A stretch of DNA of 64,000 nucleotides from Macrostomum lignano (Eukaryota), in contig NIVC01001269.1 in the NCBI GenBank assembly GCA_002269645.1, forward strand, positions 62,001 through 126,000, read 5' to 3'. Under the pieces are notes generated by a model. That model ran no database searches and was not told the origin of the DNA. It worked only from the letters and a program-made list of their open reading frames with translations. How positions within the stretch are numbered: position 1 is the stretch's first letter; each line of letters opens with the position of its first letter. This document shows, piece by piece, positions 1 through 64,000 of the stretch. Both the position numbers and the translations under genes were made by a program.

Positions 1-286
1 TACCACAATAACCACTGCTGCTACTGAACAGAGTAAGCTACTTTCTAACACCAACTACAGTTCAGAGTTTTAAGCATCTAATTGCAGTCATTTACAACAG
101 TTATGACTTTTTTCAGCCAGTGAGCAGAGCCAAATCTCTACAGCGGTGATCATAGCGACTGCCTGCGGTGCAGTCTTACTGACTGGTGGCGCCATCCTGG
201 TGGGCGTTTATTTGATTCGCTCCTGTCGCCATAAAAAGCCTCAAATAAAGGAAACAATAACTACGGGTACGGGGAACTTCTATTAG
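1..286 (+). CDS. 3' end of a type-I single-pass membrane protein gene (Thr-rich stalk, TM helix, short basic tail); 5' part lies outside the window
   Basis: Exon <1-32 (TTITTAATEQ), gtaagc...tttcag intron 33-116 (phase 1), exon 117-286 reading TSEQSQISTAVIIATACGAVLLTGGAILVGVYLIRSCRHKKPQIKETITTGTGNFY* (TAG 284-286). Hydrophobic helix followed by RSCRHKK stop-transfer. Absent from the ORF track because there is no ATG. Confidence 0.65.
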
Positions 287-963
287 CAGTACAGTGGATG
301 CGGTTCCACGGCCATCGCTGAGGCAATTCTGCCCATTCCGCTGACTCCGGAGCACATGCAAGCGCCCCAATACTGTACGCAGGCCCGCACTCATGCACAC
401 GCTCATACAAGGTGTACACCTTCTAATCGTCAGGCATGTACAGTCTCTATGTGCCTTGGAACTTGGATTTTCAGCTTATGCTATTCAAAGAAGCAAGCTT
501 ATTTTAAATGACGGCTGTTTCTTTAAAATTTGTTGGAAAGTAAAACAGTGTTCTGCATCGCAACTAATCAAGGTCGAATTTGACGTACAAATTGTCTAAA
601 ATATAGAATCTTCAAGTCTAATCAACTTGATTTTATTACTATTACTTCGTATTTCCATCTGCTAAAGCTAAATTGTTTTGTTATTGTGTACGGCTCTTCA
701 CGCACAATTTAAATTTGCTTTGATGGGTATTTTTTAAAGACCCGATGTGAATTTTATTGGCTGTCTGTCTGTAATCTGCATACGAACAATTTTTCTATTT
801 AATCAATGTAGTTTAATTAAATTGTTATCAAATAAATCTGCTATACCATCAGTTCTGATAATCTCCTACTAATTCACGTTTACTGTAAATCTTCAATAGT
901 GATATTGTACGGAAAAAAAATTTGATTCATAAATACATGTATTTTACCGCAAAAGTTTTTGAA

Positions 964-1737
964 CGGGAATAGCTGGATACTGGACACGGGAACAGCTGGA
1001 TACTGGACACGGGAACATGCAGCTGGATACTGGACACGGGAACAGCTGGATACTGCAGGGACACGGGAACAGCTGGATACTGCAGGGACATGGGAACAGC
1101 TGGATACTGCAGGGACACGGGAACAGCTGGATACTGCAGAGACACGGGAACAGCTGGATACTGCAGGGACACGGGAACAGCTGGATACTGCAGGGACACG
1201 GGAACAGCTGGATACTGCAGGGACACAGGAACAGCTGGATACTGCAGGGACACGGGAACAGCTGGATACTGCAGGGACACAGGAACAGCTGGATACTGCA
1301 GGGACACGGGAACAGCTGGATACTGCAGGGACACGGGAACAGCTGGATACTGCAGGGACACGGGAACAGCTGGATACTGCAGGGACACGGGAACAGCTGG
1401 ATACTGCAGGGACACGGGAACAGCTGGATACTGCAGGGACACGGGAACAGCTGGATACTGCAGGGACACGGGAACAGCTGGATACTGCAGGGACACGGGG
1501 ACAGCTGGATACTGCAGGGACACGGGGACAGCTGGATACTGCAGGGACACGGGGACAGCTGGATACTGCAGGGACACGGGGACAGCTGGATACTGCAGGG
1601 ACACGGGGACAGCTGGATACTGCAGGGACACGGGGACAGCTGGATACTGCAGGGACATGGGAACAGCTGGATACTGCAGGGACACGGGAACAGCTGGATA
1701 CTGCAGGGACACGGGAACAGCTGGATACTGGACACGG
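964..1737. repeat. 27-bp minisatellite (GGGAACAGCTGGATACTGCAGGGACAC), about 28 copies
   Basis: Directly visible; all six overlapping ORFs here are 9-aa periodic translations. Confidence 0.97.
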
Positions 1738-1744
1738 CAAGTTC

Positions 1745-2225
1745 GAAGACGCTAAGTGACGGTGTAATGATGGTGAATGATCGATGTGAAATTTGGTTAT
1801 TAAGAAACAGTCTTAGTCCGTTTCTTGTCACTGCAGCCTCTGATGTCTCGCCACTTGCCCACGTTCTCCATTGTTTTCAAACAGGAAATTAATTTTCGAT
1901 AGAGCGCTTCTTGCTATTCACCTTAATGTGGACAGGTTTTTGCCTGAATTCGATCATCCTGTGAAGCCCGTGAAACTTCATTCCGTGCGATCGATAGAAT
2001 TAGAGAGCTGACGTGTGCAGTACATAGGAAAATTGTTGTGGCAAGTAAGCATTTGCTTCTGTACCTTTTCTCTGGGGCGAATGGAAGATCTTCCGATACC
2101 GAGTGGATTTCGGCTGGGTAGAGCGAATCCGCCTCGACAAGGTAGCCGATTGGAGCGCCATCGTCAAGGGCAGGAAAGCGGCAGTCGGACCAGGGCGAAT
2201 CCGAAAACCTTCAAGACCTTCAGTA
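1745..2225 (-). pseudogene. Decayed protein-primed family-B DNA polymerase fragment of Polinton/Maverick (adintovirus-like) type
   Basis: Minus-strand translation across frameshifts and stops gives LDDGAPIGYLVEADSLYPAEIHSVSEDLPFAPEK, YVLHTSAL*FYRSHGMKFHGLHRMIEFRQKP and KTMENVGKWRDIR...VS**PNF. These match, in order, recalled Polinton polB blocks GYILEVDLEYP..LHD.HNDLPLAPE, YV.HY.NL.FY...G.K....HR...F.Q.P and FGKTMENVR.R.DI. Not database-verified. Confidence 0.7.
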
Positions 2226-2818
2226 GACTAATTTACCACTTCGCAGTTCACCAAGTTCACAAAGTTCACCAAGACAATAAACCCAGCAAAATAATCAACG
2301 TTGCAGCAACGCTACATATCAAACAGCAATTGTGCTGCCAGGCAAAAGCAGGTGCAAAGCAAGGCGATGCAAGTCACACAACAGCCCGCACTCCGCAAGT
2401 TCGCAGAGGTTTATAGAAAACGCCTATAATTCAGCCACTATTGTTAAGCAAGCAGCTGTCTACCCCCCACCCCCCAGACTCTCTCTAATAGAGCCTCCCC
2501 ATCCTATGGCCTGAAGGATGTTTATAATACGAAAAATATATCACAATAGAGACAGCAGCTATAAATATCTTGAAATGTGTACAAAGCAGACAGCCAAGTT
2601 GTGCACACGAACGCTTCTATTGTGTAAATAGAAAATTTCTATTGGCGGACAGAGCCGGGCCAACATCGCTGATGCCGACTATGAGCAGAAAAAAAGAAAA
2701 AAAACACTTTATACATGCACATACTTTAGAGCTGCGTAAACAAGCGACAAAATAGCTGCGAGAAGAGAACTTCATCTCAGAACGGAGCAACCCTGAGCAG
2801 CACAGAATCGAAACAGCC

Positions 2819-3258
2819 ATGCAAGCGTCAGGAATAATTGCAAATTTAGCCTTAATTGCACTTTGTCTGTTTGCCTTCCACGGAATAATTGGTCAGTTTT
2901 CAAGTCTAGTTATAAAGAGTCAAGTTTTGTGTTAATTGAGCACGATTTTTATTGACATTAAAAACGAATTTGCAGGGCCAACTCAGGCAGCGAACTGCTC
3001 AATAGTCACCTGCGACAACGGCGGCACCTGCAACAACTACACAGCCAGCCCGCCCTGTCTCTGTCCGCTGCCCTACATCGCACCTTACTGCTCAGCTGCT
3101 GCAGACTACTGCTTCACCCTGCAGCCTGACAAGGGCATCACCGCACTGCCTGTGTGTCAGAATGGCGGCACCTGCACTCTGACTTACACTGATCTGTACT
3201 TTACCTGCAGCTGCCCCGATGGCTACACAGGTTAATGAGCTAATGCCTAGTCTGTTTC

Positions 3259-3289
<31 letters not shown>

Positions 3290-3312
3290 TTCTGTCTGTC
3301 TGTTTGTCTGTG

Positions 3313-3345
<33 letters not shown>

Positions 3346-3919
3346 GGCTGGCTGTCTGTCTGTCTGTCTTTCTGTCTGTCTGTCTGTTCTTACGCTATAA
3401 AGCAATTAGAATACACTAATGGTGTACAAAACCACAAAGCACTGCACATGTGATCCAGCAAAAATTCGCCTATATTTGATGGTGTTTGCTGTCTGACTGA
3501 GGCTCTGGAATCGCCACCCACTTTAATTTCACTTCTATTGTCTAAAATTGTGCACAGATGTGCGCTGCAATGCAACGGTAACAACCACAGCGCCCGTGTC
3601 TACGACTACAGATCCAGGATTAACAGGCGGCGAAATAGCGGCGATTGTGGTTTGCATTACTATCGCTGCCACAGCCATTGTAATCGTGATATTGATTTTC
3701 TGCAAAGTCATTCCTGTAACGGAATCATGCACTCTGTGCGTTGATAGTTGTCGCAGTTCCTGCAATTGCCAGTGCGAGTGCGAATGCCGCAGATCGGTAA
3801 GCACAGAATGCACTCTGTATAGTGAGCCCGATTCAAATTGGTTCTCACAATCTGATTCACCAATTGCAACTTCAGGAAGTCAACCCAGAACCGGAAACCG
3901 AGAAAGTCTGATAAAATGA
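2819..3919 (+). CDS. EGF-domain type-I membrane protein, paralog 1 (signal peptide, 2 EGF, Thr-rich stalk, TM, Cys-rich tail)
   Basis: Exons 2819-2891 (MQASGIIANLALIALCLFAFHGIIG), 2976-3230, 3558-3919 (or ending at donor TCG|gtaagc 3796); both introns phase 1. Two 6-Cys EGF modules, the second completed across the intron (CPDGYT|DVRC). TM IAAIVVCITIAATAIVIVILIFC; tail CTLCVDSCRSSCNCQCECEC. Confidence 0.85.
3250..3390. repeat. (TCTG)n microsatellite in intron 2 of EGF paralog 1
   Basis: Directly visible. Confidence 0.95.
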
Positions 3920-4204
3920 AAATTGTACTTTTGAAACCGTTTCTAACCGCGCGCAGACGTTTGAATAGGTAAACAATAACTTTGTATATACCGGTAAATT
4001 TGCTTTTCAAAACTGATTTTTAAATCATAAGCTCATTTTGTTTTTCTATTTTTGGCTTACTGTTTAGACTGTGTACTTTGATATTTTTAGGATGTGCGCA
4101 TGCGAAAAATACACTGATTTGACAACCAGTTTGTTCCATAACCAACTGAATTGTGCTTCTTCTCCAAACTTTCAAATAGACTTTTACTGCTTGTTTTCCA
4201 GCCT

Positions 4205-4233
4205 TGTCTTGTCTGTCTGTCTATTTGTCTGCC

Positions 4234-4311
<78 letters not shown>

Positions 4312-4317
4312 CCTGCC

Positions 4318-4360
<43 letters not shown>

Positions 4361-4365
4361 GTCTG
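4205..4365. repeat. (TCTG)n microsatellite
   Basis: Directly visible. Confidence 0.95.
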
Positions 4366-4861
4366 TGTGCCAACATCCAGCGGGGTGCTGTCTCATCCAG
4401 GGATGGCAGTCTGGAAGCCCCTCCTGATGTTGTGTGGGGATCGGCGACTATCCACACCCGGGTCGATGTGGATGCTGATCAGATCGTGACGGATGAAATC
4501 CATACGCAGTATTTGAGTTTCATCAGAGCCAGAGGGTGCGTTCTTTTTTATCTTCGACAAGTCGGGAGGCGGATTTTATTGTCTCCGCCTTAGCAAATAA
4601 ATGAAGCGGAGGTAAATTAAGGATATTGTTCAGCTCCTCGAAGCGGGTTGATGGGTACGCATTTGTGATGGTGTGGCAGATGCTGCCCTGCAACTGGTAG
4701 ACGCGCTCACGAGCGGTCTTCTCCAGCACGTTATGTCGTTTTTCGTTAGAACGAAACGAATCCACATAGTTGGGATGTAACCCGTAGTACGAGTAAAAAA
4801 GCCAACGATTAAGCAACTCAGAGAAAAGTCTGCAAAACTTTGCAGCTTAAGCGCCTCCTGG
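4366..4861 (-). mobile_element. Decayed non-LTR (LINE, I/R1-like) retrotransposon fragment, downstream part; split by the LTR element
   Basis: Minus strand LQGSICHTITNAYPSTRFEELNNILNLPPLHLFAKAETIKSASRL resembles the post-RT motif Q....ITGA..TTP...L...L.LPPL.L of I/R1/Tad1-group LINEs; stops and frameshifts present. Confidence 0.55.
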
Positions 4862-4866
4862 AGAAT

Positions 4867-5070
4867 TGACATACGCTCGTGCAATAGTCTATGGCCGCTG
4901 CGCCCAAATGCCGCCTCCCTCATCCCTTCCTAATATATAAGTGTCCTAGTTTCATAATCTTGTTACAAGCCCCGCTAGCATTAATGTGGTCCTAAAGCCA
5001 AATAAACAAGCAAAGCAAGATACGAGCTTCGTTATTTATCAAGCACTAGAGTTGCCAGCAGAGCATCACA
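4867..5070 (+). repeat. 5' LTR (204 bp)
   Basis: Direct repeat of 8459-8662. Confidence 0.97.
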
Positions 5071-5071
5071 A

Positions 5072-5089
5072 TGGCGTCGCAAGCAGGAT
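5072..5089 (+). promoter_or_regulatory. Primer binding site, complementary to a tRNA 3' end (possibly tRNA-Ser)
   Basis: TGG-starting tract 1 nt after the LTR; reverse complement ATCCTGCTTGCGACGCCA looks like T-stem, acceptor stem and CCA. tRNA identity is inferred. Confidence 0.6.
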
Positions 5090-5154
5090 CCGGAGATTCG
5101 GATTCGGATTCGGAGATCCGGAGATGAACTGTTCCGGAGATTCACCATGGCTCT

Positions 5155-8100
5155 TTGGCTACAAAGAACAACTTTACCACTCCGCGCAAGATTGGACCAC
5201 GCACTGGACAGTGTGGTTACTGCGGTCAAGTCCATGTTGCTGGAAAGTGCCCAGCGTTTGGAAAAACCTGCAGCAAATGCTCAAAACCAAACCACTTTGC
5301 ATCGGTATGTCGATCCTCCCGACCACGCCAGCTCCACAACGTCGAGGAGCTCTCAAACGCAGACACGCCGCAACCAGATACCACGTCCCTTCTTCACCTT
5401 GGGGACGCGGACACGATTCACGCTATCGACTCGACACTGGAAAACATAGTCATCAATGGTGCTCAAATCCAAATGCAAGTAGACACCGGTACTGCGGTGA
5501 GCGTCATTTCAAGCACTCTCTGGGAGTCACTCCGCCGCCCGGCCCTCCAGAAGTGTCATCGCCGTCTTCAAGCCTACGATGGCCACACGCTTAAAGTCCT
5601 CGGCAAGTTATCAACCGCCATTGAGCCTCGCGGCAAGTTTTACCCTGCTGAACTGATCGTTGTACAGGCCTCTAAGACATTCGGTCTGTTAGGCCGTGAC
5701 TTATTGGACTCAGCGCAAGTCCACAGCACATGCTCCACTAGCATCGGTAATAGCGTGGATGCCCTACCCGTGATTAAAGGCATCAAGGCCAAAATGGAGA
5801 CCATCGCTGGTGCCACTCCGAGGTTTTGCCGTGCGCGTCCCGTGCCTGTCGCCCTGGAATCCTCCATCAACGCTGAATTGGACAGGCTGCAGCAGTTGGG
5901 CGTGATAGAACCAGTTGACGGCCCGGTGAGCAATGCTTCTCCTGTTGTCTGGGTCAAAAAGAAAGATGGAACCCTAAGGATGTGCGCTGACTACAGCGTT
6001 CACGTCAACGCAAAGATCAAGTCAGAGGACTATCCCATCCCTAGCGTGGAGCACCTATTTTCCAAACTAAAAAACGCCAAGAAGTTCGCCAAAGTAGACC
6101 TGAGGTCGGCCTATTCGCAGATCGAATTGGACGAGGCTGCTCAGGATCTCTCAACAATTAACACATCCAAAGGATTATTTCGCGTGAAAAGACTTCAGAT
6201 GGGGATGAAGAATGCATCTTTTATTTTTCAGCGCGCGATGGAAAGTATTCTGTCAGACCTAAAGGGCGTTCTCATCTACCAAGACGACGTATTAGTTTTC
6301 GCCGAAAACAGTGATTCACTACAGAAAAGACTTCGTGCTGTGAAGACTAGGCTGGCAGAAAAGCATGTCACCATCAACGAAAGCAAATGCATCGAGGCGA
6401 CTGATGAAATATCATTTCTGGGATTTAAAATTTCTGCTGCTGGCATCCAACCCGATGATCGATTGGTTGAGAAAATCCGCAGCATCGCACAACCCAAAGA
6501 CAAGAAGGAGCTGGAACGATTTGTTGGTCTAATAAACTTCTTTGGAAGGCTAGTACCCAATTTCTCTGGAAAGATCCAGCCGCTAAATCGACTGCGCAGA
6601 GCGGACGCCAACTTTCAGTGGACAGCTGAGTGTGACCGAGCCTTCAGACAACTCAAGACGGAGATTGCCTCTCAACCCATAGTCCAGCCATACTCATTAG
6701 AAAAGGAACTCACTCTTACTACAGATGCCTCCAAGGGAGCGCTTGCAGGAGTGGTCACGCAAGATGGCCATCCTGTGATCTATATTTCTCGGTGTCTTTC
6801 TACTGCCGAACAAAACTATTCGAACATAGAGCGAGAAGCCCTTGCCGTTTTTTGGGCAGTCAGCCGGCTGAAGCACTATTTACTGGGCCGCCACTTTACA
6901 ATACAGACGGATCATAAGCCTCTCGAACAGCTCTTCGGCCAGTCTCGCGGGGTGCCGCTGAACACCTCCGCTCGCATTAGCAGATGGGCACTCGCGATGA
7001 TGCACCTTGACTACACCATACGCTATATACCGGGAAAGAAGATTCCACATGCCGATGCGCTTTCTCGCCTACGCTTCACTGACTCATCTAGCGATTCGAC
7101 GGAAGTCTGCGAAGCCATTGATTGCGTTGCCTTCGAGCCGTCTGTCATTCCCAAGAACCGGGTTGCCGCAGAGCTAGAGTTGGATGAGCTCATAAAAAAA
7201 GTGATGCACCGAATTCGCTCGGGAAACTGGGCTGGCTGTTCTCAGGCTGAGAAACCATTCCAGGCCGTATCGCAATGCCTAACTATCGAGGACGGCTTAC
7301 TGTTCAAGGGTCGCCAGGTCTACATTCCGCCAAGACTGCGGAAAGAAGCTTTTCGTGCAGCGCATGACACTCACTCTGGGTCTCTGGCGACACTCAACTT
7401 CATGAGCTTGTCCTGCTGGTGGCCTGGAATGCGCGCTGACATCGAGCGATTTGTCAGCCAGTGTGATGTATGCAACAGGCTGCGGCCCAGATTGGGGAAG
7501 ACCAGAGACACCTGGCCATCGACTGAATACCCGTTTCAAAAGCTTCACGTTGACTGGGCGTACGTAAAGAATGGTGGAAACATCCTGATAGCAGTCGACT
7601 CTCACTCTGGTTGGATCGAGGCCTTTTCCTGCAAAGATCGATCCACAGATCAGATCATTAAATGCCTCAGAACTGTTTTCACACGCTTTGGCGTGCCTGA
7701 ACTTTTAGTTTCGGACAATGCTCCGGAGTTCGTCAGCGATTCACTGAGGAGCTGGCTGCACCAAAATGGCATAAAGAAGATGGAATCCCCAACTTATTAT
7801 CCCCAGGCCAATGGATCGGCTGAGCGAGCAGTCCAGACAGTCAAACGAGCTCTGCGGGCCTGGAACGAACGAACCACCCACGCTGAATTTGTTCCCTATC
7901 TACAGCGATTGCTGTTTCATCACCGAAACTCATCCACGTGTAGGGGCAAGACGCCAGCTGAGATTGTTTTCGGACGCCAACTACGCGCTCCTGTAGTCTC
8001 CACGTTCAACCAAGGCGAGCGCGTTCTGTATCAGCCAACTTCGGACGTTCCACCCTCCACTGTCGAATACGTGATGAACCGAGGCCGCAACACGGCCTTC

Positions 8101-8310
8101 GTGTTGGACGGGAGCGAACTGCGTTTGGCAAGCGACAACCAACTTGCTCCACTGCCACACGACGATGAAGAATCAATGGCAGGAGATTCGGCAAACACGG
8201 AGGCAGGGAACCCCAGCGACAATTCGACCGAAGGCGCGCAAGAACAAGAAGCAGGTGGAATTCGCCGTAGCACCCGGATGCGTCGCCAACCAGACCGCTA
8301 CTCCTCATGA
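5155..8310 (+). CDS. pol: Retrotransposon polyprotein: NC zinc knuckles, protease, RT, RNase H, integrase
   Basis: CGYCGQVHVAGKCPAFGKTCSKCSKPNHFASVC; protease VDTG; RT YQDD; RNase H TDAS...EREAL...TDHKPL; integrase H-x3-H...CDVC, VDWA, SDNAPEF, NGSAERAVQ; C-terminal RRSTRMRRQPDRY. Open for 1051 codons. Confidence 0.95.
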   Translation: MATKNNFTTPRKIGPRTGQCGYCGQVHVAGKCPAFGKTCSKCSKPNHFASVCRSSRPRQLHNVEELSNADTPQPDTTSLLHLGDADTIHAIDSTLENIVINGAQIQMQVDTGTAVSVISSTLWESLRRPALQKCHRRLQAYDGHTLKVLGKLSTAIEPRGKFYPAELIVVQASKTFGLLGRDLLDSAQVHSTCSTSIGNSVDALPVIKGIKAKMETIAGATPRFCRARPVPVALESSINAELDRLQQLGVIEPVDGPVSNASPVVWVKKKDGTLRMCADYSVHVNAKIKSEDYPIPSVEHLFSKLKNAKKFAKVDLRSAYSQIELDEAAQDLSTINTSKGLFRVKRLQMGMKNASFIFQRAMESILSDLKGVLIYQDDVLVFAENSDSLQKRLRAVKTRLAEKHVTINESKCIEATDEISFLGFKISAAGIQPDDRLVEKIRSIAQPKDKKELERFVGLINFFGRLVPNFSGKIQPLNRLRRADANFQWTAECDRAFRQLKTEIASQPIVQPYSLEKELTLTTDASKGALAGVVTQDGHPVIYISRCLSTAEQNYSNIEREALAVFWAVSRLKHYLLGRHFTIQTDHKPLEQLFGQSRGVPLNTSARISRWALAMMHLDYTIRYIPGKKIPHADALSRLRFTDSSSDSTEVCEAIDCVAFEPSVIPKNRVAAELELDELIKKVMHRIRSGNWAGCSQAEKPFQAVSQCLTIEDGLLFKGRQVYIPPRLRKEAFRAAHDTHSGSLATLNFMSLSCWWPGMRADIERFVSQCDVCNRLRPRLGKTRDTWPSTEYPFQKLHVDWAYVKNGGNILIAVDSHSGWIEAFSCKDRSTDQIIKCLRTVFTRFGVPELLVSDNAPEFVSDSLRSWLHQNGIKKMESPTYYPQANGSAERAVQTVKRALRAWNERTTHAEFVPYLQRLLFHHRNSSTCRGKTPAEIVFGRQLRAPVVSTFNQGERVLYQPTSDVPPSTVEYVMNRGRNTAFVLDGSELRLASDNQLAPLPHDDEESMAGDSANTEAGNPSDNSTEGAQEQEAGGIRRSTRMRRQPDRYSS

Positions 8311-8458
8311 ATGCTAAAAAAAAACGCATTAGCTACACATTACGAGTAACCAAAATGAAACCTGACACGCTGAATTTGAATTAGTTATCTGTTGAGTTCC
8401 TAACATAAAGTTTACATTGTTCGGAGACAGTTCAACTCTTTCCTTCTGGAGGGAGACA

Positions 8459-8662
8459 TGACATACGCTCGTGCAATAGTCTATGGCCGCTGCGCCCAAA
8501 TGCCGCCTCCCTCATCCCTTCCTAATATATAAGTGTCCTAGTTTCATAATCTTGTTACAAGCCCCGCTAGCATTAATGTGGTCCTAAAGCCAAATAAACA
8601 AGCAAAGCAAGATACGAGCTTCGTTATTTATCAAGCACTAGAGTTGCCAGCAGAGCATCACA
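8459..8662 (+). repeat. 3' LTR (204 bp)
   Basis: Direct repeat of 4867-5070. Confidence 0.97.
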
Positions 8663-8667
8663 AGAAT

Positions 8668-8960
8668 AAAGGAAGCGATGTTATCGGAGCGATTTGAACG
8701 GCTTAAACGAATTATTTGCCGCCAGCTGAAGCAGTGGGTGGAAAGCAAAAGAAGTGGGCGATCGCTGGGTCTCAGCTGGGTCGCTGGGTCTCAGCAGGTT
8801 TGCTGTTGACCACATACTCTGGGTCATCAACCTGCGGAAAGCAGGTGAACAATAGTAGATTAAGCGAGCCTTCAGCACTGGTAGTGTAGGTTCCCATCAA
8901 TGTGCAGAAGGAGTTGCCCTAAGCAGCCAGTTGTGGACCTGATTGAGGGCGTTTTTAAAA
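8668..8960 (-). mobile_element. Upstream part of the same decayed LINE (end of RT domain)
   Basis: Contiguous with 4366-4861 once the LTR element and one TSD are removed; KNALNQVHNW resembles the Q.AL..V..W RT-end motif. Confidence 0.4.
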
Positions 8961-9744
8961 ATGAGAGTGAGATCAGCAACCTCGCGCTTCAGGTGGGTGA
9001 TGCAGGCTTTCAGGTGGGTAATATTTTCTTCAAATGTTTAATATTGGCTTTGCATAGGCAATAAATGATTTATGTGGGTAATATTGACAGGCTAGTGGGC
9101 TAAGGTATAAGGATCATATTTAATCTAATATAATTTAGGGAGCATAGTAGGGAACATTGAGAATAGGATTTTGGTTAAGTTAGGTTAGGAACTTGCAATG
9201 TTATCAGAGCGTGGTGAAGTGCTGTGGACAGCTGCCTCTTACAAAAAGCCACAAGTGCTTGATGGACGGCGCATTGCAAACGGCGAGTGCAGACCACCCT
9301 AGAAGTTCACTTTAAAGTTTATTTTATCTCTTTTATGTGGGTTGGGGATTCATTGACTTGTCTTACTGAAGATGATGACCAGCGAAGGCTGAGAGAGCTA
9401 GAAACTTACAAGGGAGTGGAGGAAGCCGATTGAGATGGATGCACGACCGCAGCCCGCACTTCGCCCAATATTGTTAAACAAGTAGTGCAGTCTCACCCCC
9501 AGGCTCTGCTACCTCTCCAGCCTCTCCACCCTAGCCTTTAGGAATATCTTGAAATGTGTACAAAGCAGACAACAAAGTTGTGCACACGAACGCGTCTAAA
9601 GTGCGAATTTCTTTTGACGGACGAGAGCTGGTCAACATGGCTGATGTGCTGACTATGAGCAGAAAAAAAAGAAAAATACTTTATAACATGCACAGAAGAG
9701 AATTTCATCTTTGAATGGCACAGCAGCACAGATTTAAAACAGCC

Positions 9745-10575
9745 ATGCAAGCGTCAGCAATAATTGCAAATTTAGCCTTAATTGCACTTTGTCTGGTTGC
9801 CTTCCTCGAAATGAGTAAGTTTTTATTAAGTCAAGTGTTTGACAGAGTCACTTTTGTGTTAATTGAGTCACCATTTTATTAAATAACTGCAATTAAAAAT
9901 GATTTTGCAGGGCCAACTGAGGCAGCGGACTGCTCAACGGTCACCTGCTACAACGGCGGCACCTGCAACAACTTTACAGTCAGCCCGCCCTGCCTGTGCC
10001 CGCTGCCCTACATCGCACCTAACTGTTCAGCTGCTGCAGACTACTGCTTCACCCTGCAGCCTGACAAGGGCATCACGGAGTTGCCTGTGTGCCTGAATGA
10101 CGGCAACTGCACTCGGGCTTACACCGATCCGATGGCTACACAGGTAGCTAATAGATTTGGTTAATGCCTAGTCTGTTTGTCTGTCTGCCTGTCTTTCGTC
10201 TGTCAGCGGAGGTGAATCACAACTAATGTGTACACAGAATCACAAAAAATTGCCGCTTGGTCAAGCAACCATCGGCCTGCATTTGATAACGTCCGTCCAC
10301 TTGTTGGAGTCTCTTGGTCTGATTTGCCATCCACTACCCATTTTCATTGTCTAAAATTTTGTGTAGGTGTGCGCTGCAATGCAACGGAAGCAACTACGGT
10401 AACAACCACAGCGCCATCTACAGCAGAGCCGGGATTAACAGACGGAGAAACAGCGGCAATTGTGGTTTGCGCAGTTATCGCTGCCGCAGCTGTTGTAATT
10501 GTGATATTGATTGTCACCAAAGTCATTCCTGTACCATGCGGCGGCAGCTCGGTAAGTGCAGAAAGCACTCTATAA
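9745..10575 (+). pseudogene. EGF-TM paralog 2 with a 22-nt frameshifting deletion (pseudogene or truncated secreted one-EGF protein)
   Basis: Exons 9745-9814, 9911-10143 (233 nt versus 255 nt in paralogs 1 and 3), 10367 onward. The deletion removes the YFNCSC codons of EGF2; the spliced frame ends VCAAMQRKQLR* (TAA 10400-10402), before the TM, which is still open in the original frame. Confidence 0.75.
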
Positions 10576-11859
10576 CTGTGAACCCGGTTCAAACTTGGGT
10601 CTCACAATCTGACCCACCAATCGCAATTTCAGTCAGTCGGCCCGGCAAAATCCTGATTAAACGAAAATTGCACGTTTAGAAGCTTCTCCGCAGACTTTTT
10701 TAACCGATTATTGCACGTTTGAACAGAACAATAGTTCAGTATATAAATTAGCATTTCAAAAATGGTCTTAAAAATCCTAATCTCATATTTTTTCTCTATG
10801 ACTTTGCTTACTGTCTACTGCAGGCAATAATACACAGATGTTATCTATTTCTTTTTTTTCCATATTTTATCAGTCGTCACTTTGCCTGTCTGTCCGTCTT
10901 AAAAGTTCGTTCACACCGATCAAAATCTTAGCTTCTGTTAAGCAATGGAGAGATAGCCATTATAAAGTTTTACGATCGTACTTTCAGTGTATCTGGCATA
11001 ACAGCCAAGTCAAGTGCAATTTAACCTATCAGAACGCTTCTCAATGTTACCCCATTGTGCCGCAATGACAACGATCTGGATATAAAAGGCCAAATCAAGT
11101 GCGACCGAAAGCAACTCAACAGTAAAACGGCTGCCGCACGAGCCAGAATATCCGCTGGGGAGAAGCAGCGATTGATGGACGCAGTTGAGCGAGGAGAATA
11201 CTGCTTGGACTTGGCAGAGTGCCAGCTGATCATAAGAGAAATATGCAGAAATGAACGGCCCGCTGCTTGAAATGCCAATGATGCACTTGACTAGATATTT
11301 TGGTAACTCTGAATTGACAATTTGCAATACTGATTTGGCTTGCTGCAATTTGACTTGAATATGCCGCACTTGAACAGATTTATTTTGCATTTATAAATCA
11401 GTTAGAAAGGCGCACCCAGTGTGAATCAAGGTAAAGACACAACCTGTCAAATGCACTGAAGAAAGTGCATGATAAACTACAATACTAGGCCAGCCAAGTC
11501 GCCAAAATTTCCATTATAGATTTCGTTCGTAAATGCTCAGCTGCAACATTCCTCAGTCAGCGCTAAAGTAGTGGCTCAGAAGTTCACCAAGACAATAAAT
11601 CCAAAATAAAATATTCAAAGTTGCAGCGTTGCTAAAAAGTCAAGCGCCCATTGTGCTGCCAGGCAAAGAAGTTGCATTTTGTATTTCCTGAATAACCGGT
11701 TCAAGAATAAACAAAGCCGGGCGAGAAAGCAGAAAAACAAAAATCCAGTTGATAAATGCGAGAAAATTAGAGAAAAATGAAAATGCTAAAATAATAAATT
11801 TGCCGCCCGTTCAAGCTACTGTTAGTAGAAATGAGGGATTTTTTTAGAGAAATGAGGGC

Positions 11860-14800
11860 TCACAGCAGGTCGTAGAACCGGGGTCGCCGGGAGACGCCGA
11901 ACCGGAGCCAGGCGGCGCGTGTCCACAGGGCGCGGGCGCTCGAGACGCCGTAGCGCAGCCGCAGCTCCTCCTCGAAGTGCCGCACCGGCCTGTGCCAGTC
12001 GACGCTGAGTCGACCCGCCGAGTGGCCGCCGACGTCGCTGCTGTCAGCGCTGGACTCGGCGTCGCTGGCTTCGCTCGCTACGCTTCTGGCGCCGCCGCTG
12101 CCGATGCTGGCCAGGGCTCTGCCGAGGCCCGAGCTGCCGAACACCAGCGACGGCCGCCAGCCTCTGCTGTACTTGGCCACGCTTTCTAGGAAACTCAGCA
12201 CCGCCGTGTACGACTCGTGCTGCCTGTTGGGCGGCTTGCAGATCTGAATGTGATCGGTGGGTAGCCGGAGCACCGCGCCCACCTGGGGAGGCGGAGAGAG
12301 CAGTCTTTCAGGTGGGTAGTGAAGGCTTCAGGTGGGTAATGCAGGCTTTCAGGTGGGTAATATTGGCTTTCATGTGGGTAATGCAGTCTTTCGGGTGGGT
12401 AATATTGGCTTTCAGGTGGGAAATATTGGCTTTCAGGTGGGTAATGCAGGCTTTCAGGTGGGTAATATTGGATTTCAGGTGGGTAATGTAGGCTTCAGGT
12501 GGGTAATGCAGGCTTTCAGGTGGGTAATGCAGGATTTCAGGTGGGTAATATTGGCTTTCAGATGGGTAATATTGGCTTGCAGGTTGGTAATATTGGCTTT
12601 CAGGAGGGTAATGCAGGCTTTCAGGTGGGTAATATTGGCTTTCAGGTGGGTAATATTGGATTTCAGGTGGGTAATGCAGGCTTTCAGGTGGGTAATGCAG
12701 GCTTTCAGGTGGGTAATATTGGATTTCAGGTGGGTAATGTAGGCTTTCAGGTGGGTAATGCAGGCTTTCAGGTGGGTAATGGAGGCTTTCAGATGGGTAA
12801 TATTGGCTTGCAGGTTGGTAATATTGGCTTTCAGGTTGGTAATATTGGCTTTGCATTGGCAATAAATGATTCATGTGGTTAATATTGACAGGCTAGAGGG
12901 CTAAGGTATAAGGATCAAATTTAATCTAATATAATTTAGGGGCTATTGTAGGAAAAATTGGGAATAGGATTTTGGTTAAGTTAGGTTAGGAACTTCAATG
13001 TTATCAGAGCGTGGTGAAGTGCTGTGGTCAGCTGTCACTCTTACAAAAAAGACACAACTATGTATAAGCTAGGATAGAATACCGGTAGATCAATAGCAGA
13101 ATTAAACTCAGAATTAGGCTCCGTATTGTATCATCGGAAGCCGATTAAGTAGGAGCAAGGAGCTCCTCTAGATATGGCACAACAGGCAGGTTTAACGCTA
13201 AATTTCTAGCAGGTGCAAAGCACGGCGATGCAAGTCACACCACAGCCCGCATTCCGCAAGTTCGCAGCAGAGGTTTATAGAAAGCGCCTATACTTCAGCC
13301 ACTATTGTTAAGCAAGCAGTGCGGTCTCACCCCTCTCTACCTAGTCTTTAGGATGTCTATAGTATAAAAAATATATCACAATAGACAGCAGCTATAAATA
13401 TCTTGAAATGTGTACAAAGCAGATAGCCAAGTTATGCACACCAACGCTTCTATTGTGCTGAATTTCTATTGGCGGACAGAGCTGGCCAGCATCGCTGATG
13501 CTGACTATGAGCAAAAAAATAAGAAAACACTATAGATGCGCATATTTTAGAGAGCTTTCTAGAAAATAAGCGCCAAAACACACGCAAAAAGAGAACTTTT
13601 TTTCTCAGACCGGAGCAACTCTGAGCAGCACAGATTCGAAACAGCCATGCAAGCGTCAGGAATAATTGCAAATTTAGCCTTAATTGCACTTTGTCTGTTT
13701 GCCTTCCACGGCATAATTGGTAAGTTTTCAAGTCTGGTATGCAGAGTCAAGTTTTGTGTTAATTGAGCAAAACCATTTTTATTGACATTAAAAATGAATT
13801 TGCAGGGCCAACTGAGGCAGCGGACTGCTCAACGGTCACCTGCTACAACGGCGGCACCTGCAACAACTTTACAGTCAGCCCGCCCTGCCTGTGCCCGCTG
13901 CCCTACATCGCACCTAACTGTTCAGCTGCTGCAGACTACTGCTTCACCCTGCAGCCTGACAAGGGCATCAACGCACTGCCTGTGTGCCAGAATAACGGCA
14001 CCTGCACTCTGACTTACACCGATCCGTACTTTAACTGCAGCTGCCCTGATGACTTCACAGGTAGCTAATAGACTGGGTTAATGCCTAGTCTGTTTGTCTG
14101 TCTGTCTTAGCGTCTGTTTGTCTGTATGTTTATATGTCTGTCCGTTCGTCTTAAAGATCGTTCATACCGACTATATCTACGTCATTCTTAGTGTTTGTGT
14201 GTCTTTCTACGTGTCTGCGTCTGTGCGTGTGTCTGTCCGTCTATCCGTCTGTCTGTCAGCCGAAGTGAATCACAATTGCTGTACAGAATCACAAGAAAAT
14301 TGCCGCGTGGTCAAGCAACCATCGGCCTGCATTTGATGACGTTCACTTGTTAGAGTCTCTTGGTCTGATTTGCCACCAACTTCCCACTTTCACCGTCTAA
14401 ACTTGTGCACAGATGTGCGCTGCAATGCAACGGTAACAACTACGGTAACAACCACAGCGCCCGTGTCTGCGACAACAGAGCCGGGATTAACAGACGGCGA
14501 AATAGTGGTGATTGTGATTTGCATTACTATCGCTGTCGCGGGCTTTCTAATTGTGATATTGATTTTCTGCAAAGTCATTCCTGTACCAGAGTCATGCACT
14601 CTGTGCGTTGATAGTTGCCGCAGCTCCTGCAATTGCCAATGCGAATGCTGACAATGCGAATACTGCCAGTGCGAGTGCGAATGCCTCAGATCGGTAAGTG
14701 CAGAATGCATTCTGTAGTGAATCTGAATGCACTCTGTAGTGAATCTGAATGCACTCTGTAGTGAATCTGAATGCATTCTGTAGTGAATCTGAATGCACTC

Positions 14801-17800
14801 TGTAGTGAATCTGAATGCACTCTGTAGTGAATCTGAATGCATTCTGTAGTGAATCTGAATGCACTCTGTAGTGAATCTGAATGCACTCTGTAGTGAATCC
14901 GAATGCACTCTGTAGTGAATCTGAATGCACTCTGTAGTGAATCTGAATGCATTCTGTAGTGAATCTGAATGCATTCTGTAGTGAATTTGAATTCACTCTG
15001 TAGTGAATCTGAATGCACTCTGTAGTGAATATGAATGCATTCTGTAGTGAATTTGAATTCACTCTGTAGTGAATCTGAATGCATTCTGTAGTGAATCTGA
15101 ATGCATTCTGTAGTGAATTTGAATTCACTCTGTAGTGAATCTGAATGCATTCTGTAGTGAATATGAATTCACTCTGTAGTGAATCTGAATGCACTCTGTA
15201 GTGAATCTGAATGCACTCTGTAGTGAATTTGAATGCACTCTGTAGTGAATCTGAATGCACTCTGTAGTGAATATGAATTCACTCTGTAGTGAATATGAAT
15301 TCACTCTGTAGTGAATATGAATTCACTCTGTAGTGAATCTGAATGCACTCTGTAGTGAATCTGAATTCACTCTGTAGTGAATATGAATGCACTCTGTAGT
15401 GAATCTGAATTCACTCTGTAGTGAATCTGAATGCACTCTGTAGTGAATCTGAATGCACTCTGTAGTGAATCTGAATTCACTCTGTAGTGAATATAAATTC
15501 ACTCTGTAGTGAATCTGAATGCACTCTGTAGTGAATCTGAATGCACTCTGTAGTGAATCTGAATTCACTCTGTAGTGAATCTGAATGCACTCTGTAGTGA
15601 ATATGAATTCACTCTGTAGTGAATATGAATTCACTCTGTAGTGAATCTGAATGCACTCTGTAGTGAATATGAATTCACTCTGTAGTGAATCTGAATGCAC
15701 TCTGTAGTGAATATGAATTCACTCTGTAGTGAATCTGAATGCACTCTGTAGTGAATCTGAATGCATTCTGTAGTGAATCTGAATGCACTCTGTAGTGAAT
15801 CTGAATGTACTCTGTAGTGAATCTGAATGCACTCTGTAGTGAATCTGAATGCACTCTGTAGAGAACCCGAATGCACTCTGTAGTGAATCTGAATGCACTC
15901 TGTAGTGAATCTGAATGCACTCTGTAGTGAATCCGAATGCACTCTGTAGTGAATCTGAATGCATTCTGTAGTGAATCTGAATGCACTCTGTAGTGAATCT
16001 GAATGCACTCTGTAGTGAATCTGAATGCATTCTGTAGTGAATCTGAATGCACTCTGTAGTGAATCTGAATGCACTCTGTAGTGAATCTGAATGCATTCTG
16101 TAGTGAATCTGAATGTACTCTGTAGTGAATCTGAATGCATTCTGTAGTGAATCTGAATGTACTCTGTAGTGAATCTGAATGCACTCTGTAGTGAATCTGA
16201 ATGCACTCTGTAGAGAACCCGAATGCACTCTGTAGTGAATCTGAATGCACTTTGTAGTGAATCTGAATGCACTCTGTAGTGAATCTGAATGCACTCTGTA
16301 GTGAATCTGAATGCATTCTGTAGTGAATCTGAATGCACTCTGTAGTGAATCTGAATGCACTCTGTAGTGAATCTGAATTCACTCTGTAGTGAATCTGAAT
16401 GCACTCTGTAGTGAATATGAATTCACTCTGTAGTGAATCTGAATGCACTCTGTAGTGAATCTGAATGCACTCTGTAGTGAATCTGAATGCACTCTGTAGT
16501 GAATCTGAATGCACTCTGTAGTGAATCTGAATGCACTCTGTAGTGAATATGAATGCACTCTGTAGTGAATCTGAATGCACTCTGTAGTGAATCTGAATGC
16601 ATTCTGTAGTGAATCTGAATGCACTCTGTAGTGAATCTGAATGCACTCTGTAGTGAATCTGAATGCATTCTGTAGTGAATCTGAATTCACTCTGTAGTGA
16701 ATCTGAATGCACTCTGTAGTGAATATGAATTCACTCTGTAGTGAATCTGAATGCACTCTGTAGTGAATATGAATTCACTCTGTAGTGAATCTGAATGCAC
16801 TCTGTAGTGAATCTGAATGCACTCTGTAGTGAATATGAATGCATTCTGTAGTGAATATGAATTCACTCTGTAGTGAATCTGAATTCACTCTGTAGTGAAT
16901 CCGAATGCACTCTGTAGTGAATCTGAATGCATTCTGTAGTGAATCTGAATGCACTCTGTAGTGAATCTGAATGCATTCTGTAGTGAATCTGAATGCATTC
17001 TGTAGTGAATCTGAATGCACTCTGTAGAGAACCCGAATGCACTGTGTAGTGAATCTGAATGCATTCTGTAGTGAATCTGAATTCACTCTGTAGTGAATCC
17101 GAATGCACTCTGTAGTGAATCTGAATGCACTCTGTAGTGAATCTGAATGCACTCTGTAGTGAATCCGAATGCACTCTGTAGTGAATCTGAATGCATTCTG
17201 TAGTGAATCCGAATGCACTCTGTAGTGAATCTGAATGCACTCTGTAGTGAATCTGAATGCACTCTGTAGTGAATCCGAATGCACTCTGTAGTGAATCTGA
17301 ATGCATTCTGTAGTGAATCCGAATGCACTCTGTAGTGAATCTGAATGCATTCTGTAGTGAATATGAATTCACTCTGTAGTGAATCTGAATGCACTCTGTA
17401 GTGAATCCGAATGCACTCTGTAGTGAATCTGAATGCATTCTGTAGTGAATCCGAATGCACTCTGTAGTGAATCTGAATGCATTCTGTAGTGAATATGAAT
17501 TCACTCTGTAGTGAATCTGAATGCATTCTGTAGTGAATCTGAATGCACTCTGTAGTGAATCTGAATGCACTCTGTAGTGAATCTGAATGCACTCTGTAGT
17601 GAATCTGAATGCACTCTGTAGTGAATCTGAATGCACTCTGTAGTGAATCTGAATTCACTCTGTAGTGAATCTGAATGCACTCTGTAGTGAATATGAATTC
17701 ACTCTGTAGTGAATCTGAATGCACTCTGTAGAGAACCCGAATGCACTCTGTAGTGAATCTGAATGCACTCTGTAGTGAATCTGAATGCATTCTGTAGTGA

Positions 17801-20800
17801 ATCTGAATGCACTCTGTAGAGAACCCGAATTCACTCTGTAGTGAATCTGAATGCACTCTGTAGTGAATATGAATGCACTCTGTAGTGAATCTGAATGCAC
17901 TCTGTAGTGAATCTGAATGCACTCTGTAGTGAATCTGAATGCACTCTGTAGTGAATCTGAATGCACTCTGTAGTGAATATGAATGCACTCTGTAGTGAAT
18001 CTGAATGCACTCTGTAGTGAATCTGAATGCACTCTGTAGTGAATCTGAATGCACTCTGTAGTGAATCTGAATGCACTCTGTAGAGAACCCGAATGCACTG
18101 TGTAGAGAATCAGATTCAAACTTGGTTCTCAAAATTTGAACCACCAACCGCAATTTCAGGAAGTCGGCCCCGCGGAATCCTAATTAAACAAAAATTGTAC
18201 TCTTGAAACATTGACAGCAGACTCTTCTTGAACTGATTATTGCTCGTTTACAATAACTTCGCATATAAATTGGATCTTAAAAAAATAGGATTTGAAATCC
18301 TAAGCTCAATTTATGTTCCTATAGTTTGGCCTACTGTTTAGGCTGACTGTCTACTTATGATTTTTTAAAGATGTGCGCATGCGAAAAATACAGATTTTCT
18401 GAGTTTCTTTTTCCATACTTTTTTTCACAGTCACTTTGTTCCTTAACGAAACTTATTGCGCTTTTTTTTCCAACTTTCAAACAGACATTAGTGCCCGTCT
18501 GTCCGTTTGTCTGTCTCAGTGCCTGTGTCTGTCTGTCTGTCTGGCTGTCTGTTTTAATGTCTTAGTGTCTGTCTGTTTTTCTACCTGCTCCAGTTTTGAA
18601 GTCGACCCGCTAAAAGTTGCAATGCGAAAAATGATTACTGAACTTACTGAATGCCCAAATTGTGATGAAGTTTCGGCAGCTTTTAAAAGACTTTAAGACT
18701 TCAAAGACTTTTTTAAAAGACAATAAGCAATATTGTCAAGATGAGCCGGCTCTGCCGTACAGATACTAGTTCAGTTCCGCCAATCTTTCCCAGCGATCAG
18801 TGGGAGCACACTCAGGTGTGAGAACAGCAACGCACAGACGGCGCTCACCAGCTTGTCAGCCCAGGACTCCGGGCAGACTTTGAGCCCGATTCCGCCAGGG
18901 GCCACGGGTGTCCTGCTCAGCTCGATGATGTTGAGCACTCGCATATCCGGCCGGGTCTGCGCGTACTGCACGAACCAGGCGTGCAGGTGGCTGAGCACGT
19001 TGCAGCTGCCATCGAATACGTACCTGGACTCCTCGGACAGGCAGAGCTGGCGGAGCGGCCGCCAGTAAATTCTGCTCACGTTCACCGCCTGCGGGTGGCG
19101 GATGGACCGGGGAATCCCAAAAATGGCAAATATATCATTTCAAACTGAAGAAAATTTTATACCTAGCGGAAAGGAGAATGTCAAAAGCTAATAAAAGGGG
19201 ATTCTAAAATTCACGGAAAGGGGGAATTCTCAACCTGCTAAAAGGGTTATCCACAAACTCGCGGTAAGGATGGAAAGAGTAAAATCCATCCCCAAAAGGA
19301 AAAATAGGAATCTTAATCTGCTGGAAATGAAAATTCTAAACCTTGCAGGAAAGGGTATCATAAATTTTACGAGAATAGAATCCTAAGTCACAGAAAAAGG
19401 AATCCCAAACTCACGGAAAGGGGAATCCCAAGATCACGGGAAAAGGGAATCCCAAGCTTACGGAAAGGGGAATCCAAAGCTCACGGAAACGGGAATCTTA
19501 AGATCACGGAAAGGGGAATCCCAAACTCACGGATAGGGGAATCCCAAGCTTACGGAAGGGAGAATCCCAAGATCACGGAAAGGTGAATCCAAAGCTCACG
19601 GAAACGGGAATCTTAAGATCACGGAAAGGGGAATCCCAAACTCACGGAAAGGGGAATCCAAAGCTCACGGAAAAAGGGAATCCCAAGCTCACGGAAAGGG
19701 GAATCCTAAGATCACGGAAAGGGGAATCCTAAACCTATGAAAAGGAAATCCCAAACTTAAGTAAATGAGAATTAACAAACAAACAAGAGTATTAAAGCTA
19801 ACATATATCGCAGAATAATTTTCTCACCTTGCTGCGCCCCAGATGCGGCACTGCAATGAACACAACGCCGCGAATGCTAGCCAGCAATCTCTTTCTAAGC
19901 CGATCTTCGCTCGAATTCAACACCTGCATCATCTGCTTGACGATGAGGCCGCCGAATGAGTGACAGACGAAGGCGGTCATGCGGTTGCCGACCCCGGCCG
20001 CCAGCAGCTGGTTGGCGGCTTCGTTGGCTCGGCGGGGCAGAAGGCCGGACGAGTCGCCGGTCTGGCGGCAGCCGCGCCACTTCATGGCGGCGATTTTCAT
20101 GTTCAGCGCTGCGGGTGTTCGGGCAGGATTAGCGTTATTGCTTGAGACCAGGACTTAATAAGGGCTACTCAATGTATCTATATAAGGCCCTCCAATCAAT
20201 CAGTAAATCAATCGAAACATGGGTGTCAAGCAAAGTAATAAATCAACTAAAGGTGTTAAACCAATAAACCAATCAATCAATCACAGATGTCAAACTAATC
20301 AATCAAACACAGGTGTCAAAACAAGCAATCAATCAAACACAGGTGTCAAATCAATCAAACACAGGTGTCAAATCAATCAAACACAGGTGTCAAACCAAAT
20401 AATCAATTAGAAGTGTAAAACAAATCAACCAAACACAGGTGTCAAATCAATCAATCAAACACGTGCCAAGCCAATTAATCAATCAATTAAACACAGGTGT
20501 CAAACCAATCAATCAATCAAACACAGGTGTCAAATCAATCAAACACAGGTGTCAAACCAATCAATCAATTAGAAGTGTAAAACAAATCAACCAAACACAG
20601 GTGTCAAATCAATCAATCAAACACGTGCCAAGCCAATTAATCAATCAATTAAACACAGGTGTCAAACCAATCAATCAATCAAACACAGGTGTCAAATCAA
20701 TCAAACACAGGTGTCAAACCAATCAATCAATCAAACACAGGTGTCTAATAAATCATTCAAATAATTGTCACATGAATCAATCAAACACAGGTGCCAAACC

Positions 20801-23800
20801 AATCAATTTAGAGCACAGCTGCCCTACCCAGCACCCGAGCTCTGGGCATGTCCTCGGCCAGCCAATCTCTCGGCCAACATTCCGTCACTTGAGGCGCGTC
20901 ATTCTCGCTATTAGAGTCGGACTTAACCGCGGCTGTCCGCCCAGCCTCCGAAGCCGATGAAGCCGGACAGTCGCCCTGTTTCCACGTGTAGAACACGCTG
21001 CCCAGCATGCCATTAATAAAGACTACATCGATACAGGGGGTGGCCAGAAACGGCTTAGCCAACTCGTACACGTCCGGCTGGTAGATGCAATGCGGCCGGT
21101 AGGAACTGTCAGTTGCCAGGGCGTTCAGCAGGGCGTAGGTGGACAGATTCGCACAGATCTTCCTGCCGCACAGGCCCAGCGCCAGACAGGAGCTCTCTGA
21201 CCAGCCATCAACGAGATTGCACACGAAGCTGTCACTGGAGAACATGGAATAGGCGGCCCGGTGGCAGCTCAGGTTGGCCAAAGTTTTGGCTAAAATAATT
21301 TCGCAAGCCGGCGGCATGTCATAAAAATTCGCGCAGATCGCCAGCGGCAGCAGGCGGCAGAAAACTTCGTCAGAAACCAGGCGGATGGCCGAATCCAGGC
21401 ACCTGCGGGTGGGAGTTTATATCAATTCTAACACTAGTATAAGCGGCGCACGGCTGCCAATGCATGTAAGAATCGCCCCTGATCCACCCAGTAAGAATCG
21501 CCCCTGATCCACCCAGTAAGAATCGCCCCTGATCCACCCAATAGGAATCGCCCCTGATCCACCCAATAGGAATCGCCCCTGATCCACCCAGTAAGAATCG
21601 CCCCTGATCCACCCAGTAAGAATCGCCCCTGATCCACCCAGTAAGAATCGCCCCTGATCCACCCAATAGGAATCGCCCCTGATCCACCCAGTAAGAATCG
21701 CCCCTAATCCATACAATAAGAATCGCCCCTAATCCACCCCTAACAACACCCCTGACTGCCGCAACGAACCTAGTCGCGGACTGCAGCCGTTTGAGCAGCT
21801 TGAGCATGAGCAGCATACACCGGCGTCGCTTCTGCAACACCTGACGCTCCGTCATTGGCCTGAAGCCGGGCAACATTCCGCCGCCGCCGCCGCCACCGCC
21901 AACGCCGGGGATGCTCAGCGCCGACAGCCGGCTGGCGGTGAACCTCGGCAAAACCTCCGGCTGAGAAGGCGACTCGCCTGGAGCCAAGCTGAGCAGCAGT
22001 TCCACACGGTTGTGCAGCCACTCCAAGCTGCTGGCCAGGACGGCCTCGGAGTCTTCATCTCTGAGGTTGATGCGGACTGTCTGCACGCTGACCTGCGACC
22101 TGCGGCGGCTGAGGATGGGGAGGCAGGGACAAGTTTTCAATTGCGATTCCAATTGGCGATTTTTCGATGGCGATTCCAATTGGCGATTTTTCAATTGCGA
22201 TTCCAATTGGCGATTTTTCGATGGCGATTCCAATTGGCGATTTTTCAATGGCGATTCCAATTGGCGATTTTTCGATGGCGATTTCTTAAGGGCGATTCTC
22301 ATTGGCGATTTTTCGATGGTGATTTCTCAAGGGCGATTCTCATTAGCGATTTTTTGGTGGTGATTTCTTAAGGGCGATTCTCATTAGCGATTTTTTGGTG
22401 GTGATTTCTTAAGGGCGATTCTCATTGGCGATTTTTTGGTGGTGATTTCTTAAGGGCGATTCTCATTGGCGATTTTTCGATGGTGATTTCTAATGGGCGA
22501 TTCTCATTAGTGATTTTTTAGTGGTGATTTCTTAAAGGCGATTCTTATTGGCGGTTTTTAGATGGCGATTTCTTAAGGGCGATTCTCATTGGCGATTTTT
22601 CGATGGTGATTTCTCATGGGCGATTCCCATTAGCGATTTTTGGTGGTGATTTCTTAAAGGCGATTCTCATTGGCGATTTTTCAATAGCGATTCTCATTGG
22701 CGATTTTTAGATGGTGATTTCTTAAGGGCGATTCTCATTGGCGATTTCTCGATGGCCATTTCTTAAGGGCGATTTTCATTGGCGATTTTTTCGATGGTGA
22801 TTTCTAATGGGCGATTCTCATTAGCGATTTTTTGGTGGTGATTTCTTAAAGGCGATCCTTATTGGCGATTTTTCAATAGCGATTCTCATTGGCGATTTTT
22901 CAATAGCGATTCTCATTGGCGATTTTTAGATGGCGACTTCTTAAGGGCGATTCTCATTGGCGATTTTTCGATGAGGATTTCTCAACGGCGATTTTCATTA
23001 GCGATTTTTGGTGGTGATTTCTTAAAGGCGATTCTCATTGGCGATTTTTCAATAGCGATTCTCATTGGCGATTTTTAGATGGTGATTTCTTAAGGGCGAT
23101 TCTCATTGGCGATTTCTCGATGGCCATTTCTTAAGGGCGATTCTCATTGGCGATTTTTCAATAGCGATTCTCATTGGCGATTTTTTCGATGGTGATTTCT
23201 AATGGGCGATTCTCATTAGCGATTTTTTGGTGGTGATTTCTTAAAGGCGATCCTTACTGGCGATTTTTCGATAGCGATTCTCATTGGCGATTTTTAGATG
23301 GCGACTTCTTAAGGGCGATTCTCATTGGCGATTTTTCGATGGTGATTTCTCAACGGCGATTTTCATTAGCGATTTTTGGTGGTGATTTCTTAAAGGCGAT
23401 TCTCATTGGCGATTTTTCAATAGCGATTCTCATTGGCGATTTTTAGATGGTGATTTCTTAAGGGTGATTCTCATTGGCGATTTTGCGATAGCGATTTCTC
23501 GATGGCGATTTCTTAAGGGCGATTCTCATTGGCGATTTTTCGATGGCGATTTCTTAAGGGCGAGTCTCATTAACGATTTTTCAAGCGCGATTTTAGGGCG
23601 ATTTTTCCAAAGCGATTCCGAGGCAGTTTTTAAGCAGACTCAGGTTGAACACGAGCGATGCTGTAGTACTAGCTAAAAAGCGCGTCTAGGCTTGATTAAA
23701 AGCAGTTTAATCTCTCACCTTGTACTGCTGCATAGTCCGCAAGCCCCTGACATTTGCGGCGGCAGTCGACAAGCCGACAACGGGCCTAGGACGGCTGCAA

Positions 23801-23820
23801 TTGTAAGTGAAGGTAATCAT
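11860..23820 (-). CDS. SERAC1: Serine active site-containing protein 1 (PGAP1-like alpha/beta hydrolase), about 647 aa, 6 coding exons
   Basis: Exons 23820-23719, 22092-21770, 21402-20828, 20108-19828, 19088-18849, 12282-11860 (1944 nt, phases consistent). Motifs DVVFINGMLGSVFYTWKQ, CWPRDWL, AAGVGNR, CHSFGGLIVKQM, RGVVFIAVPHLG, DHIQICKP match SERAC1 as recalled. First exon is acid-free and R/S/T/A-rich, like a targeting peptide; it is the least certain exon. Confidence 0.9.
12308..12845. repeat. 21-bp minisatellite (GCAGGCTTTCAGGTGGGTAAT and variants) in SERAC1 intron 5
   Basis: Directly visible; only about 2 units in the duplicated copy at about 8990-9050. Confidence 0.95.
13647..14651 (+). 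CDS. EGF-TM paralog 3, nested antisense in SERAC1 intron 5
   Basis: Exons 13647-13719, 13806-14060, 14413-14651; same phases and architecture as paralog 1; ends at TGA 14649-14651 within a triplicated 15-nt Cys-coding unit. Confidence 0.85.
14703..18110. repeat. 22-bp satellite (GAATGCACTCTGTAGTGAATCT), about 155 copies, 3.4 kb
   Basis: Directly visible; flanks align with single-copy sequence in paralogs 1 and 2. Confidence 0.98.
19395..19745. repeat. About 23-bp minisatellite (CACGGAAAGGGGAATCCCAAGCT) in SERAC1 intron 4
   Basis: Directly visible. Confidence 0.9.
20215..20810. repeat. AATC-rich minisatellite (AATCAATCAAACACAGGTGTCA) in SERAC1 intron 3
   Basis: Directly visible. Confidence 0.9.
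21465..21740. repeat. 25-bp minisatellite (TAAGAATCGCCCCTGATCCACCCAG) in SERAC1 intron 2
   Basis: Directly visible. Confidence 0.92.
22135..23615. repeat. Composite GGCGATT-based minisatellite in SERAC1 intron 1
   Basis: Repeating GGCGATTCTCATT / GGCGATTTTTCGAT / GGTGATTTCTTAAG subunits with higher-order structure. Confidence 0.92.
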
Positions 23821-23914
23821 CTTGACAACATGCACACTGCAGAGCTGCTCTGGGATTGCAACGGAGATTGTTGAACTTTGTACGCAATAAATTGTAGTTT
23901 AATTGATGCTAGAT

Positions 23915-24375
23915 ATGGTGGATTGCCTCAGGTGGTAGATTGCCTCAGGTGGTAGATGGTCTGATGGTAGATTGCCTCAGGTGGTAGATGGTCGAAGGTG
24001 GTAGATTGCCTCAGGTGGTAGATGGTCTGATGGTAGATTGCCTCAGGTGGTAGATGGTCGAAGGTGGTAGATGGTCGAAGGTGGTAGATGTTCCCAGGTG
24101 GTAGATGGTCGAAGGTGGTAGATGGTCCCAGGTGGTACATGGTCCCAGATGGTAGACGGTCACAGGTGGTAGATGGTCCCAGGTGGTAGATGGTAGATGT
24201 TCCCAGGTGGTAGATGGTCGAAGGTGGTAGATGGTCCCAGATGGTAGACGGTCACAGGTGGTAGATGGTCTGATGGTCCCAGGTGGTAGATGGTAGATGG
24301 TCCCAGGTGGTAGATGGTCCCAGGTGGTAGATGGTCCCAGGTGGTAGATGGTCTGATGGTCCCAGGTATCAGATG
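23915..24375. repeat. About 17-bp minisatellite (CAGGTGGTAGATGGTCC) between RPA3 and SERAC1
   Basis: Directly visible. Confidence 0.92.
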
Positions 24376-24731
24376 GAGGGCAGGTCCTATAAAAGATCCA
24401 ATCAATCAAATTAATCAAATAAGTCAAAGTGGAAGAGAATAACACGAAAACTTATCGAAATACGGAAGCAAATGCTTACTAGAAAAATTCAGACTAATTG
24501 TTAATTACCGAAAAGGATTAGCAACAGAATAATATTATTGGCATTATTAATTATTTGAGTAAAATGCAGTATGTCTTAAATGCCTATGCAAAATTGTTAT
24601 TAATAGTGAAGAATATGAGCGTTAGGGATTCGTTTCAAACTCCAAGTTACTGGTAAAAGTACAAAAATAAATTGAAGTTTTGCAATGGTCATTAGTTGTA
24701 TATTTTTACTAAATAGGAAATCGCCCTGCTA

Positions 24732-26130
<1,399 letters not shown>

Positions 26131-26249
26131 GGCGCTGGCTATGGGGTGAAAATAGCATGCAATAATGGGATAGAGAAACTTTAAAATGATGTTTTGCATT
26201 ACAGACAATTCTCTAATCCAACTGCCTATACTCTAATATCTCACTCTCT

Positions 26250-26600
26250 ATTCTCCCATCTCACTGTCTATTCTCTTATCTCACTGTCTATTCTCTTATC
26301 TCACTGTCTATTCTCTTATCTCACTGTCTAGTATCTAATGTCACTGTCTATTTTCTAATCCAACTGCCTATTCTCTTATCTCACTGTCTATTCTCTTATC
26401 TCACTGTCTAGTATCTAATGTCACTGTCTATTTTCTAATCCAACTGCCTATTCTCTTATCTCACTGTCTATTCTCTTATCTCACTGTCTAGTATCTAATG
26501 TCACTGTCTATTTTCTAATCCAACTGCCTATTCTCTTATCTCACTGTCTATTATCTAATCTCATTGTCTAGTCTCTAATCTCTCCCTATTCTCTAATCTT
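26250..26600. repeat. 20-bp minisatellite (CTCACTGTCTATTCTCTTAT) upstream of RPA3
   Basis: Directly visible. Confidence 0.88.
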
Positions 26601-27097
26601 ATCCGTCAATCTTCATATCTCCCATCTCGCTTTTGTCTGTAATTTTGTCTCCATTCCTATATCAAACCAGTTTAATCGTTTCACGCCCTATACACATCAA
26701 GTGACAACTATAAAACATAAAAAAATAAATTCGATTACAAAAAAAAATTTCACAGCTTCTAATTTTTCAGTCTCACTTTAATTAAAATTTGTGAGTAATG
26801 GCGCAGAGTGCAGAGATTTTTAAGCCACTGCGAGACTGCGTTTAAATAGCAAAAACGAAGCAGACAATGGAATAAAACGCAGAAATATATTTTGGTGCGC
26901 TTGAAAGTCAGAACAGCATTAATAATAGCCGCCTAGTAAACGTTCTAGTAATAAAATAGTGTTGACTAGATAGAGAAGTGGCGATTACCGAAGTGCTTTT
27001 TAACAGATAAGATAATAAAATTAAATATTGCTTTGCAGATAGATCTGATCGGGTTTGCTAAATTGCCTTGACGGGGGCTTGACACTTAATAGATTAA

Positions 27098-28125
27098 TTA
27101 TCACCTGGATGGAATGGGGGACCGAGAGCCAATGAGTAATTATCCCCTGGGTGGAATGGGGGACTGAGAATCAATGAGCAGTTATCACCTGGATGGAATG
27201 GGGGACCGAGAGCCAATGAGTAATCATCCCCTGGGTGGAATGGGGGACTGAGAATCAATGAGCAAATTATCACCTGGATGGAATGGGGGGACTGAGAGCC
27301 AATGAGTAATTATCACCTGGATGGAATGGGGGACTGAGAGCCAATGAGTAGTTATCACCTGGATGGAATGGGGGACTGAGAGCCAATGAGTAATTATCAC
27401 CTGGATGGAATGGGGGACCGAGAGCCAATGAGTAATTATCACCTGGATGGAATGGGGGACTGAGAGCCAATGAGTAATTATCACCTGGATGGAATGGGGG
27501 GGACTGAGAGCCAATGAGTAATCACTCCTGGATGGAATGGGGGACTGAGAGCCAATGAGTAATTATCCCCTGGATGGAATGGGGGACTGAGAGCCAATGA
27601 GTAATTATCACCTGGATGGAATGGGGGACTGAGAGCCAATGAGTAATTATCCCCTGGATGGAATGGGGGGACTGAGAGCCAATATGTAATCACTCCTGGA
27701 TGGAATGGGGGACTGAGAGCCAATGAGTAATTATCCCCTGGATGGAATGGGGGGACTGAGAGCCAATGAGTAATTATCACCTGGATGGAATGGGGGGGAC
27801 TGAGAGCCAATGAGTAATCACTCCTGGATGGAATGGGGGACTGAGAGCCAATGAGTAATTATCACCTGGATAGAATGGGGGACTGAGAGCCAATGAGTAA
27901 TTATCACCTGGATAGAATGGGGGACTGAGAGCCAATGAGTAATTATCACCTGGATAGAATGGGGGACTGAGAGCCAATGAGTAATTATCACCTGGATAGA
28001 ATGGGGGACTGAGAGCCAATGAGTAATTATCACCTGGATAGAATGGGGGACTGAGAGCCAATGAGTAATTATCACCTGGATAGAATGGGGGACTGAGAGC
28101 CAATGAGTAATTATCACCTGGATGG
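27098..28125. repeat. 42-bp minisatellite (TTATCACCTGGATGGAATGGGGGACTGAGAGCCAATGAGTAA), about 24 copies
   Basis: Directly visible; 14-aa periodic ORFs. Confidence 0.96.
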
Positions 28126-28552
28126 AGGAGTTGAATAGCCGGAAATAAAAATTGCACACTCTACATAAAACGCAGGCGCTTGAACAAAAAACTTAAGCAT
28201 ATAATCTATAGTGTTAATTTTTCATTCAATACGAAGCAAAATTGTCTCGAAGGTCAAGGAATGGCGTCAGTGCTGCGTGTTTGTAACCTTTTATGCGGGC
28301 ACCAATTGCTCAAAACAAGAAAATACACAATCAAGAAGAAAATAGGCAACATAAAAACAAAAGCAGCTACTAATAAAGATATGAATAATTCGATTAACAT
28401 AGCATTTTGTGGCCCACAGAAACAGGGTTGCTAGGGGACGGAAGAGTTGCTATTATTAGATTTTATTATTAAACTATTGTCAAGGCCAAATGCCGATTTT
28501 AGAGATATGGGCACAAGTATAGTAGGGGTGAGTGGGGCGCTGGTCGGGAACA

Positions 28553-28812
28553 TGTACATTGAGGAGTGAGTGGGGTGGTCGCGAGGAGTGTACATTGAGG
28601 AGTGAGTGGGGTGGTCGCGAGGAGTGTACATTGAGGAGTGAGTGGGGTGGTCGCGAGGAGTGTACATTGAGGAGTGAGTGGGGTGGTCGCGAGGAGTGTA
28701 CATTGAGGAGTGAGTGGGGTGGTCGCGAGGAGTGTACATTGAGGAGTGAGTGGGGTGGTCGCGAGGAGTGTACATTGAGGAGTGAGTGGGGTGGTCGCGA
28801 GGAGTGTACATT
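28553..28812. repeat. 36-bp minisatellite, about 7 near-identical copies
   Basis: TGTACATTGAGGAGTGAGTGGGGTGGTCGCGAGGAG repeated. Confidence 0.95.
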
Positions 28813-30534
28813 GGGGAAAGAGTGGGGTGGTTGGGAGCAATTGTATATAGAAATGTTCTTTTTTAGGCATGGATAACTATTTAGCCACCTATAAAAGTTC
28901 AGTAAAGGTGCAAATAAAAAATCAAAAAGGGGCAGAATAGGCGAGACAAGTGCTTGTGCACAGTCTAAAAACTTCTTTGTGACAAACAACTAGCAAAAAA
29001 ACGCATACCTTGTGCTTTGTGTGAGGAAAATAAAGAGAAAACTATGACATACCGATGATGATGACAATCAGCAGGTGCATTCCAGAAAGTGGAAGTGGTG
29101 AGTAAAATTTACAAGCTATTAAAAACTTAAGAAGTAGTATCGTGTGCACTTCTGAGTACTAGTACGAGTAGAAATTCTAAAATAATTTTTGAGAACTCCA
29201 ATTTTTTTGCATTTTGTGGAATGATTTATCATTCAGCAGATTATCAAAATAATTTTTTCCAATAATAATAATGCTAGCCGCAGCGATGCAAACGTTTTAC
29301 AATAATACAAATTTTATCCTGCTAATTAAAAAAGTTTAAAGAAAACCTCTCATTACAGAGAGCGCCATCAATGGAGACCTCTGATTCTGCTTAGAGGTTA
29401 TAAACAGAAAAACAAAACAAAAAGTGTGTGTGTGTGTGTGTAAAAAAACAGAAAATAAAAGAACATGAATAAAATTTGCACAACCAAATTCGGTTATCGT
29501 AGGCAGCAGTGTGCTACTATAAGTAGCAAGGAGAACAAGCTAAAATTAGAGGTTAACAAAAAAGGTAATTCTATGCTGTTTTCTTAAAAATTCCATGTCT
29601 ATGTCAGAAACAGAAATATGTGTGTTTTCGAAGAAACGGTATCGCTGATCCGCCAACAGCCTGTGTTCCAAGAAACAATACCATTTCTTAGAAAATTACT
29701 CATTCAAAAGTGTACGCAAGTTTAAGGAACACATTTCTGTAATATAAGCAAAGAAGTCAAGAGCAATTGAAATGTGCGAGCAAAAAGGAAAAAATTAAAT
29801 AAACAACTGACTACTGACAGAGACAATTAAGTAGCGTGCACAAAATGCCGCATATTAATAGTATTATTGTAACGAAACAATATTTTTCTCTTAAATAAAA
29901 ATTGGTCAAAAAAGCGAATGGGTAAATTATTTTGCTTTTAATTAAAAATGTGGATTTTTATTAATGAAGAAATACTTTGCAGTCGGTGTTAGAAGATCAA
30001 TCATGGGGATTGCTGCTGTGTGCACATTTTTATTTCAAAAGAGGCCAGTTCAAGGCTGACTTTCCAATCTAATCATAAAGCTCCCGTACAATTTATTAAC
30101 AAGTGGAGAATCAGTAAATACTGGTAGTACAGATTAGTATGACTAGATAAAGAAAAAATCCACAGTGATTTGACAAGAAAGTGCAGATTGACTAGAAATT
30201 ATTGCAGACATTACTCACAAACAGAATATTAGGTAACAGCATATCCCAGGGTTAGATTCAAAACGCATTTATTAATTAGACATTCCTTAATTACTTACTA
30301 TAAGTAGCTTGATCATTTTCTTCAACAAGTTAACAGTAAATTAAAAAACACGGTCGTTGTTCCCAAGAACAGATACTAGAATAGCTAACTATGCCACGCG
30401 CAACAAAAGTTGTGAAAAGTTTCTTTTTCAGCAGTTTTGCCTCGCAGTGTCACTTGAAATTAATACGGAAGCTAAAATTTCCTTTCCTTCCTCTGAAGGA
30501 GCACATGGAGTTGGGAATGGGAAAAGCAAGGCTT

Positions 30535-31815
30535 TTAACTCAAAGTACACAAGTTAAACGCAGACGGATGAAACCCTGTCTAGCAGTGGTTCTGGTTCAG
30601 CCAATGAGAGAGCAGTAAGGAGAGAGATCAAAGTCAGAAGGACGAAACTCAGCCTAGGGGACAGGCCCAGTCTAGCTCAGCCAATGAGAGAGCAGTAAGG
30701 AGAGAGATCAAAGTCAGAAGGACGAAACTCAGCCTAGGGCGAAGGCCCAATCCATGTCAGCCAATGAGAGAGCAGTAAGGAGAGAAATCAAAGTCAGAAG
30801 GATGAAACTCAGCTTAGGGGACAGGCCCAGTCTAGCTCAGCCAATGAGAGAGCAGTAAGGAGAGAGATCAAAGTCAGAAGGACGAAACTCAGCCTAGGGC
30901 GCAGGCCCAATCAGTGGTGTGATTGGAAAGTTTGCCAAATTTCGCGCCGACTGAAAATTTTCGCGCCATGCCAATGATATTCTACTGACAGCCAAATAAG
31001 TCAATTGATGACACTTTTGAAGATGCGTCTGGCTACCAATTAGCATGTCTCTCAAGTCCCAGCCGTGTCCCGCCTGAACTTCTTGTTGGCGATGTTGGGT
31101 GGAATCTTTGAATCTGGGCAAATGGCCATCAGATCCTCAGCAAGGTCCTCTTCTGACTCGAAGCTGCGATTCTTCAGTGCAATCCTGACAACACATCTGA
31201 TCTCTGCCGCCCTCGCAGACGTAGCAGCCACATCTTCATTGTCACTTTGCTTCTTTGCGACCACGAAATTCTCCACGAATCTCGAAATTCTCGAGATTAA
31301 TCTCCTAAGCTATGACATTCTTGTATTTCATACTGTCTGACAAGAGAATAAGTGTAAAAAGCAGAAAATAAGAATGCAATTTTCGCGCCCATGGTTCCAC
31401 AAAATTTCGCGCCAGACCCCCAGGATTCGCGCATTCGCGCCATTTTCGCGCCTGGCGCGAATTCGCGCCTGAATCACACCACTGGGCCCAATCTAGCTCA
31501 GCCAATGATTGGGAAGTAAGGAGAGAGGTCAAAGTCAGATACAAGCGGACAAGAGGAAAGCCAAAACTGTTTATCGGCCTGGCTGAAGCGCCACCCCCTT
31601 TCCCTCTTGCTCGCCATGCACACGCACTGGATCTGACTTTTTCAAGGTAAAGATGCCAATTTAAGTGGTCTGTTTGTAGAAAGCCTGAGCTAATTGTTAC
31701 AGCTTCAACAAAAACTTAAATTTTTTTTACAAAAAGTAAAATTAACTGAAAAAGCTAAAAAGAGTAGATAAGCGCGTTTTTGCGAGTGATATCTAGCTAT
31801 TCTAGTATCTGTGAG
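30535..31815 (+). mobile_element. Dispersed repeat with internal 80-bp CCAAT-containing tandem units (copy A), interrupted by a hAT element
   Basis: 80-bp period (CCAATGAGAG at 30601, 30681, 30761, 30841); unique flanks and units are homologous to the reverse complement of about 44215-44945. Class not determined. Confidence 0.65.
30912..31484 (-). mobile_element. Internally deleted hAT-type DNA transposon (573 bp)
   Basis: 13-bp perfect TIR CAGTGGTGTGATT/AATCACACCACTG; 8-bp TSD GGCCCAAT (30904-30911, 31485-31492); subterminal TTTTCGCGCC repeats; transposase remnant AEIRCVVRIALKNRSFESEEDLAEDLMAICPDSKI (AE......N.SF...D.L....PDS.I pattern). Confidence 0.88.
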
Positions 31816-32057
31816 TAACGCCAGATCGCAGAGCATAGCGTGTACACTGTCTGACGCAATGCGAAAGTCATCAGGGCCGCTGTTCGATTACACCTTGCAT
31901 GATCAGCCGAGTAATTACAGCTCTGGCTTCAGCTGGCAATCTACCCTATACTTTGACAAATTTACTAAATATTAAACAAAGATCTTTAAACATATTTTTA
32001 ACACAAGGAATGCGCTCCAGCTGCAAAAGCAGATACTAACAACTATTGCAATTCGAA

Positions 32058-34340
32058 TCACGCCTTCGCCGCCGCACCGTCAGCGTCTGCTGCTGCTGCT
32101 GCCTCTTGCGGAGGCAGAAAGGCGACAGCTTCAGTCTGCTTTTGGTCAGTCTCAGGTCCTCCGGCAGATGGTCGAGCTTTGTGATGTTGGTGACGCTGGT
32201 GATGATGCTGATGCTGAGCAGCTGGTCTGCTCACAGCGGTAGTCGCGCCGCCGTCTAGCTCCCGCTCAGACGGGCCCCGGCAGCAGTACTTGCGCACTTT
32301 CGGCAGCACAAACGGCAAACTGCACAGAGCCGCAACGCCGCCAATGCAGCCGAGAACCACAACGTAAAACAAAAAGTTCGGCGCCGTGGCGGCGTAGTCA
32401 TCGCAGTTGGCTGGACTTTCGTCCGCTTCGCTTGGACACTTGGCATCGCCGCTGCACAGCTGATGGCAGGGATAGTAGGCGCTGGATAGCTGATAGCTGG
32501 AATTGCTGCCCTGGATGAAGTCGCAGGTGCAGAAGCACTTTTGAGAACAGCCGGGACACGCGAGCGAGTCGCTGACCAAACCGGCCGCGCCGCTCTCTGA
32601 AGCGTCAGCTGCCGTAGGCAGGCTGCGGCAAGGCGCGCAAGCCGGCCGGCACTGCGTGTGACGGCCGCGGTTCTTTGAGGACACCCGATTGCAGGTGTGC
32701 TGCAGCTCGTTGAAGCAGGTCAGCTGCGGGATCGGGTGCGGCAATGGGCTGGGGATTCAGATTTGGGATCTGATTGGGGATCTGATTGGGGATCTGATTG
32801 AGGATTCAGATTTGGGATCTGATTGGGGATTCAAATTTGGGATCTGATTGGGACTCACATTTGGGATCTGATTAGGATTCAGATTTGGGATCTGATTGGG
32901 ATTCAGATTTGGGATCTGATTGGGGATTCACATTTAGGATCTGATGATTGGGGATTCAGATTTGGGATCTGATTGGAATTCAGATTTGGGATCTGATTGG
33001 GATTTCAGATTTGAGATCTGATTGAATATTCAGATTTGAGATCTGATTGGGATTCACATTTGGGATCTGATTGGGATTCACATTTAGGATCTAATTGGGG
33101 ATTCAGATTTAGGATCTGATTGGAATTGAGATTTGGGATCTGATTGGGAGTCACATTTAGGATCTGATTGGAGATTCACATTTGGGATCTGATTGGGATT
33201 CAGATTTGAGATCTGATTTGGATTCACATTTGGGATCTGATTGGGATTCACATTTAGGATCTGATTGGGGATTCAGATTTAGGATCTGATTGGAATTGAG
33301 ATTTAGGATCTGATTGGGAGTCACATTTAGGATCTGATTGGAATTGAGATTTGGGATCTGATTGGGAGTCACATTTAGGATCTGATTGGAGATTCACATT
33401 TGGGATCTGATTGGGATTCAGATTTGGGATCTGATTGGGATTCACATTTAGGATCTGATGATTGGGATTCAGATTTGGGATCTGATTGGAATTCAGATTT
33501 GGGATCTGATTGGGATTTCAGATTTGTGATCTGATTGGGATTTCAGATTTGGGATCTGATTGAGGATTCAGATTTGGGATCTGATTGAGGATTCAGATTT
33601 GGGATCTGATTGGGATTCACATTTGGGATCTGATTGGGGATTCAGATTTGGGATCTGATTGAGGATTCAGATTTGGGATCTGATTGAGGATTCAGATTTG
33701 AGCTGAGCCATCTACTGGTTAATCCCTTTTGGGATTTACTGGGGAATCCCTTTTTGGTATCTACTGGGGAATTACTATTGGATCTACTGGGGAATTCCTA
33801 ATGATATCTACTGGGAAATCCCTACTGTGGTCATCAGTTGGTCAGAACGAAGGAATATATAACGCAAGACTCTCAATAACATCCCCAAAAAGCCAGTCTC
33901 ACCCGAACAATGCCGTCAGCTCCCAGTCCGGCCGGTCTGTGGGTCACGGCAAACCAGGCGCAGAACATGTCGGGCTCCTGGGACAGGCACAGCTGCAATG
34001 CCCGGCCGAAAGTTCTCTCCGCCGGTTTCAAGCGTTTCAATTCGCGAGCAGCCCCCGCAGAGGCGTTCAACTCCCGCCAGATGCGTCGGTCCAGCTGCAT
34101 CTGCCTGTGCCTGTCGGTCACCTCCGTGACAGCTGACAGCGGACCTGACCGATCTTCAGACGATGGCAAAGTGGTCAAACCGCCGGACACCTGCTGGGCA
34201 GAGCTGGCCCGAGTTGCCAGCGCTGTTGCCAAGGCCATGGCAACTAAACAGCGGATAGCCGGACTGGATGAGGATAAGCCGCAGAAACAGATTCGAAAAC
34301 ACTCGTAATTATGAAACCAGCTGTTAGATAACAGCATCAT
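32058..34340 (-). CDS. Uncharacterised single-pass membrane protein with Cys-rich ectodomain and juxtamembrane LDL-receptor class A-like motif, about 367 aa
   Basis: Exons 34340 (or 34238)-33903 and 32723-32058, phase-0 GT-AG intron. Signal-like MALATALATRASSA; YPCHQLCSGDAKCPSEADESPANC; TM FLFYVVVLGCIGGVAALCSLPFVL followed by PKVRKYCC; His-rich tail. Confidence 0.72.
32757..33700. repeat. 24-25-bp minisatellite (GGGATCTGATTGGGATTCAGATTT) filling the intron of the LDLa-like gene
   Basis: Directly visible. Confidence 0.95.
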
Positions 34341-34434
34341 CGACTGCACAGGTGACTGAAATGAAATAAATAGATATATTTCTAAATATCTGCGAAATAA
34401 CAATAAACAGACATGAAATCCTAAATATTTATTC

Positions 34435-35400
34435 ATTATGAAATCCCAAATATCTATGGATTTTGAAATCCCAAAATATCTATCGATTATGAAATCCCAA
34501 AATATCTATGGGTTATGAAATCCAAAAGTATCTATCGATTATGAAATCCCAAAATATCTATCGATTATGAAATCCCAAAATATCTATGGGTTATGAAATC
34601 CAAAAGTATCTATCGATTATGAAATCCCAAAATATCTATCGATTATGAAATCCCAAAATATCTATGGGTTATGAAATCCAAAAGTATCTATCGATTATGA
34701 AATCCCAAAATATCTATCGATTATGAAATCATCACAAATATCTATAAATAATGAAATCCCAAATCTCAATAGACTCTAAACCCCCAAACACTATGGATTA
34801 TGAAAATCTAAATCTCTGTGGATTATTAAATCCCTAATATGTATAGATTATGAAGCATGAAATCCTAAATATTTATTGATTATGAAATCCCAAATATCTA
34901 TGGATTATTAAATCCCAAAATATCTATGGATTATGAAATCCCTAAATGTCTATCGATTATGAAATCCCAAAATATCTATCGATTATGAAATCCCAAAATA
35001 TCTATGGGTTATGAAATCCAAAAGTATCTATCGATTATGAAATCCCAAAATATCTATCGATTATGAAATCCCAAAATATCTATGGGTTATGAAATCCAAA
35101 AGTATCTATCGATTATGAAATCCCAAAATATCTATCGATTATGAAATCCCAAAATATCTATCGATTATGAAATCCCAAATCTCAATAGACTATAAAATCC
35201 CAAACACTATGGATTATGAAAATCTAAATCTCTGTGGATTATGAAATTCCAAATATATATGGATTATGAAATCATCACAAATATCTATAAATAATGAAAT
35301 TCCAAATATATATGGATTATGAAAATCGAAATCTCTATGGATTATTAAATCCCTAATATCTATAGATTATGAAGTCCCACCTAAATCTATGGATTTTTGA
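34435..35400. repeat. About 26-bp AT-rich minisatellite (TCGATTATGAAATCCCAAAATATCTA)
   Basis: Directly visible, with higher-order blocks. Confidence 0.92.
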
Positions 35401-35934
35401 ACCAAGAACTGAAAGCTGAAAATCTCATTAATTAAAATAATAAACGCAGAAAAGACGCCTAAAAGTATATTTAAAATTAGCTATGCATAATTAGTAAGCC
35501 AATAAATATATTGCATTAGAACGACATAAAAATATGGTTATAAAATAAGACTTATAAACAAGCCAACAGACTTGATAACTTATCTCAAGCTGAGACCAAC
35601 AAGCTGAGCACAGCGGCAAATTGGTAGCATTGAAGAAAAAGCAGAGAAAGATTGCTGCTACTAAAATCAGAGCCAAGTGAGATGGGAAGAGAGAGGAAGT
35701 GAATCAAATTAGTGCTAGCGATCCCAAACTCTACACTTGCCTTCACTCGATGAGCAGGGTGAAGCCTCTTTCATGTTCTCGCCAGATGCGACCTGAACCA
35801 ATCACATCGATATTGGCGATATCGCATGGCTGACAAGGTAATTAATTACATTATATATCTAACTGTACTTGTATGCAGTATGTTATAGTTGCAATAATGT
35901 ATCACTGTCCTGAATAATAAGGCGCACTTGAATC

Positions 35935-38492
35935 AGACTGTTGCCATATCTTAGCTAATGGTGAATAACGGACTGTTGCCATATCTTAGCTAATGGTGAA
36001 TAACGGACTGTTGCCATATCTTAGCTAATGGTTAATCAAGGACTGTTGCCATATCTTAGCTAATGGTTAATCAAGGACTGTTGCCATATCTTAGCTAATG
36101 GTGAATAACGGACTGTTGCCATATCTTAGCTAATGGTTAATCATGGACTGTTGCCATATCTTAGCTAATGGTTAATCATGGACTGTTGCCATATCTTAGC
36201 TAATGGTTAATCATGGACTGTTGCCATATCTTAGCTAATGGTTAATCACGGACTGTTGCCATATCTTAGCTAATGGTTAATCATGGACTGTTGCCATATC
36301 TTAGCTAATGGTGAATAACGGACTGTTGCCATATCTTAGCTAATGGTTAATCATGGACTGTTGCCATATCTTAGCTAATGGTTAATCATGGACTGTTGCC
36401 ATATCTTAGCTAATGGTTAATCACGGACTGTTGCCATATCTTAGCTAATGGTTAATCAAGGACTGTTGCCATATCTTAGCTAATGGTTAATCATGGACTG
36501 TTGCCATATCTTAGCTAATGGTTAATCATGGACTGTTGCCATATCTTAGCTAATGGTTAATCATGGACTGTTGCCATATCTTAGCTAATGGTTAATCACG
36601 GACTGTTGCCATATCTTAGCTAATGGTTAATCAAGGACTGTTGCCATATCTTAGCTAATGGTTAATCATGGACTGTTGCCATATCTTAGCTAATGTTTAA
36701 TCATGGACTGTTGCCATATCTTAGCTAATGGTTAATCATGGACTGTTGCCATATCTTAGCTAATGGTTAATCATGGACTGTTGCCATATCTTAGCTAATG
36801 GTTAATCATGGACTGTTGCCATATCTTAGCTAATGGTTAATCATGGACTGTTGCCATATCTTAGCTAATGGTTAATCACGGACTGTTGCCATATCTTAGC
36901 TAATGGTTAATCATAGCCTGTTGCCATATCTTAGCTAATGGTTAATCAAGGACTGTTGCCATATCTTAGCTAATGGTTAATCAAGGACTGTTGCCATATC
37001 TTAGCTAATGGTTAATCACGGACTGTTGCCATATCTTAGCTAATGGTTAATCACGGACTGTTGCCATATCTTAGCTAATGGTTAATCATGGACTGTTGCC
37101 ATATCTTAGCTAATGGTTAATCACGGACTGTTGCCATATCTTAGCTAATGGTTAATCATAGCCTGTTGCCATATCTTAGCTAATGGTTAATCACGGACTG
37201 TTGCCATATCTTAGCTAATGGTTAATCAAGGACTGTTGCCATATCTTAGCTAATGGTTAATCATGGACTGTTGCCATATCTTAGCTAATGGTTAATCACG
37301 GACTGTTGCCATATCTTAGCTAATGGTTAATCACGGACTGTTGCCATATCTTAGCTAATGGTTAATCATGGACTGTTGCCATATCTTAGCTAATGGTTAA
37401 TCATGGACTGTTGCCATATCTTAGCTAATGGTTAATCACGGACTGTTGCCATATCTTAGCTAATGGTTAATCATGGACTGTTGCCATATCTTAGCTAATG
37501 GTTAATCAAGGACTGTTGCCATATCTTAGCTAATGGTTAATCATGGACTGTTGCCATATCTTAGCTAATGGTTAATCACGGACTGTTGCCATATCTTAGC
37601 TAATGGTTAATCACGGACTGTTGCCATATCTTAGCTAATGGTTAATCATGGACTGTTGCCATATCTTAGCTAATGGTTAATCACGGACTGTTGCCATATC
37701 TTAGCTAATGGTTAATCATGGACTGTTGCCATATCTTAGCTAATGGTTAATCACGGACTGTTGCCATATCTTAGCTAATGGTTAATCACGGACTGTTGCC
37801 ATATCTTAGCTAATGGTTAATCATGGACTGTTGCCATATCTTAGCTAATGGTTAATCACGGACTGTTGCCATATCTTAGCTAATGGTTAATCATGGACTG
37901 TTGCCATATCTTAGCTAATGGTGAATAACGGACTTTTGCCATATCTTAGCTAATGGTTAATCAAGGACTGTTGCCATATCTTAGCTAATGGTGAATAACG
38001 GACTGTTGCCATATCTTAGCTAATGGTTAATCATGGACTGTTGCCATATCTTAGCTAATGGTTAATCAAGGACTGTTGCCATATCTTAGCTAATGGTTAA
38101 TCATGGACTGTTGCCATATCTTAGCTAATGGTTAATCAAGGACTGTTGCCATATCTTAGCTAATGGTTAATCATGGACTGTTGCCATATTTTAGCTAATG
38201 GTTAATCAAGGACTGTTGCCATATCTTAGCTAATGGTTAATCACGGACTGTTGCCATATCTTAGCTAATGGTTAATCATGGACTGTTGCCATATCTTAGC
38301 TAATGGTTAATCAAGGACTGTTGCCATATCTTAGCTAATGGTTAATCAAGGACTGTTGCCATATCTTAGCTAATGGTTAATCATGGACTGTTGCCATATC
38401 TTAGCTAATGGTTAATCACGGACTGTTGCCATATCTTAGCTAATGGTTAATCAAGGACTGTTGCCATATCTTAGCTAATGGTTAATCATGGA
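35935..38492. repeat. 35-bp satellite (GACTGTTGCCATATCTTAGCTAATGGTTAATCATG), about 73 highly homogeneous copies
   Basis: Directly visible; variation almost confined to CATG/CACG/CAAG at one site. Confidence 0.98.
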
Positions 38493-38709
38493 CGGCTTCT
38501 ATATCTTAGCCTAATGGTAATTTAGGTAGTACTATACGCAGATACAGAAGTAATACAGCATATGATAGACAAATCTATTAACTTCTAACACATAAGAAAT
38601 AAACTAAATAAATATGCTATTGATATTGTGGAACGTTAGTAACACGCGCAAACGAGGGAAGACAAAAATCTACTCGTCAGTAGTTGAACAGTTAAAAGTC
38701 GCACTCGTA

Positions 38710-40112
38710 CTACTTAGAGTAGTTGCGCTCGCCAAATATTGTACTGCCGACGCGTACATTTGTACTGCCCATTTTTATCTAAAATTTTAATGGAGGAAAA
38801 TTAAATACGCAAAATATTCAAATGACACTACTGACAATCAGACCGATAAGTAGAAAGTAAGACATTTGTTTTTAAAATAAAAATAAAAATCAAACTCACG
38901 GCCAATTCAAAATCGGACGACATCCCCATGCTCAGCTCCAGCTGCTCCTCGCCGCCAAGTTTCAATGCCGCGGTGAGCTCGCGGCGGCACAAAACCAGCC
39001 GTTCAAAATCCGCGTTGCCATCCTCAGCTTGATGCGAAGCTTCCAACGAACCAATTGTCATGAGGCCGGCTAGGCTAATTGCCGGGCAATTTTCTAGCAA
39101 GTGGCCGGCCAAACCGACCACTTGGTTGGGCTGGCAGCCGTACTTCTGCTCCTCGTTGCTTGTGTTCACCTGGATACACGTTGGAGGTTAGGGTAGAGGC
39201 GAGTGAGAGTACTTTAGGGGTAGAGGGGAATGAATGTACATTATTAGGGGTAGAGGGGAATGAATGTACATTGTTAGGGGTAGAATGGAATGAATGTACA
39301 TTATTAGGGGTAGATAGGAATGAATGTACATTATTAGGGGTACGAATATTGAAGGCTCAGTGTACATTAATGGGTAGAATAGTGGGGCTGAGTGTTCATG
39401 TAGATTGGGGGAAGAAAATTTGGGGGCTGAGTGTACATAGGGGGTAGAGGGAAATGAGTGTACATCAAGAGGTAGGAACAGAGTGGTTTGCGTGTACATT
39501 AGGGGGTAGAAATAGAAAAAGTGCAGGAGTTGAGTGAGTGTGCGTATGTGGGGTTGAGGTTTAGGTTGGGATCAGGATTAGATTGGGATGAGATGTAGGT
39601 TGTTAACAGACGTTAATTTTACTATAAACAACTGAAAATGGTGAATAAAGCTAATCCGTCACACTGAGCACATGTCTCACCTGAATAAACACTCTCAATT
39701 GACTACCCGACTCATAGGCGGAGGTCTTGGTCCACTCTTTGTGCAGCAGATTTGCTAATTTTTCAGAATCTACCGTTTCCATAGTATCCAAATTGTTAAC
39801 CTGGGATAAACGTTTCACATTCTTTGACTGACAATGACCGATAAAATGCCAGCGAATGTCCGGGCACTGCGACTGGATCTCGGGGCTGTGGGATTTCTCG
39901 TACAATTCTTGAACATAGTTCTCGCCAAAGTGCCTCTGGCCAGCCGAGTAGGCGGCTACAATATCGGATATCGGCTTGGTTTTCGACACGGCAACCAAGC
40001 GAGGGAGCTGCTTGGCCGAGCCGCCCGAAGCTGCGGCAGCCGCGCTAGCGATTCGCTGGAGCACGGACTGAAGACGGGAGGCAACCTCGGTGCCGCCAGT
40101 GGCCACGGACAT
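38710..40112 (-). CDS. PLPBP: Pyridoxal phosphate homeostasis protein (YggS/PROSC family), 256 aa
   Basis: Exons 40112-39681, 39169-38900, 38778-38710 (all phase 0). Motifs LVAVSKTKP, GQRHFGENYVQE, WHFIGH, VNTSNEEQKYG, GLMTIG, LSMGMSSDFELA, GSTNVRVGSTIFGER. Confidence 0.96.
39210..39335. repeat. 30-bp minisatellite in PLPBP intron 1
   Basis: TGAATGTACATTATTAGGGGTAGAGGGGAA, about 4 copies. Confidence 0.85.
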
Positions 40113-40139
40113 TTCTTGCTGCTGTGGCATGCATAACAA

Positions 40140-41258
40140 AGATACCCCCAGCATTGGAATACAGATACCCACAGTAGCGGAATATAGATACCCACAGCAG
40201 CGGAATATAGATACCCACACCCTGGAATATAGATACCCACAGCAGCGGAATATAGATACCCACAGCAGCGGAATATAGATACCCACAGCAGCGGAATATA
40301 GATACCCACAGCGCTGGGATATAGATACCCACAGCACTGGGATATAGATACCCACAGCACAGGAATATAGATACCCACAGCACTGGGATATAGATACCCA
40401 CAGCACTGGAATATAGATACCCACAGCAGCGGAATATAGATACCCACAGCACTGGGATATAGATACCCACAGCACTGGGATATAGATACCCACACCACAG
40501 GAATATAGATACCCACAGCACAGGAATATAGATACCCACAACACTAGAATATAGATACCCACAGCAGCGAAATATAGATACCCACAGAACAGGAATATAG
40601 ATACCCACAGCACTGGAATATAGATACCCACAGCACTGGGATATAGATACCCACAGCACTGGGATATAGATACCCACAGCACAGGAATATAGATACCCAC
40701 AGCACTGGGATATAGATACCCACAGCACTGGAATATAGATACCCACAGCACTGGGATATAGATACCCACAGCACTGGGATATAGATACCCACAGCACTGG
40801 GATATAGATACCCACAGCACTGGGATATAGATACCCACAGCACTGGGATATAGATACCCACAGCACTGGAATATAGATACCCACAGCAGCGGAATATAGA
40901 TACCCACAGCACTGGGATATAGATACCCACAGCACAGGAATATAGATACCCACAACACTGGAATATAGATACCCACAGCACTGGGATATAGATACCCACA
41001 GCACAGGAATATAGATACCCACAACACTGGAATATAGATACCCACAGCAGCGGAATATAGATACCCACAGCACAGGAATATAGATACCCACAGCACAGGA
41101 ATATAGATACCCACAACACTCAAATATAGATACCCACAACACTCGAATATAGATACCCACAGCACAGGAATATAGATACCCACAGCACAGGAATATAGAT
41201 ACCCACAGCACAGGAATATAGATACCCACAGCACAGGAATATAGATACCCACAGCAGC
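40140..41258. repeat. 22-bp minisatellite (ATATAGATACCCACAGCACTGG) directly upstream of the PLPBP ATG
   Basis: Directly visible; about 50 copies. Confidence 0.96.
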
Positions 41259-42049
41259 ACCTTAGCTCATAAATCAAGATAGCTTAATAAGCCAGCTAAA
41301 ACTGTGTTACATAATCAGATCAAATTATCACATAAAAAAGACATCACTAATCCATGGCAAAATTCAGTGCATATTTTATCTACAAATCCTTTTTTATACA
41401 CGAGGCCTTTAAAAACACAAAAATAATGCTTGCGAACATCAGTGTAAAAAAACAATAATGGAAACAAATAAAAAATGTGCTAATGCGTAATATCGCAGAT
41501 AAAAGTAACTGAGCAAGTGCAGTACATGTACTTTTAACTAATTCGCGTAGATCATAAAAATGAAGGTGACACAGTGGTAAAAAATAATCAGCCACATCAG
41601 ATTTGCATTGGTGCGTCAGGGAGTTTGAGAGCATTAAATAATAATATTTTTCCTTTTAGATTTACAACCATTGCGCGTGAAATTTGATTAATTATTTCGA
41701 AGTGTTGTTATTATACTACTGAAAATACAATGTGCATAATATATATACAGTAAAATTATCTTTTGTACAAAGATTACAGCAACAATGAGGACAGAATTGC
41801 CATAACGCTGCGATCTGCGGAATCTCACAGAAAAAAATATGGGAATCTCAGTTAACAAAGGAGAATACCTAAAAAGCAAGATGCATCTCAAAACGAAGGA
41901 AATTCTTTGCAGCAAATTATAATTCTCACGACAGGGGGGACCTCAAAACAAAGAATCGCACATGAAAGGGAATCCTCGAACGATAGGAAATCTCAAATTC
42001 ATGATGGCAAACTTCAGAGCAAGGGAATCTTAAAGAAACGGAGAATCAC

Positions 42050-42490
42050 ACAGCATAGAGAATTTCAGCAATGGGGAATCTCAAAATAAGGGAAATCTCA
42101 CATCAAGGGAACCCTAAGGCAAGGGAAATCTCACATCAAGGGAACCCTAAAGCAAGGGGAATCCCAAGACAAGGGGAATCTCAAAACAAGGGGAATTTCC
42201 AAACAAGGGGAATCCCAAGACAAGGGGAATTTCCAAACAAAGGGGAATCTCAAAGCAATGGGAATTTCTAAACAAGGGGAACCTAAAGACAAGGGGAATC
42301 TCAAAACAAGGGGATTTCCAAAGTGGAATCTCAAAACAAGGGAATTTCCAAACAAGGGGAATCTCAAAACAAGGGGAATCTCAAAACAAGGGGAATTTCA
42401 AAACAAGGGGAATCTCAAAACAAGGGGAATCTCAAAACAAGGGGAATCTCAAAACAAGGGGAATCTCAAAACAAGGGGAATCTCAAAACA
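42050..42490. repeat. 17-bp minisatellite (CAAGGGGAATCTCAAAA)
   Basis: Directly visible. Confidence 0.9.
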
Positions 42491-42630
42491 ATAAAAATAG
42501 GGTAAGAATGACATGACAACACAAACTTTAAATCTACGATAGAAATAATGTAAAAAACTTATCTAATAAACTTCAAAGTAAGAAGCCGGTAAATTCTGTT
42601 ACCGCTGTTAACGAAAACCCTTCAAACCCT

Positions 42631-43080
42631 TCAAAAAGAATTCGGAGCAACAGCGTTTAGATCGCGAAACACGGTGGAATTCTTTCGTTTCCTTGACAAC
42701 GCCGCAATGCTTTCCAATACGCCGCCGCCGGGCGAAACAGAAGCGGCGGTGGAGTCAGCAGCCCGCGGCTTCGGCAGGCACTCGGCCAGCAGAATGCCGC
42801 CAGATTGTCCCAATCCGTCTTCTCTGACATCGTCACAGAGCTTCATTCGTTTTGGCGGACTCGGACAGCACAGCCCCGCGTGTTTGTAACTTTTGTCTTT
42901 GTCTCTGTCCCCATCGGACTGGCCGGTATTGCCTAAGCAGGCGGCGCTGGTCTTTGTTGGAGATCGAGAGGGGAACAGCAGCAGGCTGGGGAAATTTCTG
43001 CTAAGCCATGAGGTCCCGATGGCGCCCGTGTTATTGGCGCGGCAATTGATACCGCTTTTACACCTGTCTGCCCCGCACAT
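42631..43080 (-). CDS. Putative orphan protein (149 aa) with NLS-like PPKRMKL and RKRK
   Basis: GC-rich non-repetitive ORF with gccATG start in an AT-rich or repetitive background, co-oriented with neighbours; no family recognised. Confidence 0.35.
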   Translation of the reverse strand: MCGADRCKSGINCRANNTGAIGTSWLSRNFPSLLLFPSRSPTKTSAACLGNTGQSDGDRDKDKSYKHAGLCCPSPPKRMKLCDDVREDGLGQSGGILLAECLPKPRAADSTAASVSPGGGVLESIAALSRKRKNSTVFRDLNAVAPNSF

Positions 43081-43224
43081 GGCTTTCAGTTATTACTTGC
43101 TTGAGTAGTGATTTTAAGTCTGCGACGCAGTTGCGCGTGCTAGTTTGAGAAAGCTCTGAAAATATTGTTAGCATGAACTTAAGCTTGCATTGTTTGTAAA
43201 TCAATTATCAGATCCACTTGTTCA

Positions 43225-43561
43225 TCCGCCTCTCTGTCTGTCTGTCTGTCTGTCTGTCTGCCTGTCTGTCTGTCTGTCTGTCTGTGTCTGTCTGGCTGGC
43301 TGGCTGGCTATCTATCTGTATGTCTTGTCTGTCTGTTTGTCTGCCTGCCTGTCTGTCTGTCTGCCTGTGTCTGTCTGGCTGGCTGGCTATCTATCTATCT
43401 GTATGTCTCTGTCTGTCTGCATGCCTGTCTGTCTGTCTGCCCGTTTTTATGTCTGCCCATTTGTCTGCCTGCCTGTCTGTCTGGCTATCTATCTGTCTGT
43501 CTGATTGTCTGTCTGTCTCTCTCTGTCTGTCTGTCTATCTGCCTGTCTGTCTGGCTATCTA

Positions 43562-43596
<35 letters not shown>

Positions 43597-43900
43597 CTCT
43601 CTGTCTGTCTGTCTATCTGCCTGTCTGTCTGGCTATCTATCTGTCTGTCTGTTTGTCTGTCTTTCTCCATTTCTCCCTCCCTCCCCATCTGTCTGTCTGT
43701 CTGCTGTCTGTCTGGCTATCTGTCTGTCTGTCTGTTTGTCTGTCTTTCTCCATTTCTCCCTCCCTCCCCATCTGTCTGTCTGTCTGCTGTCTGTCTGGCT
43801 ATCTGTCTGTCTGTATGTGTCTGTCTTTCTCCATTTCTCTCTCCCTCCCCATCTGTCTGTCTGTCTGCTGTCTGCTGTCTGTCTGCCTGCCTGCCAGCCT
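43225..43900. repeat. Degenerate (TCTG)n microsatellite
   Basis: Directly visible. Confidence 0.93.
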
Positions 43901-44214
43901 GCTTGCCAGAAAAGAATGTTACGCGCTTTTTAATCTAGCTGAGATACTGGACCACTGAAAATTTTCCTACGAGTAAACTGCCCTAAATGAAAAGTAAATA
44001 AATGAATAAACGAAAATTTGACCTACAAAATCCCAAGCTGTCGTGATGATGCTGGCTTTATTAAAAACACCTGATACAATACACAAAATTAGTATTGATA
44101 GAACAGGCTTTCAAACGCCGACACAAATGCGACGCCGTAACGAAATGCGAAAGAGACAAGTACAGAACCATATGCTTAATTCCAAGCTATAATCAAGGAC
44201 ATACATATTGACAC

Positions 44215-44945
44215 CACAGGTACTAGAATAGCTACGCTTTCGTCTATTTTTTTCAGTTTCATGATTAACATTTTTGCTATTTTATTTGCTCAAATAAAAA
44301 ACACTACATTTTACAACTTTCTACAATTTTTGAAGCTGATAACAAGCAGACCCACTTACGCTCGTAATTGGCATCTTTAACTTGAAAAAAAGTTGAAAGT
44401 TAAAAAAACTTGAAAATCCAGCGCGTGTGCATACCAAACAAGCGAGAAAAGAGGTGGGCCCCAGCCCAGCCAGTCTGATAAACAGTTAGGCTTTCCTTTT
44501 GCCCGATGGTGTCTGACTCTCCTTACTGATCTCTCATTGGCTGAGCTAGATTGGGCCTGCGCCCTAGGTTGAGTTTCGTCCGTCTGACTTTGACCTCTCT
44601 CCTTACTGCTCTCTCATTGGCTGAGCTAGATTGGGCCTGCGCCCTAGGTTGAGTTTCGTCCGTCTGACTTTGACCTCTCTCCTTACTGCTCTCTCATTGG
44701 CTGAGCTAGATTGGGCCTGCGCCCTAGGTTGAGTTTCGTCCGTCTGACTTTGACATCTGTCCTTCCTTACTGCTCTCTCATTGGCTGAGCTAGATTGGGC
44801 CTGCGCGCTAGGTTGAGTTTCGTTCGTCTGACTTTGACCTCTCTCCTTACTGCTCTCTCATTGGCTGAGCTAGATTGGGCCTGCCCCCTAGGCTGAGTTT
44901 TGTCCGCCTTGCGTTCACTTGTGTAAATAGAGTTAAATGCTTGTT
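44215..44945 (-). mobile_element. Dispersed repeat with 80-bp CCAAT tandem units (copy B, inverted relative to copy A)
   Basis: CATTGGCTGAGCTAGATTGGGCCTGCGCCCTAGG units with 80-bp period; flanks align with the reverse complement of 30535-31815 minus the hAT insertion. Confidence 0.65.
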
Positions 44946-45131
44946 GTTCATTTTAACCCCCTATGCTCCTGAGGCTTTTAAATCCCGAGGCAAAGAAATT
45001 TTAGCTACCATATTTAATTAGAGTAACACTGAGCAGACAAACTAATGATAAGAGTAGATAGTTCTGATTTTTCACAACTTTAACTGCGAGTGGTCAATCT
45101 AGTATTTATAATTGACACTGGAAGCGAAGCA

Positions 45132-48100
45132 TTAGGCCTGGGAAAACTCCACTACAGTTTGAACAAAACTATCGAAATCTTCAGAGACGACCTTAGCCGA
45201 CTTCTTAGCATTGATAATTTGGCACAATAACTCTGGTATTGGAGGAGCGGATGCTTGAACTGAGTCGCTATGCTCGGACAGCAGTTCGCCAGTGAGACGC
45301 AGCACCAACAGTTGAAGGTCGCCAATACCATCTTCATCATCATCATCAGCATCCTCGGCAATATTCGAATCGAATTCATTCGGCGAACAGCTGACAATAT
45401 GACGCAACGAATTGACAATCAAAGCCTGAGCTACAGAGCAGCTAGGCGTAGGACTCAAATTCAATAACAGGCTTAGCCTCAGAGAGGCGAGGCCAAGCAC
45501 TAGAATGGACAAGAAGTTGTTGGCACACAAACGATTATTTCCAGAGCCAATTGAAACAGTCAGATAGTCTGTCAGACTAGCTATCATGTCAGTCAGTTGT
45601 TGGCCATCAAAGCACAAGTTGGAGGCGTCCTCTTCAGCCGAGTGCATCTGACCCAGAGTGAGGTTCAGCAGCACATTCGCCAGAGGAGACAGGGCGCTGG
45701 ACGATGAGGCAGCAAGTTGACGAGCGAGACAGTCAGACATCAGGTAGCGAACTAACTGGCGACTACTCTTGCGAAGAAGCTCGACGCCATCGTCTGAGGA
45801 GGTGAGGGTGCACAGGTAGGGCAGGGCGGCTCTGCGGGAGGTTCAATAAGCATGTCTGAGGTTATAGTCTAGTGATAATATGATTTATGATTTAGATCTA
45901 TTTTAGATCTATGATTTATGATTTATTAATAAATCTTCATGGATAGCAACCCCATTTTAATTTTTTATCCTTAATTGAGCACTTGCAGATCATCACATAT
46001 CTACATAGACTGAGTTACCTGGCAACGTCATCAGCATCCTCAGAATCCACGGCATCGTTCGGTCCTTCAGCTCCCATCAGCCAGCCAAGCAGCTGTACAA
46101 ACGCGCCCCGCTTACGACAGCTCTTGCTGTTGAATTCATCATCATTGCCCACCCGTTCGCGAATCTGTTCGGCAAGTTCATCGCCTTCGCTCAGCCACAG
46201 GCAGAGGCAGCGGGAGCAGGCGGCCAAGAACAGTCGCTGAGGCCGATTCGAACCAGCGTAAGCAGCTGTCAGCGGCGATTTCATAACTGCAGAAGCTCCA
46301 GCAACAAGACGATCCAATAGAAGATCAAAAGCGTCGCTGAGACGAGTAAGTAATCGCTCAAAATAATCCGGTCGTTGATCGGCGCCACGGTCCGATTGCT
46401 GCTGCTCCAACAATCGGCGAATAGTTTCTTCTAGTAGAACGAAACAAGCGCCAAGAGTTTCGCGATGCTGCGAACTCGCGATTACAAGTTCAAATGCTCG
46501 GTCGCTTTCGTCCGCAAGATTTAATCGGACATCAACTTCCAAAGCGGCCAACGAGCCGATCAGGTAGAGCAGCTCCGATTCGGCCACTGCACCAGAGCTC
46601 GCCTTGCTATCAACAATGTCCGCAAGACCACGCTTGCTAGCCGAAGCTAAATTGGCTAATAGCGACAGACTGACAGCTCGAAGACTGCGGTTGCCAAGGA
46701 GACTGGGCATCAAAGGACGCAACTGCTCGGTTAGACGACCAGACGAAATTGTGACGCAGTTTGGCGTAACGTAGGACAACAGCTGACTGACGAATTCGAG
46801 GATATCCGCCGTGCCGGGTAATTGGGAATCCTCGGTCGGGGATTTCCCTTGGGATTCCCCGCTTGAGGATTTCCCTTGGGATTCCCCGGATTGGGTTTTC
46901 CCTTGGGAATCATCAGTTGGGGATTTCCCTTGGGATTCCCCACGTGAAGAGTTCCCTTGATCGGACTGCTTTGTCTTGGACAGTTCAGCTTGAAACTCTT
47001 CGACAAGCTCAGCGGTTAGGTTAGAGAGCAGCTTGTCAACAGATGGAGCCACTCGATCAAGCATGCCGGCAAAAGCGCACCGATCCAACGCCACCAGCGC
47101 TAGCCTCAGGCTGCTATCCCACTCCGGCAGCCGGTTGAGCACAGATTCCACAAGAGTTCCCACTAGCGGCGAATCTGCCAAGAACTCTCTGCACTGATCC
47201 AGCTCTAATCCACAGGCGATAAAGTACAGCGCCCGGTGAAGCTGCTCAACAAGTTGGCGAATCTCCTCGGATTGAGCGGCAGCCGGCTGCCACCGAGCCA
47301 GGCATCGGCAGAGGCCATTCAGCAGGTCGGGGAAATCCGCCCGGCCAGCCAGTCCGGCCAAGTCTCGCTCGGCCAAGTGTCCGATAATCGAGGCCGCGGC
47401 GGAGACGTGCGCCAGCGTGTCCGCATCGTCGCCGTCGCCCTCGCCGTCGCGGTCGACTAGAAGCAGGCGTAGCAAAAATTTGGTATCGATATGAGCAAAT
47501 ACTGAGCTGCTCTCGGGGGCGCTGAATGCGGCCAGCTGACGGGCGGTGAGCAGTAGAGCGGCCACCCGGTCATTGTCTGTGCCGGCTTTGGCCAGCGCCT
47601 TAGCGCATAGAGCTGCGGCTGATTGGCGCGACTGAAAAGTAAATTAGTAATATTTCAATATGCTGCTAAGAATCCTAATCGCACTACTTATAGCAGCATG
47701 GTCGGGAAACTCAACAGAGGTCTGCAAAAAGCCTCTCCAACCAGCCCTCGGGTCCTTTGAAACTTCACAATAACAATCCGGCCTGTGTCGCTTCTCCCCC
47801 TTCTCTCATCTCTCCTTTCTTGTCTCTTCTCTTCCCATTCTCTAATCTCTCTTTTCTCTCGCCCTTCTCTCTTCTCTCTCCATTCTATCTTCTCTCCTCT
47901 CTTCTCTCTCCATTCTATCTTCTCTCCTCTCTTCTCTCTTCTCTCTCCATTCTATCTTCTCTCCTCTCTTCTCTCTTCTCTCCCCTCTTCTCTCATCTCT
48001 CCTTTCTTCTCTCCCATTCTCTCTTGTCTCCCCCGCCCCTTCTCTCCCCCTTTCTCTTTTGTCTCCTCTCTTCTCTCATCTCTCCCCTCTTCTCTCATCT

Positions 48101-48364
48101 CTCCCCTATTCTTTCTTCTCTCCCCTCTTCTCTCTTCTCTCCTCCCTTTGCTCTTTTCCTCTCTATTCGCTTCTCTCTTCTCTCCTCCCTTTATCTTCTC
48201 ACTTCTCTCCCCTCTTTTCTCTCTCTCCTTATCTCTACTTCGTTTCCATCGCTCGTCTTATCTCTCAGTTCTTCGCCTCTCTCGCAATCTTACCTTTCAT
48301 TGCTAATCTTCTTCTCTCCTCTATCTCCCCTTTTCCTTCCCTCACTCGCCTGGCCCACAGCCAT
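45132..48364 (-). CDS. NCDN: Neurochondrin, about 775 aa
   Basis: Exons 48364-48350 (MAVGQ, tentative), 47631-46019, 45831-45132. CAKALAKAGTDNDRVAALLL resembles neurochondrin CL..L..A.ND..FAALLL; RCLCLWLSEG resembles R.LG.WLAEE; AALPYLCTLTSSDDGVELL resembles LLP..CHLT..D..RE.L. Confidence 0.8.
47785..48340. repeat. CT-rich low-complexity tract in NCDN intron 1
   Basis: Directly visible. Confidence 0.9.
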
Positions 48365-48725
48365 GAGCTGGATTCTTTATCTAGCGCTTGATATAAGTCT
48401 GCCGACCCCTGTCACATAGCAGAGGGGTGCAAATGAAAAAAATTCACAAAAGACGTTTAAAATCGTGAATTAGCTTTAAATGTGTGCTTATTATTTAAGA
48501 AAATTCAGTGTAAAAATATTATTAAAACTTATTATTCTGTAAATACAGAATTAGATAGAATACCGGATATGAAGCATGCAAACTATTGAAACAAAATCAT
48601 TCAATGGCAATGATTTATATATAAAAATCTGAATCTAATGGAATAATCAAACTCTTATTATAGAAATGCTTACTATTGATTCGAATAGCTCTTTACGAAT
48701 AGATAACGCTCGCAATAACTAATAT

Positions 48726-51700
48726 TTATGGTTGCTGCCGTCCGTTTTTTTGCCGCGCGTAAAGCTGCTGCAGTGCTTTCATTTGTTCCACCAATGAGGC
48801 CAATTCTGATGGTGACTTCTGGGAATGGAAAATGTAATTGCTACTCATTTAGCGACTCATTTGACTACTCATTTATCTACTCATGAAGCTACTCATTTAT
48901 CTACTCCTTTAGCTACTGATTTAGCTACTGATTTAGCGACTCATTTGACTACTCATTTATCTACTCCTTTAGCTACTGATTTAGCTACTGATTTAGCGAC
49001 TCATTTGACTACTCATTTATCTACTCATTAAGCTACTCATTTATCTACTCCTTTAGCTACTCCTTTAGCTACTGATTTAGCGACTCATTTGACTACTCAT
49101 TTATCTACTCATTAAGCTACTCATTTATCTACTCATTTATCTACTCATTTATCTACTCCTTTAGCTACTGATTTAGCAACTCATTTGACTACTCATTTAT
49201 CTACTCATTTATCTACTCCTTTAGCTACTCATTTAGCGACTCATTTGACTACTCATTTATCTACTCATGAAGCTACTCATTTAGCGACTCATTTGACTAC
49301 TCATTTATCTACTCCTTTAGCTACTCAGTTATCTACTTATTTAGCTACTCTGTTATCTACATATTTAGCTACTCAGTTATCTACTCATAAAGCCACTCAG
49401 TTATCTACTCATATAGCTAGTCAGCTATCTACTTATTTAGCTACTCAGTTATCTACTTGTTTATCTACTCATTTATCTACTCATTTAGCTACTCATTTAG
49501 CTACTTATATATCTATTTAGTTATCTATTATCTACTCATTTATCTACTCATTTAGCTACTCATTTAGCAACTAACTAATAAAAGGAAGGGCTAAGCTTAC
49601 TGTATTCGCTTCAACAGACGCTTCAGTGAAAGCAGCTGATACTACTAACTCAGTAGAATAAGCAGGTGTTGCAGATGACTTCACTTGCTTAGGAAATTTT
49701 CGAGTGTCAGAAAGCAGGCCAACTCTAAATAGTAAATTGTCCAACAGCAATTCGTAACTCTGCAATGGGAAAATAGGGGAAACCGTGAGAGAGGGGATCA
49801 AAAGAAAACAGGGAAATGAAACAGAAGAAATGAGGATTAAGAAATTTCCATTTTACAACGGTCAAGGCCAAAGGCAGACAGGAAGGAAGGAGAGAGGCTG
49901 ACTGTGAAGCAAAAATGAGGCAATTATCTCCTACATCAAGTTGAGCATGCTAAATTTCCTCCCGTTGTGGGGAAATTACTAATTTTATCATAATCGATTA
50001 GATAGAAACTCGGTTGACCTTACTACCAGTAAGGGGAATTATTACTTTTACTAATATGACATATGAAGTCTTACATGCACTTAAGCCAAGTATCAAAGCA
50101 AATTAATAAATAGCGAGGAAATTTCGGGTTTAAAGAGCAATCTAGTTGCTAGGGTAGCTTCAATATGCCTAAAATAGAATTAGATCTCATATTTCTTTGC
50201 CCCGTGTAGCCATCAATAGAAACAACAGCTTTGGTAACACAGTAATGTGATCTGTCAAATTCTTTCCATTGTGCACAAAAAACAGCTATATGCCGATTTC
50301 CTAACATTGCGCGCTATTTAACAATAGTTTAAATGGGGACAGGGCAAGGACTAGCTGCCTCATGATGGTATATGAGGGGATTCTGTGTGAACGTCTGTAT
50401 GAGTGCGTGCGTGCCGATAGTATTGGCGCGCTTCTATGTGCTCAGGAGTCAGCGGAATGACCTACCGGAAAGATCTATGACCTACCGGAAAGATCTATGA
50501 CCTACCAGTACCAGAAGATCTATGACCTACCAGTACCAGATCTATGACCTACCAGTACCAGAAGATCTATGACCTACCAGTACCAGAAGATCTATGACCT
50601 ACCAGTACCAGAAGATCTATGACCTACCAGTACCAGAAGATCTATGACCTACCAGTACCAGAAGATCTATGACCTAACAGTACCAGAAGATCTATGACCT
50701 ACCAGTACCAGATCTATGACCTACCAGTACCAGAAGATCTATGACCTACCAGTACCAGAAGATCTATGACCTACCAGTACCAGAAGATCTATGACCTACC
50801 AGTACCAGAAGATCTATGACCTACCAGTACCAGAAGATCTATGACCTACCAGTACCAGAAGATCTATGACCTACCAGTACCAGAAGATCTATGACCTACC
50901 AGTACCAGAAGATCTATGACCTAACAGTACCAGAAGATCTATGACCTACCAGTACCAGAAGATCTATGACCTACCAGTACCAGAAGATCTATGACCTACC
51001 AGTACCAGAAGATCTATGACCTACCAGTACAAGAAGATCTATGAACTACTAGTACAAAAAGATCTATGACCTACCAGTACCAGAAGATCTATGAACTACC
51101 AGTACCAGAAGATCTATGTATGAAACGCCGGGAAGACATACGACCTATCAGAAAGGTTGGTCTATGACATATCAGACAAGTTTATGAACTACGAGAAGAA
51201 TCTATGACCTACAATAAAGATTTTTGACCTAACTGGATGAACTATATGAACTAACAGGAAGAATGGAAAATCTATGACCTACCTTAAGAAAGAAGGAAAA
51301 ATCTTTGCCCCTGACAAATTAACTCGAATAAGGTAATTTAATTTATAAAAACTGAAGAAAGAATGATTTTAAGAAAATACGTTTTCGTTTTCAACTTTTA
51401 ATTAAAGAATTCGCATAAATAATTTCTGTCCCTGGCTTATATTGGCTGCCCCGAACGGGGGGCACTGGATTGCTAGTCCATATACTATAAATGGTCTTAT
51501 CTAAAAATTGGAATTACTGACAAAAAACTACAATAAACAAACTCTAGGGGAAAGAAAACAGCAAGACACGTGCTTGAAGCGGACTTGACCTTTAACTGCA
51601 CTGCGAAGTTTTAACCGGATAGACAACAATTTTTTTAATACTAGAGCAAAATGTAAGGAAAATATTTGGTTGGACCAATTAATTTGGGCTGCAAACTTTA

Positions 51701-54209
51701 CTTCAAAATATTCGGAAACGACTACAAGTATTTATTCTACATGCACTCCTCGAAGTTTATTTATTATAAACAGTTCCTCTTAAGCTCAAGTCAGCCTAAA
51801 GAATTTTATGCAAAAAAACACAAAGTAAATTCCCTCGTTCTTGTAAGAGTACCCTGAGGAATTCTCCTCTGAGCTTTTTAATGTCAAAAAGATTAAAAAA
51901 TTTCCTTGAAATCCTAAATTCATAGGGGAGCTGCTGAGATGTCAAGGCTCACGGGAAGGGGGAATTGCTGAGATGTCAAGGCTCACGGGGGGGAATTGCT
52001 GAGATGTCAAGGCTCACGGGGAGGGGGAATTGCTGAGATGTCAAGGCTCACGGGAAGGGGGAATTGCTGAGATGTCAAGGCTCACGGGAAGGGGGAATTG
52101 CTGAGATGTCAAGGCTCACGGGAAGGGGGAATTGCTGAGATGTCAAGGCTCACGGGAAGGGGGAATTGCTGAGATGTCAAGGCTCACGGGGAGGGGGAAT
52201 TGCTGAGATGTCAAGGCTCACGGGGAGGGGGAATTGCTGAGATGTCAAGGCTCACGGGGGGGAATTGCTGAGATGTCAAGGCTCACGGGGAGGGGGAATT
52301 GCTGAGATGTCAAGGCTAACGAGGAGGGGGAATTGCTGAGATGTCAAGGCTAACGAGGAGGGGGAATTGCTGAGATGTCAAGGCTAACGAGGAGGGGGAA
52401 TTGCTGAGATGTCAAGGCTAACGAGGAGGGGGAATTGCTGAGATGTCAAGGCTCACGGGAAGGGGGAATTGCTGAGATGTCAAGGCTAACGAGGAGGGGA
52501 AATTGCTGAGATGTCAAGGCTAACGAGGAGAATTGCTGGGACGTCGAGGCTCATGTGGGTTTCTCACATGCCTTGAGCCACAGCTCATAGAGGATCTGCA
52601 TCTGATATCGTAGGCTAGATTGATTAGGCTTTTTTCTTCAAACATCACTTCCCTTGATAGATTAACACTAGCGAACGGACAAGGTCAAAGAAACCAACAT
52701 GTAGTTTATTAAACAAAATTTATTGCCTCCCCAACCCCAACAGCAGAGCCAAGAATGCTAGCTTAGTAACTAAATTTTTAGATACTCTCCTGAGAAGTTC
52801 CTCAACAACACTTACCGATGCATTCAGCAGTCCCCGATGCCTCATAGTGTACAGAGCATCCCAAACTGAACGCTGCCGCTCAGTCAGTGACGGATAAACC
52901 TGCATAGACTTCGAACCCGTCACGGACTGACATGCCAGCGGCGTCTCTAGCAACATTTTGTACTGACAGACTGGAGACTCGACCACTGAGGCCAGCCGAG
53001 TGGCCCTGGAGCAGGCCAATTCGACTACAGTTCGTCTCGAATCGCGTCCGTGGCCGCAGGGCACGCCGTTTGGCATTGCCATGGCAACTAGGCGGCTTTC
53101 GTTGGCGCCACTGTGATCCACAAGCCAGCCGTCCCACACTCTGGGTAATAAGATGGATTAGGGATTCTTGACAGATGCTTGAGATGGGGATCTGGGGAAT
53201 CAGGTGTCTGTGATTGGGACCTGGGGAATCAGATGTCTCAGATGGGGGATCTGCGTCTGGGGAATCAGGTGTCTTAAATAGGAATTTGAAGAATCAGATG
53301 CCTGAGATGGGGATGGGGGTAATCAGAGGCGTGACGTGTAGAGAATCAGAGGCCTGGTATCTAGGGAATCAGAGGCCTGACATCGAAGGAATCAGAGGCC
53401 TAAAATCTAGGGAATCAAAAGCCTGGCATCTAGCGAATCAGAGGCCTGACATCTAGGGAATCAGAGGCCTGACATCTAGGGAATCAGAGGCCTGACATCT
53501 AGGGAATCAGAGGCCTAAAATCTAGGGAATCAGAGGCCTGACATCTAGGGAATCAGAGGCCTGACATCTAGGGAATCAGAGGCCTGACATCTAGGGAATC
53601 AGAGGCCTGACATCTAGGGAATCAGAGGCCTGACATCTAGGGAATCAGAGGCCTAAAATCTAGGGAATCAAAAGCCTGACATCTAGGGAATCAGAGGCCT
53701 GACATCTAGGGAATCAGAGGCCTGACATCTAGGGAATCAGAGGCCTGACACCTAGGGAATCAGAAGCCTAAGAGAACACTGACACAAGAGAATCAGTAGC
53801 CAATAATCACTCACCCAATAACACCATGAAAGCCATCTAAAGCGCGATAGACCACATCGCGCTGAGTAGCATTGTCAAATGGGCACAGTGTATACTCATA
53901 CTGCGCCCCAACTTGAGTTGAATAGCATCGACCAAACAGACCAGAGATAAGTCTAGCTGGACCACTAGGAGGCTTAGCTGTTACAGGCTTCTTCGGCTGC
54001 TGTGGTTGTTGTGGCTGTTGTTGTTGTTGTTGAAAATAAGTGCGCGGCGAATCAAGAACTTTTATTGGTATTTGATGATTAGAAGCTGCCAGGTCATTGT
54101 GCAACTGCGAGCCCATGAGCATAGGCACCATTGCAAATGCAGAAATGTTAATACTATGAGGCATAAAGCTAACTAACAGAACAGTAGTGCACATCACAAA
54201 CTTTATCAT
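48726..54209 (-). CDS. GNPTG: GlcNAc-1-phosphotransferase gamma subunit (MRH/PRKCSH domain), about 323 aa
   Basis: Exons 54209-53815, 53140-52816, 49759-49601, 48818-48726 (972 nt, phases 2/0/0). Signal peptide; IKVLDSP; SGPARL..L.GRC..YEYTLCPFDNATQ; GVIGVWDGW; VELACSRATRLASVVESPVCQY..ETPLAC; VYPSL; SYELLLDNLLFRVGLL. Exons 3-4 are less certain. Confidence 0.88.
48838..49570. repeat. 12-bp minisatellite (GCTACTCATTTA) in GNPTG intron 3
   Basis: Directly visible. Confidence 0.93.
50457..51120. repeat. 25-bp minisatellite (TATGACCTACCAGTACCAGAAGATC) in GNPTG intron 2
   Basis: Directly visible. Confidence 0.95.
51935..52545. repeat. About 34-bp minisatellite (CTCACGGGAAGGGGGAATTGCTGAGATGTCAAGG) in GNPTG intron 2
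   Basis: Directly visible. Confidence 0.95.
53345..53770. repeat. 23-bp minisatellite (TCAGAGGCCTGACATCTAGGGAA) in GNPTG intron 1
   Basis: Directly visible. Confidence 0.95.
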
Positions 54210-56082
54210 AATGCAATTCTGGTTGTTCCTGTAATGTATTAAATAAATTTTCCAGTGGTTTTGTCTCTGTGTATCCAAATTTCAGTACAAGAAACTTTTA
54301 CAAAGTTGGAGACATAAGAGAATTATAACATAGTAAAATGAGCTGACTCATAGAAATTTTGCAGGGGCTAAGATAAATACTATTCACTAAGCCAATAACT
54401 AAGTCAATAAGCTAAGGTTAAAACTCTTCAACTAGTCTTTGGTATAAATTCTTTAACAATAAAGTTTAATATAGCAGACAATGTAATACATATAATGTCA
54501 TCCAATCTATTTTAAAGTATATCTCACTAGTAGCTCCATATATGCAGAACCTTTGAAATTAAACTGGCTATATAACTGACTAAAAACCTACCCAATCCCT
54601 AATGACTCTCTATAATAAGTGATATAAGTTGGTTTGCTAGTTTGCTTCTAATGAAATTTGGGTTGCTTTATATTCACTTTTTAAAATAATTTTTAAGTTA
54701 TTTATTATATTATCAGAATAATGAATATAATCAATAAATTGTAAGCATAGCTATACAACCATTCCAGAATCTTAGACCTTTAGTTTTGGCATCTAGGTTT
54801 TTGTGCCGAATTGGTGCCATGGTACCATTTTTAATTTTTTCTAGAAATTTCAATTTTTTTATCATTTAAAGAGTTGGCAAGTCTTGGCAAGACAAGTTAA
54901 AATAATGTCCACTATCTTATCTAATTGTCAATTTAACAATGTTATCTCATTTAATCAATATACATTATACCCCTTGCTAAACTCTAGAAAGTTACATATA
55001 TGCCAAAATTTTCTAGCATAGACTACCATTATAAACTTTGGATGTTTTGATATACCACTTTGAGTTCAAGAAATTTTTGGCATATAACTTTAAGCTTAAA
55101 ATTTTTGGCATAGAAACTGCAATAATTTGTTTTAAAAATATATGCATACATTTTAACAAGAAAAGTTTTTTTAAAAATATATAAAAGATTAGTAGTTTTC
55201 TAAATAAAAATTTATTTTTTATCTGTTTAAAATTTGTTGGTAATAACATTTTTGCTTTTTATAAGATTTTATTTGATTTCAATTGTTTCTTCATTGCCAA
55301 AACTACAAAAATATCCTTTATTGTCTCAAATGAAAAAAGTGACATACCATTAGTTTACTAAAATAAGATACATTTTTCAGCATATTATGCTCCACCATCT
55401 GAATATTAGACTCTGCTAAATTGAGCAATCTGTTCATCTATTTAATGATTTTATAATAAAGCCTATATATCTTCTAGAATGAATAAACATTTTTAGAAAG
55501 CATATTTAAAAAGCATTAAAAATTTAAAAAAACAAACTCAATTAACAAGGAAAAGCTAATATGCATTGACTTATACAATTATACTAAATGAATTAAGAAG
55601 TAAAGATTGTGCACAATTGTTTTTCCTTTATTGTTTAGGGATAATTATTCCCAATATATAGGATTGCCCAATTTTAGGTAAAGACTAGAAAAAATTAAAG
55701 GGAGAACCAAGCAAATTTTTACCAAAAATAGAGCCATCAATCTGCCTTCCTTTTTCTTAAATCTTTACTTTCTAGAATCTCTCCTTTCAAAAAAAATTGG
55801 TTGCATTACTGCATGGTTTGATAAGACAAAAGGAAGTTAATAATAAATAAATAAAGTTCCAAGAAAATTTAATTGAAGATTATTTTCCTGAATTAATTTA
55901 TTTTAGATGAAATAAAGTAGAAGAAAGCATATATTGGTATATACTACTAAGAAATAAAATGTTGGAAGGAAAAAAATATAAAGTAAGGCCTATGTCTCAA
56001 AACATAGGCCCTATATAAGAGCCATGGCCCTTTGATCTTGGAAATGCCTAGGACTATAAGGAAGATATATACAATATATATA

Positions 56083-57356
56083 CCGGGTGTTGCAAAAAAA
56101 CTTGACACTTCTAATTCCCTATATAAATAGGCCTATATAGCATCAATATCAGATATTTTATAGTCATTTCGAAGTGCTCTTTCTAAGCATTCATTTGCTC
56201 TTACAGCGAAGCCAATTGCATCTGCACAGTCTGAAATGGAAGCAAGAAGGCACAGAGTGTCGACCTTACTGGACGCGGGCATGCCTGTGGCGCAGATTGC
56301 CAAGAGCATTGGCATCAGCCGGCAGGCAGTCTATGACATCAAAAGGCGACTGGATGACGGCAAAGGGCTCGAAAGACAGCCAGGATCGGGCAGGCCTCCA
56401 AAACTCAACTTGGCCGAAGTCAGGCAAATTTTCATGGACAACCCAATGGCCAAAATGTCCGAGGTGGCCGAGGCGGCAGGTGTTAGCAAATCAACTGTCT
56501 CTAGAGCTGTCAAGAGTGCTGGAGGCACTTCCCTTCGCCAAGTTGAGCGGCCACTGCCGTCAGATCAGCAGCAGCAGATACGATTGGAGCGGTCCAAGAA
56601 GTTGCTTAACAACTTGAAAAGCTTTGGCAGTCGCATTCTGATTTTCTCGGATGAGAAGACATTCACCATTGATCCCGTGTTCAACCGGCAAAATGATCGA
56701 TTTGTCAGCTTCAGCGAGGAGGATTGAGCCCGCCGGTATGTTTCCACCACCAAGCATCCGGCCTCCGTGATGATGCTTGGCGTCGTAGCCTCCAGCGGTG
56801 ACGTCATGCCTCCTGTTTGGTTCTCGCAAGGGTATCGCCTAAATGCGGCCGACTACAAGGCAGTTCTACAGAAGAAAGTGCTCCCATGGATCACTCGAGT
56901 CACTAAGGGGAAGCCTTATGTGTTCTAGCAGGACGGAGCACCTGCACACACGGCTATCACCGTGCAGAGCTGGATGGCACAGAAGATGTCGTTTTGGGAC
57001 AAATCGTTTTGGCCATCCCAGTCACCAGACCTAAACCTGCTGGACTTCGCCATTTGGGCGCGTGTAGAGTCTGAGGCCTGCGCTATGCGACACCCAAGCG
57101 TTGAGGCGCTCAAAGCCAGTGTGTCTGAGAAATGGACGAACATGCCACCCGATTTCATAATCAGTGTGTGCTCCAGCTTCCGGTCACGCCTGGAGAGAGT
57201 TGTTTCGGCCAACGGCGGCTACATTGACTGAACATGTGCTACTTATGCCTATGTTTATATTTAATAGCTTTTTACTTGGTTTTAATCATGCTTCCCTTTC
57301 TAGGGGGCCTTTGTTTCTAGTAAACAGATTTGTCAAGTTTTTTTTGCAACACCCGG
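56083..57356 (+). mobile_element. Full-length Tc1/mariner element of maT (DD37D-like) type, 1274 bp
   Basis: About 25-bp TIR CCGGGTGTTGCAAAAAAACTTGACA and its complement; TA TSD (56081-82, 57357-58). Confidence 0.95.
56236..57231 (+). pseudogene. maT-like transposase with two in-frame stops
   Basis: HTH region with GSGRP, FSDEK, HPASVM.LG, QDGAPAH, WPSQSPDLNLLD; TGA 56725-27 and TAG 56926-28, no frameshift. Confidence 0.92.
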
Positions 57357-57784
57357 TACCAGTATGCCTAGTAATTAATATATAGCCAGATTTAAGAAGA
57401 TAGTAAGAATAGTAAGAATATCATTACTAATATAGAGTAAGAACACTACCAATATAAGGGATAACTAATACTTAAAATAAATAACTGAGATAAATAGACT
57501 TACTAGTTACTAAGAATAATTTTTGGATTAATACTCAGATATATAGACTAACATTCAGAATTTTAGATTAATTCTAAAAAAAGATTTGACTATAATTACA
57601 ACTTTGGTACTACCAATAAAATGATTATTCTAGAAGATAGACTAGCAATCTTTGCCCCCTGTTGGGGGACATCTGGATAGAATCTTTGCTCTCCACAGGT
57701 AACAAAAAGATAGCCAGATAAAGCCTTCTCAAAGACAACAGACAAACTGTTCAAATAAAGTGCAATGCAAAAAGAAATCATCCC

Positions 57785-58400
57785 AAGACAGCAAGCATCC
57801 CCTAGATAGCAAGCATCCCCCAGATTGCAAGCATCCCCCAGATAGCAAGCATCTCCCAAATAGCAAGCATCCCCCAGATAGCAAGCATCCCTCAGATAGC
57901 AAGCATCCCCCAAATAGCAAGCATCCCCCAGATAGCAAGCATCCCCCAAATAGCAAGCATCCCCCAGATAGCAAGCATCCCCCGTCCCAGATAGCAAACA
58001 TCCCCAAATAGTAAGCATCCACCAGACAATAAGTAGCTAGTGCAACAATTTCCTTAGCTCTATAGTGGCTCCTTTGAAATTGGCATGACGCTTACTTTTA
58101 CGTTTGAAATTGTGTATCTTGTTTGTTTGACATGGTGGCTCTTTTATGTTCGAATGGGGTGGCTTTTTATGCTTGACATGGTGGCTCTTTTATGTTTGAC
58201 ATGGTGGCTCTTTTATGCTTGGCATGGTGGCTCTTTTATGTTTGACATGGTGGCTCTTTAATGTTCGACATAGTGGCTCTTTAATATTCCCCCAGATAGA
58301 AAGCATTCCCCAGATAACAAGCATCCCCCAAACAGGAAGCATCCCCCCTCCTAGATAGCAAGCATCCCCCAGATAGCAAGCATCCCCAAATAGTAAGCAT
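57785..58400. repeat. 18-bp minisatellite (GATAGCAAGCATCCCCCA) in two blocks, part of a local about 385-bp duplication
   Basis: Blocks 57785-58020 and 58290-58400, each followed by the same unique about 125-bp segment. Confidence 0.85.
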
Positions 58401-59690
58401 CCACCAGACAATAAGTAGCTAGTGCAACAATTTCCTTAGCTCTATAGTGACTCCTTTAAAATTGGCATGACACTTACTTTTAAGTTTGAAATTGTGTATC
58501 TTTTATATTTGACATGGTGGCTCTTTAATGTTTGACATGGTGGCTTTTTAATGTTTGACATTGTGGCAAGCATTGAGCCACATTGATGACATGTGGCTCT
58601 TTTAGGTTTGAAATGGTGGCTCTTTAATGTTTGACATGGTGGCTTTTTAATGTTTGACATAGTGACTCTTTTATGTTCTATATGGTGGCTCTTTTATGTT
58701 CAACATGGTGGCTCTTTTAGGTTTGAAATGGTGGCTCTTTAATGTTTGACATGGTGGCCTTTTAAACATCTTTTATGTTCAACATGGTGGCTCTTCTATG
58801 GTTGACATGGTGGCTCTTTAATGTTTGACATGATGGCTCTTTTATGTTTGACATGGTGGCTCTTTAGTGTTTGATAAGGTGGCTTTTTTAGGTTTTAAAT
58901 GGTGGCTATTTAATGTTTGACATGGTGGCTCTTCTATGTTTGACATGGTGGCTCTTGTATGTTCAACATGGTGGCTCTTCTATGGTTGACATGGTGGCTC
59001 TTTAATGTTTGACATGGTGGCTTTTTAATGTTTGACATTGTGGCTCTTTTAGGTTTAAAATGGTGGCTCTTTAATGTTTGACATGGTGGCTTTTTAATGT
59101 TTGACATGGTGGCTCTTTAATGTTTGACATAGTGACTCTTTTATGTTCTATATGGTGGCTCTTTTATGTTCAACATGGTGGCTCTTTTAGGTTTGAAATG
59201 GTGGCTCTTTAATGTTTGACATGGTGGCCTTTTAAACATCTTTTATGTTCAACATGGTGGCTCTTGTATGTTCAACATGGTGGCTCTTCTATGGTTGACA
59301 TGGTGGCTTTTGAATGTTTGACATAGTGGCTCTTTAATATTCTGCATGGTGGCTCTTTAATGTTCGACATTGTGGCTCTTTAATGTTCCTCATGGTGGTT
59401 CTTTTGTTTTATATGGTGGCTTTTTTATGTTTGACATGGTGGCTCTTCTATGTTTGACATGATGGCTCTTTAATGCTTAACATGGTGACTCTTTTATGTT
59501 TTAAATGGTGGCTCTTTAATATTTGACAAGTTGGCTCTTTAATGTTGGACATGGTGGCTTTTTAATGTTCAACATAGTGGCTCTTTAATATTCTACATGG
59601 TGGCTTTTTAATGTTAGACATGATGGCTCTTTAATTTTTGACATGGAGTCACATATATGTTTGAAATGGTGGCTCTTTAATGTTTGACAT
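58120..59690. repeat. 23-bp degenerate minisatellite (TTGACATGGTGGCTCTTTAATGT)
   Basis: Directly visible; variants TTCGAC, TTTGAC, TTCAAC, CTTAAC and ATGGTG/ATAGTG. Confidence 0.92.
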
Positions 59691-59750
59691 TGTGCTTTTA
59701 TGTGTTTAGCATTTTGTGTTTTTAATGTGTTTTAATAAAAAAATCTTTTT

Positions 59751-59820
59751 GCACTACTAAGATTCGAACCCAGGTTGCTGCATTAGCAGTCCAGTCTGTT
59801 CGCATCTATGCTATCCCTTG
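59751..59820 (-). pseudogene. tRNA-derived relic (SINE head or tRNA pseudogene)
   Basis: Reverse complement has A-box-like TAGCATAGATG and B-box GGTTCGAATC; T-stem pairing broken by C>T-type changes; no intact cloverleaf or CCA. Confidence 0.45.
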
Positions 59821-60299
59821 TCAATTGGAAAACATGAATTGTGGCCCTTTTAATTAAATTCTTATAGCAAATCAGTTAGAGTAAAAAGTTATGACATAAT
59901 CAATTTCTCAGTCAGCTAGTATCAGTGTCAATTTAAGTTAGCAATATTGTTACGCAATTTCAATCAAGTTGTATGTGCGTTTCTTCGGCACTGTTTTCAA
60001 CTTGTTGTGATGCAATCTTTATCAGAATTGAAATTCAGTCAGTCAGGTTTTTATCTAGCATTCTTACAATGCATTTAAAGTCGAAAAAATTGCTTGACCT
60101 TTGCAAAAAAGCATGTTTTTCAAATGTTTAATCCCTTTAACATTGAGCAATTTCTTAGCCAAGATGCACGTACTGTCCTAGGAAAATTTCTGATTGAATG
60201 GTGCAAGTTTGAAGAAAATCAGTTGAGCTGTTTTTTCTGGAATCTATCTTATACATACAGACAACTCATTTTTAGTAGATAGGAAGGAAGGAAGGAAGC

Positions 60300-60576
60300 C
60301 ATACATGCGCAACTGCTGGCCAACCTGGCCGATCTGGCCACCGTAAATTGTGGTGGACCAGGGGTAAGTCGCAAAAATGCCCACCTCAAAAAATACAGAC
60401 GTAGTACTAATTAGATGACGAGGCATTTAGCCCTTATAGGACAGTCATAGTTACTCCTGCCGTTTACCCAAAATTACGTTAATGTTGCTCTAGGGTTTCT
60501 TCCACAGGTAAGTCGCATTTTTGGTCAAAAAGTAAGTCGCATGGCCAGTGTAAATCAGGGGGGTTGCGCATGTATG
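60300..60576. mobile_element. MITE, 277 bp (hAT- or P-like)
   Basis: 14-bp perfect TIR CATACATGCGCAAC/GTTGCGCATGTATG; 8-bp TSD AAGGAAGC (60292-99, 60577-84); three internal GTAAGTCGCA motifs. Confidence 0.8.
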
Positions 60577-60690
60577 AAGGAAGCCATAGTCCTACTACAA
60601 CTTTGGTGGCATTTTTATAGATGAAATTAAGGACAGAAGAAACCTCTGTGGTCTTATATGCTATATCAACTTTGGTAGCAACATCTAATA

Positions 60691-62032
60691 CGAAGGTTGT
60701 TTAGAAAGTTTATAGACAAACATGAACTATTGTTAAATAAGCAACAAAACTGAAAACCTTAGTCATTGACCTTTTTAATGTATGTGCCCTTGAGGCACAC
60801 ATACTTGTGCCAGTGCTCTGGTAGCTTTTTAATCCCTGTAGCAAATAATTCTTTGGGGGTACTTCTAACCCACTGGCTAATGGCAGAGGCTAAGGCTTGT
60901 ATGCTGCCATAATAGTAACCTCAGAGTGACTCCTTAATCCACCCAAATAGCCAGTAGTTGCTTGGTGCTAGGTCTGGCAAGTAGGGTAGGTGCAGCAATA
61001 GCTCGAAGCCCAGGCTGGAGATGGCAGCCATTGTTGCTTGGCTGGTATAGGGCCTAGCATTGTCCTGCTATAGCAGGATCCCCCTAGTCAAATTGCCTTG
61101 GCACTTAGTCTTGATGGCTTGGTGCAACTTTTTTAGCACTTGGATATAATAAGCATTAGTAATGGTAGTGCCACATGGAAGCCAGTTGATGAGCAGGATG
61201 CCCTCCTTGTCTTAGAAGATGGTGGCCATCTGCTTTCTAGCCAATAGTGCAGCTAGGGCCTTCACTAGGGTGGGCTCTCTAGCTGCTTTCCAGATACTAC
61301 TCTGTATCTTCAACTTTGGCTCACTATAATAGATCCACGACTTATCCCTAGTCACAATTCAATCCAAAAAGTTTGGGTCATTGTGGTAGGCCTGCAGGAG
61401 CTGCTGATATGCATGGACTTAGTCACACTGCTGATCATCTGTCAAAAGCTTTGGAACCTAACGAGCAAAAACTCGTGACATCCCAAGCTTGGCTGTAAGA
61501 ATTTCGTAAACTGCTATAGGTGATATATCCACAGTCTCTACCAGTTTAGGCACAGTGATCTGGCAGTTGACATCAAGTGCTTGACGCACACACTTGATGT
61601 TGAAAATGTTGACCATGGTGGCTAGCCTTCCATTGCATGGTAGATCTTTGATTGTCTCTCAGGCCCAGTCATCCTCAAACTACTGTACCTACCTACTTAT
61701 TAACAATTGACTTCGAAGGGGCATCTTTACTATATGCTATATGCAACTTGCAAACAATAATAGCCTAGATCACTTCCTTCTTTCCACAAGAACCAAATTA
61801 TGCTTTGCTTGGCTTCTTTGTCTTTTTCCATAGTGCAAAAACAATAGGTAACTTAAAATTACTATTGCAAAAAATAATATAACTAAGCATATTTAACTGC
61901 ACTAGGCCTACTATTAAAAGCTCTAGGACATAAGTTAGGTTCTGTCTATGGCCTAAAGTATGGTGACTTGTCTTAACTGCCTTTTGTTTAGAATAAAATA
62001 TGTTTGTCCACAAACTTTCTGAACAACCCTCA
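60691..62032 (-). mobile_element. Full-length DD34D mariner element (1342 bp), heavily mutated
   Basis: TIR CGAAGGTTGTTTAGAAAGTTT versus TGAGGGTTGTTCAGAAAGTTT (reverse complement of right end); TA TSD at 60689-90 and 62033-34. Confidence 0.9.
60759..61831 (-). pseudogene. Mariner transposase pseudogene with many stops
   Basis: MEKD...IIWFLWKEG, DAPSKS, AR*VPKLLTDDQ, IVTRDKSW (TGDESW), *QDNARPYT (DNARPH), HLPYLPDLAPSNY (HPPYSPDLAPSDY); 34 residues between the second and third acidic positions. Confidence 0.92.
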
Positions 62033-62110
62033 TATCAGGCCTAGACATAGTTAAAGAGAGAAAAAACAGAGAGCACTAGGCCTATTATAGCTATATTGGT
62101 GACATCCATG

Positions 62111-62459
62111 CAGGGTTTTTTGTGAGCAGAGTGTGCATATGCACCTTAAATTTTAAAATTGCACCCTGAAATTAAAAAAGTAGGTGCGGTTTAGGTGCAG
62201 TCTTATAACAATTTTTCTTTAAACTTAAAGGCTTAACCATGCTTAAGCTATTTTTCATGCACTGCCTTAAAATATAAAACAGACAAGAGGTCAAGGCATT
62301 CTTTGTACAAAGATGTATAGACATAAGACATGTCTAAACATTCCCAGTTGTCTGAAACAAGACTCAAAGAGAAATTGCACTCTGAGCCTTAAAATCGCAC
62401 CTTGAAATTTGGCACAAGGTGCGATTTTGCACCTTGTCTCTGGCGAAAAAAAACCCTAG
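62111..62459. mobile_element. MITE, about 350 bp, with CAGGGTTTTTT termini
   Basis: CAGGGTTTTTT ... AAAAAAACCCTAG; flanking direct repeat CATCCATG (62103-10, 62460-67); internal GCACC/GGTGC subterminal repeats. Confidence 0.65.
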
Positions 62460-63497
62460 CATCCATGACAGGAAGTTTACCCCTAGCACAATTATAATTT
62501 ATAGGTCTAATATAAAGTATAATACTAATAGGTTTTGATAAAATATATTTTATCTATAAAAAAAATAGATTATTCATTCTATATATGCATATATACTTAA
62601 GTGTAGAAATCATTTATTCTGATTTTGCAGCAATCATTATACTTTCTTATGTTAGGCCTACTTTACTAGGAGCCAGTGTATATCTAAGGTGGCCACATAC
62701 TAAGATAAAGATGGCCATAGGCGATAGGCCTAGGCCCTAGCTCTAATTGGCTTGTGAAGATTTCAACCACTCTCAATTACTATTGGCTGTTTCTAGCTCC
62801 TAGGGCCGACCTAGGGTGTAGTGTAGGCCCCTAGTAGAGAGGACCATTGCATATGTCCCTCAAGTCTTAGCTATAATTTCCTCATTTGAAACAATTTATT
62901 ACTGGTAGAGCCCGGCCTATGTCCTAGCAAATAATGTTTATCATTGCATTAGGGCTAGGCTGCCTAGGCACTATTATTTTTCTTGACCTGGCTGACCTGA
63001 TTGAGATTTTCATGTTCATATTCAACAACTAACAAATTCGGTCATTGGCAGACAGGCCGCTAGTGCTGAGATCATCACTAGCTAGGCCTAGCCGCTTTGG
63101 TCAAGCAAAATTGCCAAAACCCGCTGATTTCTTCAGATTCAAGGAGGACAACTAAGGACAAGATAAGAACAATTGTCCTCCTTCGATTTTCTTCCTGCTG
63201 ATTTACATGAAACATTTGCCTATTTAAACAACATTTGCTTCCTTAAAAGATAGAAGGATTTTAACAAAGCTGCGATTAAACAAAAAAACATAATGCAAGT
63301 AAGTTTCCTGTGTTTGTAAAATTTTAGTAGGCCTAGTGTTTTTTTGCATTGTGGTAACTTGAAAAAAATTGATTAATTTTGTATCTAGGCCGTTTTACTA
63401 AGCTCCTAGGGCTTTCATGAATATAGCTTTCATGAATGAACTAATTTCTATGCACACTCAGCCCAATAGGCAATGTATCACCATTAGCCTTTTACCT

Positions 63498-64000
63498 AGT
63501 CTGGGTGAAGTCCTGCATGTCAATTTTCAGCGACAGAGAGCAAGCAGAACAGAAGTACTCGAAATCGAATATCAATCTAATACATTGTGGAGATAGGAAC
63601 ATCAGTTTTTCTCGAATAGTTCTCGAGCATGAAGCTTTGAGTTCGGTTTGAGTTATGATAATCGCTTAGTGTCTGGGTGAAGTCCTGCATGTCAATTTTC
63701 AGCGACAGAGAGCAAGCAGAAGTACTCGAAATCGAATACCAATCTAATACATTGTGGAGATAGGAACATCAGTTTTTCTCGAATAGTTCTCGAGCATGAA
63801 GCTTTGAGTTCGGTTTGAGTTATGATAATCGCTTAGTGTCTGGGTGAAGTCCTGCATGTCAATTTTCAGCGACAGAGAGCAAGCAGAAGTACTCGAAATC
63901 GAATACCAATCTAATACATTGTGGAGATAGGAACATCAGTTTTTCTCGAATAGTTCTCGAGCATGAAGCTTTGAGTTCGATTTGAGTTATGACAATCGCT
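63498..64000. repeat. 167-bp satellite, 3 copies visible, runs off the window end
   Basis: CTGGGTGAAGTCCTGC at 63501, 63673, 63840 (periods 172 with a 5-bp insertion, then 167); near-identical units. Confidence 0.93.

What the first reader, a model, noticed from the sequence alone, without database searches (positions are those of the whole stretch)
54300..63480. RIP-like C>T hypermutation at CpA as well as CpG in a sharply bounded, repeat-rich domain of an animal genome
Seen: in the DD34D mariner nearly every deviation from conserved motifs can be explained by C:G>T:A transitions, including non-CpG ones. Examples: TGG>TAG (61693, 61458), GAT GAG>GAT AAG (DESW>DKSW), CAG>TAG before QDN, CAT>TAT (PH>PY), many CTA Leu codons, ACC GGG>ACT AGG (CG>TA), TCG>TTG, C GAC>C AAC. 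Its two TIRs differ at three sites, all C>T type, one at CpA. The 23-bp repeat has TTCGAC/TTTGAC/TTCAAC/CTTAAC variants, and the surrounding DNA is rich in CTA/TAG and poor in CpG by eye, while genes a few kb away are CpG-rich. Known: CpA>TpA conversion of repeats is the fungal RIP signature; animal methylation decay normally gives CpG>TpG/CpA only. Inference: a repeat- or heterochromatin-targeted cytosine mutator, or non-CG methylation decay, acts on this domain. Ancestral codons are inferred from motif consensus.
Basis: partly seen in the sequence, partly recalled or inferred. Interest (0 to 1): 0.85.

Follow-up and report, generated by a model that had tools for sequence, protein, structure and literature searches.

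The report
Non-CpG cytosine decay in flatworm transposons
Old transposon copies in this flatworm (Macrostomum lignano) genome have lost cytosines by C-to-T change at CpG and also, about ten times less often, at CpA/CpT sites, in a pattern that matches the sequence preferences of a DNMT3-type DNA methyltransferase rather than a fungal RIP-like mutator, which points to germline non-CpG methylation of transposons in an invertebrate.

Summary
The window comes from the flatworm Macrostomum lignano. The core observation holds. Against a consensus built from other genomic copies, the mariner at about 60,688-62,035 (minus strand) shows these C>T rates:
- CpG: 42%
- CpA: 23-28%
- CpT: 6-10%
- CpC: 3-5%
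- T>C, for comparison: about 1%

Changes fall equally on both strands and do not form strand-coordinated runs.

The effect is not special to this domain.
- Seven other lineages of the same family, a second mariner family (15 lineages) and a young Tc1-like family all show the order CpG >> CpA >= CpT > CpC >> T>C.
- Relative to its other substitutions, the window copy is not more C>T-biased than its relatives.
- A 98%-consensus Tc1-like copy and a CpG-rich satellite sit undecayed inside the domain.
- Neighbouring and unrelated gene loci show a flat spectrum.

Non-CpG hot spots favour [A/C]CAG, CTG and TACA and disfavour G at -1 and -2. This mirrors the published flank preferences of DNMT3B, and the CpG:CpA:CpT:CpC ratio (100:12:5:4) resembles its in vitro ratio (100:17:7:6).

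The genome encodes DNMT1, DNMT2 and an ADD-domain DNMT3. I found no RID-like methyltransferase and no APOBEC-like gene.

Best reading: transposon-targeted germline methylation with DNMT3-type non-CpG spill-over, followed by deamination. RIP is not supported. No methylome data could be checked.

The parts
60688..62035 (-). Decayed mariner (DD34D/N) copy, family A. It carries 105 C>T/G>A changes among 158 differences from the family consensus and has multiple stop codons.
   Evidence: CpG o/e 0.14, CTAG o/e 2.4.
60688..60722 (.). Right-hand terminal inverted repeat of the mariner (window + strand). It differs from its partner at about 5 positions, all C/T or G/A.
62001..62035 (.). Left-hand terminal inverted repeat of the mariner.
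56081..57358 (+). Young Tc1-like (DDE_3) transposon, 98% identical to a consensus that has an intact ORF. Its two premature stops come from CGA>TGA and CCAG>CTAG. It is undecayed although it lies inside the 'domain'.
   Evidence: CpG o/e 0.75.
54300..56080 (.). AT-rich (26% GC) mosaic of old repeat fragments with almost no CpG left (o/e 0.03). Pieces match many other contigs at 70-82% identity.
57782..58408 (.). 18-bp minisatellite (two blocks, 57782-58026 and 58288-58408).
58095..59694 (.). 23-bp minisatellite. Its variants TTTGAC, TTCAAC and TTCGAC reflect decay of one CpG in the unit.
   Evidence: CpG o/e 0.08.
60300..60576 (.). MITE-like element with terminal inverted repeats. There are at least 8 diverged copies among the fetched loci.
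62111..62462 (.). Second MITE-like element with 20-nt inverted ends. One further copy (84% identical) lies in locus L010.
63499..64000 (.). 167-bp satellite whose units are 97% identical. CpG o/e is 1.04, so it is undecayed.
53811..54281 (-). Terminal exon region of the neighbouring minus-strand gene. Alignment with the homeologous contigs C166 and C6 stops at about 54,260, which is the 'sharp' left boundary.

Best explanation
The window shows the mutational footprint of transposon-targeted germline cytosine methylation in Macrostomum lignano.

Proposed mechanism (inferred):
- Transposon-rich, gene-poor DNA is methylated mainly at CpG.
- The de novo enzyme, a DNMT3 with an ADD domain, also methylates CpA and CpT at roughly a tenth of the CpG rate. 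It prefers [A/C]CAG, CTG and TACA and avoids G at positions -1 and -2.
- 5-methylcytosine deaminates spontaneously to thymine.
- Each inserted copy therefore loses CpG first, then CpA and CpT, on both strands and site by site, in proportion to its age and to how strongly its locus is methylated.
- Old copies become AT-rich, CpG-free and rich in CTAG (from CCAG/CTGG) and in stop codons.

It begins where a conserved gene ends.

Shown here: the context-specific substitution spectrum, its restriction to transposon loci, its coupling to CpG decay, and the presence of DNMT1 and DNMT3.

Inferred, not shown: that CpA and CpT are actually methylated in the germ line, and that DNMT3 is the enzyme responsible.
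For: SPECTRUM IN THREE INDEPENDENT TRANSPOSON FAMILIES OF DIFFERENT AGE
- Mariner family A, window copy: CpG 0.42, CpA 0.23-0.28, CpT 0.06-0.10, CpC 0.03-0.05, T>C about 0.01.
- Mariner family A, seven other lineages: CpA 0.087 against CpC+CpT 0.028 (p=3e-5) and T>C 0.007.
- Mariner family B, 15 lineages: CpA 0.021, CpT 0.021, CpC 0.006, T>C 0.002. CWG exceeds CWH with an odds ratio of about 1.9 (p=1e-3 to 1e-4).
- Young Tc1-like family: CpG 5.4%, CpA 0.64%, CpT 0.26%, CpC 0.21%, T>C 0.07%.

CONTROL
- A null simulation with CpG-only hypermutation gives equal CpA, CpC, CpT and T>C rates.

NO BURST SIGNATURE
- Both strands are hit equally and there are no runs: 59 observed against 53.5 expected.

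SPECIFIC TO TRANSPOSON LOCI
- Homeolog triplets at transposon loci: CpG 2.25% against non-CpG 0.46% (p=7e-11), and CpA above CpC+CpT (p=0.04).
- DNMT1 and DNMT2 gene loci are flat: CpG 1.0%, CpA 0.56%, CpC 0.78%, CpT 0.75%.
- The gene next to the domain shows no CpG excess and a transition:transversion ratio of about 1.3.

COUPLED TO CpG DECAY AND TO LOCUS
- In family B, per-copy CpG decay correlates with CpA/CpT decay (rho=0.65, p=0.008), while CpA/CpT decay does not correlate with other substitutions (rho=0.03).
- Rates differ among copies (p=1e-7 in family A, 8e-5 in family B).
- CpA/CpT decay correlates negatively with CpG o/e of the flanking DNA (rho -0.67 and -0.77).

MATCH TO DNMT3 ENZYMOLOGY
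- The CpG:CpA:CpT:CpC ratio is 100:12:5:4. Human DNMT3B in vitro gives 100:17:7:6 (PMC7672481).
- Flank effects: the base after CpW is best as G; position -1 favours A or C over G (0.075 against 0.038, p=6e-9); position -2 favours C or T over A or G; TACA is mutated at 25/99 against 295/4320 for other CpA sites.
- The recurrent hot sites are mostly [A/C]CAG.
- DNMT3B prefers T(-2), A(-1), G(+1), disfavours G at -1 and -2, and its best CpA substrates are TACAGN.

ENZYMES PRESENT
- DNMT1 (BAH plus methyltransferase domain), DNMT2, and DNMT3 (ADD plus methyltransferase domain; E=1e-95 to human DNMT3A) are each present as three homeologs.
- Reviews state that M. lignano keeps DNMT1 and DNMT3 and has low-level 5mC (PMC11292947; PMC9246332; PMC10658182).
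Against: - No methylation data were available here, so non-CpG methylation in M. lignano is not shown. Reviews describe only 'low' 5mC in adults.
- The recent (homeolog-triplet) CpA excess is modest: 1.6-fold, p=0.04.
- In family B CpT equals CpA, whereas DNMT3B prefers CpA over CpT by more than 2-fold.
- Position -2 prefers C at least as much as T, and position -1 prefers C as much as A, so the match to DNMT3B is good but not exact.
- The flank statistics rest on few distinct sites in two related elements. TACA amounts to about 9 sites, so its p-value is inflated.
- The correlation with CpG decay could partly reflect copy age, because the 'background' substitution counts are small.
- An enzyme that deaminates cytosine directly, with the same context preference, would leave the same footprint.
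Confidence: 0.6

Rival explanations
1. Cytosine deamination that is independent of methylation. Silent, late-replicating or AT-rich chromatin suffers more spontaneous C>U deamination, or repairs it worse. An intrinsic neighbour effect (3' A/T above C) then produces the CpA/CpT excess. CpG decay comes separately from CpG methylation.
For: - All non-CpG contexts, CpC included, show C>T well above T>C in transposons.
- The effect is strongest in AT-rich, CpG-poor neighbourhoods.
- In family B CpA equals CpT, which suggests a 'weak neighbour' effect.
Against: - The preference also depends on positions -2, -1 and +2, in a way that is not simply A/T-richness. C or A at -1 exceeds T at -1, G after CpW is best, and TACA and [A/C]CAG are hot.
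- That pattern matches DNMT3B.
- The rate ratios to CpG match DNMT3B in vitro.
Confidence: 0.17
2. An active cytosine mutator in an animal, RIP-like or editing-like. An enzyme deaminates cytosines in silenced or repeated DNA as a genome defence. Candidates are a DNMT acting as a deaminase when S-adenosylmethionine is scarce, or an unrecognised deaminase.
For: - C>T at CpA creates many stop codons (TGG>TAG, CAG>TAG) and recurs at the same sites in independent copies.
- TpA/ApT is 0.93-1.18 in the decayed parts.
- Transposon copies are driven AT-rich.
- If DNMT3 itself deaminated cytosine, it would leave the same flank signature.
Against: - CpG is hit far more than CpA.
- There is no strand coordination or clustering.
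- Accumulation looks clock-like: the CpA C>T to T>C ratio is about 9-12 in families that are about 1%, 5% and 15% diverged.
- The 97-98% identical multi-copy Tc1-like family is barely touched, even inside this domain.
- The RIP substrate index is 1.4-1.5.
- No methyltransferase-domain genes exist beyond DNMT1, DNMT2 and DNMT3.
- There are no hits to the APOBEC_N, NAD1 or NAD2 profiles (a weak negative).
Confidence: 0.08
3. Artefact. The apparent CpA>TpA changes come from a wrong consensus at decayed CpG sites, from subfamily structure, from misalignment, or from assembly errors.
For: - The simple majority consensus is wrong at some hypermutable sites. It carries three in-frame stops.
- It also inflates apparent T>C at TpG and TpA.
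Against: - Strict singletons with conserved flanks give the same result.
- Many events are also supported by the second family acting as outgroup.
- The null simulation shows no bias.
- Three families give the same order of contexts.
- Long-read assembly errors are mainly indels, not context-specific transitions (general knowledge).
Confidence: 0.04

Closest known systems
CpG decay of methylated transposons (5-methylcytosine deamination), as in vertebrate genomes
   Same: - Site-by-site C>T on both strands, dominated by CpG and increasing with copy age.
- Restricted to methylated compartments.
- DNMT1 and DNMT3 are present.
   Different: - A clear second tier at CpA and CpT: about 10% of the CpG rate and about 10 times the T>C rate.
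- In mammals non-CpG C>T is close to other transitions (my knowledge).
- In most invertebrates methylation marks gene bodies, not transposons (PMC11292947). Here genes look unmethylated and transposons look methylated.
DNMT3A/DNMT3B non-CpG methylation (mCAG in embryonic stem and germ cells, mCAC in neurons)
   Same: - The context order CpG >> CpA > CpT >= CpC.
- Preference for G after CpA or CpT, and for A at -1.
- Avoidance of G at -1 and -2.
- TACA(G) is hot.
- The flatworm enzyme has the ADD plus methyltransferase architecture and a Lys at the DNMT3B K777 position.
   Different: - Known as an epigenetic mark of particular mammalian cell types, not as a heritable mutational footprint.
- In the flatworm DNMT3 the Asn that contacts the CpG guanine (DNMT3B N779 / DNMT3A N838) is Cys. 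The consequence is unknown.
- Methylation itself was not observed here.
Fungal repeat-induced point mutation (RIP; RID/DIM-2 dependent)
   Same: - C>T transitions that inactivate transposons.
- CpA>TpA changes that create stop codons.
- AT-enrichment of repeats.
- Product index TpA/ApT above 0.89 in the decayed parts.
   Different: - CpG is the main target.
- No dependence on duplication and no bursts.
- No strand-coordinated tracts.
- The substrate index is not depleted.
- No RID-like gene.
- Young multi-copy repeats are intact.
AID/APOBEC editing of mobile elements
   Same: Excess C>T/G>A in mobile-element copies.
   Different: - The dependence is on the 3' neighbour (CpG, CpA), not on the 5' TC, CC or WRC motifs.
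- Both strands are hit equally and without clusters.
- The targets are DNA transposons.
- No APOBEC-like profile hit in the genome.

Membership tests
Fungal-type RIP | C>T mutation concentrated at CpA (or another non-CpG dinucleotide), exceeding CpG | tested here: not met
   CpG 0.42 against CpA 0.23 in the window copy. CpG 5.4% against CpA 0.64% in the young family.
Fungal-type RIP | Triggered by sequence duplication, so that young multi-copy repeats are heavily mutated | tested here: not met
   The Tc1-like family has at least 7 full-length copies that are 97-98% identical. Each copy shows only 4-15 singleton changes (differences unique to that copy) over the ~1.28-kb element, including the copy inside the domain.
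Fungal-type RIP | RIP indices: TpA/ApT > 0.89 and (CpA+TpG)/(ApC+GpT) < 1.03 | tested here: not met
   The product index is 0.93 for the domain and 1.18 for the mariner, so that criterion is met. The substrate index is 1.41-1.50, so that criterion fails.
Fungal-type RIP | Strand-coordinated tracts of C>T or G>A | tested here: not met
   51 C>T and 54 G>A are interleaved: 59 runs against 53.5 +/- 5.1 expected.
Fungal-type RIP | RID/Masc1-type cytosine methyltransferase homologue | tested here: not met
   The PF00145 search of the whole genome finds only three genes, each in three homeologs. They classify as DNMT1 (BAH domain), DNMT2 (CFT motif) and DNMT3 (ADD domain).
5-methylcytosine deamination footprint | CpG hypermutability and CpG depletion confined to a genomic compartment | tested here: met
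   Transposon loci: CpG 2.25% against non-CpG 0.46%. Gene loci: 1.0% against 0.70%. CpG o/e is 0.03-0.33 in decayed repeats and 0.67-1.0 in genes and young elements.
5-methylcytosine deamination footprint | Maintenance and de novo methyltransferases encoded in the genome | tested here: met
   DNMT1 and DNMT3 are found, in agreement with reviews.
DNMT3-type non-CpG methylation | Context order CpG >> CpA > CpT >= CpC, with G preferred after CpA, A at -1, T at -2, and G avoided at -1 and -2 | tested here: met
   This is met on the mutational footprint only. The ratio is 100:12:5:4 against DNMT3B's 100:17:7:6. The flank effects are and the reference values. Exceptions: C at -1 and -2 is as good as A and T, and CpT equals CpA in family B.
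DNMT3-type non-CpG methylation | 5-methylcytosine physically present at CpA/CpT in germ-line DNA | not testable with these tools
   No reads or methylomes are available. The primary paper with bisulfite data (Wasik 2015) is not held in the paper library.
AID/APOBEC editing | 5' neighbour motif (TC, CC, WRC) and clustered, strand-specific changes | tested here: not met
   The rate is governed by the 3' base; TCA is not elevated. There are no runs.
AID/APOBEC editing | AID/APOBEC-like deaminase gene present | tested here: inconclusive
   No hits for PF08210, PF18778 or PF18782. The controls cannot validate sensitivity, and split exons may be missed.
mariner (Tc1/mariner superfamily, DD34D) | Mos1-type HTH domain plus Transposase_1 domain, a D,D(34)D triad, short terminal inverted repeats and a TA target site | tested here: met
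   PF01359 (E=2.5e-17) and PF17906 on the consensus protein. There are 34 residues between the second D and the third position. That position is D in family B and N in family A, through GAC>AAC at a CpG. Inverted repeats of about 33 nt.

The most novel reading that the evidence does not exclude
M. lignano has a heritable cytosine-mutating genome defence, an animal functional analogue of RIP. DNMT3, or a partner enzyme, would not merely methylate [A/C]CAG, CTG, TACA and CpG sites in silenced transposons. It would actively convert them to T. This would permanently disable transposases through TGG>TAG and CAG>TAG stops and drive old repeats to AT-rich, CTAG-rich DNA.
Probability: 0.08. Interest if true: 0.9.

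Novelty: new variant of a known kind. Interest (0 to 1): 0.5.

Why it matters
Non-CpG methylation is usually treated as a plant feature, or as a mark of particular vertebrate cell types. Invertebrate methylation is usually described as gene-body CpG methylation.

The substitution spectra here predict three things for M. lignano:
- It methylates transposons rather than genes.
- It does so in the germ line.
- Its DNMT3 deposits enough CpA/CpT methylation, with a DNMT3B-like flank code, to leave a heritable mutational footprint and to erode transposons towards AT-rich DNA.

This is directly testable with existing or easily produced methylomes in a tractable regeneration model that already has RNAi and transgenesis. 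If confirmed, it would push a DNMT3B-like non-CpG specificity, and transposon-directed methylation, back to early bilaterian lineages.

It also matters practically. Transposon age estimates and consensus building in this genome need a correction for CpA/CpT as well as for CpG.

Tried and rejected
- Simple majority consensus. It is wrong at hypermutable sites, carrying three in-frame stops and inflating T>C at TpG and TpA. I replaced it with strict-singleton counting and checked that by simulation.
- First alignment of genomic copies. It mixed orientations and was redone with direction adjustment.
- Fetching more family-B copies with flanks and further repeat families. Only 20 family-B copies and 79 loci in total could be used, so no genome-wide RIPCAL-type survey was possible.
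- MITE family at 60,300-60,576. Copies are only 54-87% identical and about 300 bp long, which is too diverged and too short for a reliable spectrum.
- 23-bp array as independent evidence. The variants are not independent, because they spread by tandem duplication, and they are mostly CpG-type.
- tRNA-like stretch near 59,750. ARAGORN finds no tRNA.
- UV-type dipyrimidine damage. Rejected because CpC is the coldest context.
- Local melting in A/T-rich flanks. Rejected because T at -1 is not favoured.
- Two-step CpG decay as the source of TpA. CG>TG>TA and CG>CA>TA both still need a non-CpG step, and the simulation with dynamic contexts shows no excess.
- Wasik et al. 2015, the primary methylation data. 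The paper is not held in the library. No other paper with M. lignano bisulfite data was found, and none on RIP-like processes in animals.

Full report
ORGANISM AND SETTING

A long open frame in the window (46,015-47,643, minus strand) is 100% identical to a Macrostomum lignano protein. The genome is 764 Mb in 5,269 contigs. Most loci occur as two or three copies that are 96-99% identical, consistent with the known recent genome duplication in this flatworm (my knowledge).

The window has about 45% GC, many minisatellites, and CpG o/e varying from 0.13 to 1.4 between 2-kb bins.

WHAT LIES BETWEEN 54,300 AND 63,480

From left to right:
- AT-rich old repeat fragments, 54,300-56,080: GC 26%, CpG o/e 0.03.
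- A young Tc1-like transposon, 56,081-57,358: CpG o/e 0.75.
- 18-bp and 23-bp minisatellites, 57,782-59,694.
- A MITE-like element, 60,300-60,576.
- The mariner, about 60,688-62,035, minus strand.
- A second MITE-like element, 62,111-62,462.
- Then, from 63,499, a 167-bp satellite with CpG o/e 1.04.

The left edge is the end of a minus-strand gene. The two homeologous contigs align with the window only up to about 54,260. So the 'sharp boundary' is a gene/intergenic boundary, and the interior is a patchwork of decayed and undecayed pieces.

CHECK OF THE OBSERVATION

A search of the whole genome with the mariner found 47 matches. They form two groups:
- Family A: the window copy plus seven other independent lineages, 79-88% identical to one another.
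- Family B: 93-97% identical among themselves.

The family A consensus translates into a mariner transposase with Transposase_1 and Mos1 HTH domains and the 34-residue spacing.

The window copy differs from the consensus at 158 positions, of which 51 are C>T and 54 are G>A. C>T rates by 3' neighbour:
- CpG 0.42
- CpA 0.23
- CpT 0.10
- CpC 0.03
- T>C 0.01-0.05

I then counted only changes where every other lineage keeps the consensus base and the flanks are conserved. This gives CpA 17/60, CpC+CpT 7/131 (p=2.5e-5) and T>C 3/243 (p=1e-10).

A simulation in which only CpG is hypermutable, run through the same pipeline, gives equal rates at CpA, CpC and CpT and for T>C. The CpA excess is therefore real and not a by-product of CpG decay.

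THE EFFECT IS NOT SPECIFIC TO THIS DOMAIN

- The seven other family A lineages, on other contigs, show CpA 0.087 against CpC+CpT 0.028 and T>C 0.007.
- Family B (15 lineages) shows CpA 0.021, CpT 0.021, CpC 0.006 and T>C 0.002.
- The young Tc1-like family (7 copies, intact consensus ORF) shows CpG 5.4%, CpA 0.64%, CpT 0.26%, CpC 0.21% and T>C 0.07%.
- The ratio of CpA C>T to T>C is about 9-12 in all three families, although their ages differ by more than ten-fold. That argues for steady accumulation.
- The window mariner has a 2-4-fold higher absolute CpA rate than its relatives. It also has about 1.75 times more other substitutions. The ratio of CpA/CpT changes to background changes does not differ significantly among copies (p=0.13).
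Examples are CTGG>CTAG at the FWD tryptophan and at GACTGGGG, and CTGCAG>CTATAG or CTGTAG. These are hot spots, not local events. They explain the CTAG excess.

THE EFFECT IS SPECIFIC TO TRANSPOSON DNA AND COUPLED TO CpG DECAY

Recent changes can be polarised by majority among three homeologs.
- At transposon loci they show CpG 2.25%, CpA 0.59%, CpT 0.38% and CpC 0.34%.
- At the DNMT1 and DNMT2 gene loci the spectrum is flat: CpG 1.0%, CpA 0.56%, CpT 0.75% and CpC 0.78%.
- The gene adjoining the domain, compared with its homeologs, shows no CpG excess and a transition:transversion ratio of about 1.3.

Across family B copies, CpG decay correlates with CpA/CpT decay (rho=0.65, p=0.008). CpA/CpT decay does not correlate with other substitutions (rho=0.03). 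It correlates negatively with flanking CpG o/e.

One family A copy (L002/L003) has the usual background divergence but only 8% CpG decay and 0.8% CpA/CpT decay (p=0.0075). I cannot exclude that it is simply a younger insertion.

SEQUENCE PREFERENCE

- C>T and G>A are interleaved without runs.
- The +2 base matters. CAG and CTG are the highest contexts. CTA, CTC and CCN are the lowest.
- Pooled over both families, the rate is higher with A or C at -1 than with G (0.075 against 0.038, p=6e-9), and higher with C or T at -2 than with A or G.
- TACA is mutated in 25 of 99 lineage-sites, against 6.8% for other CpA sites. This rests on only about nine distinct sites, so the p-value overstates the evidence.
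- The most recurrent non-CpG sites in family B are mostly [A/C]CAG.

Published deep enzymology of human DNMT3B reports CpA, CpT and CpC methylation at 17%, 7% and 6% of CpG. It reports preference for T(-2), A(-1) and G(+1), avoidance of G at -1 and -2, and TACAGN as the best CpA substrates (PMC7672481). The footprint ratio here is 100:12:5:4.

ENZYMES

The C5-methyltransferase profile hits three genes, each in three homeologs:
- DNMT1, with a BAH domain next to the catalytic exons.
- DNMT2, with the CFT motif.
- A DNMT3.

A 790-residue gene model, 98% identical to the DNMT3 exon, carries the ADD zinc fingers and the full catalytic domain. It aligns with human DNMT3A at E=1e-95.

In the loop that reads the target site it has VTTKRCS where DNMT3A has ITTRSNS. 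This gives Lys at the DNMT3A R836 / DNMT3B K777 position, and Cys where DNMT3B N779 bonds the CpG guanine. Whether this relaxes CpG specificity is speculation.

No further methyltransferase-domain gene was found, so there is no RID/Masc1-like or chromomethylase-like candidate. The APOBEC_N, NAD1 and NAD2 profiles gave no hit, which is a weak negative.

INTERPRETATION

The most economical explanation is that transposon-rich DNA is methylated in the germ line, chiefly at CpG. A DNMT3-type spill-over onto CpA and CpT follows, and 5-methylcytosine deamination then erodes copies with age.

RIP fails on its defining features:
- target dinucleotide,
- dependence on duplication,
- strand-coordinated tracts,
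- substrate index,
- a RID-type enzyme.

APOBEC-type editing fails on context and on clustering.

A methylation-independent deamination bias in silent chromatin remains possible. It does not predict the DNMT3B-like flank code.

The key missing piece is direct evidence of CpA/CpT methylation. Reviews report only low 5mC in adults and state that genomic patterns are unknown in free-living flatworms. The primary paper is not held in the library.

VERDICT

The RIP-like, domain-targeted reading is not supported. It is a new variant of a known process and is readily testable.

Noticed in passing
window 5128-8310 (+): An uninterrupted 1,060-residue Ty3/gypsy-type pol frame (protease, reverse transcriptase, RNase H, integrase) lies in DNA with CpG o/e of about 0.9. 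It is apparently a young LTR retrotransposon. I observed it only and built no consensus.
   Followed up: no
window 880-1890, 12300-12900, 14390-18180, 24700-26200, 28430-28990, 39650-41280, 43180-43960, 47700-48400, 49116-49520: The window is unusually dense in long minisatellite arrays, several of them inside or next to genes. Introns of the DNMT1, DNMT2 and DNMT3 loci also hold such arrays.
   Followed up: no
window 63499-64000 (runs off the end): A 167-bp satellite with 97% identical units and CpG o/e 1.04 directly abuts fully CpG-depleted DNA. It is either very young, homogenised, or protected from methylation.
   Followed up: partly
window 56081-57358: The Tc1-like family has a consensus with an intact ORF of about 330 codons and at least 7 full-length copies that are 97-98% identical, so it may still be active. 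The window copy is disabled by two stops, CGA>TGA near 56,727 and CCAG>CTAG near 56,927.
   Followed up: partly
G000 contig C4239:25820-34951: Three identical family-B mariner copies sit at 3.9-kb spacing on one contig. This indicates a tandem segmental duplication rather than three insertions.
   Followed up: no
loci L031-L040; protein P0003: DNMT1, DNMT2 and DNMT3 are each present as three homeologous copies. The DNMT3 target-recognition loop reads VTTKRCS: Lys as in DNMT3B K777, and Cys in place of the guanine-contacting Asn.
   Followed up: partly
window 52500-54260 against G000 C166:289031-290755 and C6:771299-773023: The local search reported 91% identity between the window gene region and its two homeologs over this 1.7-kb segment. 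A global alignment of the fetched loci including their flanks gives about 81%. The two homeologs are 94% identical to each other. This suggests two rounds of duplication of different ages.
   Followed up: partly
mariner families A and B (loci L002-L030, L070-L079): All sampled mariner copies lie in low-GC (29-39%), CpG-poor (o/e 0.16-0.69) neighbourhoods. Both family consensus sequences already carry TAG at the conserved FWD tryptophan codon, because CTGG>CTAG recurs so often.
   Followed up: yes
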